A stretch of DNA of 64,000 bases from a virus, in IMG/VR virus record IMGVR_UViG_3300045988_149331, positions 32,001 through 96,000 of that record. The stretch is one strand, 5' to 3'. The notes below the pieces were generated by a model, which was not told the origin of the DNA, made no database searches, and was given only the letters and a program-made list of their open reading frames with translations. Numbering within the stretch: position 1 is the first letter of the stretch; each line of letters begins with the position of its first letter. The position numbers and the translations under genes were made by a program. Shown here piece after piece: positions 1-64,000 of this stretch.

Positions 1-1062
1 CGACTTGCCCTTCTTCATCTTAGCACCGTTCTTGTCGCACTGCTCGAAGCCTTCGTCGTCCTCCTCGGTCTCCTCTTCGGATTCCTCCTTCTTGCCGGCC
101 TTGGCATTCTTCATGTTGGCGGCGTTATGACGCGGCTCGTCGTGGGTTTCGTCTTCCTCACCCATCTGGCCGTCGGCGTCATCACCCTTTTTCACCTCTT
201 CGTCACCTTCAGCCTTGGCGCCTTTCGGGGTAATTCCCAGAGCGTCATAAGCCTTCTCGATGTCCTCGGAAGTGATGGATTTTCGTTTGTTCATAACCGA
301 TATGTTTTTGATTAAAGTGTATACACCTTGTGCGTTCGGTATTGTAATATTTGGAATGTCCTTGAAGATACATTCCATGACGGAAGATTTCGAGAAGGTT
401 TGTTTCTTTGGCTGGCCGTCAACCGATTCAGGCATCAGCGCTGCGCCGGACTCAGTGGTCAGAGCCTTCTTCTCGGTTTTTCCACTGCGCTCTTCAGCGT
501 TATCGTCCTCTTCCTCCGCATCAACGTCGATACCGTCAGCGTCGATCTGACCCTTGATGATATTTACGAACGTATGGGGGTTTTTGGGCATATGGGTTAC
601 AGCGACGCCTGTGATAACGGCCTTGACGATCTTATTGTAGAGCGGCGAGTTCTTGTCGTTAGAACCACGCTTTACGACCTTACCCTCGATGGAATACCCC
701 AGACGGCGCGTCTTGCTGTCGTGTTCGAGGGTTTTGGCCAGTTCATATACCTCGCACGCCATAGGCGACGAAGCGTACAGGTCGCTCTCGATCCAAAGAC
801 CTTCAGGACGCAGTTCCACCTTTGAAGGTTCGCCAATGATAGCCGACGGGGAGTTCTTGGCCTGGTGGTGCCAGTTTACCATGCCTGACTTCTTCAGCGG
901 GTCAACGTCGAAGCCTGTCGGGTCCAGGTATTCGCCATCAGCATCCTTATCCATAGTGGAGGCAATACCGCCAATACGCATAACAGGTTCGCCTGCTTCG
1001 TCGGTGGCCTTCTCGATGCGTCCGATGGGGCACCAGAAATTGAATTTATCGTCCTTAAACAT
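1..1062 (-). CDS. Prohead protease (HK97/S78-like) fused to an acidic scaffold-like C-terminal region; 3' end runs off the window
   Basis: Absent from the ORF track because there is no stop inside the window. ATG is at 1062..1060 and the frame stays open for 354 codons down to base 1. N-terminus reads MFKDDKFNFWCPIGRIEKATDEAGEPVMRIGGIASTMDKDADGEYLDPTGFD. The WHHQ and LGYSIEGKV blocks resemble the His/Ser blocks of HK97-family prohead proteases. The distal half is D/E/K-rich like a scaffold. Confidence 0.6.
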   Translation of the reverse strand, partial: MFKDDKFNFWCPIGRIEKATDEAGEPVMRIGGIASTMDKDADGEYLDPTGFDVDPLKKSGMVNWHHQAKNSPSAIIGEPSKVELRPEGLWIESDLYASSPMACEVYELAKTLEHDSKTRRLGYSIEGKVVKRGSNDKNSPLYNKIVKAVITGVAVTHMPKNPHTFVNIIKGQIDADGIDVDAEEEDDNAEERSGKTEKKALTTESGAALMPESVDGQPKKQTFSKSSVMECIFKDIPNITIPNAQGVYTLIKNISVMNKRKSITSEDIEKAYDALGITPKGAKAEGDEEVKKGDDADGQMGEEDETHDEPRHNAANMKNAKAGKKEESEEETEEDDEGFEQCDKNGAKMKKGKS

Positions 1063-1140
1063 GTTTACGATAGTGTACTGTTATCAGCGTTATATTTGTA
1101 ATGGCGAATCGTGTTGACGTGGGCCCAAACACGCCCCCAT

Positions 1141-1169
1141 TAACAAAATCCCCGTAACTGAGGGATTTT
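1141..1169 (-). terminator. Putative rho-independent terminator after the 589-aa gene
   Basis: 8-bp stem AAAATCCC/GGGATTTT (1145-1152 and 1162-1169) with a 9-nt loop. On the minus strand it is followed by TTTTGTTA. Confidence 0.4.
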
Positions 1170-1261
1170 CTTAGATATTGGCATATACGGTTTTTATTCT
1201 CAGAATATCAGAGGGATTTGCAAGATTGTTCGAAATAACTACTGTATAGGCCCTTCTTTTG

Positions 1262-3031
1262 CTATCCGAGTACAAAGATATGCTTGAGATACACCTGTAG
1301 GCCAGGATAACCTTCTAATAATCCAGATGTACATTGGAAATCAAGAACTCCAGCTGCACGACGGCGAACGTTTATTGAGCCATTGGAGCTGGTTGCGCTA
1401 TCAAAGAATCCCGCAATTGTATTCCATGAATTGTGCGCCGAAGGTAAATCGTAATATACGACCACATTTCCAGACGGACTAAATCGCCCATCGCTGTCGG
1501 CCATTTCGAAACAAAGCATTAATGTTACCCCGGGCGATAATTTTGCTAATTCGGTAGATCCATAGGGGATGATTGCACCGTTGCTTTGGTTGAGTTCTAC
1601 ATCCGATCCTGGTAGCTTTATTACCGTTTGTGCTCCTCCGCCGCCTAATTCTGTCCATTGAGCAGTAGTTCCGTTCGTCGAGCCGGAGAAAGTACGGCTA
1701 CCATCAGCTGTTTGGAGCAGATAGGTGTATAAAACAGGCCCCGATGAACTCCTAAAACAATGACCGTATAAAGGCGCAGTAACACCTGAAGGTCCCCCTA
1801 CGATTGTGCCTGCTGTACATATGATCACTCCTTGACCTACAGCCAAATTTCTTATGCTAATATTCGTAGGGTTATTGAAATTAGATACCTGTATTTTTGT
1901 TGCTGGCAGGTCTTTGATAGCAAGACTTACTCCCGTCATATCCACAGCCCCAGTTGTTGCGTTAACGGCGATGCGTTGTATTGCAGCATTAAACGTTGAG
2001 CCAGTACCTACCGAAGGGCAAATAAAGACATATTGATCGGTTTCAGCGCTGTCTTGAGATCGGATAAAGTCTAACTGACCGTAGTCTGCCTGATCGGGGG
2101 TACTGAATATCATACGGAAGATATCGGCAACCTTAACGAATTTCAAATCGCCAGTAGGCACACCCCCGCCTTCGCCGTATGTGAATTCGTATACTGAGGC
2201 TTCGATTCCTGTGGGAGTGCCAAGAATACTCCAGTTCGTAGCGTAAATGTTCGTAGACTGGTAAGTATACAGATACGAACGTTTATAAGTATTGATTGAA
2301 ATAGAGGTACCAACGTATTTAATCGACGAAGCAGAAATTTTTACAGCATAGCCTACCAAAGCCGAGCCAGGTCCGTTAGCGGCGTCATCGGCGCTCGTAA
2401 ATGTGAACATCTCGCCAACGGCAATATCACCCATCACGCAATTGCTGAAAGTGTTACTCTTAAAATCAGTAACCGTCAGATATTTCATGGCGCTGCCGCC
2501 GCTGCCGCCGCCTCCGGCCCACTCCATCATTACACCCATACCACCCCAGTCGTCATAAGCGGTCGAGTGCAATTTCTTGATGATTGCTTCGTCTGTCAGA
2601 GTTTGGAGTGTAAGCCACGCCATGGGGATACTGGACGAAGGAATGACGCGAATATAACTGTCGGTAAGATGGAAAATTTGGAGACCGTTCGTGCCTCCGG
2701 TTTCGGCGTTCGTTCCTTGGAGTATATTGACAATAAACGCCATTTCAGGTTTTCCTGGTGCGCCTGACGCGAGATTCCCTGTCACGATACGCAGACGTCC
2801 GATATTCGCCGCTGCGGTCAGTAGTCTGAGCATGTCCCAAAGTTTTACCTTGCTATCGCCGTATGTAAAATTGTTGGAAATGGGCAAATTGCCAAGCGAC
2901 GGATCTTGCGAAAACGTCAACGCCGCAATCTGGCTTGTGTTGATCTTGTTAGACTCAGAAACCTGAATTTCTTCTTGTCCGCTGGCTGAAGACTTCAGCG
3001 TCAACGCAGACATGTCAATAAAAGTAGGCAT
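1262..3031 (-). CDS. Hypothetical virion-module protein with three Gly-rich linkers
   Basis: 589-aa ORF sitting between the cargo genes and the prohead protease. Gly linkers are GGGGSGGS, GEGGGVPTG and LGGGGAQ, each followed by a beta-rich segment. I recognise no enzyme motif. Confidence 0.6.
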   Translation of the reverse strand: MPTFIDMSALTLKSSASGQEEIQVSESNKINTSQIAALTFSQDPSLGNLPISNNFTYGDSKVKLWDMLRLLTAAANIGRLRIVTGNLASGAPGKPEMAFIVNILQGTNAETGGTNGLQIFHLTDSYIRVIPSSSIPMAWLTLQTLTDEAIIKKLHSTAYDDWGGMGVMMEWAGGGGSGGSAMKYLTVTDFKSNTFSNCVMGDIAVGEMFTFTSADDAANGPGSALVGYAVKISASSIKYVGTSISINTYKRSYLYTYQSTNIYATNWSILGTPTGIEASVYEFTYGEGGGVPTGDLKFVKVADIFRMIFSTPDQADYGQLDFIRSQDSAETDQYVFICPSVGTGSTFNAAIQRIAVNATTGAVDMTGVSLAIKDLPATKIQVSNFNNPTNISIRNLAVGQGVIICTAGTIVGGPSGVTAPLYGHCFRSSSGPVLYTYLLQTADGSRTFSGSTNGTTAQWTELGGGGAQTVIKLPGSDVELNQSNGAIIPYGSTELAKLSPGVTLMLCFEMADSDGRFSPSGNVVVYYDLPSAHNSWNTIAGFFDSATSSNGSINVRRRAAGVLDFQCTSGLLEGYPGLQVYLKHIFVLG

Positions 3032-3068
3032 ATTTCTATGATTTTATGAATTTACAAATTTATAGTTG

Positions 3069-3593
3069 TCACGCCATTATTTCAACGTGTATTGCAGGCT
3101 CGTTGGCGTCAATAGAAACCTTCGGACTGTCGTACTTCGTATCGCCAAGCGGCGTAATAATTTTACGGCACTTTTCTTCTTTGGCCAATGCTTTGGTGAA
3201 GTCGCGTGGGTTTTTCATGCGGGTGATCGACAGATCGATGATGTTGCACTGACGGTACAACTCCTCCGTGGTGCAGTGGAGCGAAACACGTTGCCCCATT
3301 GAGGCTTGACGCTCGATTTCAGCTACCATCAGTTTCTCAACCTCAGACCGGGCCTGCTTTTTGCAGTTATCGTCAAAAACCTTCACAACAGCTGCACCGG
3401 GGGCGCGATAACGAATGCGCTTGCCGGCGCACAGGTTGTCGGCCATAGCCTTGGCCTGTGTTTCGGGGGTGCGCAGCGTGGAGGTAATGACGATATCGGG
3501 GTTGTTGGTATTATCGGCGACGCGGCTGATAAGGTCTTTCACCGTGTCGTTAATCGCAAACGCCGACTTGTTAGCGTATGTAATATTTGCCAT
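3069..3593 (-). CDS. Putative VanY/peptidase M15-like (Hedgehog/DD-peptidase fold) cell-wall peptidase
   Basis: ITSTLRTPETQ resembles the SGYRS..Q block. SLHCT...IIDLS resembles S.H..G.A.D with an insertion. EPAIHVEI resembles EpWHf. All matches were made by eye only. Confidence 0.4.
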   Translation of the reverse strand: MANITYANKSAFAINDTVKDLISRVADNTNNPDIVITSTLRTPETQAKAMADNLCAGKRIRYRAPGAAVVKVFDDNCKKQARSEVEKLMVAEIERQASMGQRVSLHCTTEELYRQCNIIDLSITRMKNPRDFTKALAKEEKCRKIITPLGDTKYDSPKVSIDANEPAIHVEIMA

Positions 3594-3987
3594 ACGGAAT
3601 TGTGATTTTGAGTGCTTCTACACTGATTGAGTTCGTATTCATCCAATCCAGCAAGTAGTCCGACTTATCGGCATTGCTTAATTTTACAAAGTCCGCAGGC
3701 GTCACGGCGCGTTTCGCCAGGTACTCCTTGAATCCTTGTTCCATGAGGGCAATACGCTGCCCCTCCATGGCTACCTTCTGGAACAACGGCGACAACTCAT
3801 CGAGAGTGAGAGTTTCCTGAATAGCCTTACGAAATTCCCGTGCGTCAATGTCATTCAACATCGGGAATTCGCCGCGGAACGGTATAAGTTCCGACGGGCG
3901 TTTACGATCGATGTATCGCGACGCTGCGCCTCCTACAACGGAGGTCGTCAGATTGCGCGGTACACCATATTTGCCTTTGCTTTTCAT
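3571..3987 (-). CDS. Hypothetical protein
   Basis: 138-aa ORF in the tight minus-strand array. It overlaps the next gene by 23 nt. Confidence 0.55.
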   Translation of the reverse strand: MKSKGKYGVPRNLTTSVVGGAASRYIDRKRPSELIPFRGEFPMLNDIDAREFRKAIQETLTLDELSPLFQKVAMEGQRIALMEQGFKEYLAKRAVTPADFVKLSNADKSDYLLDWMNTNSISVEALKITIPYGKYYIR

Positions 3988-3990
3988 GGC

Positions 3991-6372
3991 TTATTTCCTT
4001 GTAATTATTTTCGAACGGTTGAACACGATCATGAACGAGTTTCCGCAGTGATTACCGTTAGGCTGGATCATGGCGTCATAACCCTTCAACGCAGCGTATA
4101 CACCCAATACCTCGTCACACGATCGTGCGGCTTGATATATTCCGGCATAAATGTCCTTGTCGGGATTTCCGACGCTGTTGGTAGCCAATTTTCGGGCTGC
4201 ATCACGCTTTTCCTGATAGATACGGAAGGCGTCAGCGCGTTCCTTTTGAAGACGGTTTACTTCGTCGTCGAGATTATTGACAGCCTCCTTGACAGCTTCT
4301 TCGATACGGCCGTAGTGCTCGCGCATGATCCATTCCTTAAACTGGCGGACGGGATAGTTGTACGGACGTGAAAAGCCGCTTTTGCGCTTAATAGCGTTAT
4401 TCTCGTACCGGTAACGCGAGAACAGAAAACGCTCCGTAGTATTCGGCATTTTGATGACCAAATCACCACTCCCGTTGTTCTTCTCGGTAATAGTACCGCC
4501 ATTGGCCGTTACCCAGCCGCGGAGGTGGTTGTTCACGAAATCGTCAAATTTCATATAGTCCGGGTTGCCGTCATCGTCGATAGCACCCCAGTCGATGATC
4601 TGATCAATCTGCAACGGGATGTCCTTGTAGGCAAAGTCGTCCCAATGCATGTTGGCCTTAACCTGCTTTTCGGTAGTGTTGGTTAGGGTGTTCAGTTCTT
4701 GAGACAACTTGTTGTAGTTATCCTCCGCGTCTTGCTGCTCCTTAAGAGCCTTCTTGGCTGCAGGAGAAGTGGTGAGCGGCAGTTTCTGAATTTCATCACG
4801 AGCGTCTTGAACGGTAATCACCTTGGCGGAATCATCCAGTACAGCTTCGATGATAGCCCCGTTGTAACCAGCGTAACCACGGGCGTTTTTGTAAGACGAT
4901 GTGTGCTTGTACCCCGACGGCGTTTTATTGGCGTTATCAGAATCGTTGACGTGGAAATAGATTCCTTCGCCGTAAATACCTTGCGTACCGTAGAAACACG
5001 CGTCGTTGTACTTGAAGTCGTCAGCGTAATATTCCGTATCACTGCCGCGCACATTAACGCCACGGAACAGATGGTATTTTGACTGCGCCACCTTGGCCCA
5101 GAAGGTATTATCATCTACAACGTCAGGACGCACATCGAAACCGCGGGCCTTGCAAATATTGGACAGCATCTCCCATCCTACCTGATTATTGGTATTGGTT
5201 AACTTGTCCGCAGCACTGATTCCGCTGACGCTACTGTAGATTTCCGCCAACTCATCATCGGTGAACTCGCGGTACATTTCCGCATCCGGTTTCAGAGTTC
5301 GCGGCGCAACCTTTCTTTGCTGGCGTTGCAACTCTATCTCGTACTGTCCTCTGATGCGATCAAGGTCTTTGAAACGAGCCTCGATGATAGCACGCATCTT
5401 CGGTTTAGAGGCCAATTTACCAGCGTCGAAAAACGCCAACACCTCGTCTTTGCGTGCCTTTAAGGCGTCAATTTGGTTGATAAAATCCCGCGGCGTAAGG
5501 TTAGCTACAATCTGTGGGTTGTAGCGAACCATGCCGTCCCAGTCGATTTGACTGTTAAAAGGCTTATTGGCGCCTTGTGCTCGGTAGTCGAACGTACCGC
5601 CGTTATCCACGCGATAGACTTTGCCGGCGGCGTCAACCAAGCAGTTGTCATTCTGGTAGATATCCCAGTTGGCCAAAAAGGCATCAACGGCGAAGCCTTT
5701 GGCCATAGCGTCATAGTCCTTGGCCTGCGGCTCACTCATACCGCGCATGTACGGCGAAATAAGCGTCAAATCGGTTCCGTCGTCGTACATTTCATATTCT
5801 GGCGTGTCGAGCCCCAAGAGGTCATAAACCTGCGCGGCGTAGTATTCTGCAGCAACGTGACCGCGATTAGTGTTTTTAGAACTCTTGACGACAAACTCAC
5901 GCCCCTTAGAGTCCTTCATGAGTTTGGCTCCAGTACTACCGCCGAGGTCCTGCACATAGGTGAGGTCTGAAGGATCGGCAGGGAACATCTCGTTCAACTG
6001 CTTCTCTTCCTGAGCCAGCATGGCTTTAGAACGAAAGGCTCCTTTTCCAATAGGTTGGCCGTTGGCGGTCTTGTAAACTCGCCAGTCGTACGTCGTCTTG
6101 GCGTTAGGAGTCAGCGTCCAAATGTACACCACGCCATTCACGACCTTGGTCTGGCCAGGCATGATGGCTTTGGCTATCTCGGGGTCTTGATCGATACCGT
6201 GGATGTGGTCATACACCGATTTGGCGACGTACAGGTTGTACGAATAGTCGTCAGCAAAGTCTTCAGACCGCGCCTTATACGCTTCACACGCCTTCTCCAG
6301 TACGGCATCAGATATCTCGCCCTCAGCGTTACGGAGGGCGAAGACATCGAGTGCTTTTCTGAGTTCATCCAT
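3991..6372 (-). CDS. Multidomain 'polyvalent' protein: PI3K/PI4K-type-II-like kinase domain, PARP-like ADP-ribosyltransferase-like domain, coiled coil and a C-terminal GYDAM module
   Basis: Kinase-like: GREFVVKSSK and DAFLANWDIYQNDNCLVDAAGKVYRVDNGGTFDY, compared with the PI4K-II blocks NTDRGNDNWLI and IDNGLAFP. ART-like: YHLFRGV, YGEGIYFHV and YNGAIIEAVLDD, compared with PARP LFHGS, GxGIYFA and YNEYIVYD. C-terminus: LKGYDAMIQPNG..MIVFNRSKI. Confidence 0.55.
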   Translation of the reverse strand: MDELRKALDVFALRNAEGEISDAVLEKACEAYKARSEDFADDYSYNLYVAKSVYDHIHGIDQDPEIAKAIMPGQTKVVNGVVYIWTLTPNAKTTYDWRVYKTANGQPIGKGAFRSKAMLAQEEKQLNEMFPADPSDLTYVQDLGGSTGAKLMKDSKGREFVVKSSKNTNRGHVAAEYYAAQVYDLLGLDTPEYEMYDDGTDLTLISPYMRGMSEPQAKDYDAMAKGFAVDAFLANWDIYQNDNCLVDAAGKVYRVDNGGTFDYRAQGANKPFNSQIDWDGMVRYNPQIVANLTPRDFINQIDALKARKDEVLAFFDAGKLASKPKMRAIIEARFKDLDRIRGQYEIELQRQQRKVAPRTLKPDAEMYREFTDDELAEIYSSVSGISAADKLTNTNNQVGWEMLSNICKARGFDVRPDVVDDNTFWAKVAQSKYHLFRGVNVRGSDTEYYADDFKYNDACFYGTQGIYGEGIYFHVNDSDNANKTPSGYKHTSSYKNARGYAGYNGAIIEAVLDDSAKVITVQDARDEIQKLPLTTSPAAKKALKEQQDAEDNYNKLSQELNTLTNTTEKQVKANMHWDDFAYKDIPLQIDQIIDWGAIDDDGNPDYMKFDDFVNNHLRGWVTANGGTITEKNNGSGDLVIKMPNTTERFLFSRYRYENNAIKRKSGFSRPYNYPVRQFKEWIMREHYGRIEEAVKEAVNNLDDEVNRLQKERADAFRIYQEKRDAARKLATNSVGNPDKDIYAGIYQAARSCDEVLGVYAALKGYDAMIQPNGNHCGNSFMIVFNRSKIITRK

Positions 6373-6378
6373 GGCTGG

Positions 6379-8136
6379 CTATTCGAACAACAGGGTTTCT
6401 GCCTTTTCGATCGACATTTCATCAACGTGGAGTGCGCCAAGATCAATCTCTTTGGCCTTCCACGTATCAGGGATCATGTCTTCAGCACCGAGTGTTTTGG
6501 CGCGACGCTTGATCCAGCGGCGAGCGCGTTCGGGGTTCTTAGCGTTGCCGGCGAGGCGGATGGCATTCTTCAGATCAGACTTGTTGCGGATCGGGAACGA
6601 GCCGTCGGGGAGGGCCTCCTTTTTCTTGGCGAGTTTATCGCGCTGCTCTTCGGTGAAATCGGCCTTTTCGAGCGATTCTGCGCCGTTAAGTAACTGCTCG
6701 GCCTTACTGATCGCGTCGGAGGTTTCGATCGGTTGAATGGCCTCATACGCGAGACTCTTCGTCAGCGCACGCACGGCACTCTTCTCCCACTCCTTTTGCT
6801 TCGCACCGATGAGGTTCGTCCACTCACCGCCCTGTTGGGCCATACGGTTAGAACGTTCCGTAGAGCGTTTTTCTGACAGAATGGTACCGAAAGTACGGGT
6901 GGTAAACTTGGCGGGATCGATCTTATCCTTATTCTTGACGATCAAATCGAACAGCTCTTGGCGTTCGGCCTTGTCCTCTTCAGGATCGTCAAGGTGAGGT
7001 GCCTGAGGTACGTCCATACTGGCGAATCGGTCTTTTAGTACCTCGATAGTTTCATCAACCGTCAGGTACACCTCCGACGAAAGCGTAGCGCGGCTGATGA
7101 TAGCTTTAGTATCTTCGTTCTTGGCGAGGTTCACCAAGTCCTTGTTGGTCATGATGATGATACGTCCCGTGAATACGAAATTCGACTTGACGTCTTCAGG
7201 GTCGCCGACGACGCGTTTACCACTGGCGGCAGTAGCTTTCTTCATGATAGAAGCCAGGTCGGCGCGGGTGATAACGGAATCGGTATCGTCGAACAGCAGA
7301 ATCTTGCCGTTGTGGGCCTTGAGTACGCCCAACAGCTGCTTCTTGGAGTTGATATCACCAAGTTCAACGTAGTCATAATCGCCGTCGCCAGGGGCGTCGG
7401 TCTCAGCGTCAAACGGACGCTTGTTGAGCAGTTCGGCGATCTTCTTGAAACCGTACGACTTACCAACGCCTGCGCCTCCGGCCGAGATCATGAAGCGTTG
7501 CTCCTTGTTGTCCAAGAACTCCAGATACTGGCGGTTCAGGTCGTACATTACCTCAACGGGCGGCTGGTAGTCGGGGTCCTTACGCTTCATCTTGTAGACG
7601 AAACGGTCGTAGGCGATACGGTCTTGGCGGTTCTGGAGTTTGTTGAATTTCTTCTGAACACGCGGGTCCTCGGGGTTGAGGAACCAGTCTTCCATAATCT
7701 CGCCATCGACGTTTTCACCTTCGCCGTCGTTAATATCAACCTTGTCTTGGGCGTTAGTAGGCGCAACGTCGTCCTGCTTGGAGGTCATCTTCAGCAGCGC
7801 GTCGAGTGTACCGGAGGTATCAACAGCCGAAGCGTCGAATTCGTCACGCGTCTTCAACTCCTCATAGGCAATCTTACGCAACTGCGCGTTGCCCTTGGGG
7901 TTGTTTACTACTTTGAGCAGATTGTCTGCGGAGGTACGCTTGGCCCACTCTTCAAGGCTGGCGGAACCGCCAGCAGAACCCGATTTACCTTCGTCGGCGG
8001 CAGGAGCCTTCTTGTTCTTGGCGTTTTTGTCGAGACGCCAGTTGAACTTTCCTGGCTTGTATTCGGTCCAAACCCACGGCTGTGTAGGGTGGTGGTCGCC
8101 GACGTTGTGTTTTGCTTTTTGGATAATGTCTGACAT
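6379..8136 (-). CDS. AAA+/P-loop ATPase with an N-terminal leader shared with the ART protein
   Basis: Walker A is ISAGGAGVGKSYGF, Walker B is KILLFDDTDS, and a sensor-1-like IIIMTNKD follows. The C-terminal module is DGSFPIRNKSDLKNAIRLAGNAKNPERARRWIKRRAKTLG. Confidence 0.65.
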   Translation of the reverse strand: MSDIIQKAKHNVGDHHPTQPWVWTEYKPGKFNWRLDKNAKNKKAPAADEGKSGSAGGSASLEEWAKRTSADNLLKVVNNPKGNAQLRKIAYEELKTRDEFDASAVDTSGTLDALLKMTSKQDDVAPTNAQDKVDINDGEGENVDGEIMEDWFLNPEDPRVQKKFNKLQNRQDRIAYDRFVYKMKRKDPDYQPPVEVMYDLNRQYLEFLDNKEQRFMISAGGAGVGKSYGFKKIAELLNKRPFDAETDAPGDGDYDYVELGDINSKKQLLGVLKAHNGKILLFDDTDSVITRADLASIMKKATAASGKRVVGDPEDVKSNFVFTGRIIIMTNKDLVNLAKNEDTKAIISRATLSSEVYLTVDETIEVLKDRFASMDVPQAPHLDDPEEDKAERQELFDLIVKNKDKIDPAKFTTRTFGTILSEKRSTERSNRMAQQGGEWTNLIGAKQKEWEKSAVRALTKSLAYEAIQPIETSDAISKAEQLLNGAESLEKADFTEEQRDKLAKKKEALPDGSFPIRNKSDLKNAIRLAGNAKNPERARRWIKRRAKTLGAEDMIPDTWKAKEIDLGALHVDEMSIEKAETLLFE

Positions 8137-8171
8137 ACGTTGTGCAGTTTTCCAGATAAATACTTGGAAAT

Positions 8172-8981
8172 CTACACCTCCACCGCGTCAAAGTCAATAT
8201 CAAATTTCTTGTACACAATTCGCAACTCCGGTACGCCGTTAATTGGCTTCTTCTTTTCGTCAATACGAGCGTTCAACGGCCAGCGCTTGAGTATGATGTC
8301 GTGCGCCCGCTGCACGCGCTCCTGGCGTTCGTATACGTCTTGGAGACCGCCGCCCTGGTTGGCTTCCTTGTTCATCTTACTCTGGAGAAGGAACCGCACG
8401 AACCGCGCGTAGACGATTCCCAGGTACATGCATTTCAACGAATAGTCGATGTCGCATTTCAACTCCAACTTTTCGTCAAAGTCCAGTTCCAGCGTCCGTA
8501 GCCCCTTGAAGACGATCAAGTGTGGAATACCGCCGTACTTGAAGCGCGGGCTGACGTCGGTACAACTCCAGTCGAAGGCGCTCTTGCCCATCGTTCCATA
8601 CTCAAAATCGGTTTCCATGACCTCGCGATCAAACTCCTCAAAGAACTCGCTGAGTTCTTCCGGCGTTTTCAACGACAGCCCACACTTGGCTTCACCGTCG
8701 ATCGAGTAGAAGAAGTTGGCGATGTCGTCATCCATCACCACCACCGGGTGGTTCTTGCGGAGGTAGGTGTTCTTGCAGAAATTTACCACGTAGCTGTAGC
8801 CGCGGTTCGAGGCCGGCAGCACAATCAGCCGCTCACGGGCGTGACCCGCTTCGACGTATTTTTCAACGTCCTCCTTTTCGACCACAATATTGTAGTCAAC
8901 GCCGCCCTTTTCCAACAGTTTAGTCGTGACGCACTTGGGGCGGTTCTTGGACACGACGAAGAATTGACAGTTCATACTCAA
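8172..8981 (-). CDS. GT-A-like glycosyltransferase-like protein (DxD type; resembles TET/JBP-associated glycosyltransferases)
   Basis: FFVVSKNRP...LIVLPASNRGYSYVVNF...PVVVMDDDIANF, followed by a late GGGLQDVY block. Same architecture as the paralog at 25887..26702. Its stop overlaps the upstream gene by 4 nt. Confidence 0.4.
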   Translation of the reverse strand: MSMNCQFFVVSKNRPKCVTTKLLEKGGVDYNIVVEKEDVEKYVEAGHARERLIVLPASNRGYSYVVNFCKNTYLRKNHPVVVMDDDIANFFYSIDGEAKCGLSLKTPEELSEFFEEFDREVMETDFEYGTMGKSAFDWSCTDVSPRFKYGGIPHLIVFKGLRTLELDFDEKLELKCDIDYSLKCMYLGIVYARFVRFLLQSKMNKEANQGGGLQDVYERQERVQRAHDIILKRWPLNARIDEKKKPINGVPELRIVYKKFDIDFDAVEV

Positions 8982-9658
8982 AAGGGTAATTCACCTTCGG
9001 ACCATATTTCCTCGGGTGGGTTTTGTTCTATGAAACGTTGATATTTGTCTATCGTAGGCTCCAGCGACGGGTAGAACCTAAAGGCAAGTTCCCACTTGAC
9101 GTCAAACATATCGTCGCACGGGACTTTGCGCTTCATCAACACATTTTCGTTGTTGTAGCACTGAATTGTGACTTGCTGACGGCCACGCGAAGTGTACGAA
9201 TAGGGAAAGTCGCGATAGTACTCAGCCAGCGAAACCGTATCTTGAACAACGTCGTGAATGAACTGATTGAAGGGGTGTCCCAGCCCCAACGGCGCCAATA
9301 CGGTATAACCACGGTTGCGTCGTAGGAAACGACGCAAATGGTCGCGAAGCGTTTGTTCGGCGAAATTAAGCGTGTCAGTTCCGTATTTAGTTCTGAGGTA
9401 CGTATAGACGCTGGAGAGATTAAAGTCCTTGAAATGGTCGCCAAAATCGCTACAAATCGCATCTTCGAACCCAGTGTCGAAGACATCCATCGTAATACCC
9501 ATGAATTCATAGAGCGATCGCTGTTCTACAACGCGGTTTGGGTCGCTATCTACAGTAAGCACCCGAACGTCATATTCGGGTGCTACTAAAACGTGACAAG
9601 CGCTCATCAGGAGATCACCCGCGTGAGGCTCGACACACAGGTACTTTATTTTTCCCAT
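8978..9658 (-). CDS. LmbE/PIG-L-like putative de-N-acetylase
   Basis: N-terminal YLCVEPHAGDLLMSA compares with the PIG-L AHPDDE block. The later LGLGHPFNQFIHD compares with the HPDH block. It is translationally overlapped with both neighbours. Confidence 0.4.
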   Translation of the reverse strand: MGKIKYLCVEPHAGDLLMSACHVLVAPEYDVRVLTVDSDPNRVVEQRSLYEFMGITMDVFDTGFEDAICSDFGDHFKDFNLSSVYTYLRTKYGTDTLNFAEQTLRDHLRRFLRRNRGYTVLAPLGLGHPFNQFIHDVVQDTVSLAEYYRDFPYSYTSRGRQQVTIQCYNNENVLMKRKVPCDDMFDVKWELAFRFYPSLEPTIDKYQRFIEQNPPEEIWSEGELPF

Positions 9659-10605
9659 GGCCGCTTGTAGATTTTCTCAGCGCAGGGGCCGTCTTTCGAC
9701 ACGTCCTCAGCCATCTTCCGGATTTCCGGCGTGATAGGCGGCAGCGTTTGCTTACCCATTTTGTCAGGCAGGAAGCCGACGCGGACGCTTACGTGCGTAC
9801 ACCCCTGACACGGGCGGAAGCGGCGGTCGTTGTTGTACAGCATGACACGGGCGGCGTGAAAGCGCGGGTGGTTCCACAGGTCTTCGATGGGCATGTCGTG
9901 GATGTTGGCGATTGGGTACTCACCGCGGAAGTCATCACAGCACAGACACACCTGGCCATTCCACCTCACGTCCAGTTCGCGGAACGGGAAGGTGCACCGC
10001 TTGTTGTTGAACGAATCGTCAAGCGGGAAGGCCGCGCCGCAGTGGTTGGCCAGGCGACGTGTCATCTTGTTGGTGTCGTCGTGGGCGATAGGCGGCAGCA
10101 AGCAGATACGACGGCCCTGCTTGGGGTAGTAGTACGGAACGCCGGGTTCCAGCGTCACGACGTTGTACTTATCAACATCGATCTTCTCGACGAAATTCCA
10201 GTCGCCGTTGGCCGTGTAGCAGTCCACCAGAATATCGTTCATACCTGCTCCGAACAGCGCGTCGAGGTACGCCTCGGTGTCTTCAGCGTGGTTCATGGCG
10301 TAACCGTTACTGTACATATGAAACACAGCCTTCGGCAAGTGCTTGCGGAACGTGGCGACGATGTCGATGAAGGCAGGATTCAGCGTCGGTTCGCCGTGCA
10401 TAGCGAACACGAACTTACAGTTCCAACCCACCCGCGCTACCTCCGAAGCAATACGCTCGGCCGTTTCGACGGTCATGAAATTCCAGGGCTTGGTCCCCTT
10501 TTCACGCATACCGTGTAAACCGCAGAACGAACAACCGAGGTTACAGCCCTCGGTAGGTTCAATCTGCATGGTAAACGGGGGGTCTTGTACGATTTTGTTT
10601 TTCAT
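9646..10605 (-). CDS. Radical SAM enzyme with a SPASM/twitch-like Cys-rich C-terminal domain
   Basis: CNLGCSFCG is a CX3CX2C motif, followed by a GEPTLNP block. The C-terminus carries CTFPFRELDVRWNGQVCLCCDD and RPCQGC. Confidence 0.75.
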   Translation of the reverse strand: MKNKIVQDPPFTMQIEPTEGCNLGCSFCGLHGMREKGTKPWNFMTVETAERIASEVARVGWNCKFVFAMHGEPTLNPAFIDIVATFRKHLPKAVFHMYSNGYAMNHAEDTEAYLDALFGAGMNDILVDCYTANGDWNFVEKIDVDKYNVVTLEPGVPYYYPKQGRRICLLPPIAHDDTNKMTRRLANHCGAAFPLDDSFNNKRCTFPFRELDVRWNGQVCLCCDDFRGEYPIANIHDMPIEDLWNHPRFHAARVMLYNNDRRFRPCQGCTHVSVRVGFLPDKMGKQTLPPITPEIRKMAEDVSKDGPCAEKIYKRPWEK

Positions 10606-11537
10606 TATTTTGTAACTTTAATGTTGAGTTTCACGTTCTTTAACTTTGGGTCTTTGAACTGACGCTTGACGGGCTTGGTGAAAGCGCGGGTTGCGGGGTC
10701 CCAATCGAAATTATCAGGCTTGTAATTAACCTGACACCGGCAGTAGGGGTGCGTCGGGTTAATCGTAGGGAGCCACTCTGCCGCCTTACGACCGATGTTG
10801 TTACCGTTAGCGATAAGGTCCGCCAAACGGAACAGTTTCGGTTTCGAGGTAGGGTCCTCGGGGTCTTCTAAGTACAACTCCCGGCACTTAGCGCACGCGC
10901 CTGGATAGACGTCGAAATACACTTTGGCGTCAGGCCCGTGTTGCTTGAAAATACTTTCAGCACGGCCCACGTTGTAGGCTTCGTGCAGGAGATAGTACGC
11001 AATACGCAGCCAATCGCGTCCCCAGTCTTGGGTAAGGTTTCCCAGTTCGCTGGCTACATAGCGCGCCCCCTTACGGAGTTGAACGGCTTGAATGGCCTTA
11101 TCTTTGATTTGCTGGCGTATAGCGGCCTGCTGACGGAAATTCGACTTGAGGATGGTGTTGCGTGTCCCGGTGACGATACGGTTGCCAAGCGATGTGATGT
11201 CGGTGTAGGCGCGGTTCTTGAGGTAATTGAGGGCGTTCTCTTCCTGTTCAGTGAGCGGTACAAAGTTTCCTGATTTCAAGAACTGAAGAAACTGTTTGTA
11301 GTTCATCTTCTTGGCGCGGGTATCGCCGATAGCCTCAGCCAAGATTCCAAACAGAAAGGCGTGTTCGATTATACCCTTAGAGTTCTTGTACTTATCGACG
11401 TTGACGCCTGACGCCACCAAGATGTCGATCTCCGACTGGGTCAGAAAATCCAATCCGACGTGCTTAGCAATAAACAGGTACTGCCAGCGCCGGAGAATAC
11501 CGACCATGTCGTCTATTTGGCGGTTATTGAAAATCAT
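10605..11537 (-). CDS. Head morphogenesis protein, Mu F / SPP1 gp7 family
   Basis: The C-terminal NPTHPYCRCQVNY matches the HPNCRC signature of MuF-like proteins. It lies downstream of the portal and is separated from it by nine intervening genes. Confidence 0.65.
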   Translation of the reverse strand: MIFNNRQIDDMVGILRRWQYLFIAKHVGLDFLTQSEIDILVASGVNVDKYKNSKGIIEHAFLFGILAEAIGDTRAKKMNYKQFLQFLKSGNFVPLTEQEENALNYLKNRAYTDITSLGNRIVTGTRNTILKSNFRQQAAIRQQIKDKAIQAVQLRKGARYVASELGNLTQDWGRDWLRIAYYLLHEAYNVGRAESIFKQHGPDAKVYFDVYPGACAKCRELYLEDPEDPTSKPKLFRLADLIANGNNIGRKAAEWLPTINPTHPYCRCQVNYKPDNFDWDPATRAFTKPVKRQFKDPKLKNVKLNIKVTK

Positions 11538-12175
11538 CAGTCTTCAGTGCTCCAAGAGCCGTCGTTTTTTAATTCCCTGGCTTTTGGTCCATCAGATACA
11601 GTCTTCTTGATACCATATTCCCCAGGGCGTTCGTTTTCTTCACTCCGTACCTTGTTCGCAGTTTCCGCCGCTTTTTGATACGAACCACTCTTTACCTTCC
11701 GTAACAAACGAATGTCTTCTATCTTTATGGAATTTGGATATTTGCCCCCTATTTTGTTAACAAGTCCGTCTATTTTCACCTCAAAGCTATCGCCATCGCG
11801 GCTAACTATCTTCCCAACTGAATATGAATGATAACCGGAGCCGTTATTAACATGAACAATTACGACATCGCCATGGCTTAAATCGGAAGGTTCAACCTCG
11901 TGTCCTGAATTAAAATCCTCAACGGTGTACTGGTACAGTTTCTTGTTAGGTAATTTAATTGGCTTGAACTTAGGTTCTTTGTAAGGCATCCCAACGCGCC
12001 CTAATTTCCGATTTTCAGACGTGTCGGCGTATCGCCCGGTCTTCGAACGGGCTTTCTCCAACGCATCGCCGTCGGTTAGGTTTCCTTCAAAAGCACCTAT
12101 GGCTTTACACAAGTGGTCGTGGCGATATTGATTGGCTTCATGAAATGCCCTCGTCACTTCATCTACTACTCCCAT
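11537..12175 (-). CDS. Hypothetical virion-module protein with an NRKLGRVG leader motif and an SH3/Tudor-like segment
   Basis: EKARSKTGRYADTSENRKLGRVGMPY is shared with the ART protein. The segment GDVVIVHVNNGSGYHSYSVGKIVSRDGDSFEVKIDG looks SH3/Tudor-like. Confidence 0.6.
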   Translation of the reverse strand: MGVVDEVTRAFHEANQYRHDHLCKAIGAFEGNLTDGDALEKARSKTGRYADTSENRKLGRVGMPYKEPKFKPIKLPNKKLYQYTVEDFNSGHEVEPSDLSHGDVVIVHVNNGSGYHSYSVGKIVSRDGDSFEVKIDGLVNKIGGKYPNSIKIEDIRLLRKVKSGSYQKAAETANKVRSEENERPGEYGIKKTVSDGPKARELKNDGSWSTED

Positions 12176-12678
12176 AATCTTACTCGTGATTCATGGCCGT
12201 GTTTAACGGCAATTCTACCGTTGTTAAGGTCGATTTCAACGCTCTTATCGGTAAGTGCAACAACTTTTCCAGGCTTATAACAAAACCCATTTTCAGCGTT
12301 CCCCAACTTGACGATAACAGCTCTGTACTTGGTGAGTTCGGAAAAGTCTTTGATCTTGATGGCTTCTTCGTCAAACATCTTTTTCCAAAACCACTCGATA
12401 TCAGGCCAGAGGCGAACCTCTTCGTTAACCCCTAACGACGCTGTAATCGGCGCACCATTGGGGAACAAATTCACCTCACACTTACCATCACTGACGCGTG
12501 ATAGCGTACCGATGTTATACCTCACCTTCCCCTTATCATCCTTCACGCGAACGATGACTCGTACAGGGTAAGGCGGTGTTACCTTCAACGCGCTGTTAGC
12601 AGCGATTGTTGTGCCGATATGCCAAATCTTCTCAGCCTTCGCTGCTGACACGGCCCAAATTATTTTTCTTTGGTCCAT
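12166..12678 (-). CDS. Hypothetical protein with two SH3/Tudor-like repeats
   Basis: VRVIVRVKDDKGKVRYNIGTLSRVSDGKCEVNL and AVIVKLGNAENGFCYKPGKVVALTDKSVEIDL. Confidence 0.55.
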   Translation of the reverse strand: MDQRKIIWAVSAAKAEKIWHIGTTIAANSALKVTPPYPVRVIVRVKDDKGKVRYNIGTLSRVSDGKCEVNLFPNGAPITASLGVNEEVRLWPDIEWFWKKMFDEEAIKIKDFSELTKYRAVIVKLGNAENGFCYKPGKVVALTDKSVEIDLNNGRIAVKHGHESRVRLWE

Positions 12679-12850
12679 CTTCCTTTAATTCTTTTACCGC
12701 CGCAGCCGTAGCGTCGGCGATGTATTTTAGTACATCGCCTAACGCAGCGGCGTTGTTGGCGTTCCATTCGCGGATAAACCGATCTTCGTACTGAGTAACG
12801 GTGGGGAATGGCGACGGCAAAAAGTGGGTATGTTTGGCGTTGTAAGGCAT
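12632..12850 (-). CDS. Small hypothetical protein, start coupled (TAATG) to the ART gene stop
   Basis: 72-aa ORF. Its ATG shares base 12850 with the TAA stop of the ART gene. Confidence 0.45.
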   Translation of the reverse strand: MPYNAKHTHFLPSPFPTVTQYEDRFIREWNANNAAALGDVLKYIADATAAAVKELKEDGPKKNNLGRVSSEG

Positions 12851-14604
12851 TACTCTTGTTTGCTATCTTCCGGCAACCATTCCATTAAGACACGATTTCC
12901 TTCAATCTTATGGACCTTATAATTTTGGTCTCGGCCAATTAAAAATTCCCCCTCCTCTCCTCCGTAAACCCCTACTACTGGAGCAACCGGGCAACCCGCG
13001 GGAGCGATAATATCAAAATACATAGTCCCCTCGTCGTTGCTAATTTCAGGATAACATGTAGTGCTCATGAACGACTTATCGCTGAACACCTCCCCCTCCT
13101 TGAGATTTTTAACGAAATTATCTGCATCGTTTTCAAACGTAAGTTTCCTGTATAAAACGATATTTTGTCCCACTTTATTTTGAGAAATAAACGTATCAAT
13201 TCCGTTTATGAATTTATCCATTTTATCAGACGATACATCGACTTTGTTGCCGTAAAGGTATTTTCTCATTACAGCAAAGTCAAGATCATCATCTTCGTCA
13301 AAATCGTCATCATGGTCTGCGGAATATAAAACAATAGCTTTTACTGCATCCGAATCGCTTTCGTCCATGAAATCCTCATAAGCGTCAACAATCTTATCAA
13401 AGAATTCAGTTGCATCGTCGCTGTTTAATCGTATGAATTTTTCGCCGTTTATGTCCAACCCACTTTTCCGTAAAGCCCATTTGTACGCTCTATCGGCCTT
13501 TTTGAGAACTTTTTCATTCGCCTTGTCAGAGGGTAATCGCTCAATGTTTTTCGCAGTACTGTCGCCTGATAATGAAATATTAAAACGTTCATTATCTGCT
13601 TCAAATTTCTTTTGTTCTTCTGCTTTTTCCCTTTTAACATCCTCGCTTTTTACCCAAAAAGCGATAGCGTCGTCTTTTGTGTCTTCAGGCACGATATTAT
13701 TTCTTTTCAAGACATCAATCGCCTTTTTAGATAATTCTTCGGGGGTTAATTTATACTTTGAATACTGTTCGTCGGTCTTTCGTAATTTACTCAAAAAGAT
13801 GCCAGCTATCGTCTTTGGTGTATCGCTACCTCGTACTTGATCCAGCAAATCTTTTTCGAATTTCTCATCAACGGCATCTTCGTCTTTATTGTCGTCATCC
13901 TTTTCACTACCCTCCCTGGCGTCAGGATCGCCGAACTTGGACGCGGCTCCCTCGACGTCAGCGATCTCCTTCACCGTCGTGGTCTCGAAATTGTCAACAT
14001 CGGCGTAGGGGTATTTGTCCACGCGGTAGCCTTCGCTGGTCTTGGTGACTACCAGATCGAAGCCGTCTTCGTCGCCGCCGACCTGCTTGATGAACGCGTG
14101 AGAAGCGTCTTCGACTCCAGCGTACTGCTCCAGGTCCTGGTCGTCCATCTGACGGAAGCCCATGGACTCAAACGAGGCCGTCGCCTTGGCGTCACCGTCA
14201 GCCAGGCCGTTACGCAACGAGGCGTCGCCCTTCTTGTTCTTGGCGCGAACGTTCACGCCGCGGCGTTCGAGTTCTGCGGTGGCCACCTTGCGCATTTCAG
14301 CGTCAGCCGACGGATCGTTAGCCACTTTCACCAACGCCTCCTCCGAAGCCGAGCGGGCATGATTCTGGAGGCTGACGTTGCCTCCGGGAACGCCACCTTC
14401 ACCCCCCTCAGCCGCGGGGTCTTTCTCCTTGGCTGCGTGACCGTACTCCTGACCCACACGTTGCAAGCGGCGGTTTTGAGCGTTGTCGGTGTATACACCG
14501 TGACGCGCTTTTTCGATTTCTACCTCTTCAGTTTCGGGGATGTTGACGAACCCCTTGAGGATTTGCTGTCGTTTTGCCTCACCGTAGTTGATAATCTCTT
14601 TCAT
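12850..14604 (-). CDS. ADP-ribosyltransferase (R-S-E class) with a long N-terminal leader/linker
   Basis: C-terminal domain reads VLYRK (R), SFMSTTCY (STS-like) and GGEEGEFLIGR (ExE). The N-terminus has GVYTDNAQNRRLQRVGQEYG and a HEAT-like segment shared with the AAA+ protein. Confidence 0.7.
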   Translation of the reverse strand: MKEIINYGEAKRQQILKGFVNIPETEEVEIEKARHGVYTDNAQNRRLQRVGQEYGHAAKEKDPAAEGGEGGVPGGNVSLQNHARSASEEALVKVANDPSADAEMRKVATAELERRGVNVRAKNKKGDASLRNGLADGDAKATASFESMGFRQMDDQDLEQYAGVEDASHAFIKQVGGDEDGFDLVVTKTSEGYRVDKYPYADVDNFETTTVKEIADVEGAASKFGDPDAREGSEKDDDNKDEDAVDEKFEKDLLDQVRGSDTPKTIAGIFLSKLRKTDEQYSKYKLTPEELSKKAIDVLKRNNIVPEDTKDDAIAFWVKSEDVKREKAEEQKKFEADNERFNISLSGDSTAKNIERLPSDKANEKVLKKADRAYKWALRKSGLDINGEKFIRLNSDDATEFFDKIVDAYEDFMDESDSDAVKAIVLYSADHDDDFDEDDDLDFAVMRKYLYGNKVDVSSDKMDKFINGIDTFISQNKVGQNIVLYRKLTFENDADNFVKNLKEGEVFSDKSFMSTTCYPEISNDEGTMYFDIIAPAGCPVAPVVGVYGGEEGEFLIGRDQNYKVHKIEGNRVLMEWLPEDSKQE

Positions 14605-14632
14605 CGTATTGTTGTTTTATATGTTTCTTTTC

Positions 14633-14672
14633 CTACTACAAAAGGTAATGAAAATTCTCCAAACCGCCAATA
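14633..14672 (-). promoter_or_regulatory. Promoter-like cassette upstream of the ART gene
   Basis: Minus strand reads TTGGCGGTTTGGAGAATTTTCATTACCTTTTGTAGTAGGAAAAGAAAC. The TACCTTTTG box lies 42 nt from the ATG. Confidence 0.5.
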
Positions 14673-14679
14673 GTTTTTG

Positions 14680-15237
14680 TTAAAATTTTACACCAAAATC
14701 CACCGTATATCCCCAGTTATCATTAACCCTCATGGCTGAAGCACCTACCATGAACCGCTGGCGGAAATCGGCTCCGGCGGAGAACTTTTGTGTACCAAAG
14801 TCCAACGATGTGCCTATTTGGGCATAGCCTTGGATGAATGGTATGCGGGTTTGCACCGTGGTACGTTCTATTTCACGCACTCGTATCAGAGGATTGATAA
14901 TTGACGTAGCTTCAGTGATGGCGTTGCGGTTCACAGTGGCGTTCACCTTGAACGTTCCAATACTGTCGTTTGAAAAGTCCAGCGTGTAGTGCTTTGTAGC
15001 AAGATAATCAGCCAGCAACGCCGCGGTGTCGATTTCCCCTGGAAGGTAGATGGTGGTATCGCGTACGACGATATACGGCACCGGAACCTTCACTGTATCG
15101 CGGTATTCGACCGTGTCGTGCTTTGTATGCCACCTTTCAACGACTTTCGGGGGTTCGGGGATATAACTACCCCGCCCAAGAAAGAACGCGAAAATTAGGG
15201 CCGCTACAACGATAATTATGGATGCCGCAGTTTTCAT
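14680..15237 (-). CDS. Signal-anchored beta-rich protein ending in Phe (possible outer-membrane/spanin-like lysis accessory)
   Basis: The N-terminal hydrophobic helix is AASIIIVVAALIFAFFL. The C-terminus YTVDFGVKF is typical of outer-membrane beta proteins. Confidence 0.5.
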   Translation of the reverse strand: MKTAASIIIVVAALIFAFFLGRGSYIPEPPKVVERWHTKHDTVEYRDTVKVPVPYIVVRDTTIYLPGEIDTAALLADYLATKHYTLDFSNDSIGTFKVNATVNRNAITEATSIINPLIRVREIERTTVQTRIPFIQGYAQIGTSLDFGTQKFSAGADFRQRFMVGASAMRVNDNWGYTVDFGVKF

Positions 15238-15734
15238 GGACGTTTGCCGTTTTTGATCATATCCTCGTAGGCCACAATTGACGCTTCAAGATCACTGATG
15301 CGACGCTTGTATTCCTCGGCGGCGCGATTGGCTTCGCACTCATGTGTACGGAACTCCTCCATCAGGCGGTTATACTTATCACGATCGGCCTGGCGTTGAG
15401 CCTCGTATTCGTCGCGAATCTTGTTGAGTTCGTTACGAAAGTTGGTCATCATTTCGTTAGATAACCGCCGTTCGTTCTGTACCTCTTGGTAGAGGTTGTC
15501 GTAGCGTTCCTTCCACCACGACTCCTTCTTGTCCAACTCAGCCGCCAATACGTCATATCGCCCTTTCCAAAACTCTTCACCCTTGAGGTCGGCATCAGCC
15601 TGACTGGCGCGAACTTCCTGCTCGTATTTCTTACGATCGAGCATACGTGCTACAACGGCATAACCGATACTACCCACTCCAAATAGAAGTGAGATCACGG
15701 GGAAAATTGTAGTCATGAAAAGTCCGTCAGCCAT
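15234..15734 (-). CDS. N-terminal TM plus coiled-coil protein (i-spanin-like or holin-associated)
   Basis: TM segment is TTIFPVISLLFGVGSIGYAVV, followed by about 130 aa of charged heptad-like sequence. There is a 4-nt overlap with the downstream gene. Confidence 0.5.
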   Translation of the reverse strand: MADGLFMTTIFPVISLLFGVGSIGYAVVARMLDRKKYEQEVRASQADADLKGEEFWKGRYDVLAAELDKKESWWKERYDNLYQEVQNERRLSNEMMTNFRNELNKIRDEYEAQRQADRDKYNRLMEEFRTHECEANRAAEEYKRRISDLEASIVAYEDMIKNGKRP

Positions 15735-16296
15735 TGCGTTTCATTATTTCGTTAATGCGTATGCGAGCGGCCTTGGCGGCTTTAGCATATGCATTGTAAT
15801 TGTAATTCGAGCGGAGACACCTCAAGATTTCGTCAGCAAAAACCTTGATAATATCCACCTTGGCGTTTTGATAGGCGTCCATGTCGCCTTCATTAGTTAA
15901 CGTCGCTGGATAGATTATCAGTTTTACTTCCGCGCTTACACGATTGAAGAAACGATACCACTGGCGGTCGTACGAATCGACGAACGTAAATGACCTCCAA
16001 CGAATTTGAGGCGTGAGAATATCGTAGTGGTTTGAAAGATTATAGGCGAAATCCCGTGTTAACACAGGACAAACGCGGTTGAGTGTTAAACTACAGCCAT
16101 CGGCATGGTCATGGAAAAAGTCCACTGCCATGGCTACACCGTAGGTGCGATGAGGGCGAAAGTAGTTCCAAACGTCATAGGCGTTTCCTGTAACAACCTC
16201 CACGCGACGACGGCGTAGTTCGTCAGCCAGTTCGCGTACAAAACTACGGGCCTCGGTATTGAACCGCTTTGACGCTAAATAAACTACTCTACACAT
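15727..16296 (-). CDS. Possible degenerate Amidase_3-like protein
   Basis: Start moved to MCRVVYL (16296) to avoid a 73-nt overlap. Weak resemblance comes from E..FVRELADELRRRRVEV, VDFFHDHADG and LIIYPATLTNEGD...VFADEIL. Confidence 0.3.
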   Translation of the reverse strand: MCRVVYLASKRFNTEARSFVRELADELRRRRVEVVTGNAYDVWNYFRPHRTYGVAMAVDFFHDHADGCSLTLNRVCPVLTRDFAYNLSNHYDILTPQIRWRSFTFVDSYDRQWYRFFNRVSAEVKLIIYPATLTNEGDMDAYQNAKVDIIKVFADEILRCLRSNYNYNAYAKAAKAARIRINEIMKRNG

Positions 16297-16301
16297 GGCT
16301 G

Positions 16302-17930
16302 TTAGAGATAATCGATCTTCTGAATGAAACTCGTGAATCGTAATCTTGAACTTGAAATATACCCCGTTGCCCACGCTGTGAGCAAATAATATCCTGCAGA
16401 AGCCATGTTGTAGTCTTTAGACCCGTCACCATCAACCACACGAAGTGTTTGACCGTTGGAGACGTTACAATAGATGATCACCTGAATCGTGCCGCCAACA
16501 CTTTCGTTTGTGTAGGCATCCAGTGCTCCGGGATTATCCAAGAAGCCCAAATTCAGCGTCCACACAGCAGACGTTATTGACGATGCGTTGAGATTGTAAA
16601 AATAACGATACCCGAGTCGGACGTTGTACGTTGAACCGCCGGGCAGATTCGAAAATCCAACACTTCCGCCAACTATTCCAACGGCCATGTGTCGTTTCAG
16701 GACGTTACGTTCAAAAATTGACGATGAATCCACCAATTTCTTAAGTATTGGACCTGTATCGCCACCTGTAATGATCTGAGCAATATCGTCCCACAGCAAC
16801 TTGAATGCATCACGCACGCTTCCCTCGACGTCGATGAAACCCATGTAGTCGATGTCAGGAAAATCGGTCTGTTGGCCGCCTATTTTAATGTTCTTAGATT
16901 CGCCGTATTCCGAATCAATATCCAGAATAGCCTGATGGAGCAGCGCGATAGCCTTTTCGACGATATCCCCTGCTGCCGGCATGATGCCCTTGGTGTTAGG
17001 GTTGGGTGCGTAAGCCGACGAAAGACTCGCGCCAGTAGCCAGTTTGAGACGATTATACCAGCCTTGAATCTTGTTGAAAGCGGCGGTTATATCGTCGTTG
17101 GGTGTGAGGTCTTGTGGAGCAGCCACCGTAGCCGTTACGGGATTAACCTCGATCAACTTTGAGGTAAATATCATCTCACGCGAGTTGTTCTGCCAGTCCC
17201 GGACTATATCTTGTACGTCCTTGAAGACCTTATCCATTGCGGCGTAATCGGCCGTGTATTGCTTGTAACCGATAACGGTAGTATCGTCCGTCTGTTCCGA
17301 GACGATGACGCCTTTCATTGCCGCTGAAAAGTTGAAATACAACCCGTCAACAAACGCCAACGAGTTCTTCGGTGACTTAGATATCAGCGACTGAATAGTA
17401 CGCTTCACCAGTGTGGTGTTCTCTCCAACCATACGCATGCCGTACAATACGTCAGTCATGGCGGGGTTGTCGGTAACGGACTGGAACTGGAAATTGAGTT
17501 TAGAAGTCGCAGCGTCAAACGTCGCGACGACGTTATCGAAGAAATAGTTCGTGGAGGCGACGTACTGCGTAGTAGTCCCCTGGCCTGCGAGGTCTTCGAC
17601 GATGATGTTGTTTTGCTTGTCCACGTACTGGACACGCGTCGAACCCACCACCCAGACCATAGTGTTCCAGTTGGCGTCAGAGTCGCGTTTAACGACGTGA
17701 TAGAACGCACCGATAGGCAAGCCGCCGGGGAGGTTCGCTTTATTGATAAGGGCGTTGAAATCGGCTATTTCAGCGACAATTGCCTGCGACATCGGCACCC
17801 ACTCCCCCAACGACTGGTTGTAACTCTTGTGGAGGCCGTCGGTGGTGTCGTACCAGATGATGGCCTGATTAGAGGGGGCGGTTGCGCCGATCGATATGCC
17901 GGCAATTGTTCCGATGTCTACAGTTGCCAT
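16302..17930 (-). CDS. Virion structural protein, fibre-like N-terminus
   Basis: The N-terminal APSNQAIIWYDTTDGLHKSYNQSLGEWVP resembles the conserved N-terminal peptide of many phage fibre proteins. The ORF is 542 aa. Confidence 0.4.
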   Translation of the reverse strand: MATVDIGTIAGISIGATAPSNQAIIWYDTTDGLHKSYNQSLGEWVPMSQAIVAEIADFNALINKANLPGGLPIGAFYHVVKRDSDANWNTMVWVVGSTRVQYVDKQNNIIVEDLAGQGTTTQYVASTNYFFDNVVATFDAATSKLNFQFQSVTDNPAMTDVLYGMRMVGENTTLVKRTIQSLISKSPKNSLAFVDGLYFNFSAAMKGVIVSEQTDDTTVIGYKQYTADYAAMDKVFKDVQDIVRDWQNNSREMIFTSKLIEVNPVTATVAAPQDLTPNDDITAAFNKIQGWYNRLKLATGASLSSAYAPNPNTKGIMPAAGDIVEKAIALLHQAILDIDSEYGESKNIKIGGQQTDFPDIDYMGFIDVEGSVRDAFKLLWDDIAQIITGGDTGPILKKLVDSSSIFERNVLKRHMAVGIVGGSVGFSNLPGGSTYNVRLGYRYFYNLNASSITSAVWTLNLGFLDNPGALDAYTNESVGGTIQVIIYCNVSNGQTLRVVDGDGSKDYNMASAGYYLLTAWATGYISSSRLRFTSFIQKIDYL

Positions 17931-17942
17931 AATAGGAAACGT

Positions 17943-18200
17943 TTAGCGTGAATATAGGTAGGCGGTACGGTCGTCCCAAACGAAATTGAAACTCATATCC
18001 CCTTGAGGATATTCCGTGATGGTAATGCCGTTGGCGGTTGTTTCACGTTCGATACGCCAGCCCGGCTCTCCCTGGCCTGTGCCGATAGGGGCATATCCGC
18101 GATACACGGTCCCCTCAGTGGAAGCGTCGATGATAGGCTTCGGCATGGCCTCCGAAAGCAACTGCACGATGGGTGCAGTATTCTTCTCGTTACTCGTCAT
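17943..18200 (-). CDS. Small hypothetical protein downstream of the portal
   Basis: 85-aa ORF overlapping the portal stop by 11 nt. Confidence 0.5.
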   Translation of the reverse strand: MTSNEKNTAPIVQLLSEAMPKPIIDASTEGTVYRGYAPIGTGQGEPGWRIERETTANGITITEYPQGDMSFNFVWDDRTAYLYSR

Positions 18201-19956
18201 GATCTATTGCTTTTTGTAAGTATTCGTCAAATGCGGCCACGAGCGGGTTTGCCTCACGGGCCTTCATAGTCTCTTCGTCGTCGCCTTGGGCGTAAAGGTC
18301 AAACGGGTTGCCGCCCTGGGCGTCGGCGTCTTCTTCGCCTTCACCACCAGCCACAGGCTCATCAGCCGGGCCGCCTGCTGCCTCCATACCCATACCAGCG
18401 GCCTCTTCGAATGGGTTTCCACCGCCCATTCCCATACCGCCCATCGCCTGCTGCTGTTGCTGCTTGGCGCTGAGGGCTTGTTGAATAACGGAGTTTTCGA
18501 TAGTATCACCACCCTTTTCTTCGCCGATGGCGGGGAGGTCCCACTTTTCGCGAATTTCATCGACGGTCTGGAAGGCTTGAAGGCGTTTGATGTCCATATC
18601 CAACTCCTCGGAAATAGTCATTCCGTTGAGGCCCATGAACACGAACTCAAAGTCAGGGTTAATCTGGTCAACGATGAACTTGTTAATCTTACGCTGGATG
18701 AACTTCAACAGCGGATACAGACCCTTGTCTTTCGACTGCTCCATACGTTGTTTTTGGCCATCGCCAAACGTCAGGCCGCTGTTGTTAGAACGTGATATGT
18801 CCCAACCGATTTCCGTCGGGTCGATACAGTACACAGCGCAAGCGATCTTAATCAGGTATTCCATCCAAGACGTGTACTCCATATCACGGTTGTTCTTCTG
18901 GAGGTCTACCCAGTCAATATCACCTTCGACGACAGGCGTCTTCCACGACTGCATAACGCCTGAAATCATCGCCTGCCACTGCTGTTTGAACTGCTGAAGC
19001 GAAGCCTCGTTGACGTTGCCCTTGATACGCAACAGACCCTTCGGGGCTGACCCCTGTGAGAAGAAACGGCGGTTGTACTCATCACCCCAAAGCATCGACG
19101 TGACGACGTTGATCAACTCTTCCAACTCGGAGTTCCCGTAGCCGTTAGCGTAGATAGACGTTGACGGGTTGCGGATTCCAAAGCACAACTCCCATGGATA
19201 GAACTGTGCCACCTTGGCTGTTTGGTACACCTGGACGTAGGCCGGGTAGTAACCGTCGATTTTTTGCCCCCAGTTTTGGCGGTCATCCATCATTACGCCG
19301 CGGAAATACGGGTTGTCGTATTCACCATCAAAGTACGAATCTGCCAACCGGAACGTAGCAGCGTCTACAGCCTGGAAACGTACCAATTTACCGCGGCGAT
19401 TGCGGATACATTCAAACGTCAGCTGGTCGAACGTCAACGAGTCGTCAACGATCTTACGTATGAACTCGTCAAATTCGTCACCATCCCACGCAGCAGTATC
19501 GCCACAGTTTAGGATGAAGTCCGTGATGGACGAAGCGATCTTGCAGTCTTGGGAGTCCATTTTCTGCTCCATACCGTGACGCGGCTTGCGTCGAATAACG
19601 AAGCCCGTCGAATAGCGGTCGGCCTGCGGTTCAGCAAAGTCGGCCACCTGATTCTTACGGGTCTTGATGATGGAGTTGATAATGGGGGTGCGGCTCATCC
19701 GGCGCAGCGTCTCGTACGAGAGTGAGAACGGCTTATCCTTGTAACCCAAAAACGAGTTGAACTCCAACGGGTCGATGAGATATGCCTTGGGGGCCACGTT
19801 GGCGGGCTTGCTTTGCTGGTTAAATATTTCGGCCGCTTTGAGTATGTCGGACGGGTTATCACCACGCAGCGCCTTCTCCACCAACAGCGATTTGCGGATG
19901 GTCAAGGCTTGCATGGCGCGTTCTACCGATTCCAATCTTTCTTTTACACCGGACAT
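18190..19956 (-). CDS. Portal protein
   Basis: 588 aa, in the head-morphogenesis block upstream of the MuF gene, with a Gly/Met-rich then acidic C-terminal tail. The family call rests on size, context and general resemblance. Confidence 0.6.
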   Translation of the reverse strand: MSGVKERLESVERAMQALTIRKSLLVEKALRGDNPSDILKAAEIFNQQSKPANVAPKAYLIDPLEFNSFLGYKDKPFSLSYETLRRMSRTPIINSIIKTRKNQVADFAEPQADRYSTGFVIRRKPRHGMEQKMDSQDCKIASSITDFILNCGDTAAWDGDEFDEFIRKIVDDSLTFDQLTFECIRNRRGKLVRFQAVDAATFRLADSYFDGEYDNPYFRGVMMDDRQNWGQKIDGYYPAYVQVYQTAKVAQFYPWELCFGIRNPSTSIYANGYGNSELEELINVVTSMLWGDEYNRRFFSQGSAPKGLLRIKGNVNEASLQQFKQQWQAMISGVMQSWKTPVVEGDIDWVDLQKNNRDMEYTSWMEYLIKIACAVYCIDPTEIGWDISRSNNSGLTFGDGQKQRMEQSKDKGLYPLLKFIQRKINKFIVDQINPDFEFVFMGLNGMTISEELDMDIKRLQAFQTVDEIREKWDLPAIGEEKGGDTIENSVIQQALSAKQQQQQAMGGMGMGGGNPFEEAAGMGMEAAGGPADEPVAGGEGEEDADAQGGNPFDLYAQGDDEETMKAREANPLVAAFDEYLQKAIDHDE

Positions 19957-19993
19957 AATGTTTTTACGCGATTTATGTACCTATAATTGGCTA

Positions 19994-20317
19994 TCAACCC
20001 AACATTTTCAAAATGTCGTTGCAGGCCGTTTTCCTGATTATCAACGCTTGATGAACGATATCTCCCCACACCGCCAACTGATGACCGCGCCATGAGTAGT
20101 AGTCGGTTTGGTCATCGTACGAACCTTGCCACTCGCCTTCGCTGCGTATAGTAGCCACCAAACGGCGAAATGCTCGCTGTTCGTCGGTAGTGAGGGGTGA
20201 TATAAAAGTGCCGACGACTACTAATCGTGCGGCACTCGTTGTTAGATCATCGGCTAACGTTTGAAAGTTAATGCCCATGAACTCACCTGTCTCTAATGGG
20301 GTATGAAAAGTTATCAT
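19994..20317 (-). CDS. Hypothetical protein
   Basis: 107-aa ORF with a 4-nt overlap with the upstream gene. Confidence 0.55.
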   Translation of the reverse strand: MITFHTPLETGEFMGINFQTLADDLTTSAARLVVVGTFISPLTTDEQRAFRRLVATIRSEGEWQGSYDDQTDYYSWRGHQLAVWGDIVHQALIIRKTACNDILKMLG

Positions 20318-21324
20318 TCGCCAACCAATTTTACAGTTCGTGGTTCAAAAGTAGAGCGTTGCTTACCTTCACCGATGCGCATCTTCCAGTATTTTTGATA
20401 TTCACACAACCACATCTCGATCTGGTGAAGGGTTATATTGCCGTGAGGCGTTGTGTAATATCCTGCTTCGAGTTTGTGCCAGTGTAGGTACGGAAAATCT
20501 CCAAATGTCGCCAACGCCACCTGCGCTTCATCACGCAGACGATAGATACCGTCAATTTGACGTTTCAACGACGGGAATATTAACCGCAACCCAATCGACG
20601 CCCCAGGCCCCACGTTAGTGTAGTCATCCTGAGTGAAACGCATGAAACGCCGATATGTATATCGCGGTATATAGGTGAAATCTTGATAGAATTCGTGAGC
20701 GATGAATGCAGCCGATGACGGAAGCCCCTGAAGGAACTTGATGATCTGTTCAGGAGTTTGGGCCGTAAATACCATCTTGATGAGTTCACCCAAGCGACGG
20801 TGTAACGTAGGCACTACCAGATGGGTGTAACAGTAATCACGCGGTTTACCCGGCGTGGCCATGGAATTGATGAGATATGCCGTGGTGTAGGGGTTGTTCC
20901 CCGAAGCGCGGTACGACGTTATCATCTCTGCAAAAGCGTCTTCGTCGTAGCTGTCGTAATCTGGAATACCAGCGCCCCAGCCATACTTATCGCGAGCGTA
21001 TTCAAAAGTACTGGGGTTGTTGAAATACCGGAACACCATCATCTTCCACACCAAGCTGGCTAACGACAATGAATCATCCAACAGAATATTTCGAATTTGC
21101 CACTGGGAATTTCGATCCAGTTCGCGGTACACGTTAGTGAACTTGTAGTCGCGCAAAATAGGGTCTTCAGTCCAGGGGCGTGGTTGGTGATCGATGAAAC
21201 GTCGTTTCCAGATCATTTGCCGCTCAAACATCGTGCGAAAGAACTCCGTGCGGTGTTCGTCGCTCACGTCAAGCGTATCAGATGGGAGTTTGTCACTCCA
21301 AGAATAGTGATCAAAGTTTGCCAT
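20314..21324 (-). CDS. Putative DNA base hypermodification enzyme, alpha-glutamyl/putrescinyl-thymine pyrophosphorylase (aGPT-Pplase)-like
   Basis: MIWKRRFIDHQPRPWTEDPILRDYKFTNVYRELDRNSQW matches my memory of the PWT.DPIL..Y.F.NVYRE.DR block of this family. The later AFIAHEFYQDFTY block also fits. This needs an HMM check. Confidence 0.5.
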   Translation of the reverse strand: MANFDHYSWSDKLPSDTLDVSDEHRTEFFRTMFERQMIWKRRFIDHQPRPWTEDPILRDYKFTNVYRELDRNSQWQIRNILLDDSLSLASLVWKMMVFRYFNNPSTFEYARDKYGWGAGIPDYDSYDEDAFAEMITSYRASGNNPYTTAYLINSMATPGKPRDYCYTHLVVPTLHRRLGELIKMVFTAQTPEQIIKFLQGLPSSAAFIAHEFYQDFTYIPRYTYRRFMRFTQDDYTNVGPGASIGLRLIFPSLKRQIDGIYRLRDEAQVALATFGDFPYLHWHKLEAGYYTTPHGNITLHQIEMWLCEYQKYWKMRIGEGKQRSTFEPRTVKLVGE

Positions 21325-21625
21325 TTTGTTTACAATAGCTTCGTATCAGCAATTCACGGCGCGCTTCAGAGGTCTTTCCAGCCAGCCGGAACAACGTAGC
21401 ATCAGGCAAGTTCTTCAGTGGTCGTTTAGCTGCATTTACAAGACGCGCTTCGTCTATAACGAGGTTTACCCTTATCCGCCGCCCGCGGATCAATTTGACG
21501 GACTCTGCAGCGAGCAGTGGACAATAATCGTTACCGTGTAACGAACGTACAATAAACGTCATCGAACCCCAAACCTCAGGGTCTGCAACGACGTCGCCTA
21601 TTTTGAAATATCTCCATCGGTCCAT
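21311..21625 (-). CDS. Hypothetical protein
   Basis: 104-aa ORF in the array. Confidence 0.5.
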   Translation of the reverse strand: MDRWRYFKIGDVVADPEVWGSMTFIVRSLHGNDYCPLLAAESVKLIRGRRIRVNLVIDEARLVNAAKRPLKNLPDATLFRLAGKTSEARRELLIRSYCKQNGKL

Positions 21626-21711
21626 ATAACTAAAAAACGTTGGCCCCGAAACGCTTACTGAATCGAGGCCGCGGTCCTAACTAACCTTGGAAAATGGAAA
21701 CAGAAAAGAAA

Positions 21712-22383
21712 CTAAAACCCGAACACCGTCAGCTGTCGAGGCGACAATTGATAGCGTTCGTTGTCGGAAAGATTAGTCTCGAGAATTTCACACGCCTTGA
21801 TGTCGGTAGCGACATTGGCGTACTCACGGACCTTATCGTTGTACTCCTGGCGGCACTTACGCATTTCGGGAGTAACAGGGTTCTCCTGCTCTTCGCCGGC
21901 AATGAGCGATCCTGCAACTTTAGGACCTTCACAGAGGTCGCATGCCTGCCACGAGAAGATGCGGAACGGAAAATCCATCTTGATCTCCGCAGTCCACCAG
22001 GGCGGAACGGTCTCGGTAGGAGCCCCGCCGCAGTCTTCGAGTTTGCTCTCGATTTCAGCCGTCAGGACTTGGAGTTTAGCGTTCAGCGGCGGAAGAATAT
22101 CGGCCTTCAGTTTAGCCTTGATTTCCTTGCCCAGTTTGCCGAACTTGATGTTAGAATCGTAGCTGATGGCGTTCATGATGTCCGATTTCTCGATCTCGCC
22201 CTGAAGAGCCACGTCGCTATCGCCGGACTCAGCCTTTTCGATAGCCCCGGCCATCTTCTCGAAAACGTTATCAGCCTTTTCGACCTTTTCCTCAGGGTCT
22301 TCGGAAACCGGAGCGAAGCCCTTCAGCATGTGCTCTTGACGCTCAGCGCGAACGCCAAGAATGATATCACGAATGTTTTCCAT
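21712..22383 (-). CDS. Hypothetical acidic protein
   Basis: 223-aa ORF. The antisense +ORF 21694..22425 is rejected as a shadow. Confidence 0.55.
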   Translation of the reverse strand: MENIRDIILGVRAERQEHMLKGFAPVSEDPEEKVEKADNVFEKMAGAIEKAESGDSDVALQGEIEKSDIMNAISYDSNIKFGKLGKEIKAKLKADILPPLNAKLQVLTAEIESKLEDCGGAPTETVPPWWTAEIKMDFPFRIFSWQACDLCEGPKVAGSLIAGEEQENPVTPEMRKCRQEYNDKVREYANVATDIKACEILETNLSDNERYQLSPRQLTVFGF

Positions 22384-22567
22384 CGCTCACTTCGGTTTTT
22401 GCGGCTCGCGCCTTTACGTAATTAACCCACGCCCAGTGTGCCACCACGCCCGCCGTGAACGAGCCAATAGCCACCAACGTGTGAATGATCTTCGCCTCAT
22501 GGGCGTACACTACCGCAGCCACGACAAGCGCGACAACGATAATAAGAATCCACATCCATTTCTTCAT
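22367..22567 (-). CDS. Small two-TM membrane protein
   Basis: The two hydrophobic segments are WMWILIIVVALVVAAVVYA and LVAIGSFTAGVVAHWAWV. Confidence 0.5.
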   Translation of the reverse strand: MKKWMWILIIVVALVVAAVVYAHEAKIIHTLVAIGSFTAGVVAHWAWVNYVKARAAKTEVSDGKHS

Positions 22568-22586
22568 ACTACTATAATTTTGGTTG

Positions 22587-23579
22587 TTACTTAATCAACA
22601 TTCCGTAGAAATCCTCAAGTGTGTATGCCTTTTTATAGTTGTAAGAATCCTTCGTATTGGCCACTTCTTCAGCCATTGCTACGAGCAGTTCTTCTTGGCG
22701 CGGCCCGTACACTGAAGGCGACAGCCAGGTTAATTTTACGTTGAACAGAATCTGACCTATCTCGTCAGTGCTTAACGGCGCACCCAAGAATTTCTCGAAC
22801 TTGGACTGAATCCACAGCGCCAGTTTCGTCGAGACATATTCTTGGAAATAAGTCGGCGATACGAGTCGGCCGTTGAATTCTTGTTTCAGCGATTCGATAA
22901 AACGGTTGAACGCCTTATCACCAAATCCGCGCCGCACCTTGGGGATATTATCCGACTTATCACCCATCAGCACCTTGTACAGCAACACCTCCATCGCTTC
23001 AGTATTGAGGACCTGGATGTCGGCATCCAACAGATCGTTCCACAGCGATTCTTTACCGGGGAAACAGTAAAATTTCATGAACTTGGAGTTGTAGTTGAAC
23101 ACCGAAACCGTTGGCGTTATCAACTGGCGAATATCGCTATCGGCCGTGAGGATGACTGTTTCTTCGCCGGGGAGTTCGTCCAGCGCAAAGGCCCACAACA
23201 TCATCAGGTCGTCGCCTTCAGCGCCCGGTACGCGCGTAACGATCAACCCGCGTTTACGCAGCAGGCTTTCCAGTTCGCCCAACACCTCGATGAACGCATC
23301 ACTCCACGGCTCCTTTACCTTGGTGAGTGCGTACTTGTAGTCGTCATATACGTCACGACGCCACGAATGAGAGTCAATCACCACTATCACGCGATGAACG
23401 TTATCGCCAAAACGGCGTACCGCGGCGCAAAGATTCATCACGCACTTACGGATCAGCACCTGGCGTTTTTCCGGGTCATCCAAGACCTCTGTTAAATCTT
23501 GACCCCGGTAGTACGTGGACCACACTGAAAACGACAGGTGGTACAGGAAATTGCCGTCAAATACGAGATTAATCTTCAT
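22587..23579 (-). CDS. 5'-3' exonuclease / flap endonuclease (T4 RNase H / FEN family)
   Basis: MKINLVFDGNFLYH, VIVVIDSHSWRRDVY, GAEGDDLM, TADSDIRQL and GDKSDNIP are acidic-cluster motifs of the PIN-like FEN fold. Confidence 0.7.
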   Translation of the reverse strand: MKINLVFDGNFLYHLSFSVWSTYYRGQDLTEVLDDPEKRQVLIRKCVMNLCAAVRRFGDNVHRVIVVIDSHSWRRDVYDDYKYALTKVKEPWSDAFIEVLGELESLLRKRGLIVTRVPGAEGDDLMMLWAFALDELPGEETVILTADSDIRQLITPTVSVFNYNSKFMKFYCFPGKESLWNDLLDADIQVLNTEAMEVLLYKVLMGDKSDNIPKVRRGFGDKAFNRFIESLKQEFNGRLVSPTYFQEYVSTKLALWIQSKFEKFLGAPLSTDEIGQILFNVKLTWLSPSVYGPRQEELLVAMAEEVANTKDSYNYKKAYTLEDFYGMLIK

Positions 23580-24403
23580 CGCGCTAACTGGTTAAGGTTG
23601 GTATTTTCGGCGGTGAGTCCCGCCTTGGAGATAGTAACGTTGCGGCCGTCTTCCATCCCCTGTCGCATCGCTTGGTAGCTACCAATGTGCTCCGGGCGGG
23701 CCTTGCCTAATTTAGGATATTTCTCAGCCAGGTAGTCGTCGAGTTTCTTGTCGGTACGCAACAACAGCGCGTTGACCTGGACCTGGGCTTGAAGTTCGCG
23801 GTCGCGCTCCTCTTTGAGTTTCTGCTGAACACCTTTGGCTGCGCCAGCAAGGTACGACCGCAAGAACGTACCGCGGTGCATTTTCTTTTCGCCAACGAAA
23901 AGCCGCATCACCGCTTGAGTGTCGTCGTTACGGTATTCCTCGTAACGCTTCAACGCCAACTTATAAAGATTGGCGGCCAATACGTCGAACAGCCACTTTA
24001 CGACCTGGATGTTCTGCGGCTCACCGATGACGATGTAACGACGGCGGTTTTCCCATACCTCACGACCATTACGATTCGTACGATAAACGTGCGTATTACT
24101 AATCAGCACATAACAGAAATTGTACTTACAAATTCCGTACAACAGGAGCTGGTCCCACGAACCGCCACACTTACGCTGCCAGTTGTCGCCCAAACGTTCT
24201 TCGATAACGTCAGTCTTTTGCTCGTTGTCGGCAACCGATTCAACGTCAGCCATCGAAAGGTTGTACTGAGTTAAGAGATTCTGAATTTTGGTAGCGGCAT
24301 TCTGTGCTTCGGCTTCGGAGTTGATAGCCTTGGCGCCTTCGTACAGACGCTGCAGTTTCTTCAGTTTTGAGAGGATCAAGTTGAGATCTTGAGTCTTTTC
24401 CAT
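23576..24403 (-). CDS. DUF2786-like protein
   Basis: Start moved to MEKTQDL (24403) because the longer ORF reads through the promoter cassette. LSKLKKLQRLYEGAKAINSEAEAQNAATKIQNLLTQYNL fits the DUF2786 pattern. Confidence 0.5.
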   Translation of the reverse strand: MEKTQDLNLILSKLKKLQRLYEGAKAINSEAEAQNAATKIQNLLTQYNLSMADVESVADNEQKTDVIEERLGDNWQRKCGGSWDQLLLYGICKYNFCYVLISNTHVYRTNRNGREVWENRRRYIVIGEPQNIQVVKWLFDVLAANLYKLALKRYEEYRNDDTQAVMRLFVGEKKMHRGTFLRSYLAGAAKGVQQKLKEERDRELQAQVQVNALLLRTDKKLDDYLAEKYPKLGKARPEHIGSYQAMRQGMEDGRNVTISKAGLTAENTNLNQLAR

Positions 24404-24435
24404 AACCAATTTTGTTTTACGATTCTTTTCAAGAG

Positions 24436-24467
24436 CGAAGGTACGTTGAAATTCCAAAATCTCCAAG
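24436..24467 (-). promoter_or_regulatory. Promoter-like cassette
   Basis: Minus strand reads CTTGGAGATTTTGGAATTTCAACGTACCTTCGCTCTTGAAAAG. The TACCTTCG box lies 40 nt from the ATG at 24403. Confidence 0.5.
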
Positions 24468-24482
24468 AGAATTTCAAGAAAT

Positions 24483-24758
24483 TTAACAATCCATCACTAA
24501 ATTTCCCGCCAACTCCAACTCATACAACCGTTCAGCATCAGGCTTGGCGTAACAGAATATCAACTTTCCACCGCCCGCAGCCCGCAACGCTTTACGATAC
24601 GTCGCCTTGATGCGGGCCAACTCTTCGCTTCGGTAAAAATCGTAGTCGCTTACACACAACTCCCACCACCGCTCTTGCCGCGACGCCCAGGCTATGACTC
24701 CTGGGCGTTCGGCTTCAATCCGCTTTACAGCAGCTAATAACAGCGCGTCGTGTTTCAT
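24483..24758 (-). CDS. Hypothetical protein
   Basis: 91-aa ORF with a 4-nt overlap with the upstream gene. Confidence 0.5.
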   Translation of the reverse strand: MKHDALLLAAVKRIEAERPGVIAWASRQERWWELCVSDYDFYRSEELARIKATYRKALRAAGGGKLIFCYAKPDAERLYELELAGNLVMDC

Positions 24759-25342
24759 AACGTTTCGTCGATAGACTGCGCCAACTCAGCCAACAGCCTT
24801 ACGTGTACGCGCTCGTCGGCGATAATCTTGTTGAGGAGTTGAACCGCCAACGTAGAAGTAGTGGTCGGCGTAGGGTTGCCTGCTTGGATGCGCTGGATGA
24901 GTTTTTCGTACTCAGCGATGGTGTCCTGCTCGGCGCGAATATTGATCTGGATGGCTTCAGCCGCGCTTTCGGTCGTTATGTCCACTTTGGCTGCCGAAAA
25001 CACAGGCTTCGATACCGCGTGACCCAGATGGTGAATGAAGTCGCCTAATCGGTCGTAGTGCTTCATCTCGGTGAGGGCGATACCCAGGAACGTTTCGCCA
25101 ATCTGATCGAAAAGCATCCGCTGTTGGGTGTATTGGATGATGGCGGTGAGTTCGGACGTTCCGGTAATTCCGGCGTAGACTTTGTAGAACCACTCGGCCG
25201 GAACGCCGTCGTCGGCTTTAGCCTTGGAGATGTCGGGATAGTCAATCGCGTGGTCGGCGTAACGCATCGACTCTACCAGCGCGTCGGCCATGATTTCGAC
25301 GTTGTCCTGCTTGGCGGGTTGGTGTACGAGAATCGTTTTCAT
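24755..25342 (-). CDS. Ferritin-like di-metal four-helix-bundle protein (Mn-catalase/CotJC-like)
   Basis: GTSELTAIIQYTQQ...IALTEMKHYDRL supplies one E..H motif. EQDTIAEYEKL...ADERVHVRLL supplies the second. Confidence 0.55.
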   Translation of the reverse strand: MKTILVHQPAKQDNVEIMADALVESMRYADHAIDYPDISKAKADDGVPAEWFYKVYAGITGTSELTAIIQYTQQRMLFDQIGETFLGIALTEMKHYDRLGDFIHHLGHAVSKPVFSAAKVDITTESAAEAIQINIRAEQDTIAEYEKLIQRIQAGNPTPTTTSTLAVQLLNKIIADERVHVRLLAELAQSIDETL

Positions 25343-25344
25343 GA

Positions 25345-25890
25345 CTATTTGGTTTCAGGTTCTTGGCTCTTGACGGTCGATCCCCATCCTGCTTCGCCGC
25401 GAGCGCTGGGCGTGAGTTCTTCGACGAGTGTAGGTTCAATCAACGGCGCAGGCACAATCACCAGCTGAGCAACGACGTCGCCCTTCTTGTACGCCTTACA
25501 TTCGTACGACAGCTCCCGCATTTTGAAGTCGGCGATAGTCCCTAAGACGTTGGAGAACAACACCGCCAAACACCGCGACATACGCTGCCACAGCGTGGGC
25601 ATGTGATAGATCTTTTTGTAGCGTACCAGCATCTCGCCACGGTACCCCGGGTCGATAATACCCGGCGCGTTACACATCACCAGGTCCATCTTCGACACGC
25701 GCGAGTTGGGGACCAGCAACCCGCTGTACCCTTTGGGAATTTCAACGGCGATTCCCGTCTGGTACTCGATGAAATCTTCGGTTTCGCGTACTCCAACGGC
25801 TACCAGGTCCAAGCCGTTATCCTCGCCATCGGCGTGGGCATACGCCGGCAACGTGGCGTTGGGGTTGAGTTTCTTGAATTTTACGTTCAT
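25345..25890 (-). CDS. dut: Trimeric dUTPase-family enzyme with an insertion between motifs III and IV
   Basis: The five motifs are NGLDL, PNSRVSK, GIIDPGYRGE, GDVVAQLVI and RGEAGWGST. About 35 extra residues (KKIYHMPTLWQRMSRCLAVLFSNVLGTIADFKMRELSYE) sit between motifs III and IV. Confidence 0.7.
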   Translation of the reverse strand: MNVKFKKLNPNATLPAYAHADGEDNGLDLVAVGVRETEDFIEYQTGIAVEIPKGYSGLLVPNSRVSKMDLVMCNAPGIIDPGYRGEMLVRYKKIYHMPTLWQRMSRCLAVLFSNVLGTIADFKMRELSYECKAYKKGDVVAQLVIVPAPLIEPTLVEELTPSARGEAGWGSTVKSQEPETK

Positions 25891-26702
25891 TTCTTGTATC
25901 CTTTTAAGTGTATTTTGACCTCGATCATCTCACGGTCCTTCATTTCACCACCCCAGTTGGTACACTTTTTGGTACGGAGGGTGATGTACTCGGGGAACGC
26001 TTCTCTTAAACGTTGTGATTCGGCGTTGGAGTTCTCGATCGTACGATAAATCGAACAACCACCAGCGGCGTTGGCTCCCGTCATTTTGTCGAACGAATAC
26101 TGATACGAGACGATATTATCCAACCCCGCGCGGCGTAATCCACACGCCACGGCGAAATCCTCCTTTATGGGCCAATCGCTGAACCTGACAGGCTGACTTA
26201 GATACTGGGCGATATTGAGGCCCCAAATGGAGAAGAACCGCCCGTTTATTTGTACGTCGTGTTCCTTGTCGCGGTTGAACGGACGGTATGAAAGCGCAGC
26301 CACGGCGTAGGTGTCTAACTGCTCAGCCACCCAGTCGAACATCATCTGGTAGATGTATTCCTGCGCCTCGACGGTGAAATTGTCGTTGTTTACGACCACA
26401 GGGGTCTTGGCATCGTCTAAACGCAACGAGAAAGACACGTTATCGTCTAAGAAAAAGACTCCTCCAAATCCCCTATCAACGGCCTCTACAACAATATAGT
26501 CCCGTATGTCCCCCACGCCGCGACACGCCGTACTGTATTCCTCGATACTGGCTACTTTTCCACCCCAGTTGCGCTGGTGAGCCGCCAACTCGCCGGGGTG
26601 ACAGAATATGTGGACGCGCTTCAACGCTTCAGGCGTCAACCGTTGAAGAGTTTTTTGGCGGTCAACACGACCTCGTGTGAATAAGGCTATCAGAGTTTTC
26701 AT
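25887..26702 (-). CDS. GT-A-like glycosyltransferase-like protein, paralog of 8172..8981
   Basis: ALFTRGRVDR...GVGDIRDYIVVEAVDRGFGGVFFLDDNVSF and the late AAGGCSIY block. Same block order as the other copy. Confidence 0.4.
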   Translation of the reverse strand: MKTLIALFTRGRVDRQKTLQRLTPEALKRVHIFCHPGELAAHQRNWGGKVASIEEYSTACRGVGDIRDYIVVEAVDRGFGGVFFLDDNVSFSLRLDDAKTPVVVNNDNFTVEAQEYIYQMMFDWVAEQLDTYAVAALSYRPFNRDKEHDVQINGRFFSIWGLNIAQYLSQPVRFSDWPIKEDFAVACGLRRAGLDNIVSYQYSFDKMTGANAAGGCSIYRTIENSNAESQRLREAFPEYITLRTKKCTNWGGEMKDREMIEVKIHLKGYKK

Positions 26703-26721
26703 ACCACTTAAAACGATGGCG

Positions 26722-29442
26722 CTAACCTAACATGTCGAACTTAAATCCCGTCGTCATACGCGAAGCCGCCAAGTCAGCCAACCAGAACGAAGACGAAATA
26801 TCGTCATGACTGCCGACGCTCTCCAGCCCCTTTTCGGTGAAGGCTACTGAACCGAGGTCTTGGAAGATGAGGTCCTTGACCTGCTGTGAATAGACGTTCC
26901 CCACCGGGATGTGAATCTTACCGCGTTCGAACAGCGTCGATAGGTGGGGCCATCCGGTCTTGAGGTCATATTTGTCGATTCCAGTTGTATGGCCGATGAC
27001 GGGCATCCCTTCGGTATCAGCTGTTTCGACGAATATCTGCTGAAAGGTGTTATTCTCCATCACGATCAGGTCAGGCCGGAAACGGGAATTTATACGCCGC
27101 AAGACATTCATCTGCTCGAAGAACTTGGCGCCTTTTTCGCGGTAAAGGTGAAGCAGCCAACGCTCATCAGTCAGTTCGTCAATACCCCACACGCTGAATA
27201 CCGCGTAGTCAGCGCCGACGTTGGCTGAAATAGCGAAGTCACAGCCAACGACTACCTTGGAGAACTTGATGGGGAACTCTTCGCGTGAATCCACCAGCGT
27301 GTATTTCTCCATCCTCAGCAGCGACCGCGTGAGAATTTCCATCGGGAAAATAGACGATTCGTTGGTGATCGGGCGGCAAAGGTTCTCGCGCGAGAAGATG
27401 ATCGACCCCTGGGTCTCCTTTTTATCCATCAGATCCTTAAACGACCAACGCTGCGGCCACAATATTCGCCCGTTGGGGAAGATGGCCGGATATTCGATAA
27501 CGAACCAACCGTTCTTGGTCTTCAGGTCGCCATAAAGGTCTTCAGCGTGAAACGGTGTACCGACGACGATAATTTGGCCGCCAGGTACGAGCATGTTCAT
27601 AATTACGGAGTGGAAATAGTCGGTGGATTTGTTCCGTTGGAGAGCCGAATAGATGACGTTATCCTTCAGACCATCATCGACGATAATCCAGTACGGGTGA
27701 GCGCCACGCACCGAAGAACCAAAACCCTTGCCTGTCAAACGCGCGCCGTTACGGCACACTATATTGGTAGCTGACCAGTTGGCTGACGTTGACTGAGGAT
27801 AGAGTCGTTCCTTCAAGATTTCGTTTTCCTCGATGGTACCCTTCAGAATCTCCAAAAGGTCAACGCTCTGTTGTAACGAGAACGAAAACAGAAATCCGCG
27901 GTTCGACGACGCCACGGTGGGACGCTTCGAATAACGAACGCTTGACGGCTTTTTGTAGCGGTACAACTGCCACGCTGCGTAGGCGTTGGAGAAGTAGAAC
28001 GAGTTGTGAGCAACCGTTCCGTCGCCCAGTACGAAGCGATGGTCGCCATCGGTGGTGATCGAGACATATTCCCCTTCGCCAACAGGCGTGATCTTCAACG
28101 ACGATACCACCGTAGGGTGAACACCATCGATAGTTCCCCAGTCTTTGTGTGACGTCTTGGTAGACCAGTCGGTTTGGACCTTTTTACGGGCTATTTTCAC
28201 GGGGATTCGATCCAGTTCGCCAGAAATAGTTACACACCACGACGAATAGTCACGCCCTAACGCCTTACAATACCGCGTTCCACCGCCCATTCGCGTACAG
28301 AAGCCAAGACTGTCGGCCAGGTTCTTCACGTCACACACCAGCTGGTAGTTCGTATTACCGAAGTGATAGCCACCCTGCCAGTAGTTACCGTCGGAATCGA
28401 TCAACCCAGCCAACACCTGGAGGCGGACTGCTTCGCTGTTGACGAGATACTGCTCTGGAATGTGTTTATTGTAAAGCAGGTTGTAGCCCTTCAACACCCT
28501 TTCAATCGGGTTACGCTTACCGCGACCCCGAACGCCGACTCCAAGCGTCACGACAAGTCCCTTTTGGCTGTAGCGAAGCCCCGTGCGCTCGGCGTAGCCG
28601 CGGAGATATTCACGCACTTCAGGGTCGGCGGTGGTGATCTTCTGGTTGTTGGAGTTGCCGTCACCTAACCAGTACCCCAAGAAATACGGCTCCAACGTCA
28701 CAGGCCGTGCTGGATATTGTACCGCTACCTTGAAACCACGATAACGTTCCTTGATCCAGTTGGGGGTCTTACTTAACAGGGTCGGCATATCAATGTCCAC
28801 TATCCGCTTCGACGCTGTATCGATGGAGCCGTTGCGGTCCTTTTCGATCAGCGTACAAATGTGACGCGAATTGACCGTGTAACTATCACCGCGCGACTGG
28901 TCGATACGGTACATCGTGGAATCGTGACCGCGGTGCGTAGCCACCACACGGCGTGGTGTAGAGTTGATACCCATCAACAGATCGCCAACCACAACGTCTT
29001 CTACCCTCTTGATGGTTCCGTCGTACATCCTCACTGGTGTTCCAACAGCCTCACATTTCCCGTGGTCACGAGCAGCGTTGATACACAGTTTCTTGTGCTG
29101 GTGAACTAAATCGCCCCACTCCAGGTGGTGCCACGATAGTTGAAAGTCGGGGATAACGGAAGTGATGAAATACGTCAAATTGGCACACCGCAGCGTGTCT
29201 TCCACCACGGCAGAAATATTCTCTTCATAGCGCGGCTTAAAGTCGATCGACGCGTCACCTGTGTACATCACCTTGTAGGTGTCTTCCATCAACGCCGCGA
29301 ATATATCGTCAACATCGTGTGAGTCGCCACTCATCAACTCATTCAGTCCGCGCTCATCCAGCCCCTCGATTATTTCATCAACGAGGTCCAGGCACGCCAA
29401 ACGGTGCGTCACCGACGGCGATATAATAGTGTCTAAACCCAT
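26722..29442 (-). CDS. terL: Terminase large subunit precursor containing an intein
   Basis: The exteins join as INAARDHGK|SFYFSNAY, a Walker A-like motif. The extein total is 555 aa. The C-terminal half shows nuclease-type acidic blocks. Confidence 0.75.
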   Translation of the reverse strand: MGLDTIISPSVTHRLACLDLVDEIIEGLDERGLNELMSGDSHDVDDIFAALMEDTYKVMYTGDASIDFKPRYEENISAVVEDTLRCANLTYFITSVIPDFQLSWHHLEWGDLVHQHKKLCINAARDHGKCEAVGTPVRMYDGTIKRVEDVVVGDLLMGINSTPRRVVATHRGHDSTMYRIDQSRGDSYTVNSRHICTLIEKDRNGSIDTASKRIVDIDMPTLLSKTPNWIKERYRGFKVAVQYPARPVTLEPYFLGYWLGDGNSNNQKITTADPEVREYLRGYAERTGLRYSQKGLVVTLGVGVRGRGKRNPIERVLKGYNLLYNKHIPEQYLVNSEAVRLQVLAGLIDSDGNYWQGGYHFGNTNYQLVCDVKNLADSLGFCTRMGGGTRYCKALGRDYSSWCVTISGELDRIPVKIARKKVQTDWSTKTSHKDWGTIDGVHPTVVSSLKITPVGEGEYVSITTDGDHRFVLGDGTVAHNSFYFSNAYAAWQLYRYKKPSSVRYSKRPTVASSNRGFLFSFSLQQSVDLLEILKGTIEENEILKERLYPQSTSANWSATNIVCRNGARLTGKGFGSSVRGAHPYWIIVDDGLKDNVIYSALQRNKSTDYFHSVIMNMLVPGGQIIVVGTPFHAEDLYGDLKTKNGWFVIEYPAIFPNGRILWPQRWSFKDLMDKKETQGSIIFSRENLCRPITNESSIFPMEILTRSLLRMEKYTLVDSREEFPIKFSKVVVGCDFAISANVGADYAVFSVWGIDELTDERWLLHLYREKGAKFFEQMNVLRRINSRFRPDLIVMENNTFQQIFVETADTEGMPVIGHTTGIDKYDLKTGWPHLSTLFERGKIHIPVGNVYSQQVKDLIFQDLGSVAFTEKGLESVGSHDDISSSFWLADLAASRMTTGFKFDMLG
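28003..29055 (-). mobile_element. Intein (351 aa) with a LAGLIDADG homing endonuclease, inserted in the TerL P-loop
   Basis: It starts CEAVGTPVRMYDG and ends GDGTVAHN, with Ser as the +1 residue. The LAGLIDADG motifs are YFLGYWLGDGNS and VLAGLIDSDGNY. Boundary codons were checked at 29053-29055 (TGT) and 28003-28005 (AAC). Confidence 0.8.
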
Positions 29443-29463
29443 ATCTGTACCTTAAAAGGCAAC

Positions 29464-29490
29464 GCCGGAAGGGTTTTTAATCCCTCCGGC
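29464..29490 (-). terminator. Imperfect hairpin between the TerS candidate and TerL
   Basis: Plus-strand arms GCCGGAAGGG and CCCTCCGGC flank a TTTTTAAT loop. The minus-strand hairpin GCCGGAGGGATTAAAAACCCTTCCGGC is followed by GTTGCCTTTTAAGG. Confidence 0.3.
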
Positions 29491-29512
29491 ATTACCTGTC
29501 ATACAACAAAAC

Positions 29513-29989
29513 TCATCTCTTCACCTCCAGCGCCGTGGTGAGGTATTTCTCCATCTCGAGCGATTCACGCTGGTAGACTTCCTCGGGGTAGTCTTCCAGC
29601 AACAACCGCTTATAGCCTTCAACGGCATTACCCAGTAGCTGGGCGAGTTGTATGATTTTAGCCTTGTAGACCGCCGCACGGTCATCGGGGCTGAAGGCGA
29701 AGCAGAATTTTGTCTTGTTAGCGTCGAAGAATTTGACGTAGTTAAACGCGCTGAGCGTTTCAAGTAGTTCGAGTGCCGTGCGGTGCGACAGCGTTGTCTT
29801 TTTGACTACCTCGGTACGTGTGTAAGGCCGCTGGGCCGACATTTCAAGTTCCAGATGGTCCTTATTCAGAATACGAAGCAATTCGAGAGCCTTGGTGAAA
29901 GCCAATTGGCGATTTTCGTCTTGCTCGGTGAACTTTTGTGCCGCTGCTACCTCTTCGGGCGTTTGAGCGGCTTGTTTCTTATCTGCCAT
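29513..29989 (-). CDS. Candidate small terminase subunit / DNA-binding protein
   Basis: 158 aa, immediately upstream of terL. A helix-turn-helix-like segment reads TLSHRTALELLETLSAFNYV. The call rests on position only. Confidence 0.3.
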   Translation of the reverse strand: MADKKQAAQTPEEVAAAQKFTEQDENRQLAFTKALELLRILNKDHLELEMSAQRPYTRTEVVKKTTLSHRTALELLETLSAFNYVKFFDANKTKFCFAFSPDDRAAVYKAKIIQLAQLLGNAVEGYKRLLLEDYPEEVYQRESLEMEKYLTTALEVKR

Positions 29990-30668
29990 TTTGTTTTACG
30001 GTTTCTCGTTTTATAGTTGGAAATAATTCTCCCGTAAACCGAACCATCGTGCGCTGGAGATGGGCGAAAATGTCTTCCGGTTTGAGGTGGAGTTCTTGTA
30101 ACAACACCCGTTCCATCGTAATCAGTCCCTCGGTGTCAGGCAGACGATACACAACGTCGAAATTGTATTTTCCGTCGTGAGGATCGCGATAAATGGTGAC
30201 GATCTTCACCTCGATGATTTCGATAGGCCCTTCTGCGCCCGTGATAATGTAACGCGAATCGCCAATTTGAGGGAGAATGTTGCCCTTAACGCGAATTGCC
30301 TTTCCGTTCTGGTTGACGTCGCGCGGGGGGGTTACATGTTTTTGCCTTGAAGTAGCACGTTTCGCGCGGCTGTAGTCTTGATTCTCCAACCAAACCTGCG
30401 CCGCCAATTTATCGAGATCAGGGATAGTGGCGGAGGTGGGGACGTAACGATATCTGATCGTTGACTTCACGCCTTCGCGTTGGATAATACCCACGCTGGA
30501 AAGTACTTTGAACAGCGCCGGCGATACCTTGGGGCTGATGCCGTTCTTAGTGAGGATAGCACCAAACGACGCGCCAGGTTCCATCACACTAACCCATTTG
30601 TTGAGCGAACGTTCTAAGATGTCGGCAATGGCCGCCTTGACGCCTTTTTCGAAAAGTTCTTGTTTCAT
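29979..30668 (-). CDS. Hypothetical protein (possible wHTH N-terminus)
   Basis: 229-aa ORF overlapping the next gene by 11 nt. Confidence 0.55.
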   Translation of the reverse strand: MKQELFEKGVKAAIADILERSLNKWVSVMEPGASFGAILTKNGISPKVSPALFKVLSSVGIIQREGVKSTIRYRYVPTSATIPDLDKLAAQVWLENQDYSRAKRATSRQKHVTPPRDVNQNGKAIRVKGNILPQIGDSRYIITGAEGPIEIIEVKIVTIYRDPHDGKYNFDVVYRLPDTEGLITMERVLLQELHLKPEDIFAHLQRTMVRFTGELFPTIKRETVKQNGR

Positions 30669-30698
30669 CGTTGTACAGTTTTGTTGTTAGACACACTG

Positions 30699-30712
30699 TA
30701 TAACGTTGGCGG
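30699..30712 (+). promoter_or_regulatory. Copy of the recurrent TATAACGTTGGCGG motif
   Basis: Intergenic, 31-44 nt upstream of the ATG at 30668. Coding-strand reading is CCGCCAACGTTATA. Confidence 0.4.
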
Positions 30713-30717
30713 CTTTG

Positions 30718-31383
30718 TTATTTGGCGCATTGGAACTCGAAAAAGTCGTTACCGCGGCGGCGTTTCTTACGCTCGGTGGCGGTAATTTCGCCTTCAGCTC
30801 TCAACCGCTGGACACAGTATCGAAAATATTCGGCTGTGGCTTCAACGTCGTTCATCGCGCCGTGAGCGTCTGTGAGGCGGATGCCGGCGCGTTCACACGT
30901 AGCACCAAGTGTCATTTTCTCGTCACCCGTCAAGCCGTACATCATTTTGGAAAAGTACATCGTGTCCAGCGTCTGTTCTTGGATGTAGGTGAATAGGTCG
31001 TATTTCCGTCCATAGGATGAATATTCAAACGCCGCCGATAACATCGCCACGTCGAACATCACGTTGTGACCCACACCTATCAGGCGGCGCTGCTCTTTGC
31101 CCTTGGCGTCGGAGAAATTTTGAGTACAGAACCGCCCCAGTGCTTCGATAAACGCATCCAACTCCATACCTCGGTTCACCTCAGCCATATTGACCATGGT
31201 CTTAGAAATGGATTCTTTCGTTATTTGGAGACCATTGTACGGCTTTACGTAGGTTTCCCAGCGGTCTACCTCTTTCAGGGTGTTAAAGTCTAAAACAACG
31301 GCTGCAAACGACGTTATGGGGTTTTGAGTGGGATCGAGACCTCCAGTTTCCGTGTCGAAACACAAGAAATTACTTTTCTTCAT
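30718..31383 (-). CDS. DEDDh 3'-5' exonuclease (DnaQ/epsilon-like)
   Basis: Exo I is FLCFDTETGGLDP, Exo II is VGHNVMFDVAML and Exo III is HGAMNDVEATA. Confidence 0.7.
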   Translation of the reverse strand: MKKSNFLCFDTETGGLDPTQNPITSFAAVVLDFNTLKEVDRWETYVKPYNGLQITKESISKTMVNMAEVNRGMELDAFIEALGRFCTQNFSDAKGKEQRRLIGVGHNVMFDVAMLSAAFEYSSYGRKYDLFTYIQEQTLDTMYFSKMMYGLTGDEKMTLGATCERAGIRLTDAHGAMNDVEATAEYFRYCVQRLRAEGEITATERKKRRRGNDFFEFQCAK

Positions 31384-31410
31384 ATCATTTCGGTTTTACG
31401 TAGTAACGCT

Positions 31411-31449
31411 GTAAGAAAACCACCCCTCTGCATCACTGCGGTGGGGTGG
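31411..31449 (-). terminator. Rho-independent terminator
   Basis: Stem CCACCCC/GGGGTGG (31443-31449 and 31420-31426), followed on the minus strand by TTTTCTTAC. Confidence 0.55.
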
Positions 31450-31497
31450 CGGCGTTTAATCTATTTAACTTATGAATGCCCCTCTTTTTGAGGTTGT

Positions 31498-31525
31498 AAA
31501 AATCGGGGTGATATTTCACACCCCG
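31498..31525 (-). terminator. Rho-independent terminator
   Basis: Stem CGGGGTG/CACCCCG (31504-31510 and 31519-31525), followed on the minus strand by ATTTTTAC. Confidence 0.55.
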
Positions 31526-31607
31526 CACCCGAGTTGCCGTTCCTATTTACACTCCCGAAACTGCCGACAATGGGCGAACTGCCACAACATTCCGTCGGGT
31601 GAAAAAG

Positions 31608-31679
31608 TTGATCTGGAAGGGTTCGAACCTCCAATACGAGAACCAAAATCTCGTGTGTTGCCCATTACACCACAGATCA
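31608..31679 (-). tRNA. tRNA-Gln (anticodon UUG)
   Basis: Hand-folded cloverleaf from TGATCTGTGGTGTAATGGGCAACACACGAGATTTTGGTTCTCGTATTGGAGGTTCGAACCCTTCCAGATCA plus a discriminator A. It has a 7-bp acceptor stem with a U1-A72 pair, a 4-bp D stem, a 5-bp anticodon stem with loop TTTTGGT, and T-loop TTCGAAC. No CCA is encoded. Confidence 0.9.
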
Positions 31680-31886
31680 AGATAAGGGGCCGCGACGTAT
31701 CGCTTATACTCTTGCCCCTTGGTAGAGTCTGTCTCCTCCGCTCCGGCGCTCGCCTATGAGGAAGTCTGCGTTGCTGCCTTGGAGACATTTTGAGTAACGA
31801 AGTAACGCCAATTCATCGGAAAAGAATCTACACTACAAACTCGTCTCAACTGGCATGTTAAGCGGCGTTACGCTCGTTACGATTAG

Positions 31887-31899
31887 TATAACGTTGGCG
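31887..31899 (+). promoter_or_regulatory. Copy of the TATAACGTTGGCG motif
   Basis: It lies directly after the HU terminator T-run and upstream of the tRNA. Confidence 0.35.
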
Positions 31900-31900
31900 T

Positions 31901-31948
31901 GAAAAAAGTAACGAAAAAATCCGCCAGGGCAAACCACCTCCCTGACGG
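31901..31948 (-). terminator. Rho-independent terminator after the HU gene
   Basis: Minus strand reads CCGTCAGGGAGGTGGTTTGCCCTGGCGG followed by ATTTTTTCGTTACTTTTTTC. Confidence 0.65.
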
Positions 31949-31981
31949 ACTGCGAAAGCAACCTTGTTGTTTGTTACGGTG

Positions 31982-32272
31982 TTATTTCTTGCCTTTGGCC
32001 TCGTCGAACACCTTGAACGAGTATGCGGGCTTGAAGGCGATGGACCTGTATCCACGGCATTCCACCTTCTCGCCCGTCAGGGGATTGTACCCCGGGCGCG
32101 GAGCGGCCACCTTCTGAACGAATCGGCCAACGCCGCCGATAACGATGTCTTCACCTTTGTCCCTCACCTCTTCGGTAAGAATGCCTTCGAGAGCACGGAC
32201 GAACTTAATCGCCTCGGCCTTGGTGCTGCCGGTACGCTCGGCGAGCGCCTTGTAAAGATCTTGCACTTTCAT
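31982..32272 (-). CDS. hup: HU/IHF-family DNA-binding protein
   Basis: MKVQDLYKALAERTGSTKAEAIKFVRALEGILTEEV...GGVGRFVQKVAAPRPGYNPLTGEKVECRGYRSIAFKPAYSFK. The start is set at 32272; the 168-aa extension in the track overlaps the upstream gene. Confidence 0.85.
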   Translation of the reverse strand: MKVQDLYKALAERTGSTKAEAIKFVRALEGILTEEVRDKGEDIVIGGVGRFVQKVAAPRPGYNPLTGEKVECRGYRSIAFKPAYSFKVFDEAKGKK

Positions 32273-32312
32273 TGTACGATAATTTTGATTGTTGATAAAT
32301 ATGGGGTTTTGA

Positions 32313-32792
32313 TTAAACCTTTGCTTTGACGACTTCGATGCCCAGTTCCACCAACTGGTCACGTATGGAATTCCACGCTGCGTCGCGGGCCGCTTCGTTG
32401 ACCCACCACTCGGTGACGTTATCACCTTCGGCGGCTGACGTGTCGCGATTGAGGATGATGCCGAACTCATATCGCATTGAATCATCATTCCAGCGCTCTA
32501 CACGATCTATCGAACGCACATAGACCCACGGTACCATCGACTGACCAACCTCGATAAAAACGGCACTCAAACGCTTTTTCTTCGTGAGGTCTTCGGCGGC
32601 AGCCAGAAAATCCGTCAACGACATATCGTAATCAACGCCATCGTCGGCGTTACGTTCAGCGTCGTACGGCTTGGCCTTTATCGTGACGGGTTCACCGCCA
32701 AAAAGCGGAAGCCCATCAGAGCCGCGTGGTATTTTGTGAGCCTTTGCGGGCTGTTCTTGTTCGTCAATTTTCGACGTGTGGATCTTTACCAT
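32313..32792 (-). CDS. Hypothetical protein
   Basis: 159-aa ORF. Confidence 0.55.
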   Translation of the reverse strand: MVKIHTSKIDEQEQPAKAHKIPRGSDGLPLFGGEPVTIKAKPYDAERNADDGVDYDMSLTDFLAAAEDLTKKKRLSAVFIEVGQSMVPWVYVRSIDRVERWNDDSMRYEFGIILNRDTSAAEGDNVTEWWVNEAARDAAWNSIRDQLVELGIEVVKAKV

Positions 32793-33126
32793 CGTGTTTC
32801 ACCATTTTGATGTATCCAGCCTTCACTAACTTACGAATGGCGTTTCGCTCGTTGAGGGCCTGGAGATATACGCAATCGGGATCGTACAGGACCTTCACGG
32901 AACGAGTAACATTGTTACCGATGACGGGGTCGAATTCCAACCGCCGTTCAGTACCAATCTCCCGACATTCTCCGGTCTTATAGTTGAACTGGTAAAGTCT
33001 CATCCCGGGACGAAAGATTGTAGACCCCAGATAGCGCAGCTCTTGCTTTTGGCGCTCTAATTGCTCGGTGCGTGTGCGTTCGGCGTCTTGCTGGAAGAAA
33101 CGCCCAGTGTGAAAGAATTCGCTCAT
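32764..33126 (-). CDS. Hypothetical protein
   Basis: 120-aa ORF. Confidence 0.5.
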   Translation of the reverse strand: MSEFFHTGRFFQQDAERTRTEQLERQKQELRYLGSTIFRPGMRLYQFNYKTGECREIGTERRLEFDPVIGNNVTRSVKVLYDPDCVYLQALNERNAIRKLVKAGYIKMVKHDGKDPHVEN

Positions 33127-33704
33127 TTCTTGAAATGTTTTAGTCCTCGCTCGATACCCGCCAAAGTCTCGCTGGTAAAGGCGTGGATAATATCGGGTTT
33201 TGTGTTACAACGCCAGTACGGAACCGCTCCTTCCACGTCAGGCCCAGTGAGGCGGTACTGCATAAGCGAAAATTCCAACACGTAATCAACCTTGGGGGAA
33301 TTGTAGTTGCCCGGCAGCCGTATCTGTACTTGGAGCAGGTGGGCGTATCGGCCGCAGAATATCTCGTCACGACTATGGGCGTGGTCCAAACGTAGGCGGT
33401 AGGCGTCCATCGTGAGTTGGAATTCGCGAATGTAGGTAGTGTTGGCGAGTTTTATCGTTCGTGTCAAGATATGAGCGTGGTTGGTATTATCCATCCACTG
33501 ACCATGGATGATTTCGGCGTGGTTTGGCAGGTTGAGTATTACCGCGGCCCAGATTTCCTGGGGAATTACCGAATTGCGTTCGGGTTGATGGCGAAACGCT
33601 TCGGGCCACGTGGCTTCGAATTCGTCATCGACGGCCTCCTGTACCAAGGCGGCGATTTCTTCGGCGTAGAGCCAATTGATTATCCAACGAATCAGGCGTT
33701 TCAT
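33123..33704 (-). CDS. Hypothetical protein
   Basis: 193-aa ORF with 4-nt overlaps at both ends. Confidence 0.55.
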   Translation of the reverse strand: MKRLIRWIINWLYAEEIAALVQEAVDDEFEATWPEAFRHQPERNSVIPQEIWAAVILNLPNHAEIIHGQWMDNTNHAHILTRTIKLANTTYIREFQLTMDAYRLRLDHAHSRDEIFCGRYAHLLQVQIRLPGNYNSPKVDYVLEFSLMQYRLTGPDVEGAVPYWRCNTKPDIIHAFTSETLAGIERGLKHFKK

Positions 33705-33955
33705 CGTGTTACGGATTTTACCATTTGACCGTCGTCTGGAAATAGGCGAAGTTGCCTGACTCCTGGTTGTACTTTGGCCGTTTGCTGTTGGCGCTTATCG
33801 GTCAGCGTGAGTTCAAAACCGTTGGTGCTACCGACGGTGATACTCTTGACGTCGAGTTGACGTGTGATTATCTGTTTGGCGTATTCATGAGCCATGCGCT
33901 GCATACTGCGGGCAATATGGCCGATGTAGGGATGTTGTTTAGCTTCTTGTTCCAT
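33701..33955 (-). CDS. Hypothetical protein
   Basis: 84-aa ORF, first gene after the structured non-coding region. Confidence 0.5.
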   Translation of the reverse strand: MEQEAKQHPYIGHIARSMQRMAHEYAKQIITRQLDVKSITVGSTNGFELTLTDKRQQQTAKVQPGVRQLRLFPDDGQMVKSVTR

Positions 33956-33978
33956 TTCGTGGTAGGTTTTACGAACTC

Positions 33979-33992
33979 AATAACGTTGGCGG
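33979..33992 (+). promoter_or_regulatory. Copy of the AATAACGTTGGCGG motif
   Basis: 24-37 nt upstream of the ATG at 33955. The coding strand reads CCGCCAACGTTATTGAGTTCGTAAAACC. Confidence 0.4.
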
Positions 33993-34007
33993 TTCTGGGT
34001 GATGCCT

Positions 34008-34298
34008 TACGCGCGTGTATGTACACGTGTACGCGCTGGGGTGTACACACGTTCGTGCTGGCGTCGGGTGGGCTTCTCTCGAGCGCGTGTGTTCTCTCTC
34101 GCGTAAGCGTACGAGCGCACGTATGTGCGCGTCGGGAGACGTCTTCGACAGATTTATCTGGAGAAGGAAAGTCTCCCGTTGAGTGTAAAGAGAAGTGTCT
34201 TTTTCTCTTTACACCGGATAAGGGGGATTATAGGGGGTTAAGGAAAGGAAGGTTGCAGGAGGGAAACCATTAGGGGGAAGAAAGGGGAAACCGCCAAC
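34008..34298. repeat. Structured non-coding region with alternating purine-pyrimidine tracts, palindromes, a 12-bp hairpin and a G5-repeat purine tract
   Basis: RY tracts lie at 34008-34036 (29 nt), 34041-34052, 34083-34092 and 34115-34132. GTACACGTGTAC is a palindrome at 34021-34032. A perfect stem GTGTAAAGAGAA/TTCTCTTTACAC lies at 34183-34194 and 34203-34214. TA(A)GGGGG occurs at 34219, 34231 and 34271. Confidence 0.7.
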
Positions 34299-34484
34299 AT
34301 AGACTTTGTAAATCTCCAAAAGGCTAAATTTTACAACAGCATGAAATAACTCGCCAAACATCGTTTCTACAACATCTCTTTAACAGCAGTTTTGCGCCAA
34401 TCGTTTTTAGGCGATTTGGCGATCTAAAATCTCTCAGGTGAGGTAGGTGTACCAGAAACAGATTATCGGCAGAATACAAGAGCA

Positions 34485-34519
34485 AGAGAGCCGCTCCTGA
34501 TTGATGGGGGCGGCTCTCT
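34485..34519 (-). terminator. Hairpin terminator after the 327-aa gene
   Basis: 10-bp stem AGAGAGCCGC/GCGGCTCTCT, followed on the minus strand by the T-rich CTTGCTCTTGTATTCTG. Confidence 0.4.
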
Positions 34520-34542
34520 GCAGTAAACGAAACGACGTAGCG

Positions 34543-35526
34543 TTACGATACGGGCTTCTTTTCGGCGTCCAGCACGACTTCAGTGTCTTGGACCTTGTCG
34601 TTGAGGTCTACGACGTCTGCTTTACCGCCGCCGGCCGGAATGTCGATGCGTGAAAGTCCTACGCGACTCCCCAGCATCTTACCCAGCGCGGCAGACAAAT
34701 TGGCCATCGGGGCGTCGGTGGGGACAGCGGTGTCTTCCTCTTCGTCGTCGGGAATACCGTGTTGGCGCTGATATTCCTTCGACATCGCCTGGAAACGATC
34801 GCGGTACTCGTTCAACGTGTCCTCAGGGTCGCGCTGGAGATGGCCTTCATCGGCCAACGTAGCCAGCAGCGGTACGTTGATGGCGCAGAGTTTCTCGATG
34901 ATGAACGTACCGACGCCAAATACGTTGGCTAACAGCATACCGTCCGTTCGACGATACGTTGCGGCCATAAGATCACGATCGACCAACACGAACTGGCCCT
35001 TGAGTTCGCGCGGATTCAGCGTCGGTACGTGGCGCAGGAGTTCCTCGACGCCGATGCCGCAGTGGGAGTAGCGTTCGTTGACGATCTTCAGGATCATCCG
35101 TTCGATCACCAGCAGTTCCGTGTCCAGCGCGCGGCCGTACTGCTCCAGTGTCGTAACGCCATTGGCCGTCAGCGACAGCGTGTTGTCGTCAACACAGAAC
35201 TCCGTCAGACCGTTCTCGCTGCATTCTACGGACAGCCGCCGGATGTAGTCGCGAAGATGTTCATCTTCGTGGAGGTCGATCAGTGAGCGGCACACCAAGT
35301 TGGCGTCCAACATCTGCCCCAGCCAATCACGCGCTGCGCCATACGGAACGCGCAGTTCGTCGATGCCCGTAAACGGCAGCGGGCCTTCCTCGACGTTGAG
35401 GATAACAGGACGATCCGCAGCAGCAGAGGCCATGGCGTACAGGAACAGAACCTGCGCTTTGGTCGTTTGGAGATTTTCAGTCACAGCCAGCGGTCCCGCG
35501 GCATTGAATACAGTTTTCGTTTCCAT
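34543..35526 (-). CDS. Hypothetical protein
   Basis: 327-aa ORF with no recognised motif. Confidence 0.6.
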   Translation of the reverse strand: METKTVFNAAGPLAVTENLQTTKAQVLFLYAMASAAADRPVILNVEEGPLPFTGIDELRVPYGAARDWLGQMLDANLVCRSLIDLHEDEHLRDYIRRLSVECSENGLTEFCVDDNTLSLTANGVTTLEQYGRALDTELLVIERMILKIVNERYSHCGIGVEELLRHVPTLNPRELKGQFVLVDRDLMAATYRRTDGMLLANVFGVGTFIIEKLCAINVPLLATLADEGHLQRDPEDTLNEYRDRFQAMSKEYQRQHGIPDDEEEDTAVPTDAPMANLSAALGKMLGSRVGLSRIDIPAGGGKADVVDLNDKVQDTEVVLDAEKKPVS

Positions 35527-35568
35527 TTTTTGTTTTGCTGTTTGAGTGAAAAATTGGGTGAATTTTCG

Positions 35569-35799
35569 TTACTTGGCGGCCTCGGTTTCGAATGCCCGTA
35601 GCAGTTCACGCGTGTCGGCGATACGCTCACACAACCGCATGACTTCTTCGTCGGTGGCGCCCTCCTTGGCGCGGTTGAGCGATTTGACCTGGTCACGGTA
35701 CAGGGCTACCTGTACGCGAACGGCTTCTTTGGAATGGTTCTTTGCGTAGTCACGGGCTGTGGCCATGGCTGTAGCGCGGGTTACTCGATTAGGTGCCAT
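35569..35799 (-). CDS. Hypothetical protein
   Basis: 76-aa helical ORF. Confidence 0.45.
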   Translation of the reverse strand: MAPNRVTRATAMATARDYAKNHSKEAVRVQVALYRDQVKSLNRAKEGATDEEVMRLCERIADTRELLRAFETEAAK

Positions 35800-35811
35800 A
35801 ATTTTGATGGT

Positions 35812-36105
35812 TTAGACTTCAATTTCGATTTTCTCGAACATCACGCGCTGAGGATCAAAATCGCCAAACGTCGTAGTGACGCGATACCACACGCTGTTGG
35901 CTAAATCGTCGGTGATGTGCGGCATTTTGACGGCTGTGCGCTCTTGACCGCCAAGGACCAAAGTGGTGGCGATATTGTAACCGCCCATCGCGAATCTAAC
36001 AGCCATGAGGCGACGTTCTTCGATCTTTTGGCGCTCAGCGGGCTTCATATCACGCAGGTCGCTGTTTTCAGCAGCGTTGAGGATGTACAAATCGACAGTT
36101 TTCAT
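35812..36105 (-). CDS. Hypothetical protein
   Basis: 97-aa ORF. Confidence 0.5.
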   Translation of the reverse strand: MKTVDLYILNAAENSDLRDMKPAERQKIEERRLMAVRFAMGGYNIATTLVLGGQERTAVKMPHITDDLANSVWYRVTTTFGDFDPQRVMFEKIEIEV

Positions 36106-36932
36106 TTTCGTCCGTAGTCGTGGGCTGATTCGTAAGCCGTCCAGGCGGCTTCAAAGTCCTCCAGCCCGAGGTTTTGCATTTTAACGTTGGCGGTGCTGAT
36201 GGCAGTCGCGATCTCACTAACGGCGGCCCGGTGTACCAGCATAGCCTCTTTAAGCGATTTGAGGCGGTCGCCCAACAGCAACAGGCCCATCCACGCATAG
36301 CGCACGACCTGTACATTTACGTCTTCGCACGAAAAGCGGCCATAATTCTCAAGCGACGTCACCAGTACGGGGTTGCCGTTATCGTCATCGAGATAGAACG
36401 TCAGCGTGGATTTTTGGTCGATGTCTCCACGGCCATCAAGCAGCCCAAACGTCACTGAGCCTGGCGACGTGCGTGAAACACGCCAATCCGTGCAGTTGCG
36501 GTTTTCGACGAGGAATTTGTCCAACGCCTTTTGGAACTTCAGGTTGGCTTCATCCATTTTACGATTGGAGCCGTTGACGGCCATCTCCAGACGCGCAACG
36601 GCCACTTTACCAGCGTTCGAAGAGCGATATGCGTTCATGATACGGAACCGGAGGTAGTTGCGCCGAGCGTCTTCGAACAGTCGCTCCATATTGTTCAGGT
36701 ACTCAACCATCTCCCGCTTCGATTTCTGGTAGACGCCCGGCTGAAACGAATTACCACCCATCGACTGAAAGGCCAGATCGTACGCCTTTTGAGCCCTGAA
36801 TTCAGGCTCGGGGTTGACGCCGTTGAGGCGTGCTTCGTACTCACACCAATCTTCACGCCGCTTGAAGACGTCGATTATGGCGTCCATCACGGCCTCCTTG
36901 GTCTTGAATTTGTTGATACGGTACGTTTTCAT
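36102..36932 (-). CDS. Hypothetical protein
   Basis: 276-aa ORF. It contains an internal copy of TTAACGTTGGCGG at 36180-36192. Confidence 0.6.
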   Translation of the reverse strand: MKTYRINKFKTKEAVMDAIIDVFKRREDWCEYEARLNGVNPEPEFRAQKAYDLAFQSMGGNSFQPGVYQKSKREMVEYLNNMERLFEDARRNYLRFRIMNAYRSSNAGKVAVARLEMAVNGSNRKMDEANLKFQKALDKFLVENRNCTDWRVSRTSPGSVTFGLLDGRGDIDQKSTLTFYLDDDNGNPVLVTSLENYGRFSCEDVNVQVVRYAWMGLLLLGDRLKSLKEAMLVHRAAVSEIATAISTANVKMQNLGLEDFEAAWTAYESAHDYGRK

Positions 36933-37001
36933 CGCGTTATTTGTTTTTCGGTTTTGACTATTTTACTTGGCGAGATAGGCGTTGATGGCGTCGGCCAGGT
37001 G

Positions 37002-37410
37002 CTACTCGTTCTTGGGCTCTTCAGGCTGAATGGGCTCTTTAGCCCACTTCCTCCACGCGGCGTTCTCGTCAGCACGAAGCATCAGCACGTCGCCAGAACC
37101 ATTACCCCACCAGTTGTTGCAGTGCGAGAGGTGAATACCAGCCTGGTTACCATGAGCAGAGCACATTTTCTTGTAAATCGACCGGAACATCGCCGATACT
37201 CGCCGACCGCTGAAATGGCCGCCTTGCTTGGCGTCGTTAGTGACGTAGATTTCGGCATCAGCGGGGGTGATATCGCCTAACTTTTCGTCTACGAACTCAG
37301 CCGAGGCGCCGCCCCAATAGCCGTGTTTGATAGTGTCCTTGAGGAGTTGCTGTTCTTCGGGGGGTCAGCGCCTTTACGATTTCGCGGATGGCTTCAACGG
37401 TTGCTTTCAT
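37002..37410 (-). pseudogene. Gene interrupted by a +1 frame change at a C6 run (sequencing error, programmed +1 frameshift or genuine disruption)
   Basis: The ATG at 37410 gives MKATVEAIREIVKALTP and then stops after 37 codons. Skipping one C of ACCCCCCGAAG (G6 on the plus strand, 37359-37364) gives ...TPEEQQLLKDTIKHGYWGGASAEFVDEK... continuous to the stop at 37002. That fused product is 135 aa. Confidence 0.55.
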
Positions 37411-37454
37411 GGCTTTATACGATCTTGTTTTACGATTTGGGGATTTGGCGGCGA

Positions 37455-37703
37455 TTAGAACCACACTTTGCGGAATTTAACGCGAATCGGGGCGCAACCT
37501 ATACTGGCCAGTGCGGCGTTGATTGAACGCTCTTCGAAAGCGGCCTGGGCTTTGAGGACCTTATCCTCCAGCGGGGAATCTTTCGGGAATTCGACGAAGA
37601 GGAGATCGTCATTCTGACGCGACCAGAAGGTCTTGGCGGCTGCCCATTCTTTGCCCATTTTACGGAGGTTGGCTTTCAGCTGAGTTGAGATTTGCTTTTT
37701 CAT
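37455..37703 (-). CDS. Hypothetical protein
   Basis: Start moved to MKKQIST (37703); the longer ORF reads through the promoter cassette. Confidence 0.5.
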   Translation of the reverse strand: MKKQISTQLKANLRKMGKEWAAAKTFWSRQNDDLLFVEFPKDSPLEDKVLKAQAAFEERSINAALASIGCAPIRVKFRKVWF

Positions 37704-37735
37704 AGTTTTGTAGTGTGTTTTAGTTTCATTTTCAA

Positions 37736-37770
37736 CTACAAAGGTACGGCGAATTTTCCAAATCTCCAAG
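37736..37770 (-). promoter_or_regulatory. Promoter-like cassette
   Basis: Minus strand reads CTTGGAGATTTGGAAAATTCGCCGTACCTTTGTAGTTGAAAATGAAAC. The TACCTTTG box lies 43 nt from the ATG. Confidence 0.55.
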
Positions 37771-37884
37771 AGAATTTCAAGAAATTTTTCTCTTTTTACA
37801 AAGATTTTTCCAAGACCCTCGTTAAATCAACATCAGAGCGAGTATATCATCATCGCCAACAGCAGCGCCACAACACAAAACCCC

Positions 37885-37926
37885 AGTAAATAAAGAAGGT
37901 TGACGACTACCCGAGCCATCAACCTT
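37885..37926 (-). terminator. Hairpin terminator after the 145-aa gene
   Basis: Stem AAGGTTGA/TCAACCTT (37896-37903 and 37919-37926), followed on the minus strand by CTTTATTTAC. Confidence 0.45.
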
Positions 37927-37948
37927 ACAATATACGCCAACCGTTTCA

Positions 37949-38386
37949 TCACGGTTTGAATAGCATTTTGTTACACTTAGGACAGCGCAGCAGAACCTTG
38001 GGCAGATAGCGGTCCTCAAACGCGCCACGCATAAAGATTCGCGCCTGGTCGTGAGTGAGGGAGATATTTTCGCCACACTCACACGTCAGCGTGACGTGGG
38101 CGGTGTACTTACCCTCACCAGGTGTTTCGTTAAGGTAAAGGCGGTCGGGGAACTGGCGAAACTCCAGTACGCCGTTGGCGTTACGCGTCCACGAGTTAGT
38201 ACGTTCTTTACCAAACCCCATGTTCATCGTGATGGCGTACCCCTTGGTGTTGGCCAGGAACTCGGGCGTTAGACAGATTTGAGCGTCGTGCGGGTGCTTA
38301 GGGTCATCGCTGGGTACGGTGTAACACCCGTAACGGCGCATTTCTTCACTGAGGCGCGGGTCGTCGTAGTTACGTTCTTCGTTCAT
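37949..38386 (-). CDS. Hypothetical protein with a C-terminal zinc ribbon
   Basis: The CECGE and CPKCNK pairs lie near the C-terminus. Confidence 0.55.
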   Translation of the reverse strand: MNEERNYDDPRLSEEMRRYGCYTVPSDDPKHPHDAQICLTPEFLANTKGYAITMNMGFGKERTNSWTRNANGVLEFRQFPDRLYLNETPGEGKYTAHVTLTCECGENISLTHDQARIFMRGAFEDRYLPKVLLRCPKCNKMLFKP

Positions 38387-38402
38387 ATCGTTTCCAAGAT
38401 TT

Positions 38403-38954
38403 TTAGTTAAATAGCGTTCCGTTGGCGTATTTCATCACCCAGGCTGTCGATTCCAACAGATAGTCGCCCTCTTTAGCCATATCCACCAACCGCCAATACT
38501 GAGGAAATACGCGGCCCGTAGGGTCTTCTCCAGCAGCGGAGTTGTAGCGTACCTCCATCTGGGCAGTACGAAAGTCGCGAAACCCCAGGCGTGCGGCGCG
38601 GAAGTGGTGTTCGTCCTCAGGGCTGGCCAAGGTGACGGCGATAGCGTCCACCAGCGGTGCTACTTTCAACAACCCCTCGACGTCGGGAAACCCGGTGAAT
38701 AGCTTTACCCACACACGTGGGTTAGCTTGGCGCAATTCGGTAACAACGTCAATAACGCGCTGGGGATAGTTCATCGGTTCGCCGCCAATAATCTGTACCA
38801 CCGGAAAGGAATCACCCAGGGCACGACCCGTTGAAATACACACCTTACCCTGCTTGGCCCACAGGTCACGTGCCGCGGCCAACACCCGCATTCCGTAGGC
38901 GTCAACGGGCAATTCGTCAACGATCAGGCGGCATATACGTCCTTTATAGTCCAT
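38403..38954 (-). CDS. NrdG/QueE-like radical-SAM-activase-fold protein lacking the CX3CX2C cluster motif
   Basis: VVQIIGGEPMNYPQRVIDVVTELRQANPRVWVKLFTGF parallels NrdG SLSGGDPLHPQNVPDILKLVQRIRAECPGKDIWVWTGY. The N-terminal region has no Cys triad. Confidence 0.4.
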   Translation of the reverse strand: MDYKGRICRLIVDELPVDAYGMRVLAAARDLWAKQGKVCISTGRALGDSFPVVQIIGGEPMNYPQRVIDVVTELRQANPRVWVKLFTGFPDVEGLLKVAPLVDAIAVTLASPEDEHHFRAARLGFRDFRTAQMEVRYNSAAGEDPTGRVFPQYWRLVDMAKEGDYLLESTAWVMKYANGTLFN

Positions 38955-38956
38955 GG

Positions 38957-39445
38957 CTATCGGTTTTTGGTGTGTCTTATAACGCGACCCGTTTCTTCTG
39001 GTGTTTCATCCAACCCGCGGTTGTAGGGTGCGTCGGTGATTTCACTGAAGGGATAGGGTACAGGCATCGTGTTTAATTCCGCGCGGCTGGTTGGTTCTTT
39101 CCAAGAGCGAACTTTGCGTCCTGGTACGTGTTTCAAAACGTTGGGTGGAATGAGGTCCTTTGGCGGTTCGTACGCTGGAACTGGCGGCGGAGGCGGTACG
39201 ACAGGCGCTGACTTACGAGGTCGTCGTTGCTTGTCCGTATTCGTGTTGGCGGTGACGATTTTAGTCGCTTTCTTACGCTCACTGAGTAAACCCCTTCGCG
39301 ACGCCGTACTGCGGACCGTAGCGATCGACAACCCCCATTTAGCGCAAAACGCCTTAATATCCATCGTGGCGTAGGTTTCGATGAGTTCTCGTAAAGCGTC
39401 ACTGCCTTCGACAAGAACTGATGGTTTACCAGCAATTCGCGACAT
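38957..39445 (-). CDS. Hypothetical protein with an HTH-like N-terminus and a Pro-rich centre
   Basis: The ORF is 162 aa. DIKAFCAKWGLSIATVRSTASRRG looks HTH-like, and the central stretch is VVPPPPPVPAYEPP. Confidence 0.5.
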   Translation of the reverse strand: MSRIAGKPSVLVEGSDALRELIETYATMDIKAFCAKWGLSIATVRSTASRRGLLSERKKATKIVTANTNTDKQRRPRKSAPVVPPPPPVPAYEPPKDLIPPNVLKHVPGRKVRSWKEPTSRAELNTMPVPYPFSEITDAPYNRGLDETPEETGRVIRHTKNR

Positions 39446-39446
39446 A

Positions 39447-39704
39447 TCACAGGTAGGTTAAGGTGGTGTTGTATTTAACACGTTCTTCATTCAAGAGAGC
39501 CAACAGACGCTCTTCAGAACGCGACGACGATCCTTCGTAGTGATACTCGTCGAGTGTGAGTTCTACTTCAGCGTCGTTGTGTACGGGATAACCGCGGCCG
39601 CGCGCTATCAGCTGGCGTTCGGTTTTGGCGCGTTGACGACGTACATCCTCGATTTGGCGTATTATTTCGTCCTTAGTCATCACCGCGTCAGTTTTAACAT
39701 CCAA
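39447..39704 (-). CDS. Hypothetical protein
   Basis: 85-aa ORF. Confidence 0.45.
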   Translation of the reverse strand: MDVKTDAVMTKDEIIRQIEDVRRQRAKTERQLIARGRGYPVHNDAEVELTLDEYHYEGSSSRSEERLLALLNEERVKYNTTLTYL

Positions 39705-40009
39705 TCACGGAACTGGTACGGCGCACGTGGTTCGCGTTCTACCATCTGGCCTGTGCGTAGGTTACGCAGGTGGTAGGTCGGGAACTCGTCCTCGGTATCG
39801 CCGCCAACGATAAGGCACGTGTCTTCGCCCTTACCAGCGGCGTCGTACATTTCGTCCAACAACCCGATAGGGTCGTCGTTGGCTTCGTCGTACACCACGG
39901 CGTACAGCGTGTGGAATTCTTCCTCGGTAAAGTCAACGCCCGTATAGGCGGCTATCTCGTCCCACGTCTTTACCTTTACGCGGGTGCCGATACGAAACAG
40001 CGGATTCAT
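39680..40009 (-). CDS. Hypothetical protein
   Basis: 109-aa ORF. Confidence 0.5.
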   Translation of the reverse strand: MNPLFRIGTRVKVKTWDEIAAYTGVDFTEEEFHTLYAVVYDEANDDPIGLLDEMYDAAGKGEDTCLIVGGDTEDEFPTYHLRNLRTGQMVEREPRAPYQFRDWMLKLTR

Positions 40010-40344
40010 TTCTGCGCTTTATTAGGACCTTCAGGGTCGAGGTCGATAATAAGATTCTGCATTTTGTGGAGGTTGTAACGCACGAAAACCTCTTTAGCTA
40101 TCAGCGTCTGGCGATACGCCTCAACGAGCGCCAAACGTAAATCTTCCAACTGCTCGCCGTTGATGGCCGCGTCGGCCAGAACTTTTCCTTCGAGGTCGGT
40201 GATGTTGATAATTACAGCCGAACCGTTGTACGCGTTACCGCTTACGTGCGTAAGCGTGTCCAACGTCTTCATTACGGCCTCAGCGGACTGGGCGTAGGCC
40301 TTACGTTTCTCGGCCAGGAACTGTTTAAGGGTCTTGGATTTCAT
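40006..40344 (-). CDS. Hypothetical protein
   Basis: 112-aa ORF. Confidence 0.5.
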   Translation of the reverse strand: MKSKTLKQFLAEKRKAYAQSAEAVMKTLDTLTHVSGNAYNGSAVIINITDLEGKVLADAAINGEQLEDLRLALVEAYRQTLIAKEVFVRYNLHKMQNLIIDLDPEGPNKAQK

Positions 40345-40364
40345 TTCGTTTTACGATTTAAGTT

Positions 40365-40472
40365 CTACAATCTTACGGCGTCGGCCAAATAGGCTTCAGC
40401 CCCGGTAACGCTGGGCGTTTCGGCACCCCAGCCAGCGGCATACGCAGCAGCGATAAGCGTTTCGGCAGTCAT
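40365..40472 (-). CDS. Possible 35-aa micro-ORF
   Basis: MTAETLIAAAYAAGWGAETPSVTGAEAYLADAVRL fills an otherwise empty gap and is preceded by the same AAATCGTAAA leader box as its neighbours. It is below the track threshold. Confidence 0.3.
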   Translation of the reverse strand: MTAETLIAAAYAAGWGAETPSVTGAEAYLADAVRL

Positions 40473-40474
40473 GG

Positions 40475-40666
40475 CTATTTACGATTTAAGCGTTCCACTA
40501 TACGATATATCACATACACGCCATACCCGATAACGAGCATGCCGAAGAGTTTTACCAACCCGTCACCGTACCAAATCAGGTTGATACCTACAAACGCTAT
40601 CACGGCAACGATTATTACCAACATCCACGCGGCGCGTTCTTCCAACTGTTTACGATTCTTGTCCAT
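40475..40666 (-). CDS. Small two-TM membrane protein
   Basis: Start moved to MDKNRKQ (40666). The TM segments are WMLVIIVAVIAFVGINLIWY and LFGMLVIGYGVYVIY. Confidence 0.5.
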   Translation of the reverse strand: MDKNRKQLEERAAWMLVIIVAVIAFVGINLIWYGDGLVKLFGMLVIGYGVYVIYRIVERLNRK

Positions 40667-40696
40667 TTTACAGAGTTTAGTTTCATTTTCCAAGAG

Positions 40697-40750
40697 CGAA
40701 GGTAGTGTAAATCTCCAAGACTTCAAAGAGAATCGCGAAAAATCCTCCAA
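40697..40750 (-). promoter_or_regulatory. Promoter-like cassette
   Basis: Minus strand reads CTTGGAGGATTT...CTTGGAGATTTACACTACCTTCGCTCTTGGAAAATGAAAC. The TACCTTCG box lies 38 nt from the ATG. Confidence 0.5.
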
Positions 40751-40780
40751 GAAAAGCGAATTATTTTCGTAAACCGCCAA

Positions 40781-40821
40781 CAGAAACCCCAGCTAACGGG
40801 GTGGATAGGTGTTAGCTGGGG
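40781..40821 (-). terminator. Hairpin terminator after the 179-aa gene
   Basis: 11-bp stem CCCCAGCTAAC/GTTAGCTGGGG, followed on the minus strand by TTTCTGTTGG. Confidence 0.45.
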
Positions 40822-40874
40822 AGTTGTAAAACGAATAGTTATACCGCCTCACGGCGTCACGTAGTATAACGTTG

Positions 40875-41414
40875 TTAGATGAACTTACGAGCGATCCACT
40901 GGATGTACTCCTGTTCCACAGCAGCACGTTCGGCGTCACCGCGTTGACTCTTTTGTTCACAGATATACGCCCGTTTAGCGATCTCGTAGCAGGTGTCGTT
41001 ACTCATTTGTTCCATCATCCACTGGTAGGCGTCAAACGTTTCGTCGTGGATGATATTAGTCACCATGGCGCTGGCGTCGTGAAGGTCGATCGTGACCAAC
41101 GGAGTGCAAGGGTTGTGTGAACGTTTAGGGAACAACATCAACCACTTACGGTACGCACCTTCGTTGTACTGCTCGATGCCGCGGGTGACGATAATGCCGT
41201 TGGAAAGACACTCACGGTGACGCTTATATGCCTTGTACGCTCGCTTGTGTATACGCTGTACTACCTCGTTCCACGACATTTCGTCAGGGGTGATTTTCTC
41301 TAACCCCAACAGGTAGCGACACCAAAAGAACGACGGACGGTATTCCCACCACGTTACAACGACAATAGCCAGCGCACACGCCAGTGCGGCGAATAGGGTG
41401 AATTTATCCTCCAT
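40875..41414 (-). CDS. Hypothetical membrane-anchored protein
   Basis: The N-terminal TM segment is FTLFAALACALAIVVVTWW. Confidence 0.55.
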   Translation of the reverse strand: MEDKFTLFAALACALAIVVVTWWEYRPSFFWCRYLLGLEKITPDEMSWNEVVQRIHKRAYKAYKRHRECLSNGIIVTRGIEQYNEGAYRKWLMLFPKRSHNPCTPLVTIDLHDASAMVTNIIHDETFDAYQWMMEQMSNDTCYEIAKRAYICEQKSQRGDAERAAVEQEYIQWIARKFI

Positions 41415-41432
41415 ATTGGTCTTGAATTCTCG

Positions 41433-42005
41433 TTATCGCGAAGCGAACGTCACCTTGTACCACCCTGCGCCTGCAACGGCCACAAATCGCGTGTTACGAT
41501 CCTTCTCGTCGAGGGAGATGTACACCGCTGCTGACGTATTAGCGAACGCCGGCACCAACTCCACACCAACGCGCGTTTTCACAGCAGCCATCGTCACTAC
41601 AGACACCTTCTCCACCGCGGTGTCTTCGCGTACGTCGAAACCCAACGCGCGGATTGCACCCATCACGTAGTCCGACTGGTCAACACGACGCTGTAAGGTT
41701 TCCATCATCGCTGCGTGGTCGTTCTTGAATTCAGCGAACGAGCGGACCTCGGTGCTTTCGTGCACGAAATTACCAACCGTGTTTTCACCGATCACCACCA
41801 CATGGCGCACGCGGTTGTACGTCCCACTCGCCACGGGCACTACTGCAGACACGTTCCAACCGATGGCCGCCACCTTGGTACGAATGTAGTCGAGGCGCTC
41901 TTCCTTTTCACGATCGAGGTTCACCAGTACGTCAGCCTCTGCGGCGGAGATCAGTTCGATGGGCTGGCCGTTCCACTTTGATTTGAAGTCTTGAATTTCC
42001 ATCAC
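41433..42005 (-). CDS. Hypothetical protein
   Basis: 190-aa ORF. Confidence 0.55.
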   Translation of the reverse strand: MMEIQDFKSKWNGQPIELISAAEADVLVNLDREKEERLDYIRTKVAAIGWNVSAVVPVASGTYNRVRHVVVIGENTVGNFVHESTEVRSFAEFKNDHAAMMETLQRRVDQSDYVMGAIRALGFDVREDTAVEKVSVVTMAAVKTRVGVELVPAFANTSAAVYISLDEKDRNTRFVAVAGAGWYKVTFASR

Positions 42006-43240
42006 TTCTTGAATTTAGATTTTTGCTTTTTGTTGAACTTGTGCTGCGGGACACGTCCTTCCTCGCGGGTGAGTTCGTGATCGTCGTCAGCTGTCTTATT
42101 AAACTTTGAACGCCAGAAATCGACGTCAGCTGCAGCACGTTGTTTAGGACCTTCCAACATCTCACGCTGCTGACGTATACGCTGGAGGAACAGCTGCTTT
42201 ATGGCCTCGCCTGAAGCGCGTTCTTCGGGGGTGAGGGGTTCGGCCTTGACGTCTTCAACCTCATCGATGCCGCTGACGGCGTGGTTGTGCTGGATGCGGT
42301 TGAAATCGTAGTTCATCGTAGACGGATATTCCATCTCGGCCTCAGGATCATATTCCTCGTTAGCGGGCATAAAGCGGGCATAATACGAGTTGTGCAGTCC
42401 GGCAATGAGTTTCGGTAGACTCCAGTTCATGCGCGCAGCCACACGGCCAAGGATTATCTCCTTGAGGTTGATCGACTTATAGATGGTTTGTTGGATATGA
42501 AGGCGGATTTCAGTTTCGACGTTGACGTCGATGGCGCCGTTGATGAATATTTGGTCGCCTTCAGCCTCTTTACGGATCTGTTCCAGCGTCCGGAGCATCG
42601 CGTTATAAGCGTCCGTGCTGTTCAGGGCCTTATACCGCAGTTTCATCTGCGTGTACATCCAGCTAAGTTCTTCAAGACGAGGGCGTTTTGAGTAGAGACG
42701 TACGTCCTGGACGCGGTTACGGAATTCTTCGCGGCGTTTTTCAATGTCGGTGATGTAGTGCTTTAATACGTCCTGCACGTACGAAAGTTCTACCTGTATT
42801 TCACGACTTTCAGCCAAAATACGAACCACCTCCTTGGGGGTGAACATTTTCCCTAAAAGTTCCTTAATATCTTCGGCCAGCGAAACGTCATTCATCCGTA
42901 AGGCGTCGTGCTCTGCCTTTTGTTGGCGGTGACGACGATATGCCAAATCGTAGCTTCCGCGTGCAGTGGCCAAAAGGCGATTGGCGGCCAACTGCGCTTT
43001 ACGGCGTGCGATGTAGATTTCACGTATCTCTTCTTGTTCGCTGGTGGAGAGGTGCTTGATGGTTTCGTTGAGTTTCTTGGGGAACCACATAAGGTGGATT
43101 TCCGTGCCGTCGGAAGCTAATAGGTGGATGCGTTTGAGGGTATTCGATTCCTTGAGTACCAAATATTTCTTCCAAGCCACAGGATCAACGACTTCCGATG
43201 GAATTTCAGCGTTCAAAACCTCTTTTATGTCTTTTTCCAT
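42002..43240 (-). CDS. Hypothetical protein
   Basis: 412-aa ORF, helical and charged, with no recognised motif. Confidence 0.6.
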   Translation of the reverse strand: MEKDIKEVLNAEIPSEVVDPVAWKKYLVLKESNTLKRIHLLASDGTEIHLMWFPKKLNETIKHLSTSEQEEIREIYIARRKAQLAANRLLATARGSYDLAYRRHRQQKAEHDALRMNDVSLAEDIKELLGKMFTPKEVVRILAESREIQVELSYVQDVLKHYITDIEKRREEFRNRVQDVRLYSKRPRLEELSWMYTQMKLRYKALNSTDAYNAMLRTLEQIRKEAEGDQIFINGAIDVNVETEIRLHIQQTIYKSINLKEIILGRVAARMNWSLPKLIAGLHNSYYARFMPANEEYDPEAEMEYPSTMNYDFNRIQHNHAVSGIDEVEDVKAEPLTPEERASGEAIKQLFLQRIRQQREMLEGPKQRAAADVDFWRSKFNKTADDDHELTREEGRVPQHKFNKKQKSKFKK

Positions 43241-43270
43241 TGCGTTGTACGGTGAATAGGTTTGGGGATT

Positions 43271-43285
43271 AATAACTGTTGGCGG
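43271..43285 (+). promoter_or_regulatory. Variant copy (AATAACTGTTGGCGG) of the recurrent motif
   Basis: 31-45 nt upstream of the ATG at 43240. Confidence 0.35.
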
Positions 43286-43308
43286 TTGTTTTCTTCTATT
43301 GTGAGGGG

Positions 43309-43623
43309 CTATTTCTTTGAAATTTGCGGTGTTGGAAATAACGGCGGTGCTACCTCATCGCGATAATCTACAAAGGCCCAACGGTTGAATTCATTACTCA
43401 ACGCGCCAAGCAACTCACGATCTCGCCAAATGTTATTACGAACCGGAAAGGGCTGGCGACGCATACGTTTGGGGACGATGCCGTAGTTAACCGTGTTGCG
43501 GGCTATGCCTTCACTAACCTTTACAGCATCGGGCACAGTCAAACTGAACGCCTGACCCGCGTCCTCAGGGTAGAGAACAGGGATCAGGAGTCCATCGCGT
43601 GTTTTATAGATTTCGTATTTCAT
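43309..43623 (-). CDS. Hypothetical protein
   Basis: 104-aa ORF. Confidence 0.5.
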   Translation of the reverse strand: MKYEIYKTRDGLLIPVLYPEDAGQAFSLTVPDAVKVSEGIARNTVNYGIVPKRMRRQPFPVRNNIWRDRELLGALSNEFNRWAFVDYRDEVAPPLFPTPQISKK

Positions 43624-43892
43624 TCAGTGCACTTTTTCTCGTAGAACAACCGCCAACGCCAATACGGCATATAGTCGTTAAGTGTATCAACGTTCACGAT
43701 CTGTCCGCAATACGGACAACACACGCGGTCAGGTTCTACCAACGACTTAGGTGAGGTTATTTCTGTGCGCGCGAATATGAACTTTGCGCCACACATTTTG
43801 CAACGCTTTTTGTAAAGGGGGTTGTCGTAGTAGGTTTTACGACGCGACGCTTTGTCGTATTGTTTTAGACACCCTTTTTTAAGAGTTATCAT
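43620..43892 (-). CDS. Zinc-ribbon protein
   Basis: The Cys pairs are CKMCGAKF and CCPYCGQ. Confidence 0.5.
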   Translation of the reverse strand: MITLKKGCLKQYDKASRRKTYYDNPLYKKRCKMCGAKFIFARTEITSPKSLVEPDRVCCPYCGQIVNVDTLNDYMPYWRWRLFYEKKCTE

Positions 43893-43957
43893 CGCTTTTC
43901 TTTATTACGTTCTCTGAATAACACCCAACGCAGTTTATTCGCCAACACCTGTCACTG

Positions 43958-44521
43958 TCATATCTTCTGTTGTTTCTTTTTACGTTGATACGCCATCCTG
44001 ATGTTTTGGCCTGTGAGTTGGGCATATTCCGCTTTCGTTACCTCGCGACAGTCGGCAGGTATTTTGGCGCGTCCTGTTTCAACCATCCATTCCGAGACGG
44101 CGAAACCGAACTCCGACCCTACGATTTTGATGTTGGCCTCAATCTCCACGCGTATGCCGGCGAAATAGTCCGTGTAACCGATGATGGCGTTCACCTCGTT
44201 GCGGCTCACACGCGGTAGGCGTTGTAATTCACGCTCAACGGCGCGTCCTGCTTCAGTGGACGTATTAGGACGGTACTGATGCGCCAACGGCGAACCGTCC
44301 AATCGCCAAACGTTAGGATCAGGCGTTTCAGTGAACTCAATCGCGCTGATACCACCAGCCCAAAGCAGCCGTGGTGGACGGTAACTCACACCGCCAAAGC
44401 CCTTCATCGCTGCACGCGCAGCGTTCAGAGCCTCCATACGGCGGTGCGCCAACGCGAATATAGCGTCATAGGTCGCCGTTCCCGGCGGCGTAACATAATA
44501 TATCATCCGTTCGTCTTTCAT
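43958..44521 (-). CDS. Hypothetical protein
   Basis: 187-aa ORF. Confidence 0.55.
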   Translation of the reverse strand: MKDERMIYYVTPPGTATYDAIFALAHRRMEALNAARAAMKGFGGVSYRPPRLLWAGGISAIEFTETPDPNVWRLDGSPLAHQYRPNTSTEAGRAVERELQRLPRVSRNEVNAIIGYTDYFAGIRVEIEANIKIVGSEFGFAVSEWMVETGRAKIPADCREVTKAEYAQLTGQNIRMAYQRKKKQQKI

Positions 44522-44527
44522 GGTCTT

Positions 44528-45310
44528 TTATCGTGTTTCTTTTTCCATCGCCACCATCGCGTACATCAACGCTCCGTACACGGCTTGTAACGCTGACGGT
44601 GCCGGAAACAACGAGCGGTTACGATTCATCGCTACCATTACACGGTCATCGTCCAAACGCTCAAAGCGCACATCACCATATTTCAGTAGTTCCAACAGTA
44701 CGTCTTCAAACGTCAACGCTGGCTGATAGGTGTATCCCTTACAGTTGGCGAAGGCTGCGGCGGTGTTTACCGTCAACAGCCCGCTGGTGCGGTGACGATT
44801 CGACAAAATGAAGCCCAGCTGTTTGACAGGCTTCATGCCGCGATTCAAGAGTCTTGCTGAAGCAGCGGCGGGTAATACGTCGCGACCGATAAACGGCGTA
44901 CAATGGGCCTGGCGCGATCCGTAGTGTACAGGTTGGTCGTCGGTGGGTTCAGGTACGCGCTGGAGAGCAGCTTCCAAGGCTTCGCGCGGTGCTATTTCAG
45001 TAACGCCTTCAGTGATGTACCACTGACCCTCCAAACGGCTGGGTTGACGGTCGAAATAGTGTATCGTACCGTCAGCATCGGCGGCGTACCATCCGGGCTT
45101 GACGACGAAACTATGAGCCGTATTGGCGCGTCGTAGAGCCATGGCTTCGCCTACCTTCAACGGATAGCCGTGAGTGAGTATCTCGGCGGCATAGGCGTCG
45201 ATTTCTGTGGTTTTGGCGTCAGGTGCAAAGCACATCACGCCGCGGTTGTACAACGGGTGTACCTCGCTGATGATGTAACGGCCTGTGAGACTCTTAATCA
45301 ACCAAGCCAT
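44528..45310 (-). CDS. Hypothetical protein
   Basis: 260-aa ORF. Confidence 0.55.
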   Translation of the reverse strand: MAWLIKSLTGRYIISEVHPLYNRGVMCFAPDAKTTEIDAYAAEILTHGYPLKVGEAMALRRANTAHSFVVKPGWYAADADGTIHYFDRQPSRLEGQWYITEGVTEIAPREALEAALQRVPEPTDDQPVHYGSRQAHCTPFIGRDVLPAAASARLLNRGMKPVKQLGFILSNRHRTSGLLTVNTAAAFANCKGYTYQPALTFEDVLLELLKYGDVRFERLDDDRVMVAMNRNRSLFPAPSALQAVYGALMYAMVAMEKETR

Positions 45311-45761
45311 CGCGGTGTAGTATTTCGTAAAACTCGCGCGGCCAAACGATATTATCAGGCAGCGGAACCAGAAACGACGCCAAGGCCGTGGCGAACGTTT
45401 CGGCTACTTCCTCCACGCTCCAACCAGCAATTCCACAACCGATCTTCGTCACGTAAAAACGCAGTTCGGGGTGTTGGCTGGTGTAAAGGATGAAACGGTC
45501 GCACGCCTCCAAAAGTACCTCGCGCGGAACCCTTGCTTTGCCGTATTCCGGGAATTCGTCTTCGGCGTTGATTTCGACATATTCCATCGTCGGGATGGCG
45601 TAGCTTTGGCCTTGAGGACCTTCGGCTTGACCGTTGACGGCGCCAAAACGCTTCAGTGCCACAAGAGCCGCACCGCCGCAGTGCTCGCCGTCGGTATTAG
45701 AACCGAACACGAAGACGCCATCGTCGGGGAGTTTCGCTAAATTATCGGGTGTAAATTCCAT
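45294..45761 (-). CDS. Rossmann-like protein with a GSN..G.H.GGAA..A signature (tentatively SLOG/DprA-like)
   Basis: DGVFVFGSNTDGEHCGGAALVALKRFGAVNGQAEGPQGQSYAIPT. The family assignment comes from memory of a common phage motif and is tentative. Confidence 0.3.
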   Translation of the reverse strand: MEFTPDNLAKLPDDGVFVFGSNTDGEHCGGAALVALKRFGAVNGQAEGPQGQSYAIPTMEYVEINAEDEFPEYGKARVPREVLLEACDRFILYTSQHPELRFYVTKIGCGIAGWSVEEVAETFATALASFLVPLPDNIVWPREFYEILHRDGLVD

Positions 45762-45763
45762 AG

Positions 45764-45970
45764 TTAGATTTCTTCGATTTCGTTGTTTTGGAGTTTTTTC
45801 TTGTGTTTCACAAGGTCTATAACGGTGGTACTGACGCCGTCTTCGCCAAGGAACTGAACGCCGAGTTCGTTCTTTTCAGGGCGTATAGCTACCACACGGA
45901 ATGGAATGCCCGCCGGGTGAGTGTATTTTCCGCCAACGCGGAAGAACCGCGCTTTACTTTTCTTGGTCAT
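45764..45970 (-). CDS. Small hypothetical protein
   Basis: 68-aa ORF. Confidence 0.45.
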   Translation of the reverse strand: MTKKSKARFFRVGGKYTHPAGIPFRVVAIRPEKNELGVQFLGEDGVSTTVIDLVKHKKKLQNNEIEEI

Positions 45971-46601
45971 TGAGTTTGTCTATTTGGGTGGTTAATTTCG
46001 TCACCAGGTTGGTGAACTCTTCGATGATAGCGGCTTTTTCAGGCGTATATCCTTTGGCTTTTTCGTCAACGTGTTTGCATAACTCGTTGACCTCGGTTTT
46101 AAGGCGTTTGAGGCTGGCCTCAAACCGCAAAGCCTCAATTTTTGCCGTTGAAGCGTATTGGAGTCGGCAACCTACACCCTCGAAACAACCGCTCTCACCT
46201 AACTTTCGTTTCACACAAAAGCCGGCTTCAGGCAACGGCGTCAGGTCTGAGAAATTGAGAGGCGTCACCCGCGCTTCATCCGGCGTGGTGTCGGTCACGC
46301 GATACACGCCTATGATACGACCGTGATTTTCTGCATACAACAGGTCGTCAATATACAGCAGCGTGGGGACCTTATTCCAAGCGTCAAAATACTTGCGTTT
46401 GACGGCCATATTTTTCAGAATACCAGGTCGAACAGCTACAGCGCACATCACGATTTCCTCGGCACCCATGATCGGGATAGTGGGAGTAGCGGCTTCGTCA
46501 CCGACGGCGATCACGTTGAAGACGTGAAGCGCAGGACGGTACACCCATTCTCTTCCAACAAGTTTCTCTTCCATTTTAGTTGTAGTTTTTGCGTAATTCA
46601 T
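45954..46601 (-). CDS. Hypothetical protein (alternative start at 46574)
   Basis: 215-aa ORF with a coiled-coil C-terminus. Confidence 0.55.
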   Translation of the reverse strand: MNYAKTTTKMEEKLVGREWVYRPALHVFNVIAVGDEAATPTIPIMGAEEIVMCAVAVRPGILKNMAVKRKYFDAWNKVPTLLYIDDLLYAENHGRIIGVYRVTDTTPDEARVTPLNFSDLTPLPEAGFCVKRKLGESGCFEGVGCRLQYASTAKIEALRFEASLKRLKTEVNELCKHVDEKAKGYTPEKAAIIEEFTNLVTKLTTQIDKLNDQEK

Positions 46602-46971
46602 CCAGTTTGGCGACGTATACCTCCATCAACGCAGGATCATACGCCATACGGCGTTTCCATGCGTCAATACTCTCGGTAGCGGGCAGTACACTCGAATAGT
46701 CAGGCGAGGGGCTTTGGTCAGCCCACGAGCGCTGGGCGTCTTCCATCATATAGGCCACCAACTCCCACTCGTAAGGCGAATGGACCTCGGTGCGCAGGTA
46801 CTCGTAGTGTACCAAGATTTCGATGGGGTCCTCGGTACGGAAGGCGAAGTCGGCGTTCGACGATTCAGAGAAGCCTCTCCCCCGGCCTATCAACCCCGAC
46901 CGCAGCCACTGGTGATAAACGGGCTTTCCGGTTTCAGAGGTTCGTTTCAAAAGGTAATATAAACTCTTCAT
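46576..46971 (-). CDS. Hypothetical protein
   Basis: Start moved to MKSLYYL (46971) because the motif copy at 46997-47009 lies just upstream. Confidence 0.5.
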   Translation of the reverse strand: MKSLYYLLKRTSETGKPVYHQWLRSGLIGRGRGFSESSNADFAFRTEDPIEILVHYEYLRTEVHSPYEWELVAYMMEDAQRSWADQSPSPDYSSVLPATESIDAWKRRMAYDPALMEVYVAKLDELRKNYN

Positions 46972-46996
46972 GATGTTGTTAGAATTTTCTGTTCTT

Positions 46997-47009
46997 AATA
47001 ACGTTGGCG
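46997..47009 (+). promoter_or_regulatory. Copy of the AATAACGTTGGCG motif
   Basis: 26-38 nt upstream of the ATG at 46971. Confidence 0.4.
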
Positions 47010-47114
47010 ATTTGCCTTGGCGATGGTACGCCACGCGACGAATTACGTCGCGCCGGATGAGGTTCTATCGGTTCATCGGCGGTGTCTTCAATGCGGTCTT
47101 CGGCCTTGTTGAGT

Positions 47115-48650
47115 TCATCTTCGTGAGCCTTGGACTGAATATCTTCCTCGGAAGGGTTGGCTGAGGTCATAACTGATTTGATTTAATGGGACGTATATTA
47201 ATGAGGTCTTGGCGCGGGTGATAGCCACATACGCCAAATTTCGTTCTTGTTCTAACTGCCACGGCTGTGTAGCGTACCGTGACGGGATGAGTTCTGGAGC
47301 CAGGAAGAACACGTTGTCGTTCTCCAGCCCCTTCGATTTGTGGATCGTCATGAGGAGTATGCCCTTGACGTCGTCGGTAAAAATTCCCTCGATTATTTCA
47401 CGCAATTCGTCAACGGTATCGGCCTCAACGGCCAAGGCGCGGATAACCTCAATCTTCTCGTAGAGTTCTTCTACTTTGAGTGACGTTTCAGGTCTGTTCC
47501 ACCCCTTTTTACGTAGTTTCTCCAAGAGTTTATCCACCTCCTCAGACATCAGTTTTTCCAACTGGTCGATGGTTCGCGCTCCGGTCTTGTCGATTAGGTC
47601 GATCAACCCACGGCCAATATCCTTACCGCGAATACTGGATTTGATCTTGTTCTTTAACAGCCACAGGTACACCTCTACCAGCGGGCGCAAGTTACGACAA
47701 ATGATCCAGTCGCCGTCTTCAATATCGTTGAGTGATCCGACATACACCTCGCCTTCATGAGCGCGTTCGTACGGACGGACGTAGGGAACGTATTTCTCAG
47801 CCTCTTCAACGATACGTCGTCCACAGCGATAACATACCGACAACGGCATTTCAACGCTTTCGCCATTCAATGACGCCAACCGTGCATAGCTGTTAGCATC
47901 CGCACCCGCAAAACCGTATATTGCCTGACGGGGGTCACCAACGGTTATCAACCGTGAACGGCGATCCAAGGCCCGTTTTATGAGTTCGTGTTGAAGGAGC
48001 GACATGTCTTGGCTCTCGTCAACCATTATCACCTCATATTTACGGAATTTAATCGTGGGGTCGGTGACTGGAACGTACAACATATCGGTAAAGTCGAACT
48101 GAGTGTGGTCGGCCTGCGCCAGTGCAAAGGTCTCCAGTGCTAACTGCTTTTCAAGCGTACCGCAGTCGATGTCGTGATACTCGCACAACGCCTCAATTTC
48201 GCCGATTTCAGGACGGCAAAGTGCTGTGCGCATCAGGTCTACTATCTTCGGTATAAGATAGTACAAATAGCCCTTTTTGCATCGCCTCAACAGTTCCTGA
48301 GTTTCAGGATCGCGGGCGTGACGCTTGAGGACTATTTCGATTTTAGTGAGTGTCTTGTTGGGGTTCATGATGGCCTTATTACCGTATCGCCGTAAAAGCA
48401 ATCGCCAACCGTAGCTGTGAAGCGTCATGATGTCCACGTTGGGACGCTTATTGCGGGCGATCAACTCTTTGACGATAGACGTATTGAAGGCCATAAAGAT
48501 TATGGACTTACCGCGCGGGATGCGCTCTAAACACCCCAACAGCGTGGTGGTCTTACCACTACCAGCCACCGCATTCACGTTGATGTTGTGGTTGGTAGTG
48601 GCTACCTCGGTGTATATTGCTTGCTGATAGGGTGAGGGCTCGAAAGCCAT
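47115..48650 (-). CDS. UvrD/PcrA-like SF1 DNA helicase
   Basis: Walker A is AVAGSGKTTTL and the DExQD-type motif is VMVDESQDMS. Later blocks are GDPRQAIYGFAGA, TIHKSKGLE and VAITRAK. Confidence 0.75.
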   Translation of the reverse strand: MAFEPSPYQQAIYTEVATTNHNINVNAVAGSGKTTTLLGCLERIPRGKSIIFMAFNTSIVKELIARNKRPNVDIMTLHSYGWRLLLRRYGNKAIMNPNKTLTKIEIVLKRHARDPETQELLRRCKKGYLYYLIPKIVDLMRTALCRPEIGEIEALCEYHDIDCGTLEKQLALETFALAQADHTQFDFTDMLYVPVTDPTIKFRKYEVIMVDESQDMSLLQHELIKRALDRRSRLITVGDPRQAIYGFAGADANSYARLASLNGESVEMPLSVCYRCGRRIVEEAEKYVPYVRPYERAHEGEVYVGSLNDIEDGDWIICRNLRPLVEVYLWLLKNKIKSSIRGKDIGRGLIDLIDKTGARTIDQLEKLMSEEVDKLLEKLRKKGWNRPETSLKVEELYEKIEVIRALAVEADTVDELREIIEGIFTDDVKGILLMTIHKSKGLENDNVFFLAPELIPSRYATQPWQLEQERNLAYVAITRAKTSLIYVPLNQISYDLSQPFRGRYSVQGSRR

Positions 48651-48680
48651 AACAATCTTGTTTTACAATTCAATACTCGT

Positions 48681-49004
48681 TTATCCGCGAGTCGATGCCC
48701 AATATATCCACTTGACGCTTTTGTGGAACTGGAAATGGAGGGCTTTCTGGTTTTGAACGATGGCTTCCAATTTCGACAGCACCGCCGCTTTACCGCGGTT
48801 CATGTCCACCGACTCTGAGCGTATAAACGCTGTAACGTCGTACCCGACCACCTCGCAATAGTCAATCGACGCCACATTAGATTCTACCGAAGGGGTGAAT
48901 TTGTTCACCAAGAACACCAACGGTTCCTGGCCGTACATCCAAACCTCCAACAGCGCAAAACCACTTTCGAGGATGGTGGTGATGATTTCAATCTTTCTTT
49001 CCAT
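48681..49004 (-). CDS. Hypothetical protein
   Basis: 107-aa ORF. Confidence 0.5.
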   Translation of the reverse strand: MERKIEIITTILESGFALLEVWMYGQEPLVFLVNKFTPSVESNVASIDYCEVVGYDVTAFIRSESVDMNRGKAAVLSKLEAIVQNQKALHFQFHKSVKWIYWASTRG

Positions 49005-49626
49005 TGTGATAATACTTTTTGATGTTTTTCAACAGTTTCTTCATTCTTACCAGCGCCCGGCTATAAAGGCTTTCAGTAACGTCGGGGTTGTCGGCCAAGA
49101 ATTCTGACTTACGCTGACCACTGAGACGTGATAACGATATACGGCGTTCTAACTCAGTGAAGCCAAAATTATCAAAGGTTATTTCTATGTCGTTGATGTG
49201 GTCGGGGGTGCGCATCGACGGGTGCGATGACTCCATGCCGTCGGAAATTTCAGCGTGACGCGCCTTGAGGTTTTTCTTGTAGAGTGTGTAGAAATTACGA
49301 GCGATGGACTTGTTAAAATAGAAATAGAAATTCGCTCCCGGTAGGATGGTGAATTTCTCCAAGCATTTATCAAACATCGCGTAACAATCAGCAATCGCTT
49401 CATCGCGCGAAGGAATATCCGGCGCGTTTGATCCGTTTAACAGGTTGATGTAGTTAGTTATGTTTTTCAACACTATGGTCCCCATCATCCTGAACACCAA
49501 ATTACGATAGGCTGCAGCGCGACGCGGATCGTCACAATGGCGTATAATTAGGATATATTTATTCACCAGACCGATTCGGTATTTGAACGCCTGGCGAAAC
49601 ATTTGACCCTCGACCGTCCTTCTCAT
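48988..49626 (-). CDS. Sigma-70-family-like transcription factor (ECF-sized)
   Basis: The region-2-like block is FYFYFNKSIARNFYTLYKK. The region-4-like HTH is LTELERRISLSRLSGQRKSEF...VTESLYSRALVRMKKLL. Confidence 0.45.
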   Translation of the reverse strand: MRRTVEGQMFRQAFKYRIGLVNKYILIIRHCDDPRRAAAYRNLVFRMMGTIVLKNITNYINLLNGSNAPDIPSRDEAIADCYAMFDKCLEKFTILPGANFYFYFNKSIARNFYTLYKKNLKARHAEISDGMESSHPSMRTPDHINDIEITFDNFGFTELERRISLSRLSGQRKSEFLADNPDVTESLYSRALVRMKKLLKNIKKYYHNGKKD

Positions 49627-49634
49627 AAGCCCTG

Positions 49635-49964
49635 CTATTTTTTCATCATGGCCTTACCCTCAGCGCGAACAGCAGCCAATTTGGCGGCACGCTCGGGGGC
49701 GATCTCCTTTTTGAAATGCTCGTGTGAACGGCGTTTCAGTGATTCCTGCTTCTGTTCCTTAGACATAGCGCGGAACCTACCAAAGTATATGCCGCTCAAA
49801 TCTGCCGGGGCTTCCTTGGGGACCTCTTCACGTATATGCCCACAATGAGGGCACGGCGATTGCTTGCAATACGGCTGGCCGTCACGCATAACAAAGCTAA
49901 CCGATGAATAGTAGTCACGCTGGTCGTAGCGCGGACACTCGGGGTTCTTGCAAACGAATTCCAT
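49635..49964 (-). CDS. Zinc-ribbon protein with a basic C-terminus
   Basis: The Cys pairs are CKNPECPRYD and CPHCGH. Confidence 0.5.
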   Translation of the reverse strand: MEFVCKNPECPRYDQRDYYSSVSFVMRDGQPYCKQSPCPHCGHIREEVPKEAPADLSGIYFGRFRAMSKEQKQESLKRRSHEHFKKEIAPERAAKLAAVRAEGKAMMKK

Positions 49965-49973
49965 AGGGCGTAT

Positions 49974-50450
49974 TTATTGACGGCTGCCATACAACGCAAT
50001 CAGCATTGCGTCACAGGTGGCCAGTGTTACATTGAACGTAGGGAATAGCTGTTGGGCCTTGGCTTTGAGTTTGTTCTTCCACTCGGTTTTAGACATCGTT
50101 TTGCCGCGCCCGCCCAATTGAAACTCCTTCTGCCACTTTTGGGGAGTAACGGTTTCCGTAGGTATTCGACACGCCAAGAGAGCCATCTCCAAGTGTCCAT
50201 ATCCACGGCCAAAGTTAAACATAGCGTTGGCGCCGTTACCCGGTATGCCGCCGACCTTCTCCAAATAGCACTTGGAGTTCAACGAATGGAGTTTCAAAAA
50301 CGCCAAAAGGTCGGTCGGAGTTTCAGGCATTTTGATAGCCACGATGAGACGCCCCTGGGTGATGGAGTAAACCCCGATGCCGCCAGCGGCTCCGGGGTCA
50401 ATACCGATTATGAGTCGGTCCTTGTAGTAGGTTGTGACGGAAGGTTTCAT
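49974..50450 (-). CDS. ruvC: RuvC-like Holliday junction resolvase
   Basis: IIGIDPGAAGGIGVY is the first catalytic Asp block and KCYLEKVGG the second acidic block. The protein is 158 aa. Confidence 0.6.
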   Translation of the reverse strand: MKPSVTTYYKDRLIIGIDPGAAGGIGVYSITQGRLIVAIKMPETPTDLLAFLKLHSLNSKCYLEKVGGIPGNGANAMFNFGRGYGHLEMALLACRIPTETVTPQKWQKEFQLGGRGKTMSKTEWKNKLKAKAQQLFPTFNVTLATCDAMLIALYGSRQ

Positions 50451-50492
50451 CGTTATATCTTATTTTTGAACTATAAGATAATAACGTTGTAA

Positions 50493-52364
50493 TCAAACGT
50501 ACCTTGACACTTTGTCTATCTTCCTCACTGTGAGTTTGTTCTTCGCCGAAAAGTCGGCCGATACGTTCTGGGTGATCATCATCGACGTGATACCCACATT
50601 TTCGAGCGTCCGGATGATGTGTTCCTGACCCATGGAGTCAATACCGTGGAACGCCTCATCCAGCAGTATCATATCCAACCCGCGCCCGTCGGTAGACATA
50701 TTGATAAGTCGATTCAACCCGATCAGCGAAGCCAACGCCACGCGCCCGCGCTCTGCACCAGAGTGGATGCCGTACACGTCAGCGTTCAGGCCGTCCGACT
50801 GGATGTACACATCGATCTTGTCGCGGACGTTACCGTCTTTGGTCATAGTGAAGCCGTTGATGAGTACCGTCACGTCCAGCCCGAACTTTTCAAGATAGAC
50901 GTTGGTCATTCCCTCCAGTACTTTCAACGACTTATTCGCCAAGAACGTCAGGAAGCCGTTTTTACCCATGTGAAAGTCCCAGAAGGACAGTGACTCGGTT
51001 AGGTAACGAAAGTCCGCTAATTCGGCCTTGGCGGCCTTAATTTCAGCCTTCACGGTTTTGATCTTAGCCTCGGCGGCCTTTACCGATGTGTCGTTGTCGG
51101 CGGCTCGCTTGGATTCTTCAATACGTTTCGCCAAATCGGCCCGGCGGCGTTCAGTTTCATCCATCTGACGCTTCAGGCGATCGGCGCGCTCACGAATAGC
51201 CGTCATGTTGCGTTTCACGCGGGTGAGTTCAGCCGACACCTGCTCATAGTCACGCTGTTTTTCTTCAAGGTCCTCCAAGGCTTTTTCAGCCTTTTTAATC
51301 CCCGCCGCCATCTGTTCGTCGTCACGCTCACGCTGGGCGATGATACAACGTATCTGGTCAGGAGTGAGATCGAGTTCGCTGTTGGGGATAAACTGCTCGC
51401 CGCACTTGGGGCACGAGATAACGCCTTCCAACGCCAATTCTAACTCTTCCTTTGCGCGGCGGTTCTTCTTGCGTGCTTTGCGGGCGGCGTCGATCTTCTC
51501 CTCGGCTGCGGCGATATCTTCCTCAAAGTTCGGTGCTGCTTCCAGTTGGCGTTCAAACTGCCCGCGCTTCGTCTTTTCAGCCTCGAATTCTTCACGAATG
51601 GCCTTGACTTGAAGACCGAGCGCAGCGGCGTCCTTAATGTACCCTTCCAACAGCCCAGTCATTCCGGCGATGTTGGCCGCTGCCGACGTGTTGGCCTTCA
51701 ACTCAGCGAGGTTCTCTTCAAGGGTTTCACGGCGTGTGTCCAACGTCAAAATCTTGGTTTCATACTCTGCGACACGATCAGTCGCGGCCTTGTAGTCAGC
51801 CTTGATGGCGTCGAGTACAGGTTGGAGCATGTCGGCATTGGTAATGCGGTTCAGAATCTCTTTCTTGGTGGCGTCGGGAGCGGTAAGAAAATTGTACTGG
51901 CGGTCTTGGCTGATGATGTAATAGCGGAGCAGGTCCTCGCGGCTCAACCCCAGCAACTCCAGTATGCGCTTATCGACCTCGGCAACGGACGTCAACTCGG
52001 TGTTCAAGTGGTCGTTTTCGTACAATGCCGCCTTGGCGCTTTTCTTACGATAGAAACGGCGGCAGACTTCCATAGTCTGGTGAAGAACGTCGTTCGCCAG
52101 CCGCATCATCACCCACGCTTCGTCGCTATCGCGGTTGATAGCCTTATCGCGTGTGATAGGCGTATCGCGCGGCAGCAGGTCGCCAGTCAACGCTAACGCA
52201 ATAGCCTCGAAAAGCGTCGATTTTCCTGCCCCGTTGTTAAGTACGCCACGGTCGGTTTGGTTGTCGCCAAAGATCACCGTACACTCACCACGCTTGAACG
52301 TGACCTCAGCGCGGTCGCGAAAAGCGAACAGGCCGCCAAATTCTATTTTTACAGGATACCACAT
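50493..52364 (-). CDS. sbcC: SbcC/Rad50-like (gp46-like) ATPase
   Basis: Walker A is NGAGKSTLFEAI, followed by long coiled coils around a zinc hook CPKCGE. Walker B is MILLDEAFHGID. Confidence 0.75.
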   Translation of the reverse strand: MWYPVKIEFGGLFAFRDRAEVTFKRGECTVIFGDNQTDRGVLNNGAGKSTLFEAIALALTGDLLPRDTPITRDKAINRDSDEAWVMMRLANDVLHQTMEVCRRFYRKKSAKAALYENDHLNTELTSVAEVDKRILELLGLSREDLLRYYIISQDRQYNFLTAPDATKKEILNRITNADMLQPVLDAIKADYKAATDRVAEYETKILTLDTRRETLEENLAELKANTSAAANIAGMTGLLEGYIKDAAALGLQVKAIREEFEAEKTKRGQFERQLEAAPNFEEDIAAAEEKIDAARKARKKNRRAKEELELALEGVISCPKCGEQFIPNSELDLTPDQIRCIIAQRERDDEQMAAGIKKAEKALEDLEEKQRDYEQVSAELTRVKRNMTAIRERADRLKRQMDETERRRADLAKRIEESKRAADNDTSVKAAEAKIKTVKAEIKAAKAELADFRYLTESLSFWDFHMGKNGFLTFLANKSLKVLEGMTNVYLEKFGLDVTVLINGFTMTKDGNVRDKIDVYIQSDGLNADVYGIHSGAERGRVALASLIGLNRLINMSTDGRGLDMILLDEAFHGIDSMGQEHIIRTLENVGITSMMITQNVSADFSAKNKLTVRKIDKVSRYV

Positions 52365-52366
52365 AT

Positions 52367-53422
52367 CTACAATTCTTTTAACATCGCCAAGCCTTCTTTC
52401 ATCCGCTCGCCGCGTATTTCACGTTCCTTACAGAACTCTATGAAGTTCTTAACGATGGTCGATTTACGGAACGTCACCACTTTTTCAGGGTCGGCTGCTG
52501 TAGCCATCGCCGCAGTGGTTTCGTCGGCTTGAAACTTGATCTCGATGCCCGCGGCGGCGAACTCCGAGGCGTTGAGTTTTTCACAATCGGCTTTTGAGCC
52601 AGTTACAACGATTCTGACGCGATCAAAGTCTTCACCGGAGTACTTATCCATGAGGTTACGTAAAGTTGCTGTATCGGTCGCTACAACAGTTTCGCGGATA
52701 TACCGCGGAAAGCGTAACGAGCGGTGTTCCCACGTGCCGTCGCTGTAGACAATGGTGACGCCCTTGTCGTCGGCTGTTTCGCCAAAGTTGTTCTGACACA
52801 TCGAACCGAGGTAGTACACCTTATCGCCAACCTGCGAAGCGTTGTGATAGTGCCCTACAAACACGGCGTCGTAGTTACGGAACATATCCGGGCGAATATC
52901 GCTTTCAACCTGCGTACCGTCGTTATTCCGTACCCCTTCCACGGCCACGTGAGTAATCATGAAACGTGGGCCGTCGAATTTTCTTCGCTCAAGACCATTA
53001 TCAACGGCCAATTTCTCTTCCAACCATTTGGAGTCGCCGTAATACGGTATCAGCACGAACGAGACACCGCCGTACTCAAACTCCGACGCTTGACTAACAA
53101 CAGTAGCCTTACCGGGGCACACGCTGAGGTAGCTGCGGTCGGAGTCGGCGTCGGTCTTATCGTGGTTGCCGGGAATGGCTACTATCTCCAAGCCGCGGTC
53201 GTTGGCTTCTTCAGTGATAGCCCGCCACGTGTCCAGAACCTCCAAAGGTTGTGCCGAGCGGGACGTGAATACGTCACCGCCCAGAATCACAATCTTACAA
53301 CCTATTTCTTCCGCCAGCGCAAACGTCTGGTCGAACAAGTCCCGGACCACCGCCACGTTATCCTTCGACAGGTGGGGGTCAAAGCCCAAGATGGCTACCG
53401 GGTATTTAGCAGTCTTTTTCAT
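52367..53422 (-). CDS. sbcD: SbcD/Mre11-like (gp47-like) nuclease
   Basis: The phosphoesterase motifs are GFDPHL, GGDVFTSR, GNHD and GHYH. Start moved to MKKTAKY (53422). Confidence 0.7.
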   Translation of the reverse strand: MKKTAKYPVAILGFDPHLSKDNVAVVRDLFDQTFALAEEIGCKIVILGGDVFTSRSAQPLEVLDTWRAITEEANDRGLEIVAIPGNHDKTDADSDRSYLSVCPGKATVVSQASEFEYGGVSFVLIPYYGDSKWLEEKLAVDNGLERRKFDGPRFMITHVAVEGVRNNDGTQVESDIRPDMFRNYDAVFVGHYHNASQVGDKVYYLGSMCQNNFGETADDKGVTIVYSDGTWEHRSLRFPRYIRETVVATDTATLRNLMDKYSGEDFDRVRIVVTGSKADCEKLNASEFAAAGIEIKFQADETTAAMATAADPEKVVTFRKSTIVKNFIEFCKEREIRGERMKEGLAMLKEL

Positions 53423-53438
53423 ACCGTCTAAAACGTTG

Positions 53439-54569
53439 TTATTCGCTTTCCAACTCGGCCTCTTCGAGCATCTTTTCACGCCAAGACTTGAGGTCCTTGT
53501 TGCGGGCTGCGGCGATGACCTTCTCCAACGTCTCCAGCGCCGGATTCTGGTCGTAGTAGTGCTGGTAGAGTTCGCGGTCAGATTTCCATTTCAACTTGCC
53601 GTTCATGAACGAGAAGACGGTCTTCGACGGCTTGGTGATGATACCACGTTCGACGGCATATTCGATGTCTTCGTCCGAGAGGATGATACCGTACCCCAAC
53701 AAGATACGGATGTAGGTCTTTTGGCGTGAACCAAAGTCGTTCTTAATGACCTTCACCTCTGAAATCTGAGCCACCTCCACGTCGTCGATCTTCTTCATCT
53801 CCGTTACACGCATTTGGAGACGTAGCGTCGGCATGAGTTCAACCCATTCTCCACCAGTACTTTTGCGTGACGTAGCGCCCATGACGTTTTGGTCGTACTG
53901 GTGATTAAGGATCACGAAATGGATCACGTTAGTGTAGCAAAGCCCAACCAATCCTTTGGCGAACATCTTAGCCGATTTAGCAAACGCCATCATCTTAGGC
54001 TCTTGTAACTTTTCCAGTTCTTCACCCTTGGCGGCAGCCTTGTCCATATTATCGACATTAGCGCGGAGGGCGTCATATTCGGCCTTGGAAAGCGTGGCAC
54101 CCAGCGAGTCCCAAAGAAAGAAGAACCGCGGCTTCTCCTTGATGCCGGCTTCGGCAAACAACTCGTGAGCGTCCTTGACGAACTTGCTCACGCGGACAAA
54201 CATTTGCTCCACGTAGCGGATTTTGATGATGACCACGCGCGAAGGGTCTATGCCTAATTGGACGGCGTAGTCCTTGTTATCGCGGTTTTCAGACGAAAGG
54301 ATACACGCCAGGCCGGTATCAGGATTCTCGGCCAGAAAGTATTTCATCGCCTCCAACCCCTCGGTGGTCTTACCGCTGCGGCTACGCCCGGCAATTTCGA
54401 TGATACCCGTCGGAAGGCCATAGGTGCGCAAGTTCCAGTTCAATTCCGGGCTGCCGGTATAAGCCCACGATTTGATCTCCGAAAAGCCGTCTTTCTTCTT
54501 GAAAGTGATGACGTCTTCAGAGTTGAACCTGGCGGCGAGTTTTGATAAAATTGATGATGTTTTAGCCAT
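53439..54569 (-). CDS. RecA/UvsX-family recombinase
   Basis: Walker A is GRSRSGKTTEG and the Walker B-like block is RFFFLWDSLGA. It is 376 aa and adjacent to the SSB-like and Mre11/Rad50 genes. Confidence 0.6.
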   Translation of the reverse strand: MAKTSSILSKLAARFNSEDVITFKKKDGFSEIKSWAYTGSPELNWNLRTYGLPTGIIEIAGRSRSGKTTEGLEAMKYFLAENPDTGLACILSSENRDNKDYAVQLGIDPSRVVIIKIRYVEQMFVRVSKFVKDAHELFAEAGIKEKPRFFFLWDSLGATLSKAEYDALRANVDNMDKAAAKGEELEKLQEPKMMAFAKSAKMFAKGLVGLCYTNVIHFVILNHQYDQNVMGATSRKSTGGEWVELMPTLRLQMRVTEMKKIDDVEVAQISEVKVIKNDFGSRQKTYIRILLGYGIILSDEDIEYAVERGIITKPSKTVFSFMNGKLKWKSDRELYQHYYDQNPALETLEKVIAAARNKDLKSWREKMLEEAELESE

Positions 54570-54642
54570 GATAAGGTTTAGTTAAAACGGCTGGCCAACT
54601 CGTAAGCCAGCCAGCCGCGGGAAAATGATGGAAACGCAGGAA

Positions 54643-55914
54643 CTATTTCTTGCCGAGTTTGGCGCGGATCGAAGCCAGCGAGCGGGCAGCAGGGCTTTCC
54701 TTTTCAGGTTCCGGTTCGTCGTCGAGTTCAGGTTCCGGCTCAGGCTCGGCCTCCGGTTCCGGCTCCTCGAGACCGAGGGCCTCGCGGATAGCGGCGCGAA
54801 TCTGATCGTCGGTCGTGGACTTGTAGACCTTCACCGTGTCGCCGAGACCGTTGTCGCGGATGAACGCCTTGAGTTCGGCGCGGTCCATGTCAGCCAGCGG
54901 ATCGTCGTCAGCGGCTGCGGGCTCCGGCTCTGCGTCAGGCTCGTCGTCGAGTTCAGGTTCCTCCTCCACAGGCTCCGGTACGCGAACGCCCGGACGGTTC
55001 TTCTTGGTGCGAACGGGCGGCACGTCGTCTTCCTCGTCAACGTCACGACGTTTGGCGGCTTTCTTGGTGACCTTCTTCTTGGGCTCGTCGTCGGACTCGG
55101 CGTACTGAGCGCGGACCTTCTCCACGATCTCCAGCCATTCGTCGTCGCTGAAGATGTCGATACCGTTGGCCTCGTCGAAATTCTGGAGACCCTCCAGCGC
55201 TTTCTCGAACATTTCCAGCGTGTACGTTCCGGCGACCTCCTCGATGGGCTTCAGTTTCATGAACTTTTCGATGGCCTCGTCGGTCAGGGCGCATGCCTTG
55301 GGCTTCTTGCCGAGCGACACATCGTAGTAGTTCTCGCCCTTCTTCTTGTTGGGGTTCTTGATGTACTTGACGAACAGCGGCAGACCCTCGTCGGGATCGG
55401 TGAACGGATCAGTCTCGATGGGTTCGTCCTCGTCTTCAGTGATGGCCAGGCGGTTCAGCGCGTCACGAACCGACTTCTTGAACTCCCACAGTTTGGGTTC
55501 CATGCCGTCTTCCTTCACCTCAGCGGCGTAGCACAGCCACGTCAGCGAAGGCAGCAGGCTGTCGCGCTGTGCCGTAACAGCAGCCACGGCGGCTTCCGAG
55601 CCATGCGTCTTGACGTAGGCTACATACTCCTGGACGATGTCCATTGCGGTCTTGGCGTGGAACACAGAGTCCAGTACCGTACCGCGGCGATCGTCGCCGG
55701 CGTCAGTCACGAACGGCAGCCAGTAGCACTTGCGTGGTACGTAGAAATTGTCGTGGCCGGGGTGAGCCGGGAAGATGCGAATCTTCATCAGCCGCCCGTC
55801 CTCCAGCTGAAGGAACTCGGCGTTGCCGTTGTTGAGCATCGAGTTGTCTTCGTCGATGCGGGCTTTGAGTTTCTTGATTGGCGTTGCTTTAAGCAACTTT
55901 CGAGCATCATTCAT
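54643..55914 (-). CDS. Putative ssDNA-binding protein with acidic Pro/Glu-rich low-complexity C-terminal third
   Basis: The call rests on position next to the recombinase and on acidic tracts (EEEPELDDEPDAEPEPAAADDDP and EEPEPEAEPEPEPELDDEPEPE). No diagnostic OB motif was recognised. Confidence 0.35.
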   Translation of the reverse strand: MNDARKLLKATPIKKLKARIDEDNSMLNNGNAEFLQLEDGRLMKIRIFPAHPGHDNFYVPRKCYWLPFVTDAGDDRRGTVLDSVFHAKTAMDIVQEYVAYVKTHGSEAAVAAVTAQRDSLLPSLTWLCYAAEVKEDGMEPKLWEFKKSVRDALNRLAITEDEDEPIETDPFTDPDEGLPLFVKYIKNPNKKKGENYYDVSLGKKPKACALTDEAIEKFMKLKPIEEVAGTYTLEMFEKALEGLQNFDEANGIDIFSDDEWLEIVEKVRAQYAESDDEPKKKVTKKAAKRRDVDEEDDVPPVRTKKNRPGVRVPEPVEEEPELDDEPDAEPEPAAADDDPLADMDRAELKAFIRDNGLGDTVKVYKSTTDDQIRAAIREALGLEEPEPEAEPEPEPELDDEPEPEKESPAARSLASIRAKLGKK

Positions 55915-56678
55915 TTGTTTTTAATTTTATTATGATGAGTAATATGAAAGCCTTTTGGAATTTCTTCCCCTATTTTTATACGTTTTATCGACTCACCGTC
56001 GGTTATATAAACCCTGTTAGAATTAGAAGCACCGATTTTTCGTTTCGTTTCCTCAGACAACGGTTTTCTTTTTACGCCGCGAATAGAAGCACTTAAACGG
56101 CGTTTTGCTTCTTCAGACATTTTGCGTCTTAGTATCAATTTATCCTCGGGGTGTTCGATGTAGCGTTTTCTTTGCGCTTCCGACATGCGGAGACGTGATT
56201 CAATACTATGTTTTAAGGTCCCATTTTTACGTTTACTTTCGATTGCTTTAGCAATAGATTCTTTGCTCCTTTTTCGTCCTTTCATTGCCATTGATATTTT
56301 TCTCCGCGTTTCATCTGTAAGTCTTTTATTCTTGTGAAACGTAGAATTTTTAAGCCGAGATGATGGCAATTTTGACGGGTTTATATCAGAAGAGCTTACA
56401 TTTCCATCTGCAATATTGTATCCAAATTTATGGTCTTGTGTTTTGTATAGTTTTATATACACATATTCCCACATGTTCAAATCGTGAGTAGTCGTACAAT
56501 ATCTCAGAATCCGACGTTCAAAATTCTCGCGACCGTATTTAGCAATGGCCTTAATTATGAGAACGCCGCTACCGAGATAGTAGTTGTCCCAATATTCGCT
56601 TCCTAATGTGTGTTGGCCGACATACTTTTTACCGTTTACTTTATTTGTCGTAAGATATATAAATCCCTTGTATTTCAT
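55911..56678 (-). CDS. Free-standing GIY-YIG homing endonuclease with NUMOD3-like repeats
   Basis: GFIYLTTNKVNGKKYVGQH and YLGSG..IIKAIAKYGRENF are the GIY-YIG blocks. The repeated DNA-binding modules include ETRRKISMAMKGR, EEAKRRLSASIRG and EETKRKIGASNS. Its stop overlaps the SSB-like start in an ATGA. Confidence 0.8.
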   Translation of the reverse strand: MKYKGFIYLTTNKVNGKKYVGQHTLGSEYWDNYYLGSGVLIIKAIAKYGRENFERRILRYCTTTHDLNMWEYVYIKLYKTQDHKFGYNIADGNVSSSDINPSKLPSSRLKNSTFHKNKRLTDETRRKISMAMKGRKRSKESIAKAIESKRKNGTLKHSIESRLRMSEAQRKRYIEHPEDKLILRRKMSEEAKRRLSASIRGVKRKPLSEETKRKIGASNSNRVYITDGESIKRIKIGEEIPKGFHITHHNKIKNK

Positions 56679-56714
56679 AACGAAGATTTATCATCTTATA
56701 ACTGACCTCTTAAG

Positions 56715-57251
56715 TCATTCGTCTTCGTCAGGAATCAGTTGGCGGCGTTTACGAACCTTCGCCACGGAATTGGCCTTGGCTTGAAGCAGGTGCTCTTCGA
56801 TGTCGCCAGCGGGAATCGACAGCGACAACTTATCGAGTTTGGCCGACTTGTCCTTGGCCGAAAAGAGAAGCGAAGCCGCATAGTCGCGAGTCTTTTGAGC
56901 CTCATGCAGTTTCATTTTGTTAGCCTTGTAAAGCGGGTTCTTGACTACTGCGGTGTTTACCTCATCGACGGTGGGGGCTTTCTTGCGGTCTTCTTCGCTG
57001 TTGAGTTCAGCACGCACCTGTTCGCGGATCTTGGCTTCGAAGATATCGCAGTTCAGTTTGGTTTCAGCCAGCGAACGTTCGGCGTCGGCCAGCAACAACC
57101 CCAGACGGTTTACGATCACCGGGAAGGTGATAATTTCGCCAACGAGGTTCTCATAGTGAATCGTCAGCAGGTCATCGACGTTAATTTCGTCGTCGAATTC
57201 TTCGAACTCGATCTCGTAGACGTTTTTGCCGATCAGCAGTTTCCGTTTCAT
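56715..57251 (-). CDS. Hypothetical coiled-coil protein
   Basis: 178-aa ORF. Confidence 0.55.
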   Translation of the reverse strand: MKRKLLIGKNVYEIEFEEFDDEINVDDLLTIHYENLVGEIITFPVIVNRLGLLLADAERSLAETKLNCDIFEAKIREQVRAELNSEEDRKKAPTVDEVNTAVVKNPLYKANKMKLHEAQKTRDYAASLLFSAKDKSAKLDKLSLSIPAGDIEEHLLQAKANSVAKVRKRRQLIPDEDE

Positions 57252-57613
57252 TCTACAGGTTCTTGTTGGTTAACGTCGCCGGAACGTACACGACGAGTGA
57301 TCTCGATGATGAGGTAGTGAACGGCCTTTTCCAGGTCGCGGATCAGGCGACTCTTTTTGTGCCCTTGGGTGATGTACCGCTGGAGATAGCGCGTTACCTG
57401 GTAGATGTTGATGGCCGCACCATGGTCGTCACCATACAGCATCTTCTTGGTGTCGATGACCTTTTCGCCATCAGCGTACTTATCAGAGTAAGTCCTGGCG
57501 ATGTGGTTGATGGTCATCGCCAAAGCCTCGGCCGCTTCCGGCTCGGCGTCACACACACGCTCGATATCGTACGACACCTGCGCGAGTAGTTCGTTTCTTC
57601 GTTTTTGGTCCAT
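57248..57613 (-). CDS. DUF3310-like protein
   Basis: GAAINIYQVTRYLQRYITQGHKKSRLIRDLEKAVHYLIIEI fits the pattern ..KY..R...K.....DL.KA..YL. Confidence 0.4.
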   Translation of the reverse strand: MDQKRRNELLAQVSYDIERVCDAEPEAAEALAMTINHIARTYSDKYADGEKVIDTKKMLYGDDHGAAINIYQVTRYLQRYITQGHKKSRLIRDLEKAVHYLIIEITRRVRSGDVNQQEPVE

Positions 57614-57614
57614 G

Positions 57615-58274
57615 TTAAATGATATTTTTTAATAAATCGATGATATCATCCTCCGACGCGTACAGCGAATGCGACGTAGTGCAAATACCCATCTCAATGC
57701 ACGTATTTCGTAACGTTGAAACTGCCTTATAGTAGTTATCCTTACAGTAGGGCAGCAAGTTTAACGGCCATGAACGGTTGCCGATAGCCAATTCGCGGTT
57801 CAAAAAGTACAGCAGCGCCATCCAGTCTGCTACTTTCACAATAGCGTGCATCACGTCGTAGAACTTATCCTCTTTGGAGAACATTTTGACCACTTCGGAT
57901 TCCTCGCCAAACTCTTCCGTCAACTGGTGGTTAACGAACTTATCAAGCACGTTTCGGATTTCGCCGCCGTTGTAGTTGTTGTACTTGAGTTCGTGGGTGA
58001 TATCGCGGCGCAGAATGGCTTCGTCGAAGTCGTGCATCAACGCCAGTTTCAGCGTCTGGTATTTGAATAACCACACTTCGGCGCGTTGTGTGTCAGACGG
58101 CCACAAATATTCCAAGAGGCTCATCGCGAAGACCGAAACCTTAAACGAATGTTGTGACACGCTTTCCTGCTGGTGGCGGTCGTATTCCAACCACTGCTTG
58201 ATGTTATCCAACCGCGCCAAATAGTCACGGTTGAATAGCTTTATCAAATCTCCTTTGTTTCCTTTGTTTTCCAT
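57615..58274 (-). CDS. HD-domain phosphohydrolase, YfbR-like 5'-deoxynucleotidase
   Basis: QESVSQHSFKVSVFAMSLL supplies the His and LALMHDFDEAILRRDITHE supplies the HD..E motif. Start moved to MENKGNK (58274). Confidence 0.5.
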   Translation of the reverse strand: MENKGNKGDLIKLFNRDYLARLDNIKQWLEYDRHQQESVSQHSFKVSVFAMSLLEYLWPSDTQRAEVWLFKYQTLKLALMHDFDEAILRRDITHELKYNNYNGGEIRNVLDKFVNHQLTEEFGEESEVVKMFSKEDKFYDVMHAIVKVADWMALLYFLNRELAIGNRSWPLNLLPYCKDNYYKAVSTLRNTCIEMGICTTSHSLYASEDDIIDLLKNII

Positions 58275-58288
58275 ACGATTTTGTTTTA

Positions 58289-61132
58289 CTACTGTAGTAT
58301 TTCTAACCTTGTAGATGGACACGACTGGATGACCTTCTTGCCCGCAAAGAAATTAACGCGTCCTGATACAGCCACAACTCGGTTCAGCAGCGTCGCTTCA
58401 GTTTCAGGCTGGTATTTCCAAAAGTCAGCCCACAACGTGACTTGAACGATAAGGCTGTTGATTTCTACCTGCAATACGCCATACGTATCACCCCGCTTGG
58501 TTTGACGTTCGAATACGTTGTTAACACGCCCCACGATACACACCTCGTCACCTTCGTTTTTCTTCTCGAATTCAGGCGCAGTAACGTACAGCCGAACCAT
58601 CCGTTTTCCGAGACCATACTCGTTCAACATACGCGTGTAGTCCACTTCGCCATACCCGGTTATTTCGCGCTGTTTGAAGACCCACCAAGCGTTAGTATGG
58701 GCATCGGGAGTAGCGAATTCTTCAGGCAGTTCTTCGCCCCGGCGTTCGAGATATTGTTTGACGATATCTAACCGTTGACGCGGGTTGCGTACTCCTTCTA
58801 CAAGGTCGAACGCTCCGGCTGTTATCAACCGTAATACCACCGTGCGATTAACGCCCGTAGGGACTGACGTTATGAAGTCTTCGAAAGAAAACACCTCGCC
58901 GTGCTCAGCCTTCATTTGTTTGAGGAGCGTCAACGCCCGATCGCCGACGCCTTTAACCTTCCCCAGTGAGAAGAAGATACGATTGGTTTCAGGGTCGCAG
59001 GTAAACGTATCGCCCGAGAAATTGATATCCGGCGGACGCACCTCAATATCGACACCCGTCTTCTTCATTTCAACAAGCCGATACGGAATATCAGCCTCTT
59101 TGGAAGCGTACTGAAGCGACGTCGTCCAAAACTCCAACGGGTAGTTCACCTTAAACCACTGCGACCAGTACGACATCATGGTATAGGCCACGGCGTGAGA
59201 ATTACACGTTACCACACCACCGTCAGTCAAAAACGTGTGTGACACGTTGCCGCTCACCTCCACGTCATAGACTTTTTCTTCACCTACGCACTGAATATTG
59301 ACGATTTCTTCCAATCGTGTTAACAATCCCTTTTCACCCATTCGGTGACGCGGTAGCGTTTCAAAGTGGATTTTCTTATGACACGAATTACAGAGCCACA
59401 TCAGGTTGCTAACGTCATTATTCGCCCGATTCCCATCCATATGATGAGCCTCCATGCGTTTTCCCACTTTGCCGCACTTATCACACGGGCATCCGGCGTG
59501 TTGGCGTTTGAAATTTTCAAAGTCAACGGTGGGATGATATTCTTGACGCTGGAATCCGCACTGACCCTTCGTAGGATAGTTTTGAGACCTACCACGTTGG
59601 AACGAATAATCCTTATTCGTTTCTTCGTATCCAGCCCAGATATACAATCGAGCACCAACTGCCAAACCGCTATCTATAGACATTTCACCCGCCGGTGTCG
59701 GGAAGCGGTGATTAGACGTACAGCGTATCTTTTCGCCGGAACGTACAGTGATTTCGTAAACCGGACGCACACCTTCAAAACGGATGTCAACGATTTTATT
59801 ACGAACCAACCTGCCTTCGTCGTTTAACGACCAGCACATTCCGTACCCTGAACGAATATACTTATCGCTTAACGATTCGTGAGATAGCCATAAATCAGAC
59901 GTGCGATTCTTTATTTCGTACATCTCTTCGATAGTGGGAGCATACGAACCGCGCGTAATACCTACGCGACGAATACGTTCCGAACCTGCCAAGCACTTAT
60001 TGAAGCCGTACGAAGCGAACGCCAGCATCTTCTCCCAGACTTCAGAGGCTTGTTCAACGGCTCGTTTTTCCGCAACTCCTTTTGATTTTATCAAATTGGA
60101 ATATCCGTTAACGAACTTTTCCTTGAATTGAGCTAAGGCTGTGTGATTCTTTTTCTTAATGTACGTACGACACTCGTCGGATTCGATAGGCGTTAAACCT
60201 CCAACAACCATCGCTTTCATGATCTGCTCCTGGTAGGTGTACAACGAATAGGTATCACGAGTGATATCCTCCATCCCGGGGTCAAACTTTGGCTTCTTGC
60301 GGCCGTTCTTTATATCGACAAACGTTTCGTGCGCCTTCACATCCATCGGGCCTGGTCGGAACAGTGCCGTCATAGCGATTAGGTCGTCGAGACTTTGAGG
60401 TTTAGCCTCGCGACAGTAATTCATCAGTCCCATGGCTCCAAACTGGAATACGTCTTCACACCACCCACGCTGGAAATAACGGTAAACCTCTTCGTCGTTG
60501 AACGGAATGGCGTTAACGTCGATTTGCTCCCGACGGTTCTTGGCGATAAGTTTGATAATAGACGAGAACTTATCCAGCTGGTTAAGACCCAATATGTCCT
60601 CCTTCAAGAATCCGGACTTGTCAACATACTTGCCTTCCCACTCTGATACAAGCACATCGCCCATTTTCTTCATAGGCATCCACCCAAACAAGTCGATCGG
60701 GTTTCCATCCTCATCTTCCTGCGGTACAACAATGACCGCTGAGGGATGAATTGACGACGTTTTACACTGCGTAAGGGCGTATTTCGTCATATGGACCAAC
60801 TCGGGGTGATCCTGCACAAAACGGAACAATTCACGCGATGTAGCTGCGTAGTTAAACAAGTCACCCCACGTGTACTCGATTTGGTCGTCGATGTCCTTGG
60901 TGAGTTTGTTCATTACCGCGAACGGCACGCCCATGACCTTGCCGAAATCCTTCAAACATGTCTTGAGTTTCATGCGGGTGTACGTACCAACAGAGCACAC
61001 ATGATTGACGCCATAGCGTTTGGACATGTATTCCTTCACTGTATCCCGAAATGCAACAGGGAAATCGGCGTCCACGTCCGGCATGCTGTCCTGACGGGCA
61101 ATTTCGACTTTTTCTATTTTTAGAATCTTCAT
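58289..61132 (-). CDS. dnaE: DNA polymerase III alpha (DnaE-type), C-terminal piece, containing an intein
   Basis: SMPDVDADF carries the catalytic Asp pair, with FRPGPMD and YGFNK|intein|SHAVAY further on. The ATG at 61132 overlaps the TGA of the GIY-YIG gene (ATGA). An alternative upstream ATG is at 61159. Confidence 0.8.
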   Translation of the reverse strand: MKILKIEKVEIARQDSMPDVDADFPVAFRDTVKEYMSKRYGVNHVCSVGTYTRMKLKTCLKDFGKVMGVPFAVMNKLTKDIDDQIEYTWGDLFNYAATSRELFRFVQDHPELVHMTKYALTQCKTSSIHPSAVIVVPQEDEDGNPIDLFGWMPMKKMGDVLVSEWEGKYVDKSGFLKEDILGLNQLDKFSSIIKLIAKNRREQIDVNAIPFNDEEVYRYFQRGWCEDVFQFGAMGLMNYCREAKPQSLDDLIAMTALFRPGPMDVKAHETFVDIKNGRKKPKFDPGMEDITRDTYSLYTYQEQIMKAMVVGGLTPIESDECRTYIKKKNHTALAQFKEKFVNGYSNLIKSKGVAEKRAVEQASEVWEKMLAFASYGFNKCLAGSERIRRVGITRGSYAPTIEEMYEIKNRTSDLWLSHESLSDKYIRSGYGMCWSLNDEGRLVRNKIVDIRFEGVRPVYEITVRSGEKIRCTSNHRFPTPAGEMSIDSGLAVGARLYIWAGYEETNKDYSFQRGRSQNYPTKGQCGFQRQEYHPTVDFENFKRQHAGCPCDKCGKVGKRMEAHHMDGNRANNDVSNLMWLCNSCHKKIHFETLPRHRMGEKGLLTRLEEIVNIQCVGEEKVYDVEVSGNVSHTFLTDGGVVTCNSHAVAYTMMSYWSQWFKVNYPLEFWTTSLQYASKEADIPYRLVEMKKTGVDIEVRPPDINFSGDTFTCDPETNRIFFSLGKVKGVGDRALTLLKQMKAEHGEVFSFEDFITSVPTGVNRTVVLRLITAGAFDLVEGVRNPRQRLDIVKQYLERRGEELPEEFATPDAHTNAWWVFKQREITGYGEVDYTRMLNEYGLGKRMVRLYVTAPEFEKKNEGDEVCIVGRVNNVFERQTKRGDTYGVLQVEINSLIVQVTLWADFWKYQPETEATLLNRVVAVSGRVNFFAGKKVIQSCPSTRLEILQ
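59201..59995 (-). mobile_element. Intein (265 aa) with an HNH endonuclease domain in DnaE
   Basis: It starts CLAGSERIRRVG. Block B is CTSNHRF and the HNH motif is EAHHMDGNRANNDVSNLMWLCNSCHKKIH. It ends GGVVTCN with Ser as the +1 residue. Boundary codons were checked at 59993-59995 (TGC) and 59201-59203 (AAT). Confidence 0.8.
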
Positions 61133-61881
61133 TTCTTCCTTGGTTTCATTCCATACCAAAAACCGTCGGGGAGCGGACTGTCCTTCGGTATAACAGTATT
61201 TATTTCACCATTAGTTATTCTAACTTTGCCTTGCATAGGATTCGTGTATCCTTGTTCGTATTTTACGCGAAATTTTTCCCTTAACGCCTGACGTTGTTCC
61301 GCCGACCAACGATTATTCCAATTCGGATTGTTCTCACCTGCATAGCGGCCCTTCATTTTGGCAGATAATTGCGCCTTTTGCTCCGGCGTCCAGTAATTAC
61401 CGTAGTTTGGATTCTTTTCGCCGGCATATCGACCTTTTAAGGTTTGTGAAATTCTTTTCTTGTAATCGGTATTATCCAAAGTCATTTGACGCTTTTGATG
61501 AATTCTTTTCATCACTTCCGGATGATCCTTGAATGTCTTTTTAAGCGAACGTGAAACTTTAGCCGCAACCTCTGGTATCAACACGGGCGAACCGCTTCCA
61601 AACTTATTCGCCGAACCCGGTAATATGTTGTAGCCAATCTTTTTATTGGCGGAATCGAATTTCTTGATGTAGAGCATCTCCCAGGCGTCGAGTTGTAGTT
61701 GAGTGTCGCAAATGCGAAGTGTTTCGCGCTTGAAGTTCTTTCGGCCGTAACGCTTAATCGCGTTCGTCAAAGATATGCCGCTACCTAAATAACCATCAAA
61801 CTCATCCGTATCGCACCAGTGTTGGCCTATGTAAATTCTTCCATTAACGAGGTTTGTCGTTTTGTAAATTATACCTTGCAT
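61129..61881 (-). CDS. GIY-YIG homing endonuclease inserted between the two dnaE pieces
   Basis: GIIYKTTNLVNGRIYIGQH and YLGSGISLTNAIKRYGRKNF are the GIY-YIG blocks. Repeated NUMOD3-like modules follow. It is a paralog of 55911..56678. Confidence 0.8.
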   Translation of the reverse strand: MQGIIYKTTNLVNGRIYIGQHWCDTDEFDGYLGSGISLTNAIKRYGRKNFKRETLRICDTQLQLDAWEMLYIKKFDSANKKIGYNILPGSANKFGSGSPVLIPEVAAKVSRSLKKTFKDHPEVMKRIHQKRQMTLDNTDYKKRISQTLKGRYAGEKNPNYGNYWTPEQKAQLSAKMKGRYAGENNPNWNNRWSAEQRQALREKFRVKYEQGYTNPMQGKVRITNGEINTVIPKDSPLPDGFWYGMKPRKK

Positions 61882-63572
61882 AAAGTCCGCAATTTATCAA
61901 TATCAATGTCCAGATCTATATTTGACAAATCGCAGTCTATATCTATTTCCTCGCCATTACGAAGAGGAATTTTAGCGTTTTCGGGCAATCTAAACTTGCC
62001 ATACCCCTCAATTTCCAAATCCCAAAATTTAGGAACCGTTACGCGATTAGAATTCAGAAATCGTTCGAACATTAAATCATATTTCAACGGGTCAACGTCC
62101 GTTATGTACAGGCAATATGCAATCAACGATCCGCACACTGAACCACGCCCCGACCCGGTCATGATACCCTGCTCGCGGCACCAGTTCATGATGTCCCAAA
62201 GGATCATGAAATAATCACATAGCCCGTTAGGAACGATAATGGCGCACTCCTTTTCGAGTTCATTCATATACTTATCCAGGTCATCGACCTTACCTACCAA
62301 CCGCTCTTGAACGCCCTGTTCCAACTTTTCAAAGAAGGCGTCTTCAACCGTAGTTTTTACAAACTTGTATTTCGGAAGGTGACGAATGCCCGTCGGTATC
62401 TCAAACTCAATAGTGTCCGTCAAAGTCGCTGTAAGGGTCATGCCATCAATTATCTTCTCGTAAAGGGGCGCGGCTACGTCCATCCACTCTTCGTAGGCTA
62501 AAATCGTCTCTTTTGAGTTTTTGAAATACTGGGTCGAACTTTCGGCATTCACCACCCCAGCAACCTTATTCAGCAGGGCCTTCAGCGGAGCCTCTTCGCG
62601 ATCAAGGTAATACGAGTCGTTGATGACGATAGGCAGCGTCTGGCAATAAGCCTTCATTTTCCGACAACGGCAGATGTAGGTGTCGATAGCTTCCAGGTGA
62701 GCGCGGAATAACGCTTCGGATTCGAATTCGACGGTGTCGATCTGATAGTACACTTGATCGAACGCCGTGTGATACGCTTCCAGTAAAGCCTTGCACCGCT
62801 CGGCGTCGGACTTAAAGTAGTTCAGTTCGCTATCCGGCGGGATAACGCAGATCAGCCCGCGGCCAAGTTTATACAGTTCCTCGCTGGGGATGAAGCCTTG
62901 ATAATCGACGTTTATGGCCTTATTCACCAACAGCAGGTTGCGCCACCCTTCAGGGCTGGTTACGTATAGTTTCAACGCGAAGGTTTCCTGTACGTCAGCC
63001 GCCTGGTCGTAGTTACACGCCACGGTCACAGTCTCGCCTATTATAGGCTTCAGCCCGTTATTCAAGCATGCGGTCTGAAAAGCCAGCGTTCCGGCCAAAG
63101 TGTTTCGGTCGCATATGCCGAGGGCCTTCATGCCGTTGAACTTGGCCTTGGCGGCCCATTCTTCGCAGTTTGACGAACCGTTCAAAAACTCATACTCGCT
63201 GTGAACGCCCAGATGAACGAACGGAACCAGTTCTTCGGCGGTTGCAGTGCCAAGGTACTTAAAATCACGGAACTCCGGGCGGAACACCACCGATTTATCC
63301 AACCGAAGATGATCTTTCTTGATGTTTGAATAGTAGAACTTACCGCCAAATTCGAACAGGATGTATTTTACAACCCCATCGTACAAGGCGTCGAACTCCG
63401 CCCCCGTCACCGCGAACGAGAAGCGTTGATCGATGATCTTGCCCTTATCGTCGGGGTGGAGGTACAAAAAGTCCCCCACGCCTTCGATAGCGATTATATT
63501 CAGTTCGTCGTCGCGCTTTTCTTCGATAGCCAGGTAGTTATCGTCGGCCCAGCGCCGTAATGCCTCAGTCAT
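61869..63572 (-). CDS. dnaE: DNA polymerase III alpha (DnaE-type), N-terminal piece (PHP domain and start of palm)
   Basis: FVHLGVHSEYEFLNGSS is the PHP block, followed by GSGRGSVCGSLIAYCLYITDVDPLKYDLMFERFLNSNRV. A 56-aa non-homologous tail runs to the stop. Confidence 0.8.
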   Translation of the reverse strand: MTEALRRWADDNYLAIEEKRDDELNIIAIEGVGDFLYLHPDDKGKIIDQRFSFAVTGAEFDALYDGVVKYILFEFGGKFYYSNIKKDHLRLDKSVVFRPEFRDFKYLGTATAEELVPFVHLGVHSEYEFLNGSSNCEEWAAKAKFNGMKALGICDRNTLAGTLAFQTACLNNGLKPIIGETVTVACNYDQAADVQETFALKLYVTSPEGWRNLLLVNKAINVDYQGFIPSEELYKLGRGLICVIPPDSELNYFKSDAERCKALLEAYHTAFDQVYYQIDTVEFESEALFRAHLEAIDTYICRCRKMKAYCQTLPIVINDSYYLDREEAPLKALLNKVAGVVNAESSTQYFKNSKETILAYEEWMDVAAPLYEKIIDGMTLTATLTDTIEFEIPTGIRHLPKYKFVKTTVEDAFFEKLEQGVQERLVGKVDDLDKYMNELEKECAIIVPNGLCDYFMILWDIMNWCREQGIMTGSGRGSVCGSLIAYCLYITDVDPLKYDLMFERFLNSNRVTVPKFWDLEIEGYGKFRLPENAKIPLRNGEEIDIDCDLSNIDLDIDIDKLRTLCKV

Positions 63573-63573
63573 A

Positions 63574-63990
63574 CTACAAAATTGTATTCGGGTCCGCGTT
63601 AGATAACCTTGCCGCGAAGAAATTGCGCGCCAGCATTAGGTAGTCCCAACGCGCATCGACTTGATAGTAACTCGGCATATAATCGATGATCGAGATACTG
63701 CTTTTCAACAGCTGATCGCGATCCTCCGGCAGGCACCCACCGCGATTACGCTTATAGGAGATGTACGCCTTCAACAACTGATACACGGCCGAAAAATATA
63801 TCGACTTTTCATGGACGTATCGCTGGAATCCAGCCTCGTCTTCTGGATCGCCACCGTCGGCGTTACGGTTGAGCAGACGGGTGATCATCTCCTCCAGGAA
63901 TACAGTTATTTCACGCAGGCGGTTTACCGGCACCTCGGACTCGAAATCAAAGTCCATCATGTACGAAATAGCTTCGTTGTAAAGCCCCAT
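63574..63990 (-). CDS. Hypothetical protein
   Basis: 138-aa ORF whose stop lies 1 nt from the dnaE-N start. Confidence 0.55.
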   Translation of the reverse strand: MGLYNEAISYMMDFDFESEVPVNRLREITVFLEEMITRLLNRNADGGDPEDEAGFQRYVHEKSIYFSAVYQLLKAYISYKRNRGGCLPEDRDQLLKSSISIIDYMPSYYQVDARWDYLMLARNFFAARLSNADPNTIL

Positions 63991-64000
63991 TTGTGCCGAA

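Follow-up and report, generated by a model that had tools for sequence, protein, structure and literature searches.

A conserved phage carrier protein with an exchangeable, predicted arginine-specific ADP-ribosyltransferase cassette, encoded between the portal and capsid genes

Background

[quoted passage not shown] Alt and the T4 internal proteins are loaded by means of N-terminal capsid-targeting sequences and then ejected (PMC9026906). Packaging has also been proposed for Alt/VIP2 ARTs that are encoded in head modules or fused to MuF, and ARTs are enriched in myoviruses (PMC9503650). Like T4, the phage described here is virulent and of the myovirus type, has no immunity gene, and encodes an R-S-ExE ART that belongs to the broad Alt/VIP2/C3 family. 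As in the T4 capsid-targeting system, several head-region proteins have N-terminal sequences in common, and a head maturation protease is present (PMC9026906, PMC9503650). However, no sequence kinship with Alt is detectable beyond the family level, and the T4 leader is a propeptide of about 10 residues whereas the module here has 230 aa. Packaging, cleavage and ejection are putative here; presence in the virion is suggested by gene position. Unlike that of T4, the cargo here is allelic among close relatives, being either an ART or acidic repeats.

A Bacteroides stercoris prophage encodes the ART Bxa along with the immunity proteins Bsi and BAH, and MuF polymorphic toxins occur in temperate phages (PMC5576092, PMC11699363). 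Shared with the present locus are a conserved head-associated N-module whose C-terminal toxin or enzyme domain varies and can be an ART, a small ORF directly downstream, and a Bacteroidota-associated phage lineage. In contrast to those systems, the N-module here is not MuF, and the MuF-like candidate is a separate protein three ORFs downstream. There is also no integrase and no ADP-ribosylhydrolase, and the small ORF shows no co-variation with the cargo, of which only two types were seen.

The C3, VIP2 and iota ARTs (PF03496) have the same catalytic Arg, STS-type motif and ExE on invariant columns, and their upstream helical segment aligns with the ART here, whose fusion partner is a phage carrier instead of a component for secretion or binding. 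Polyvalent proteins and head-associated effector fusions (Iyer et al. 2017, PMC5512222; 2022, PMC9503650) likewise place an enzyme effector on a head-associated N-region, beside portal and capsid genes. They differ in being many-domain chains, whereas there is one effector domain here, on a carrier module without a Pfam, PHROG or NCBIfam match.

Genome and head-gene context

The window is a 64,000-nt stretch (positions 32,001 to 96,000) of virus record IMGVR_UViG_3300045988_149331, which is complete at 100,685 bp with direct terminal repeats. The block with the carrier and ART lies between the portal gene and the protease and capsid genes (window positions unless marked as genome positions).

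18190-19956, minus strand: portal protein, upstream boundary of the block (phrog_12, 1e-46; PF04860)
1-1062, minus strand: head maturation protease, N-terminal 354 of 513 aa, downstream boundary of the block (phrog_1028, 2e-31 for the full 513-aa protease, genome 31521-33062)
Genome 29996-31483: major head protein, 495 aa, just outside the window (phrog_752, 4e-85)

Searches of the genome for peptidases S78 and S77 had no matches, and it was PHROGs that identified the head protease. The complete genome has no match to Macro or to ADP-ribosylglycohydrolase (ADP-ribosylhydrolase), and none to a tyrosine integrase (serine integrases were outside the search). PF04233 (MuF) has no match in the 584-aa carrier-ART protein described below, nor in the genome at E<=1; this absence of a recognized packaging domain speaks against packaging. 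Since no integrase was found, the phage is probably virulent, and self-immunity would matter less. The phage group is probably one of virulent, SPO1/Herelle-like, gut-type phages of ~100 kb with Bacteroidota-type promoter signals.

The ADP-ribosyltransferase domain

12850-14604, minus strand: 584-aa ORF (carrier plus ART), placed as in the first-pass annotation
12853-13392, minus strand: ART domain, aa ~405-584 (PF03496 above cut-off; coordinates checked by translation)
13147-13149, 13057-13065 and 12946-12954, minus strand: ART catalytic codons for R486, S514-T-T and E551-G-E553, respectively (by translation)

The first-pass annotation, made from the letters and their translations, had recognized a complete ART triad of YRK, STT and EGE, and Pfam, alignment and structure-profile searches all agree with it. 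PF03496 (ADPrib_exo_Tox) matches aa 450-569 of the 584-aa protein at E=2.2e-9 and 37.4 bits, with a gathering threshold of 23.4 bits; the same protein scores 39.7 bits in the genome-wide search. The triad residues are Y485-R486-K487, S514-T515-T516 and E551-G552-E553. In an alignment of 28 distant ART domains, R486, S514 and E553 fall on invariant columns and E551 on a nearly invariant one; an extra EGE at aa 503 is non-catalytic. The profile from this alignment matches the structure of VIP2 best (5e-39), then those of CdtA, iota Ia, C2-I, Certhrax and C3, with E values from 5e-39 to 1e-13 for VIP2, CdtA, iota Ia, C2-I and C3. This profile of distant ARTs was required for the structure matches, since phmmer with the single 584-aa sequence gave no relevant match in the PDB. 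Judged by its intact catalytic positions, this is a genuine ADP-ribosyltransferase of the R-S-ExE class and the C3/VIP2/Alt type, and is apparently active. The form of the motif, ExE or QxE, sets residue specificity in the ART family, ExE being the arginine form. Arginine-specific ADP-ribosylation of one or more host proteins is therefore predicted.

Identity to other ART domains, in a set of 1.8 billion representative proteins, is only 24-35%, and many of the nearest relatives of the domain are parts of proteins of 1,200-3,300 aa. The N-terminal helical part has an acidic insertion, DHDDDFDEDDDLD. A tblastn search of 50,697 phage records with the 584-aa protein gave no match, and a word-based search with aa 420-584 returned only its own cluster. 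The AF2 model of the full protein, built from a shallow alignment, has a mean pLDDT of 45 (below 50 for aa 338-584), and Foldseek found nothing for this model at E<=0.001.

Carrier module and exchangeable cassette

13915-14604, minus strand: N-terminal carrier module, aa 1-230, GC-rich (delimited by identity, GC and homology break)
12856-13913, minus strand: AT-rich exchangeable cassette, aa 231-583, linker plus ART (delimited by GC and loss of DNA homology)

The carrier module is 78-97% identical in hundreds of proteins from contigs of ~97-100 kb, and the C-termini of these proteins differ. The GC content is 0.60-0.63 in the carrier N-module versus 0.32-0.40 in the cassette. DNA homology to non-ART relatives stops at 13914-13919 and restarts at 12855-12865, which leaves a cassette of 1.06 kb, or about 354 aa, with a helical linker from aa 231 to ~404 followed by the ART. 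Six relatives (L002, L003, L005, L006, L009 and L020) have matching flanks and no DNA homology to the cassette; in L003 the flanks are 95-99% identical to the window and the ART cassette is absent. Relatives L001 and L025 have the ART cassette, at 86% identity. Most relatives have, in place of linker and ART, an acidic C-terminus with 2-4 repeats of ~95 aa, and the cargo of L053, a more distant relative, is also of the repeat type. ART and acidic repeats are the only cargo types seen at the carrier C-terminus, and the ART is the rarer one, present in 12 of the 120 best-scoring clusters and in one of 24 IMG/VR relatives. Matches of non-ART alleles to Sigma70_r1_1, EF-hand and BOP1NT are weak and mostly below cut-offs, and are best read as low-complexity acidic matches.

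Compared in this way at the DNA and protein levels, the 584-aa protein is a chimera of a conserved carrier N-module and an exchangeable C-terminal cassette, and the ART cassette is an AT-rich, horizontally acquired unit. The carrier N-module is previously undescribed. Neither it nor the linker has a match in PHROGs, NCBIfam or Pfam, and among 1.8 billion representative proteins the linker (aa 231-~404) has homologues in its own cluster alone. The cargo is exchanged by homologous recombination in the conserved flanks, which are the N-module and, at the opposite end of the cassette, the final codons together with the 72-aa gene. In one sub-lineage, represented by contigs of at least three samples, a 1-nt insertion in an A-run (+1 frameshift) separates carrier and ART, so the fusion is not indispensable. 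The 228-aa ART ORF of this split variant stays open and still matches PF03496.

The 72-aa gene downstream of the carrier

12632-12850, minus strand: 72-aa backbone gene; start overlaps the carrier stop (TAATG) in 24 of 24 loci

The first-pass annotation had described the ART stop codon as overlapping the start of a 72-aa ORF, and had suggested that the small protein could silence the ART, as in toxin/immunity or enzyme/chaperone pairs. The overlap is there: the junction of the 584-aa stop and the 72-aa start is GAGTAATGCC, with TAA overlapping ATG, and at its other end the 72-aa gene shares its 3' terminal 47 nt with the next gene. The partnership is not supported by the relatives. The small gene (63-72 aa) and TAATG occur in all 24 related IMG/VR loci, only one of which has the ART; in the other 23 the C-terminus encoded upstream is not an ART. 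Comparison of the ART and non-ART alleles among these 24 loci found no ART-linked residues in the small protein. Homology restarts 5-15 nt ahead of the stop codon, so TAATG is part of the backbone flank and lies outside the ART cassette. When one cargo replaces another, the small gene remains in the backbone, and the two genes are not exchanged as a unit. A lack of conservation of the 72-aa ORF in relatives had been named as evidence against the pair; the ORF is conserved, independently of the ART, which disfavors a cognate ART/72-aa pair. The TAATG coupling is real but undistinctive, because overlaps are common in this phage, occurring in 33 of 80 adjacent minus-strand ORF pairs (~41%). In the more distant L053, carrier and small gene do not overlap.

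Variable columns of the small gene are distributed 10/4/34 over the three codon positions, and 27 codons vary only synonymously versus nine with amino acid changes; by this pattern the gene is under purifying selection. Among 5.8 billion proteins the family has no more than 14 clusters, each of them from the present phage group, and the 72-aa protein has no match in PHROGs, NCBIfam or Pfam. The AF2 model (mean pLDDT 72) has a Pro-rich N-terminus and a single long helix at aa 18-57. A programmed frameshift fusing the 72-aa and 170-aa ORFs was rejected: the 170-aa frame is +1, a conserved slippery site is lacking, and the small gene is retained in several relatives that have lost the downstream gene or have others in its place. 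The 72-aa protein appears to be part of the backbone, linked to the carrier or to assembly of the head, and not an ART antidote.

Leader motifs and neighboring proteins

14443-14514, minus strand: leader motif A (EKARHGVYTDNAQNRRLQRVGQEY), aa 31-54 of the 584-aa protein, shared with the 212-aa protein
14257-14439, minus strand: leader module B (...SLQNHARSASEEALVKVANDPSADAEMRKVATAELERRG), aa 56-116 of the 584-aa protein, shared with the N-terminus of the 585-aa P-loop protein
12166-12678, minus strand: 170-aa gene in the same operon-like run, conserved in most relatives
11537-12175, minus strand: 212-aa protein with leader motif A at aa 40-65
10605-11537, minus strand: 310-aa conserved protein with an HPYCRC motif and homologues in other phages
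6379-8136, minus strand: 585-aa P-loop (GGAGVGKS) protein with N-terminal leader module B (phrog_1250)

Two sequences in the carrier N-module recur in the N-terminal parts of two neighboring proteins. The motif A regular expression, run over six frames, matches the 584-aa and 212-aa proteins only. The two compare at E=2e-5 in pairwise BLASTP and at E=0.008 in phmmer against all genome ORFs; by the latter value motif A is weakly supported statistically. Module B is 34% identical over 99 aa between the 584-aa and 585-aa proteins (E=3.7e-11; 7e-10 against all genome ORFs), and it is also present in the homologue of the 585-aa protein in Chryseobacterium phage MA9V-3. The leader consensus patterns are EKAR..Y.D...NRxLxRVG..Y and SL..xA...S...L.KV.N.P...A..RK.A..EL..R.

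The 170-, 212- and 310-aa proteins have no family match in PHROGs, NCBIfam or Pfam. Two small genes take the place of the 170-aa gene in L009, L010, L013 and L015, and the gene is absent in L020. The 212-aa protein varies among relatives in its C-terminus and in its length (174-218 aa), with DNA homology breaking at ~11545-11982. Homologues of the 310-aa protein are found in SP-10-like Bacillus phages (one annotated as 'minor capsid protein'), MA9V-3 and Bacteroides DAC phages, and five relatives have an intein exactly at HPY|CRC. This protein may be a minor head protein; its likeness to MuF is confined to the motif, and PF04233 does not match it.

Promoter-like cassettes

14605-14679, minus strand: promoter-like cassette cTTGG...TTTGGAGA...N...TACCTTTTG, at least 26 nt upstream of the ATG, one of four sharing the motif
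14605-14679, 24404-24482, 37704-37948 and 40667-40874, coding strand: intergenic regions bearing the shared motif (TTGG...TACCTTTG cassettes)

The motif TTGGAGAtTT...TACCTT(T/C)G is common to these four intergenic regions, just 5' of the ATG on the coding strand, as the first-pass annotation had noted in placing one of four promoter cassettes ahead of the ART gene; their promoter role we infer. TTGG-N17-22-TACCTT has three exact matches versus 0.57 expected, all in the four regions, and at least three matches arose in one of 100 shuffles. The geometry resembles the Bacteroidota -33/-7 arrangement, and the cassette may act as a promoter. The strict Bacteroides consensus TTTG-N17-23-TAnnTTTG has two matches, located elsewhere and at chance level, and scans for sigma-70 promoters and terminators also gave chance-level results. 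Regardless of the cargo, 22 close relatives have the cassette conserved 5' of the carrier gene; it precedes non-ART alleles too. L053 lacks the cassette and keeps the gene order.

The cassette type at 24404-24482 precedes an operon with DUF7168 and 5'-3' exonuclease genes, which are of the replication/recombination type. DNA-modification genes (rSAM, LmbE-like and glycosyltransferase) lie in the ART operon, co-oriented and with no predicted terminator. A host-type promoter-like cassette directly 5' of the carrier-ART gene, with DNA-modification enzymes in the operon, speaks against packaging. Expression in early or mid infection without packaging would fit the cassette 5' of the ART, the cassette at the replication/recombination operon and the DNA-modification genes.

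Discussion

It is plausible, at about even confidence, that the locus encodes a conserved carrier with a swapped, Arg-specific ART that is packaged in the head and injected like T4 Alt, the 72-aa protein being a component of the backbone. The carrier N-module would load its cargo into the procapsid, and the ART would be injected with the DNA and modify host proteins at the onset of infection, as T4 Alt does. The N-module is most likely a procapsid loader, given the location between the portal and protease/capsid genes, the occurrence of its leaders in other enzyme-like proteins, and the lack of any enzyme for immunity or reversal.

A somewhat unlikely alternative, though one to be taken seriously, is that the ART is made after infection from a host-type promoter and acts in the cytoplasm unpackaged, like T4 ModA/ModB, with the N-module as a regulatory or target-docking domain. 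This would agree with the conserved, Bacteroidota-like cassette directly 5' of the carrier-ART gene, the same cassette type before the DUF7168/exonuclease operon, the lack of a recognized packaging domain, and the co-orientation of the ART with DNA-modification genes, which have to work during replication and from which no predicted terminator separates it. It agrees less well with a gene position between portal and protease/capsid genes, with the loss of the cassette but not of the gene order in L053, and with a conserved N-terminus, swappable C-terminus and leaders in two other proteins, as expected of delivery tags. That the ART cassette is instead a dispensable and possibly decaying passenger, brought in by recombination and of no important role, seems improbable. 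The ART is a minority allele, and the +1 frameshift splits the gene in contigs of at least three samples, but all catalytic positions are intact, the ART ORF of the split variant is open and recognizable, and the cassette has persisted through ~14% DNA divergence, equal to that of the backbone.

The 72-aa protein could also be a dedicated chaperone or adaptor of the carrier module and not of the ART, which is compatible with packaging but fairly doubtful. It might, for instance, hold the N-module in an unfolded state or attach it to portal or scaffold, and translational coupling would ensure the right stoichiometry. In agreement with such a role, it co-occurs 1:1 with the carrier, with an invariant TAATG, at 24 of 24 loci with any cargo, its family is confined to the present phage group and under strong purifying selection, and a lone long helix (predicted) with a Pro-rich N-terminus is typical of small binding and assembly factors. 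However, the genes do not overlap in L053, overlaps are frequent genome-wide, and the co-occurrence may merely reflect conserved gene order. The pairing originally proposed, with ART and 72-aa protein as cognate toxin and immunity protein or enzyme and inhibitor, as for Bxa with Bsi and BAH, is largely refuted and now very improbable. Its stop/start overlap is real, and in temperate Bacteroidales phages the small ORFs that follow MuF-fused toxins encode the cognate immunity proteins (PMC11699363). Here, though, the small gene is nearly invariant, has no ART upstream at 23 of 24 loci and shows no ART-linked substitutions, the TAATG is part of the backbone flank, and the phage has no integrase and is probably virulent.

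Head packaging with injection of the ART also allows a broader and more tentative suggestion. The N-module and the two motifs may form an undescribed capsid-targeting or ejection address of SPO1/Herelle-like Bacteroidota phages, by which unrelated enzymes (the ART, the P-loop NTPase and the 212-aa protein) would be loaded into the head, with cargo swapped between co-infecting phages and the 72-aa protein as loader or adaptor. If so, the injected cargo, ART or acidic repeats, would be a population-level polymorphism, with recombination in the conserved flanks as the means of the swap.

Phage ARTs encoded with head genes are predicted to be injected enzymes of host takeover or counter-defense, and few have been characterized outside T4. 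This locus supplies a divergent and intact ART, predicted to be of the Arg type, from an abundant, uncultured lineage of ~100-kb phages. Overlap of a small downstream ORF with a toxin gene does not by itself indicate an immunity partner; co-variation with the toxin is needed. The carrier leader is a candidate modular tag for protein delivery. Near-isogenic phages that differ only in carrying ART or acidic-repeat cargo provide a natural comparison, which could show what benefit the ART confers, for example in host range or in escape from defense.

The modular carrier and its cargo

The 584-aa protein is a modular carrier with a swappable cargo, in which an N-module (aa 1-230) precedes a cassette made of a linker and an ADP-ribosyltransferase (ART). 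It and the small gene that follows lie where the first-pass annotation had placed them:

12850-14604 (-), 584-aa ART carrier
12856-13913, cassette within the ART carrier
12632-12850 (-), 72-aa ORF

Searched at full length, the protein gave 753 homology matches. Among the best 120 clusters, on which the comparison was made, identity over the first ~230 residues is 78-97% and the C-terminal part is common to only 12; the remaining clusters have two to four acidic repeats of ~95 aa, with or without an additional C-terminal domain, for a total of 430-691 aa. In related IMG/VR contigs, DNA homology with the non-ART relatives ends at 13914-13919 (codon 230) and restarts at 12855-12865, 5-15 nt before the carrier stop codon. 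GC content shifts at the breakpoint, from 0.60-0.63 in the N-module to 0.32-0.40 in the cassette (genome, ~0.50). Contig L003 has no ART cassette at all despite its matching flanks (99% identity upstream, 95.5% in the N-module, 98% downstream). L001 and L025, which do bear the ART, have the cassette at 86% identity, and the more distant L053 (N-module identity 59%) carries repeat-type cargo. Taken together, the N-module identity, breakpoints, composition and contig comparisons show that the conserved carrier has long had two alternative C-terminal cargoes, the ART being one of them, and the sequence pattern is that of exchange by recombination within the conserved flanks. The low GC of the cassette suggests that the ART was originally gained from a foreign source.

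In three contigs with homologues of 12850-14604, representing at least three independent samples (L025:4001-5756, L026 and L027), one extra A in an A-run near codon 330 (GCAGAAAAAACAG vs GCAGAAGAACAAAAG) frameshifts the ART-type gene and splits it into a 334-aa carrier fragment and a 228-aa ORF of its own, in which the match to PF03496 persists.

The ART domain

The 584-aa protein matches Pfam PF03496 (ADPrib_exo_Tox) at aa 450-569 with 37.4 bits (E=2.2e-9; curated threshold, 23.4 bits). Beyond its own cluster, the non-conserved C-terminal 353 aa retrieve only remote ART domains from 1.84 billion representative proteins (24-35% identity, E 8e-22 to 1e-3), many of them in proteins of 1,200-3,300 aa. 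When 27 of these domains are aligned with aa 401-584, there is no variation at R486, G504, S514 or E553, and almost none at E551 or G537. The profile from this alignment matches the solved VIP2, CdtA, iota Ia, C2-I, Certhrax, C3 and related ARTs (E 5e-39 to ~1e-13). The invariant columns and these profile matches bear out the proposed YRK, STT and EGE triad as real and correctly placed; a second EGE, at aa 503, plays no part in it. By alignment, the domain is an intact R-S-ExE ART and a divergent member of PF03496. The ExE form of the motif in this family goes with an arginine acceptor, which points to arginine as the residue modified here. The AF2 model of the protein, built from a limited set of input sequences, has a mean pLDDT of 45 and does not reproduce the ART fold, and Foldseek gave no matches to it at E<=0.001. 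For a large phage, having an ART is nothing unusual.

Leaders shared with neighboring proteins

Across all 874 genome ORFs, the N-module is shared only with a 585-aa P-loop protein (E=7e-10) and a 212-aa protein (E=0.008). ART carrier aa 30-115 are 34% identical to aa 5-97 of the 585-aa protein (E=3.7e-11), and aa 21-54 match the 212-aa protein (its aa 32-65) around Y.D...NRxLxRVG..Y (pairwise E=2e-5). The 585-aa protein (6379-8136) combines this leader module B with a P-loop, GGAGVGKS (aa 220), a probable Walker B (ILLFDDTD) and a basic C-terminal segment (ALPDGSFPIRNKSDLKNAIRLAG...). Chryseobacterium phage MA9V-3 encodes a homologue, which also has module B.

In the 212-aa protein (11537-12175), which has leader motif A, the N-terminus is conserved across relatives and the C-terminus varies, with at least four different tails and lengths of 174-218 aa (variable half, 11545-12050). 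Judged by these tails, cargo is exchanged at a second, small site in the 3' half of this ORF, 1 kb downstream of the ART cassette.

Gene order

The parent record is a complete genome of 100,685 bp with direct terminal repeats, and the window is its bases 32001-96000. The ART carrier gene is located between the portal and the protease/capsid genes, in transcription order:

18190-19956 (-), portal
four ORFs, two membrane-anchored
promoter cassette, ART carrier, then 72-, 170- and 212-aa ORFs
10605-11537, 310-aa protein with HPYCRC motif
radical-SAM / LmbE-like / glycosyltransferase trio
6379-8136, 585-aa P-loop protein
793-aa protein
174- and 589-aa ORFs
head maturation protease (phrog_1028, 2e-31)
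major head protein (phrog_752, 4e-85)

The portal has ~40% identity with its counterparts in SPO1-like (Herelleviridae) phages and MA9V-3. SP-10-like Bacillus phages have homologues of the 310-aa protein beside their portals, one of these homologues being annotated as a minor capsid protein; since it does not match PF04233, it is only tentatively MuF-like. In five relatives (L007, L010, L018, L019 and L020) the homologue is enlarged to 666-676 aa (e.g. L010:9311-11311) by 356 aa inserted precisely at the HPY/CRC boundary. The insert begins with Cys, ends ...VVHN before the next Cys and includes a Vsr/DUF559-like endonuclease segment, and so resembles a classical intein of the homing-endonuclease type; the allele in the window is without it.

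In L009, L010, L013 and L015, two unrelated small genes (82-84 and 92 aa) stand in place of the 170-aa gene (12166-12678), which is missing from L020; in these contigs the homologue of the 72-aa gene upstream is shortened to 63 aa. The 170- and 212-aa proteins have a weak beta-rich segment in common (E=0.022). Directly upstream of the ART promoter cassette are two overlapping genes (14680-15734), whose 166- and 185-aa products each have an N-terminal membrane helix, followed in the former by a long charged coiled-coil-like region and in the latter by a beta-rich C-terminus with a final Phe. Neither has family matches, and both could be membrane proteins or proteins of a lysis type within the head-gene block.

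The promoter-like cassette

The ART gene is preceded by one of four promoter-like cassettes, in line with the first annotation. All four lie in coding-strand intergenic regions, closely precede an ATG and have TTGGAGAtTT ... TACCTT(T/C)G in common:

14605-14679 (-), upstream of the ART carrier gene
24404-24482, coding strand
37704-37948, coding strand
40667-40874, coding strand

TTGG-N17-22-TACCTT occurs three times (0.57 expected), each time inside these regions. With cTTGG or TTTG followed after ~19-20 nt by TAccTTTG, the layout is similar to that of Bacteroidota -33/-7 promoters, and direct reading finds no Shine-Dalgarno sequences 5' of the ATGs. Twenty-two close relatives, ART-bearing or not, keep the cassette ahead of the homologous gene, and a more distant one lacks it. 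The other three cassettes read TTGGAGATTT...TACCTT(T/C)G; the two longer regions have additional upstream repeats of TTCTTGAAATTCTC / TTGGAGGATTTTT, and the cassette at 24404-24482 sits before genes for a DUF7168/DUF2786 protein and a 5'-3' exonuclease.

The 72-aa gene and the role of the ART

At the junction GAGTAATGCC, the TAA stop of the carrier overlaps the ATG of the 72-aa ORF. Across 24 sequences, its variable columns are distributed 10/4/34 by codon position, and 27 codons have synonymous changes only vs 9 with an amino-acid change, the pattern being opposite in both shifted frames; the ORF is a real gene by these measures. The tight coupling had suggested an ART immunity or chaperone partner, which does not hold. 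The TAATG junction is the same in all 24 related IMG/VR loci carrying the gene, yet only one has the ART upstream, the other 23 having repeat-type or FLEIYGGNTEE-type C-termini. No residues were found that tell ART-linked copies apart, and start/stop overlaps occur often in this phage, in 33 of 80 neighboring ORF pairs. In L053, the carrier homologue and the small gene do not overlap. The family is restricted to this phage group (14 clusters in 5.8 billion proteins), and these comparisons place the gene in the phage backbone and not with the ART. A toxin/immunity pair is thus very improbable. The complete genome has no Macro domain or ADP-ribosylglycohydrolase, and no immunity or reversal gene is linked to the ART. 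For the 72-aa protein, AF2 predicts a Pro-rich N-terminus followed by a single long helix over aa 18-57 and then by a disordered tail (mean pLDDT 72). That the helix protein serves as adaptor or chaperone of the carrier, not the cargo, seems unlikely, and would fit whether or not the ART is packaged.

We give about an even chance to a route in which the N-module directs the ART protein into the procapsid and the ART is injected into the host, where it would ADP-ribosylate arginines of host protein early in infection. This reading draws on T4 Alt and capsid-targeting sequences, a precedent for a targeted, injected ART (PMC9026906), and on a broader suggestion that phages package Alt/VIP2 ARTs that are encoded in the head module or fused to MuF (PMC9503650). 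The main alternative, expression of the ART after infection from a host-type promoter without packaging, is favored by the promoter cassette upstream of the carrier and by DNA-modification genes co-transcribed with the ART; we consider it possible, if doubtful.

If packaged and injected, the whole carrier protein may be likened to a MuF polymorphic toxin or a T4 internal protein tagged with a capsid-targeting sequence. Unlike MuF toxins (PMC5576092), it lacks a MuF domain, and a temperate lifestyle was not detected for this phage, with no tyrosine-type integrase in the complete genome. In contrast to both these toxins and Bxa/Bsi/BAH (PMC11699363), the ART has no co-varying immunity gene. The carrier module and its leader are undescribed, and together with the natural ART-versus-repeat polymorphism among near-identical phages they make this system worth following.

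Follow-up and report, generated by a model that had tools for sequence, protein, structure and literature searches.

The gene at positions 20314 to 21324 of the window, i.e., of the whole 64,000-nucleotide stretch of viral DNA that was analyzed, encodes a stand-alone protein of 336 residues that belongs to clade 1 of the aGPT-Pplase superfamily (PF18723), as shown by both its family assignment and its fold. Most likely, this enzyme acts post-replicatively on 5-hmdU in the phage's own DNA and does so without a 5-hmdU DNA kinase, a reading to which we assign a probability of about 0.6. Enzymes of this superfamily play a central part in thymidine hypermodification, a means by which phages evade restriction enzymes. 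A known family is found here in an unusual context: whereas every characterized pathway includes a 5-hmdU DNA kinase, that of the phage group described here does not.

The gene is located on the minus strand and runs from its ATG start at 21324 to 20314. A search of Pfam with the deduced protein returned PF18723 ("HMUDK_hel") with an E value of 3.9e-51 and 174.5 bits, the gathering cut-off of this family being 25 bits; residues 26 to 320 were aligned to model positions 5 to 279 of 281, and no other Pfam family was matched up to an E value of 1. PF18723 was previously termed "aGPT-Pplase clade 1" and currently carries the Pfam name "5-hmdU DNA kinase helical domain." A comparable match was obtained to PHROG 2396 (E = 6e-50). 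About 700 homologs were retrieved from metagenomes, and in a library of 1.84 billion proteins the family matches amounted to 3,104 clusters at 50% identity, the family being mostly stand-alone at a length of 290 to 400 residues, with fusions rare. Orthologs include SN1_020 (the ortholog of M6 gp55), orf156 of Cba120 (ViI gp160 type), and the C-domain of SP10 gp186. These proteins and PhiW-14 gp72 share the PF18723 assignment with the focal protein, to which they are 23 to 30% identical over nearly the full length.

The original prediction, made from the letters of the sequence, had recognized an aGPT-Pplase signature in the block PWTEDPILRDYKFTNVYRELDRNSQW, which we located at residues 50 to 75 (nucleotides 21100 to 21177). 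The open reading frame proved to be real, the PF18723 match lies far beyond chance, and the proposed HMM comparison with the aGPT-Pplase clades gave a significant, near full-length match to clade 1. Likewise, homologs were indeed present in the phages that had been named, i.e., in ViI-like, M6-like, SP10-like, and PhiW-14 phages. The proposed enzyme identity, an alpha-glutamyl/putrescinyl-thymine pyrophosphorylase, held at the level of the superfamily of 5-hmdU phages but not beyond it, as the protein belongs to clade 1 and not to the characterized clade 2, and the name "pyrophosphorylase" is itself a superseded prediction.

An open reading frame of 107 amino acids and the portal gene (18190 to 19956), the latter assigned by a PF04860 match in relatives, lie immediately downstream of the clade-1 gene in the sense of transcription. 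Upstream lies orf104 (21311 to 21625, minus strand), whose stop shares 14 nucleotides with the start of the clade-1 gene. This conserved upstream neighbor had no match in Pfam or PHROG; in 78 of 80 clade loci, the two genes are adjacent.

The AlphaFold2 model of the protein displayed a pLDDT of 89.9. In Foldseek comparisons, it reached TM scores of 0.60 to 0.73 with models of clade-1 proteins (among others SP10 gp186, PhiW-14 C9DG43, phiRSL1, and proteins labeled Pplase1) and of about 0.49 with proteins labeled "amino acid:DNA transferase." The two top-ranked of 350,542 PDB chains were 8Z2N and 8Z2M, both representing the clade-2 protein PaMx11 gp46; the probability of this match was 0.98, but the E value was 0.06 and the TM score only 0.40 to 0.46. 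Next in rank were helix-hairpin-helix (HhH) glycosylases, specifically 3-methyladenine glycosylase, Ogg, and AGOG, with TM scores of 0.25 to 0.31 and E values of about 1. As modeled, the fold is all-alpha and appears to be related to that of the HhH DNA glycosylases. Both single-sequence (phmmer) and profile searches against the PDB sequences returned no matches, so that the link to 8Z2N comes from fold comparison alone.

Residue conservation was counted in 142 diverse PF18723 members, most of them sharing less than 50% identity. All 142 members share R35, N64, R67, D70, F207, and G241, C307 and K311 are found in 141 each, and E308 is found in 139; these nine residues, each conserved in 98 to 100% of the members, are all present in the focal protein and also in the orthologs of SP10, YungSlug, SN1, and Cba120. 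N64, R67, and D70 are part of the N-terminal signature PWT...F-T-N-x-Y-R-E-L-D-R (minus strand), i.e., the block quoted above, in which W51 is found in 136 of 142 members; the same signature residues are invariant in the four orthologs. Close to the C terminus, conservation and a local alignment to clade 2 point to a putative catalytic motif, E303-M-W-L-C307-E308-Y-Q-K311-Y312 (20389 to 20418, minus strand), whose first position is occupied by Glu in 130 members and by Gln in 11. The local profile alignment placed E303 and C307 on E243 and C247 of the clade-2 protein of SN1, a weak match of 17 residues with an E value of 0.22, and no alignment was obtained when the focal family and clade 2 were compared globally with hhalign. 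The E243/C247-type pair is essential in M6 gp51, ViI gp247, and PaMx11 gp46 (PMC8989533, PMC11472151). The Glu-x3-Cys-Glu-x2-Lys motif is near-universal in the family, and its Glu and Cys would correspond, on this weak alignment, to the clade-2 catalytic pair. The paralogs of the hypermodifying phages share with the focal protein a common set of invariant residues that includes E-x3-C-E-x2-K-Y.

Clade 2 is represented by M6 gp51, ViI gp247, PhiW-14 gp109, PaMx11 gp46/PUGT (8Z2M, 8Z2N), and the Pplase2 proteins of YuA and SH-Ab 15599. Common to these enzymes and the focal protein are the Glu-x3-Cys arrangement, a "D-P-I" motif in the N-terminal region, and a GP-x-x-x-G element, and both clades belong to 5-hmdU DNA pathways. 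In contrast, there is no significant sequence match between them, the SN1 clade-2 protein giving none to the focal protein in phmmer, and the structural resemblance is limited to the low TM score given above. The Thr that follows the Glu in clade 2 (E-T motif) and serves as a metal ligand is not conserved in clade 1, where the equivalent position 304 is mostly His (79 members), followed by Asn (24), Met (16, including the focal protein), and Phe (14), whereas the Glu after the Cys (E308) is an additional invariant residue of clade 1. Furthermore, the clade-2 substrate 5-PmdU requires a kinase, which the focal phage group lacks. Judged by its sequence, the focal protein is not the characterized clade-2 amino-acid:DNA transferase. 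Within the superfamily, activity has been assigned only to clade 2, and none has been reported for any member of clade 1. Specifically, the clade-1 paralogs M6 gp55 and ViI gp160 were left out of the minimal reconstitutions, the reaction still yielded product when M6 gp55 was excluded, and the kinase activity of SP10 gp186 persists without its clade-1 domain (PMC8989533).

Neither a 5-hmdU DNA kinase nor a clade-2 transferase was present in the window, in the approximately 36 kb of the genome that the window omits, or in about 230 related loci; the part beyond the window was read from close IMG/VR relatives (80 to 99% identity), not from the exact genome. An HMM built from six kinases, for which positive controls gave E values of 1e-52 to 1e-74, reached a best E value of 0.95 in the window and 195 loci (3.4 Mb of clade sequence) and retrieved nothing from 80 further clade loci. 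phmmer searches for kinase and clade-2 transferase returned no matches, the SN1 clade-2 protein finding none in the window, the unseen arc, or the clade loci, and the scanned open reading frames of window and arc contained no Pfam match to the clade-2 transferase. In a distant relative (L300), a cassette of kinase and clade-2 genes is inserted beside the clade-1 gene, and since the kinase HMM detects the L300 kinase, the approach is effective within this group of phages. Clade 1 thus belongs to the conserved gene core of a large group of uncultivated phages of approximately 100 kb, with Bacteroidales possibly as hosts, and the decoration modules are accessory and interchangeable, with TAGT genes in the focal phage and the kinase and clade-2 cassette in L300. 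A P-loop protein of 585 residues (6379 to 8136) was considered as a cryptic kinase and rejected; it carries AAA+-like motifs, had no match in Pfam or to the kinase HMM, and matches phrog_1250, a family of unknown function. This protein and the neighboring ADP-ribosyltransferase-domain protein have an N-terminal motif in common.

The phages harboring the clade-1 paralogs M6 gp55, ViI gp160, PhiW-14 gp72, and SP10 gp186 all encode a 5-hmdU DNA kinase and, except for SP10, a clade-2 transferase, whereas the focal group encodes neither; in both, clade 1 is associated with a dUMP hydroxymethylase. Unlike in these classic hypermodifying phages, the clade-1 gene of the focal group adjoins the portal gene and is found together with genes for TAGT glycosyltransferases. 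Clade 1 and kinase co-occur almost 1:1 in cultured phages (451 versus 411 records), so that phosphorylation may normally be a prerequisite of clade-1 chemistry. When viral contigs were scanned for more distant surroundings of clade 1, most of what was retrieved again belonged to the phage clade described here, and consequently kinase co-occurrence across the family is a rough estimate.

The right edge of the window cuts through a minus-strand gene (63574 to 64000) for a predicted dUMP hydroxymethylase of the thymidylate synthase (TS) family, leaving the C-terminal 141 of 408 residues, which are 99% identical to residues 268 to 408 of the 408-residue protein of a relative (L004:8773-9999). The latter protein matched PF00303 with an E value of 1.7e-22, and its best PDB match was the hydroxymethylase MilA. 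In the alignment with MilA, the catalytic Cys is kept ("dlpCnd"), and the base-specificity position is occupied by Asn ("lptNif"), as opposed to Asp in the cytosine-specific MilA. Its top phage matches, with 46 to 50% identity, were SPO1 gp29, the SP10 dUMP hydroxymethylase, and the enzymes of SP8 and YungSlug, while its scores against the NCBIfam thymidylate synthase equivalogs were 60 to 73 bits, compared with cut-offs of 108 to 327. By these comparisons, the protein is closer to characterized hydroxymethylases than to thymidylate synthases. The gene is present in 58 related loci, and linkage of clade 1 to a TS-family gene was also found in SP10, YungSlug, SN1, and the contigs L286, L287, and L354.

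A candidate dTMP-depleting enzyme is encoded at 57615 to 58322 (minus strand), namely a YfbR-like HD 5'-deoxynucleotidase (PF12917, E = 1.4e-13; NCBIfam 5'-deoxynucleotidase, E = 9e-9, under the curated cut-off) that is conserved in 32 related loci. In the M6-like phage SN1, an HD phosphohydrolase gene likewise adjoins the hydroxymethylase gene. A dUTPase-family protein with an internal insertion (25345 to 25890, minus strand), a candidate dUTPase/dTTPase, matched PF00692 in two stretches (E = 2.3e-9) and the NCBIfam dUTP diphosphatase with an E value of 3e-20, again under the curated cut-off. Taken at their predicted functions, hydroxymethylase, YfbR-like nucleotidase, and dUTPase constitute the classic toolkit for pre-replicative replacement of T by 5-hmdU, and from this gene content we infer that the phage DNA contains 5-hmdU.

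The window also contains two genes for TAGT glycosyltransferases, both on the minus strand. The first (8172 to 8981; PF20691, E = 5e-13), a candidate 5-hmdU DNA glycosyltransferase, matched phrog_842, annotated as "beta-glucosyl-HMC-alpha-glucosyltransferase," with an E value of 1e-16 and is present in 17 of the 21 related loci that cover its position. The second (25887 to 26702; PF20691, E = 1e-12; phrog_842, E = 4e-27) is located between TerL and the dUTPase gene and is accessory, as it is missing from relatives of 81% identity (L001 to L003) and occurs in 21 of the 80 clade loci. Adjacent to the first lies a gene for a radical SAM/SPASM enzyme (9646 to 10605, minus strand; PF04055, E = 2e-15; PF13186, E = 3e-12) that is conserved in 23 related loci and showed no similarity to the M6-type glycinyl-thymine isomerase; it may be tied to DNA modification, as judged by its position beside the TAGT gene. 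As for orf226 (8978 to 9658), the LmbE-like character suggested by eye ("EPHAGD") was not supported by Pfam, PHROG, or NCBIfam.

Two PF20691 TAGT genes could glycosylate 5-hmU in a manner resembling the TET/JBP (5mYOX)-associated glycosyltransferase systems and trypanosome base J. A TET/JBP route to 5-hmU, prompted by these genes, was discarded, as the scanned open reading frames of window and arc contained no TET/JBP dioxygenase or ParB and a hydroxymethylase is encoded instead; 5-hmU would arise pre-replicatively through the latter, in contrast to the base J and TET systems. A further point of reference are the SPO1-type "5-hmU phages" (SPO1, SP8, SP82G), whose portal protein is about 40% identical to that of the focal phage, whose gp29 is 46 to 47% identical to the focal hydroxymethylase, and whose dUTPase and nucleotidase logic is alike. 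These phages have no aGPT-Pplase genes, the aG/PT-PPlase family being confined to phages with hypermodified DNA, and leave 5-hmdU unprocessed (PMC5889632), whereas the focal group adds clade 1, the TAGT glycosyltransferases, and the radical SAM enzyme and uses a DnaE-type polymerase for replication.

With these genes placed, the earlier view of the pathway can be revised. That no P-loop 5-hmdU DNA kinase is visible in the window was borne out and extends to the rest of the genome, via its relatives, and to the whole phage clade. The dUMP hydroxymethylase reported as not visible is present after all, truncated by the window's edge, and the suggested scan of the remaining genome, run on relatives, recovered this thymidylate-synthase-like gene and no 5-hmdU DNA kinase. 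Consequently, the pathway described as incomplete possesses its first step and lacks both kinase and clade-2 transferase. The other genes that had been cited as hints of a non-canonical pyrimidine are real, i.e., the two TAGT glycosyltransferases, the radical SAM/SPASM enzyme, the dUTPase with its insertion, and the YfbR-like HD 5'-deoxynucleotidase.

If the clade-1 enzyme operates by analogy with clade 2, it would extrude the modified base from the helix by base flipping, Cys307 would add to C6 of the pyrimidine, and the substituent on the 5-CH2-O group would depart to leave an exocyclic methylene, which a nucleophile or reductant would then resolve. With neither a 5-hmdU DNA kinase nor a clade-2 transferase encoded, the substrate cannot be 5-PmdU phosphorylated by the phage; candidates are 5-hmdU itself, 5-hmdU glycosylated by the TAGT enzymes, or a base activated by an unrecognized or host enzyme. 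In its most specific form, post-replicative action without a kinase would mean that clade 1 is autonomous and kinase-independent and that its conserved Cys acts on 5-hmdU or glycosyl-5-hmdU, either regenerating thymine at selected sites or adding an unknown group, a proposal that we put forward tentatively and regard as possible rather than probable.

A related proposal, unlikely in our judgment, is that clade 1 removes the hydroxymethyl oxygen of 5-hmdU and thereby regenerates thymine, independently of an amino-acid transferase and, in this phage, of a kinase. As a shared "housekeeping" step, thymine regeneration would explain why clade 1 is core while the decoration modules, be they kinase/AADT or TAGT genes, are accessory and variable. 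Unmodified 5-hmdU is converted to T before packaging in hypermodifying phages, a step for which the literature consulted names no enzyme, and chemical reduction of the clade-2 methylene intermediate gives thymidine (PMC8989533); clade 1 retains the Cys. Moreover, clade 1 occurs in all four classic hypermodifying phages and is missing from SPO1, in which 5-hmdU persists (PMC5889632), and in L286 the clade-1 gene adjoins TS-family and Tmk genes. On the other hand, the all-alpha protein of 336 residues has no evident reductant- or cofactor-binding domain, a dithiol mechanism would call for a second conserved Cys, which the family does not possess (C165 is variable), and an unphosphorylated hydroxyl is a poor leaving group.

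Less probable still is a non-catalytic role, in which clade 1 would be a helical module that recognizes 5-hmdU DNA and recruits or positions partners; in SP10 the partner would be the kinase, here the TAGT enzymes. Such a module would agree with the name given by Pfam and with SP10 gp186, where the domain is fused to the kinase, as well as with the DNA-binding, HhH-like fold and the fact that clade 1 was dispensable for the in vitro reconstitutions (PMC8989533). However, conservation of C307, E308, K311, N64, R67, and D70 is at the level of an active site, the family is overwhelmingly stand-alone, and the SP10 kinase functions independently of the domain (PMC8989533). We consider it quite improbable that the protein works in the manner of a DNA glycosylase and, instead of decorating bases, excises them (for example, uracil, thymine, or 5-hmU) in genome hygiene or in an attack on host DNA. 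HhH glycosylases do follow the clade-2 enzyme in the structural ranking, and clade 1 occurs near thymidylate-metabolism genes in the cellular-looking contigs L286 and L287, but these structural matches are weak, a transferase ranks first in structural similarity, and the conserved set centers on a Cys, as in enzymes attacking C6 of pyrimidines, and not on the Asp/Lys of HhH-GPD proteins. Assignment as a terminase small subunit, suggested by a secondary match to phrog_800 (E = 5e-6), by the TerS label of a Klebsiella phage homolog, and by the location of the gene between those for terminase and portal, the latter adjoining it, is effectively refuted, since the label derives from the RefSeq misnaming of SP10 gp186, a demonstrated 5-hmdU DNA kinase, and was propagated to Ackermannviridae kinases, family and fold are those of aGPT-Pplase, and two small open reading frames immediately upstream of TerL (29513 to 30668) are better candidates.

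All classic hypermodifying phages carry clade 1, a very large family (over 3,000 clusters at 50% identity) whose Pfam name suggests a passive appendage of the kinase. The status of clade 1 as a core gene of a widespread phage group, the near-invariant Cys, Glu, and Lys, and the retention of the hydroxymethylase without kinase or clade 2 argue for an independent enzymatic role. The focal phage may reveal the action of clade 1 on its own and offers a simple test system, in which one enzyme is combined with 5-hmdU DNA and the two glycosyltransferases are optional additions. A predicted non-canonical thymine in common uncultivated phages also bears on sequencing bias, restriction evasion, and host-range studies. 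If the kinase-independent reading is true, these phages would follow an undescribed scheme of thymine modification, in which pre-replicative 5-hmdU is glycosylated by TAGT enzymes and then subjected to clade-1 chemistry, and they would provide a naturally minimal setting in which the function of clade 1 could be assigned.

The minus-strand open reading frame from 21324 to 20314 starts with ATG and encodes 336 residues, of which residues 50 to 75 form the block PWTEDPILRDYKFTNVYRELDRNSQW, as the original prediction had it. Placement in the aGPT-Pplase superfamily was likewise correct: a Pfam profile search matched PF18723 along practically its full length (E = 3.9e-51), and a PHROG profile search returned PHROG 2396 (E = 6e-50), a group with no function assigned; NCBIfam contains no model for this protein. 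As seen from phage annotations (Sphaerotilus phage SN1), PF18723 is the former "aGPT-Pplase clade 1," now termed "5-hmdU DNA kinase, helical domain" after gp186 of Bacillus phage SP10, a fusion protein whose N-terminal P-loop 5-hmdU DNA kinase is followed by the PF18723 domain. The family comprises 3,104 clusters at E <= 1e-3, nearly all members being stand-alone proteins of 290 to 400 residues, and the SP10-type kinase fusion is an exception within it. Pairwise searches matched the focal protein to SN1_020, the clade-1 gene of SN1, at E = 1e-17 and gave no match to the SN1 clade-2 gene. Membership in PF18723 clade 1 is thus practically certain, and the protein belongs to this uncharacterized clade rather than to the transferase clade. 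In summary, its place in a known family is real and well supported, and its genomic context is atypical and informative.

The distinction between the clades matters because every biochemically characterized enzyme of the superfamily, i.e., M6 gp51, ViI gp247, PhiW-14 gp109, PaMx11 gp46, and Pplase2 of YuA and SH-Ab 15599, belongs to clade 2, now called amino-acid:DNA transferases (PMC8989533, PMC11472151, PMC13458397). For clade 1, no activity is reported in the papers searched, which extend to August 2026. Glycinyl-thymidine is still made in a reaction without M6 gp55, a clade-1 paralog, and the SP10 kinase is active without its C-terminal domain (PMC8989533).

Alignment of the focal protein with orthologs at 23 to 30% identity (YungSlug, the C-terminal domain of SP10 gp186, SN1_020, and Cba120 orf156) revealed the invariant motifs PWT, F-x-N-x-x-R-x-x-D, GPG-x3-G, and E-x3-C-E-x2-K-Y. 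Among 142 clade-1 members, mostly representatives of 50%-identity clusters, Arg35, Asn64, Arg67, Asp70, Phe207, and Gly241 occur in every sequence, Cys307 and Lys311 in 141 each, Glu308 in 139, and Glu303 in 130, with Gln in a further 11. In clade 2, Glu243, Thr244, and Cys247 are essential; the first two bind the metal, and Cys247 is proposed to add to C6 (PMC8989533, PMC11472151, PMC13458397). Local profile alignment placed Glu303 and Cys307 exactly on Glu243 and Cys247 of the SN1 clade-2 protein, although the match itself is weak (E = 0.22). The AlphaFold2 model of the focal protein is confident and all-alpha (pLDDT, 89.9; pTM, 0.87), and the best two hits among 350,542 solved chains were both PaMx11 gp46 (8Z2N and 8Z2M; probability, 0.98; TM, 0.40 to 0.46), followed by HhH DNA glycosylases. 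Among predicted viral structures, clade-1 proteins scored TM values of 0.60 to 0.73, versus approximately 0.49 for "amino acid:DNA transferase" proteins. The weak local alignment and the moderate fold similarity hint that Glu303/Cys307 may be equivalent to the clade-2 pair, and the focal protein is likely an enzyme. Met takes the place of the clade-2 metal-ligand Thr in the focal protein, most clade-1 proteins have His there, and, unlike clade 2, clade 1 has an additional invariant Glu after the Cys. Conservation, fold, and these differences together make the focal protein homologous to the transferases, with an active site that is related to theirs but distinct.

GenBank contains no close relative of the phage; SPO1-like Herelleviridae and a Chryseobacterium phage have portals with approximately 40% identity to its own. 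Metagenomes contain abundant homologs of the focal protein (54 to 99% identity), carried by contigs of about 97 to 121 kb. Since several homologous contigs behave as circularly permuted genomes of ~100 kb, the window leaves out about 36 kb. This arc was rebuilt from the closest IMG/VR relatives, and its sequence is that of the relatives rather than the exact genome. A BACON-domain protein in the arc of one relative (IMGVR_UViG_3300045988_153922; L072:8495-9229) and a homologous 97-kb contig binned with an uncultured Bacteroidales MAG (L284, CALNBJ010000005.1) give weak hints of a Bacteroidales host.

The original prediction had found no dUMP hydroxymethylase, but scanning the rebuilt arc uncovered a predicted one severed by the window edge. 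In the relative's arc, the gene just upstream of that for the DnaE-type polymerase encodes a 408-residue protein of the thymidylate synthase family (PF00303, E = 1.7e-22), and the C-terminal 141 residues of this protein are encoded, with 99% identity, by the last 427 nt of the window; as only this part lies inside, the gene was unrecognizable there. The protein falls far under the NCBI cutoffs for true thymidylate synthases. Among solved structures it is closest to MilA, a pyrimidine hydroxymethylase, and its nearest phage relatives (46 to 50% identity) are the SP10 "dUMP hydroxymethylase," SPO1 gp29, and proteins of SP8, SP82G, and YungSlug. The catalytic Cys is kept, and the residue governing base specificity is an Asn (dUMP type), versus Asp in MilA; we therefore predict a dUMP hydroxymethylase. 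Together with the YfbR-like HD 5'-deoxynucleotidase and the dUTPase of the window, it would form the classic toolkit for pre-replicative replacement of T by 5-hmdU, as judged from gene content. No TET/JBP dioxygenase was found among the scanned reading frames of window and arc.

Clade 1 lies within about 1 to 2 kb of the hydroxymethylase gene in SP10, YungSlug, and SN1, and in three of the sparsely sampled distant contexts it directly adjoins a thymidylate-synthase-family gene with no kinase within 10 kb: an IMG/VR contig (L354), a Nitrososphaerales MAG (L286:9857-12407, where a thymidylate-kinase-family gene follows), and a Nanoarchaeota MAG (L287:9965-12158). In both MAGs the clade-1 homolog is divergent (26% identity) and immediately upstream of the synthase-family gene; the surroundings look cellular (ABC, MFS, and EamA transporters, SLATT), and these loci may represent the module as it occurs in a cell's own genome or in an integrated element.

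In the annotated M6-type cluster of SN1, the order is clade 2, PLP enzyme, rSAM, kinase, clade 1, and Nmad5, with hydroxymethylase and HD protein farther on. Pairwise searches of the six-frame window and arc with SP10 gp186 and gp218 and the SN1 kinase, clade-2, PLP, rSAM, and Nmad5 proteins gave no match; the same searches recovered the hydroxymethylase and clade-1 genes. A profile built from six diverse 5-hmdU DNA kinases detected its positive controls (E = 1e-52 to 1e-74), among which was the previously unannotated YungSlug kinase. Applied to the window and 195 clade loci (3.4 Mb), the profile gave no hit with E below 0.95, and 80 further loci centered on the focal gene yielded no match. 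The absence of a P-loop 5-hmdU DNA kinase noted for the window was thereby borne out and extended to the arc and these loci. Of the suggestion that the pathway is incomplete or divergent, divergence stands, as kinase and clade 2 are absent from window and arc; the predicted hydroxymethylase is present. Among cultured phages, clade 1 and the kinase co-occur nearly one to one (451 versus 411 records, with matching per-genus counts).

The YungSlug kinase (QKE56546.1, L196:4107-4796), a "hypothetical protein" three genes upstream of the clade-1 gene, matched the profile at E = 3e-52 and is clearly a predicted 5-hmdU DNA kinase; YungSlug is therefore probably thymidine-hypermodifying, like SP10. 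In RefSeq, SP10 gp186 (L197:8383-10296, NC_019487.1), an experimentally shown 5-hmdU DNA kinase, is labeled "terminase small subunit." This label has been carried over to many kinases of Ackermannviridae and Vibrio phages (including L200 and H90-H124) and to PHROG 800, resulting in spurious TerS matches for clade-1 proteins.

Several further window genes deserve mention; those for the large terminase, the polymerase, the head-module proteins, and the ferritin-like protein lie on the minus strand. The large terminase (26722-29442) has 906 residues, versus 563 in 81%-identity relatives; its ~340-residue insertion holds the LAGLIDADG-type motif LAGLIDSDG and thus probably represents an intein that includes a homing endonuclease. 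The DnaE-type polymerase (58289-63572) is split into an N-terminal part (61869-63572) and a 956-residue C-terminal part (58289-61159), which appears to carry an HNH-containing intein, with a GIY-YIG/NUMOD homing-endonuclease gene (61129-61881) between them. Positions 55911-56678 hold a second GIY-YIG gene, and the primase region of relatives harbors a further one (L072:15451-16206). Three large head-module proteins, i.e., a 793-residue protein with kinase-like motifs and no Pfam match (3991-6372), an AAA+-like P-loop protein (6379-8136, phrog_1250), and an ADP-ribosyltransferase toxin domain protein (12850-14604; PF03496, E = 2e-9) of variable length in relatives (521 to 691 residues in L001-L003), apparently share an N-terminal motif, as judged by eye only, and may be packaged or ejected effectors. 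A ferritin/rubrerythrin-like protein (24755-25342), weakly matching NCBIfam encapsulin ferritin-like cargo proteins, is encoded between the dUTPase and a FEN-type nuclease and kept in relatives.

One distant relative from the same broad group, L300 (IMGVR_UViG_3300033066_000822; portal, E = 2e-194; clade 1, E = 2e-106), carries an inserted cassette (1311-4596) directly upstream of its clade-1 and portal genes. The cassette encodes three proteins. The first is a 5-HMUDK-like kinase (HMM E = 1e-12). The second, clade-2-like and 305 residues long, has an E-T-x-x-C motif and matches a single phage protein, annotated as "aGPT-Pplase2 domain protein" in Rhodococcus phage Tonitrus (E = 2e-6). The third is a putative FkbM-like methyltransferase, recognized by its motif by eye only and matching nothing in the databases. 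The cassette suggests an uncharacterized thymine hypermodification, perhaps involving methylation. Consequently, clade 1 is a core gene of this phage group and decoration modules are accessory. In the window, the accessory role is filled by two TAGT glycosyltransferases (8172-8981 and 25887-26702, minus strand; PF20691; phrog_842, "beta-glucosyl-HMC-alpha-glucosyltransferase"), the first present in 17 of the 21 loci covering its position and the second in 21 of 80. Directly upstream of the first, a radical SAM/SPASM enzyme and an unannotated 226-residue reading frame (8978-10605, minus strand) are kept in all relatives covering their position; the former is unrelated to the M6 glycinyl-thymine isomerase. 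The two may tailor a DNA-linked glycan or be unrelated head-module genes.

From gene content, dTTP would be replaced by 5-hmdUTP and 5-hmdU incorporated into phage DNA. By analogy with clade 2, the focal protein would then flip the base out of the helix, Cys307 would add to C6, the 5-CH2-O substituent would depart, and the exocyclic methylene would be captured. As no kinase is encoded in window or arc, the leaving group could not be a phage-installed phosphate; candidates are direct acid-catalyzed dehydration of 5-hmdU, the reverse of the hydration step of the hydroxymethylase, a sugar installed by TAGT, or activation by an unrecognized or host enzyme. We assign this overall explanation a probability of roughly 60%. 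An attractive possibility is that clade 1 regenerates thymine at the polymer level, a step known in hypermodifying phages to which the examined papers assign no enzyme (PMC8989533); this would account for clade 1 being core and the decoration modules variable.

Follow-up and report, generated by a model that had tools for sequence, protein, structure and literature searches.

What does the largest non-coding gap of a 100,685-bp phage genome do, and which of its features matter? The gap, 587 nt long (33956-34542), lies in the window analysed here, a 64,000-nt stretch (positions 32,001 to 96,000) of the viral record IMGVR_UViG_3300045988_149331; all coordinates below are counted within the window. 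An earlier, sequence-only reading had called it by far the largest gap of the genome; it is the largest, but the runner-up measures about 440 nt, which makes "by far" generous. That reading had also listed alternating purine-pyrimidine (RY) runs, palindromes, a perfect hairpin, G-runs and an inverted TTGGCGG bracket, every one of which is present.

A conserved gap at the junction of two operons

Both flanking genes and about 113 of the 125 ORFs are encoded on the minus strand, which is therefore the gene sense. Genes for DNA polymerase, helicase and SbcC lie upstream of the gap's core, which ends the replication module, and the downstream operon leads to the terminase and portal genes, with an HU-like gene 1.5 kb from the gap and the large-terminase gene about 4.5 kb from it, nine genes (eight ORFs and a tRNA gene) standing between. 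The gap marks the point at which the replication-gene operon gives way to the one that leads into the terminase and virion genes. We considered the 327-aa protein encoded at its border as an initiator and rejected it: it belongs to no detectable family (no PHROG, Pfam or PDB match), its AlphaFold model is poor (pLDDT 40) and too weak for a fold search, and its homologues, of 48-98% identity, are confined to the phage genus. The 84-aa gene on the other side, like the genome elsewhere, has no Shine-Dalgarno sequence. The phage is a ~100-kb human-gut phage with Bacteroidota-style signals (Bacteroides-type), and its lineage is very common in human-gut metagenomes; an index of public assemblies lists the exact sequence of the 84-aa protein in 1370 sample blocks, many of the copies on near-complete ~100-kb contigs.

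The sequence-only reading had made its case depend on conservation in relatives and on the absence of a small conserved ORF, and it held up on both counts. All relatives found (~50 human-gut contigs) keep a gap of 394-587 nt at the same position. No ORF is conserved in frame within it, those present varying in frame and sequence among relatives; the gaps of the L060 and L064 types hold no ORF of at least 25 aa, and gene callers placed zero genes in the gap in 10 independent assemblies. A blastn search of the 1.1-kb stretch 33700-34800 against INPHARED phages gave no match, nor did the Rfam 15 covariance models on either strand of 33000-35500 at an E of 1 or less. The gap is a real, conserved control region. 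Read along the minus strand, it consists of a terminator, TTGGCG-type repeats, a C-run tract, hairpins H1 to H4, a variable RY segment and a promoter-like box (Table 1). The repeats, the tract (C-run on the gene sense, G-run on the plus strand) and the four hairpins form a universal core of about 300 nt, and the modules flanking the core recombine independently among relatives, around and within it.

Table 1. Features of the gap and of its two flanking genes, in gene-sense order
Feature	Position	Strand	Description and basis
Last gene of replication-side operon, 327 aa	34543..35526	-	ORF list; stop codon borders gap
Intrinsic terminator	34470..34519	-	Stem GAGAGCCGC/GCGGCUCUC (34519-34485), then U-rich UUGCUCUUGUAUUCU; fold, inverted repeat
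Optional AT-rich module	34300..34484	-	39% GC, with CGCCAA/TTGGCG sites; comparison of relatives
Last TTGGCGG repeat	34291..34298	-	Abuts C-run tract; arm of 10-nt inverted repeat with 33985-33994
Polypurine (plus) / polypyrimidine (gene-sense) tract	34215..34290	.	Five C/G runs including CCCCCTATAATCCCCC; composition
H1	34183..34214	+	Perfect 12-bp stem, 34183-34194 / 34203-34214; 13-15 bp in relatives
H2	34133..34178	+	Three tiers: covarying 8-10-bp basal helix, invariant middle/apical part, 2x2 internal loop
H3	34115..34130	+	GCGCAC-GUAU-GUGCGC; 97% of cells paired
H4	34100..34109	+	CGC-GUAA-GCG; 5 bp in relatives, CGUGC/GCACG or UGUGC/GCACA
RY-alternating segment with palindromes	33993..34099	.	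29-, 12- and 10-nt runs; least conserved part
Promoter-like box	33976..33992	-	CCGCCAACGTTATTGAG; 12-mer ends 25 nt before ATG
First gene past gap, 84 aa	33701..33955	-	ORF list

At the replication edge, a GC-rich stem-loop and U-tract directly after the operon form an intrinsic terminator that ends it; the 76-nt stretch holding them folds at -25.3 kcal/mol (z -3.3). This terminator is conserved in relatives having the optional AT-rich module. Those that lack the module (L004, L006-9, L012, L041 and L059-L070 types) carry their own 13-14-bp GCCGC...GCGGC hairpin and UUUUCUGUU directly after the stop codon, so that the core, whichever type of gap it lies in, comes directly after a strong gene-sense terminator. 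Against the Bacteroidota sigma-A promoter consensus, taken as TTTG-N19-21-TAnnTTTG, the gap in the window has no full match, its best sites on either strand scoring 8/10; the module holds a weak host-type promoter-like site (TTTG-N21-TAAAATTT, starting at 34358). In the L048 relative the module contains a perfect TTG-N22-TATTTTTG (9/9) aimed at the core, and the L051, L053 and L080 types have a near-perfect version there (8/9). Between terminator and core, neither the window nor the short-gap relatives scanned contain a host-type promoter.

At the other edge, CGCCAACGTTAT recurs in the genome as four exact copies and one copy with a single mismatch, all in gene sense; of the exact copies, three precede an ATG by about 25-35 nt and the fourth occupies the spacer upstream of the tRNA-Gln gene. 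Among 34 of 34 distinct relatives the box does not vary, bar C/T at one position. Judged by the common orientation and fixed distance of its copies, CGCCAACGTTAT is a putative recurrent phage promoter-like box. We discarded a two-block (ECF-like) reading of it, for which the aligned upstream sequences share no -35, and a reading of the reversed box as a host -7 (TAACGTTG), for which a correctly spaced TTG is found in 4/34 relatives and, by inspection, in 1/5 genomic copies. With a terminator at one edge and this candidate box at the other, the gap has the make-up of a transcriptional junction.

The RY tracts had been the most striking features of the sequence-only reading, which took them to be Z-DNA-prone. 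The runs are there, at 34008-34036 (29 nt, holding GTACACGTGTAC), 34041-34052 (12 nt), 34083-34092 (10 nt) and 34115-34132 (18 nt, GCGCAC-GTAT-GTGCGC), and the 29- and 18-nt runs are the genome's two longest and its sole RY-alternating runs of at least 16 nt. However, the segment that holds the 29-, 12- and 10-nt runs is the most variable part of the gap: L064 and the L051 group have lost most of it, and in the L004, L060 and L062 types other RY-rich sequence takes its place. The RY tracts are dispensable.

The inverted TTGGCGG bracket fared similarly. GTTGGCGG at 33985 and CCGCCAAC at 34291 extend to a perfect 10-nt inverted repeat (GTTGGCGGTT / AACCGCCAAC), a 6-10-nt version of which is preserved in most relatives. 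Yet TTGGCG is the commonest hexamer of the genome (142 copies on the plus strand, 103 on the minus), and the genome has 15 copies of GTTGGCGG and 12 of CCGCCAAC, which leaves the bracket with little statistical weight. A long-range helix between GTTGGCGG and CCGCCAAC was rejected, as its wobble pattern is mixed among relatives (by inspection). Relatives carry arrays of 2-6 TTGRCR repeats in the same orientation, in many cases followed by a T-run; these repeats look like the -33 element in host-type promoters of this phage, their spacing is irregular (14-60 nt) and they lie at variable distances from the other elements (55-107 nt).

Four covarying hairpins beside a G-run tract

Covariation in relatives had been proposed as a check on the structured region, and it turned out to be strong. 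In the four hairpins, 20 of 41 pairs change on both sides, a number reached by none of 500 shuffles, and 93.1% of cells are paired against 85.2% in shuffles; slid controls score at most half as much for covariation. That the four hairpins are maintained by compensatory substitutions is strongly supported. A covariance model of them, R1, matches 53 of 53 related loci (E of 6e-8 or less) and has no match in 706 kb of unrelated viral DNA. A search for CCCCTATAATCCCC across IMG/VR returned chance matches alone and was reused as a negative control for R1.

The hairpins differ in how they vary. H1 occurs in 12 distinct variants with many compensatory changes. In H2 (AGACGTCT at 34137), all eight pairs of the basal helix change on both sides with 99.5% of cells paired, and the middle and apical parts (CUUC/GAAG, CAGA/UCUG) are invariant in sequence, apart from a U.G pair in the middle helix of 8 sequences. 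An A-U pair of H3 becomes G-C in relatives (GCGCGC/GCGCGC) and its loop is GUAU, GUGA, GUAA, GUCA or GCAU. In plus-sense reading the H4 loop is GUAA (UUAC in gene sense), with GUAG in L044 as the single exception among variants.

Which strand folds? Read on the plus sense, every non-Watson-Crick pair in H1 is G.U, which the gene sense turns into A.C; the G.U pairs make up all internal non-Watson-Crick pairs in 6 of the 12 variants and the apical pair in 11. Likewise the internal loop of H2 gives a tandem GA/GA when read on the plus sense but UC/UC on the gene sense, and the U.G found in the middle helix of H2 in 8 sequences points to the plus strand too. The wobble pairs thus appear to favour the plus strand, that is, the strand antisense to the genes and their template, with perhaps 5-6 independent substitutions in favour and 1 against (p of roughly 0.06-0.1). 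The two senses are not told apart by thermodynamic z-scores, the gene-sense fold of the hairpins in the window being good as well (z -6.4), and long-range pairings that RNAalifold proposed on the plus sense were set aside because they look like G/U-rich artefacts. As to plus-strand signals, we found no plus-sense terminator in the gap, and 30 of 34 relatives have no host-type promoter upstream of the hairpins on that strand; the other four carry TTG-N18-20-TAACGTTG.

Beside H1 lies the tract that had been described as purine-only. It is purine-rich and where it was said to be, but 65 of its 84 bases, not all, are purines (34215-34298, plus strand: 35 G, 30 A, 10 T, 9 C). It contains TAAGGGGG at 34219 and TAGGGGG at 34231 and 34271. 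The most purine-rich 70-nt window of the genome falls in the gap (58/70, about 6 sd over the mean), and the tract is both the top G4Hunter-type peak of the genome at 60 and 80 nt and its sole plus-strand match to G3+N1-7G3+N1-36G3+N1-7G3+, in the pattern G5-N6-G5 ... G3 ... G5-N6-G4. By its sequence potential, this G-rich segment could sustain a persistent hybrid or G-quadruplex. The C/G runs are conserved and, by eye, expand to roughly 8-11 in the L042/L048 and L050/L055 types. TAGGGGGAAAGGGGGTAAACC, a G-run motif related to these, stands on the opposite strand at the other module boundary, which also carries a conserved element of ~130 nt (genome 3860-3990); we discounted the likeness, which is just about 2.4 sd over shuffles. 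Two promoter candidates were rejected as well. TATAAT as a recurrent late promoter fails in that 14 other gene-sense copies appear to lie inside reading frames and TATAAATA is absent, and the L044 group has TATAT in place of TATAAT; TGCAAC as its -35 fails on a spacing that varies from 19 to 33 nt and on the L042 type, which has no TGCAAC.

A possible origin or priming element and its rivals

Three functions had been put forward for the gap: a replication origin, a packaging or regulatory hub, and a structured non-coding RNA (ncRNA) locus. Conservation, covarying hairpins and the apparent transcriptional junction agree with this range of proposals, except for packaging. The core comes after the terminator and before the box, and short-gap relatives have no promoter in between; it is therefore probably outside gene-sense mRNAs. 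Because of this, and because the wobbles favour the plus strand, our preferred reading, held tentatively and as a possibility rather than a probability, is that the core works in cis as a replication origin or priming element. Exposed on the plus strand, the hairpin cluster would serve to signal priming, synthesis begun at the hairpins would run co-directionally with all transcription, and the TTGGCG-type repeats would be the binding sites of a phage or host protein by which the site is opened or marked. Hairpin priming signals exist in phage G4 and plasmid RSF1010, and lactococcal phages such as c2 have origins at the early/late junction with essential structured transcripts.

In a variant of this reading, DNA synthesis would be primed by a G-rich plus-sense transcript that is retained at the G-run tract as a persistent R-loop or G-quadruplex. 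Its most specific form is a transcription-primed origin of the ColE1 RNA II/mitochondrial CSB II kind in a Bacteroides phage with modified thymine, with the TAGGGGGAAAGGGGGTAAACC motif as partner or counterpart; here the plus-sense RNA would fold the four hairpins, after which an R-loop or hybrid G-quadruplex at the G-runs would prime synthesis. We regard that form as improbable. An R-loop origin has a promoter upstream, and the host-type one is missing from the plus strand in the 30 relatives noted above; a phage-specific promoter is possible.

Cumulative GC skew had been suggested as a check for an origin, and it spoke against one. Apart from the effect of the tract's own composition, nothing inflects at the gap: the cumulative curve declines almost monotonically with a local blip alone, a weak test in a genome whose genes are nearly one-stranded, and skew at fourfold-degenerate sites shows no step there either. 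An origin of the iteron/DUE type is not indicated, given irregularly spaced repeats, an AT-rich part that is optional and no skew switch; since the AT-rich stretch is an optional module, the universal core is without a classic unwinding element.

The covariation that supports the hairpins is more typical of RNAs than of dsDNA-phage origins, and it brings in, as a possible though doubtful alternative, a stable antisense (plus-sense) ncRNA gene that would run from H4 to H1 and end in a G-rich 3' tail. Such an RNA, acting in trans or in cis, may for example regulate the flanking operons or bind a host or phage protein through the many GGA/G-run motifs in it. Compensatory changes in all four hairpins, the plus-sense G.U pairs, tandem GA loop and GUAA loop, the invariant apical part of H2, which suggests recognition by a protein, and a core not expected in gene-sense transcripts all accord with it. 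It sits poorly with a plus-strand host-type promoter in just 4 of 34 relatives, with the missing plus-sense terminator, with the lack of an Rfam match on either strand and with strand evidence that is statistically modest.

The opposite sense has its own case. If transcribed with the genes, the C-rich tract could be a Rho-utilisation (rut) site that backs the terminator or attenuates a leader, and the hairpins, lying in a long leader of the downstream operon like the PR'-6S leader of lambda or the put leaders, could serve in pausing, processing (RNase III-like) or antitermination. Its composition is suitable (35 C and 9 G in 84 nt, with C-runs that expand in some relatives), the site is the start of the operon toward the terminase and portal genes, the gene-sense fold in the window is good, and the promoters of L048, L051, L053 and L080 point toward the core. 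We nevertheless think it rather unlikely. Whatever the gap type, a strong intrinsic terminator with its U-tract stands ahead of the tract; in short-gap relatives no promoter separates it from the core; and the recurrent promoter-like box comes downstream of the hairpins. On this sense H1 would contain A.C mismatches in 6 of 12 variants and H2 a UC/UC internal loop; TATAAT is not a recurrent intergenic motif in the genome and the L044 group is without it; and the tract is conserved in sequence, which Rho binding does not require.

Quite improbable, in our view, is an architectural or regulatory element of double-stranded DNA, with no role for a single strand: TTGGCG/CGCCAA sites, together with sequences prone to form cruciforms, Z-DNA or H-DNA, would be bound by the phage HU-like protein or by a regulator and so control how active the adjacent box is. 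The inverted TTGGCGG/CCGCCAAC sites that flank the core in most relatives, the likeness of the repeats to -33 elements, the nearby HU-like gene and the unusual structural potential of the sequence would suit it. Compensatory changes, however, keep pairing and not sequence, and therefore point to a folded single strand or a cruciform and not to operator-type sites; moreover, the distances between repeats and other elements vary and TTGGCG is common genome-wide.

That the terminase recognises the gap as a packaging site (pac or cos) is very improbable. In its favour, the gap is unique, non-coding and structured, bears repeats and precedes the packaging and virion block; but about 4.5 kb separate it from the large-terminase gene downstream, it is not beside the small ORFs that precede that gene, among which a small-terminase gene is expected, the contigs of relatives start at different, circularly permuted positions with none ending at the gap, and the 55-bp terminal repeat of the record looks like an assembly overlap, so that nothing points to packaging.

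Whatever its function, the locus offers a well-defined, strongly covarying 125-nt four-hairpin element with a G-run tract and a specific covariance model, and a map of terminator and promoter-like signals at the replication/virion junction. If the origin reading is true, Bacteroides phage replicons, or tools to interfere with these phages, could be built on the element; should it prove to be an RNA, it would be a new phage ncRNA family.

Comparison with known systems

As a whole, the phage resembles the 'Gratiaviridae', a candidate family of Bacteroides and Parabacteroides phages (Benler et al. 2021, PMC8008677), in its DNA polymerase in two pieces, its SbcC and helicases, its human-gut origin and its want of Shine-Dalgarno sequences, a comparison by such traits and not by phylogeny. 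An intergenic element like the present one is not described in the parts of Benler et al. 2021 (PMC8008677) that we consulted.

The gap shares with the lambda late region (PR'-qut-6S RNA-tR') and the HK022 put RNAs a hairpin-bearing non-coding region of a few hundred nt at the start of the virion operon, directly after a gene of unknown function. It differs from them in that the box is downstream and not upstream of the hairpins, there is no leader terminator, the wobbles favour the opposite strand, and TATAAT is variable and unlike Bacteroidota promoters. Rho-dependent terminators such as lambda tR1 likewise have a C-rich, G-poor gene-sense tract of ~80 nt just past the end of an operon; the composition of the present tract fits a rut site, yet here a strong intrinsic terminator precedes it in all relatives and the sequence is conserved, unlike that of usual rut sites.

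With transcription-primed origins (ColE1 RNA II, mitochondrial CSB II, T4 oriF/oriG and the c2 ori transcript) the core shares its setting, a non-coding stretch where two modules meet, and its layout of structured stem-loops ahead of a G-rich segment with the potential for a lasting RNA-DNA hybrid or G-quadruplex. Most relatives here, in contrast, have no recognisable promoter in the G-rich sense, and synthesis primed in this way would meet the replication operon head-on.

The single-strand initiation (ssi) signals, namely the complementary-strand origin of G4 and ssiA/ssiB of RSF1010 oriV, belong to ssDNA phages or strand-displacement plasmids with defined primases, whereas ours is a 100-kb dsDNA phage known from sequence alone. 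Like them, the core is a hairpin cluster, here of four covarying hairpins in about 125-140 nt, that seems one-stranded in its action, with a plus-strand wobble bias that comes from few independent events; and it has adjoining repeats and a GC-rich segment, from which a plus-strand primer would extend co-directionally with transcription.

Position and conservation of the gap

The 587-nt gene-free stretch at 33956-34542 is, as a reading of the sequence alone had claimed, the largest non-coding gap of the phage genome (about 440 nt for the next), and all the sequence elements listed for it were found in place. The minus strand carries about 113 of the 125 ORFs. Taken in the order of transcription, a replication block (DNA polymerase in two pieces, helicase and SbcC; window 47-63 kb) comes before the gap, and after it come small genes, a virion protein, an HU-like gene, tRNA-Gln, the large terminase (26722-29442) and the portal; the gap is therefore the junction between the replication and virion modules. 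The window covers positions 32001-96000 of an IMG/VR phage record 100,685 bp long, which has a 55-bp terminal repeat resembling an assembler overlap. Gene leaders are A-rich and Shine-Dalgarno sequences are absent, and the Bacteroidota promoter TTG-N19-20-TAnnTTTG fits several intergenic sites.

Protein-anchored searches collected about 50 related contigs, all from ~100-kb human-gut phages. The conservation that remained to be checked was found in each: a gap of 394-587 nt follows the 327-aa gene at the same place, and the gene beyond it is of the 84-aa type in most. A small conserved ORF does not explain the gap, since none is kept among the relatives, and gene callers predicted none inside it in 10 assemblies. 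On sequence comparison the region is mosaic: 34299-33023, which takes in the ~300-nt universal core and the first genes beyond it, is shared at 94-98% identity with relatives in which the gene upstream reaches only about 70% at the DNA level, and an AT-rich module is optional, present in some lineages and absent from others. Alleles of the 327-aa protein (34543-35526), which is confined to this phage genus, share 48% to 98% identity and assort without regard to gap type or to the genes downstream, and the junction is therefore a recombination boundary. The index of public assemblies lists the exact 84-aa protein (33704-33955) in 1370 sample blocks, of which 523 include contigs of 50-200 kb; the lineage is very prevalent in human-gut data. 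One record, IMGVR_UViG_3300029572_000001 (L018 and L090; 199,131 bp, about twice the genome length), holds two differing versions of the locus, one near 61-69 kb and the other near 161-167 kb, and probably joins two related phages in a chimeric or concatenated assembly.

Covariation and strand of the hairpins

We built a covariance model, R1, of the four hairpins of the core from H4 to H1 (127 positions, 41 pairs). It matched 53 of 53 related loci searched, with E between 1e-32 and 6e-8; unrelated viral DNA totalling 706 kb gave no match (best E 0.32). In the alignment of 29 distinct sequences, which is biased towards structure because it was fitted to the model, 93.1% of hairpin cells are paired (85.2% in shuffles), both partners vary in 20 of the 41 pairs (none of 500 shuffles reaches this number), and the covariation score of 0.249 exceeds those of shuffles (0.123) and of slid partners (at most 0.13). 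The covariation proposed as a check is thus present, and a register-correct hand analysis of H1 and individual folds agree with the alignment. In the basal helix of H2 all eight pairs covary, with 99.5% of cells paired; its middle and apical parts hardly vary in sequence, suggesting that they are specifically recognised.

In the window neither sense folds better than the other (z -5.8 and -6.4), and z-scores across ten variants do not separate the strands. In H1 the departures from Watson-Crick pairing, found in 6 of 12 variants at three positions of the stem and in 11 of 12 at the apical pair, all read A.C on the gene sense and G.U on the plus sense. Eight sequences carry a plus-sense U.G in the middle helix of H2. 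On that same sense the internal loop of H2 is a tandem GA/GA (UC/UC on the gene sense), and the loop of H4 is GUAA. There is one counter-example, H4 of the relative L002. With roughly 5-6 independent events for the plus sense and 1 against (p about 0.06-0.1), the substitution pattern leans suggestively, short of proof, to the plus strand.

The 29-nt and 18-nt runs of purine-pyrimidine alternation are indeed unusual, being the genome's only ones of at least 16 nt. The polypurine tract is purine-rich and not purine-only; its richness (58 of 70 bases, about 6 sd over the mean) is the genome maximum, and it is the genome's top G-quadruplex-type peak at 60-80 nt. As for the inverted TTGGCGG bracket, a 6-10-nt version is kept in most relatives, but it is weak on its own because TTGGCG is the commonest hexamer genome-wide (142 plus, 103 minus; about 25 per strand expected of a random hexamer). 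Under a fourth-order Markov model its frequency is not exceptional, and its abundance probably reflects codon and composition bias.

Signals around the core

Features of the gap and copies of the recurrent box
Feature	Window coordinates	Sense	Remarks
Intrinsic terminator	34519-34485	gene sense (minus)	hairpin and U-rich tail
Optional AT-rich module	34300-34542	gene sense	CGCCAA/TTGGCG sites, weak host-type promoter-like site
TTGRCR repeats	after optional module	gene sense	two to six, same orientation, many followed by a T-run
C-run tract	34290-34215	gene sense	runs conserved; TATAAT within not invariant
Hairpin H1	34214-34183		
Hairpin H2	34178-34133		
Hairpin H3	34130-34115		
Hairpin H4	34109-34100		
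Variable RY-rich segment	34099-33993		mostly deleted in L064 and the L051 group of relatives
Box CCGCCAACGTTATTGAG	33992-33976	gene sense	12-mer ends 25 nt before ATG
Box CGCCAACGTTAT, copies	33980-33991, 30700-30711, 31888-31899, 36181-36192, 46998-47009		

Whatever the gap type, a strong gene-sense terminator stands ahead of the core; where the optional module is lacking, it is another hairpin, of 13-14 bp, with UUUUCUGUU, directly after the stop codon. The terminator loop is inverted relative to L002, L003 and L013-L020 (CCCCATCAATCAGGA here, TCCTGATTGATGGGG-type there) between identical stem arms, and looks like a flip between inverted-repeat arms. The promoter-like site of the module, which in the window carries one extra A (TAAAATTT), is perfect or near-perfect in some relatives (TTG-N22-TATTTTTG; TTGGCGATTT...TAAATTTC), as in L048 (ORTV01000101) and L051/L053/L080, between terminator and C-run tract. 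The latter expands to roughly 8-11 runs in some lineages; TATAAT is not a recurrent intergenic motif of the genome. The TTGRCR repeats resemble the -33 part of the phage's own host-type promoters. Upstream of one of these promoters (37720-37800) lie TGTAAAAAGAGAAAAA and the inverted words AAGAGAA/TTCTCTT, as in the H1 arms, a sharing that may be chance.

Downstream of the hairpins is the promoter-like box CGCCAACGTTAT, which has four exact copies and one with a single mismatch in the genome, gene-sense every time; an ATG follows three of the exact copies after about 25-35 nt, and the fourth sits in the spacer ahead of the tRNA-Gln gene. Its opposite strand, ATAACGTTGGCG, includes TAACGTTG, which differs at one base from the Bacteroidota -7 box TAnnTTTG, and on the gap's plus strand four relatives have TTG 18-20 nt upstream of TAACGTTG. 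Given the terminator before the core, the box after the hairpins and no host-type promoter found between terminator and core in relatives lacking the module, the core probably lies outside gene-sense mRNAs in many relatives.

The other module boundary, from virion to replication genes (genome 4140-3780, outside the window), has a terminator and a CAACGTTTAT box. There, a ~130-nt segment almost invariant in five relatives (L218-L222) carries, on the gene sense, TTGGCAG-TAGGGGGAAAGGGGGTAAACC and a second GGGGTAAACC. The first of these, a G-run motif, is similar to the gap's plus-strand CATTAGGGGGAAGAAAGGGGAAACC, a likeness only about 2.4 sd over shuffles.

Candidate roles of the core

At its edges the gap is an ordinary terminator/promoter junction; its core is a conserved, structured and probably strand-specific cis element. 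We tentatively place first an origin or priming element. Counted against it are the lack of a GC-skew step at the gap, where the sequence-only reading had looked to skew for an origin, the lack of an unwinding element in the universal core, the irregularity of its repeats, and the failure to recognise an initiator protein, the 327-aa neighbour falling in no detectable family and giving a poor structure model. An antisense ncRNA is a less probable second; 30 of 34 relatives lack a plus-strand host-type promoter ahead of the hairpins. It is unlikely that the core acts on the gene sense as a Rho site, leader or processing element, and a double-stranded architectural element is more doubtful still. 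A packaging site is very improbable, as the terminase genes are far from the gap and the contigs of relatives are permuted.

As an origin or priming element, the core is likened to a single-strand initiation signal: the plus-strand hairpin cluster would act like one, and synthesis primed there would run in the same direction as transcription. In a variant, an RNA-primed R-loop would form at the G-run tract. In gene content (including a two-piece DNA polymerase, SbcC and helicases), the phage resembles 'Gratiaviridae', a candidate family of Bacteroides/Parabacteroides phages (PMC8008677).
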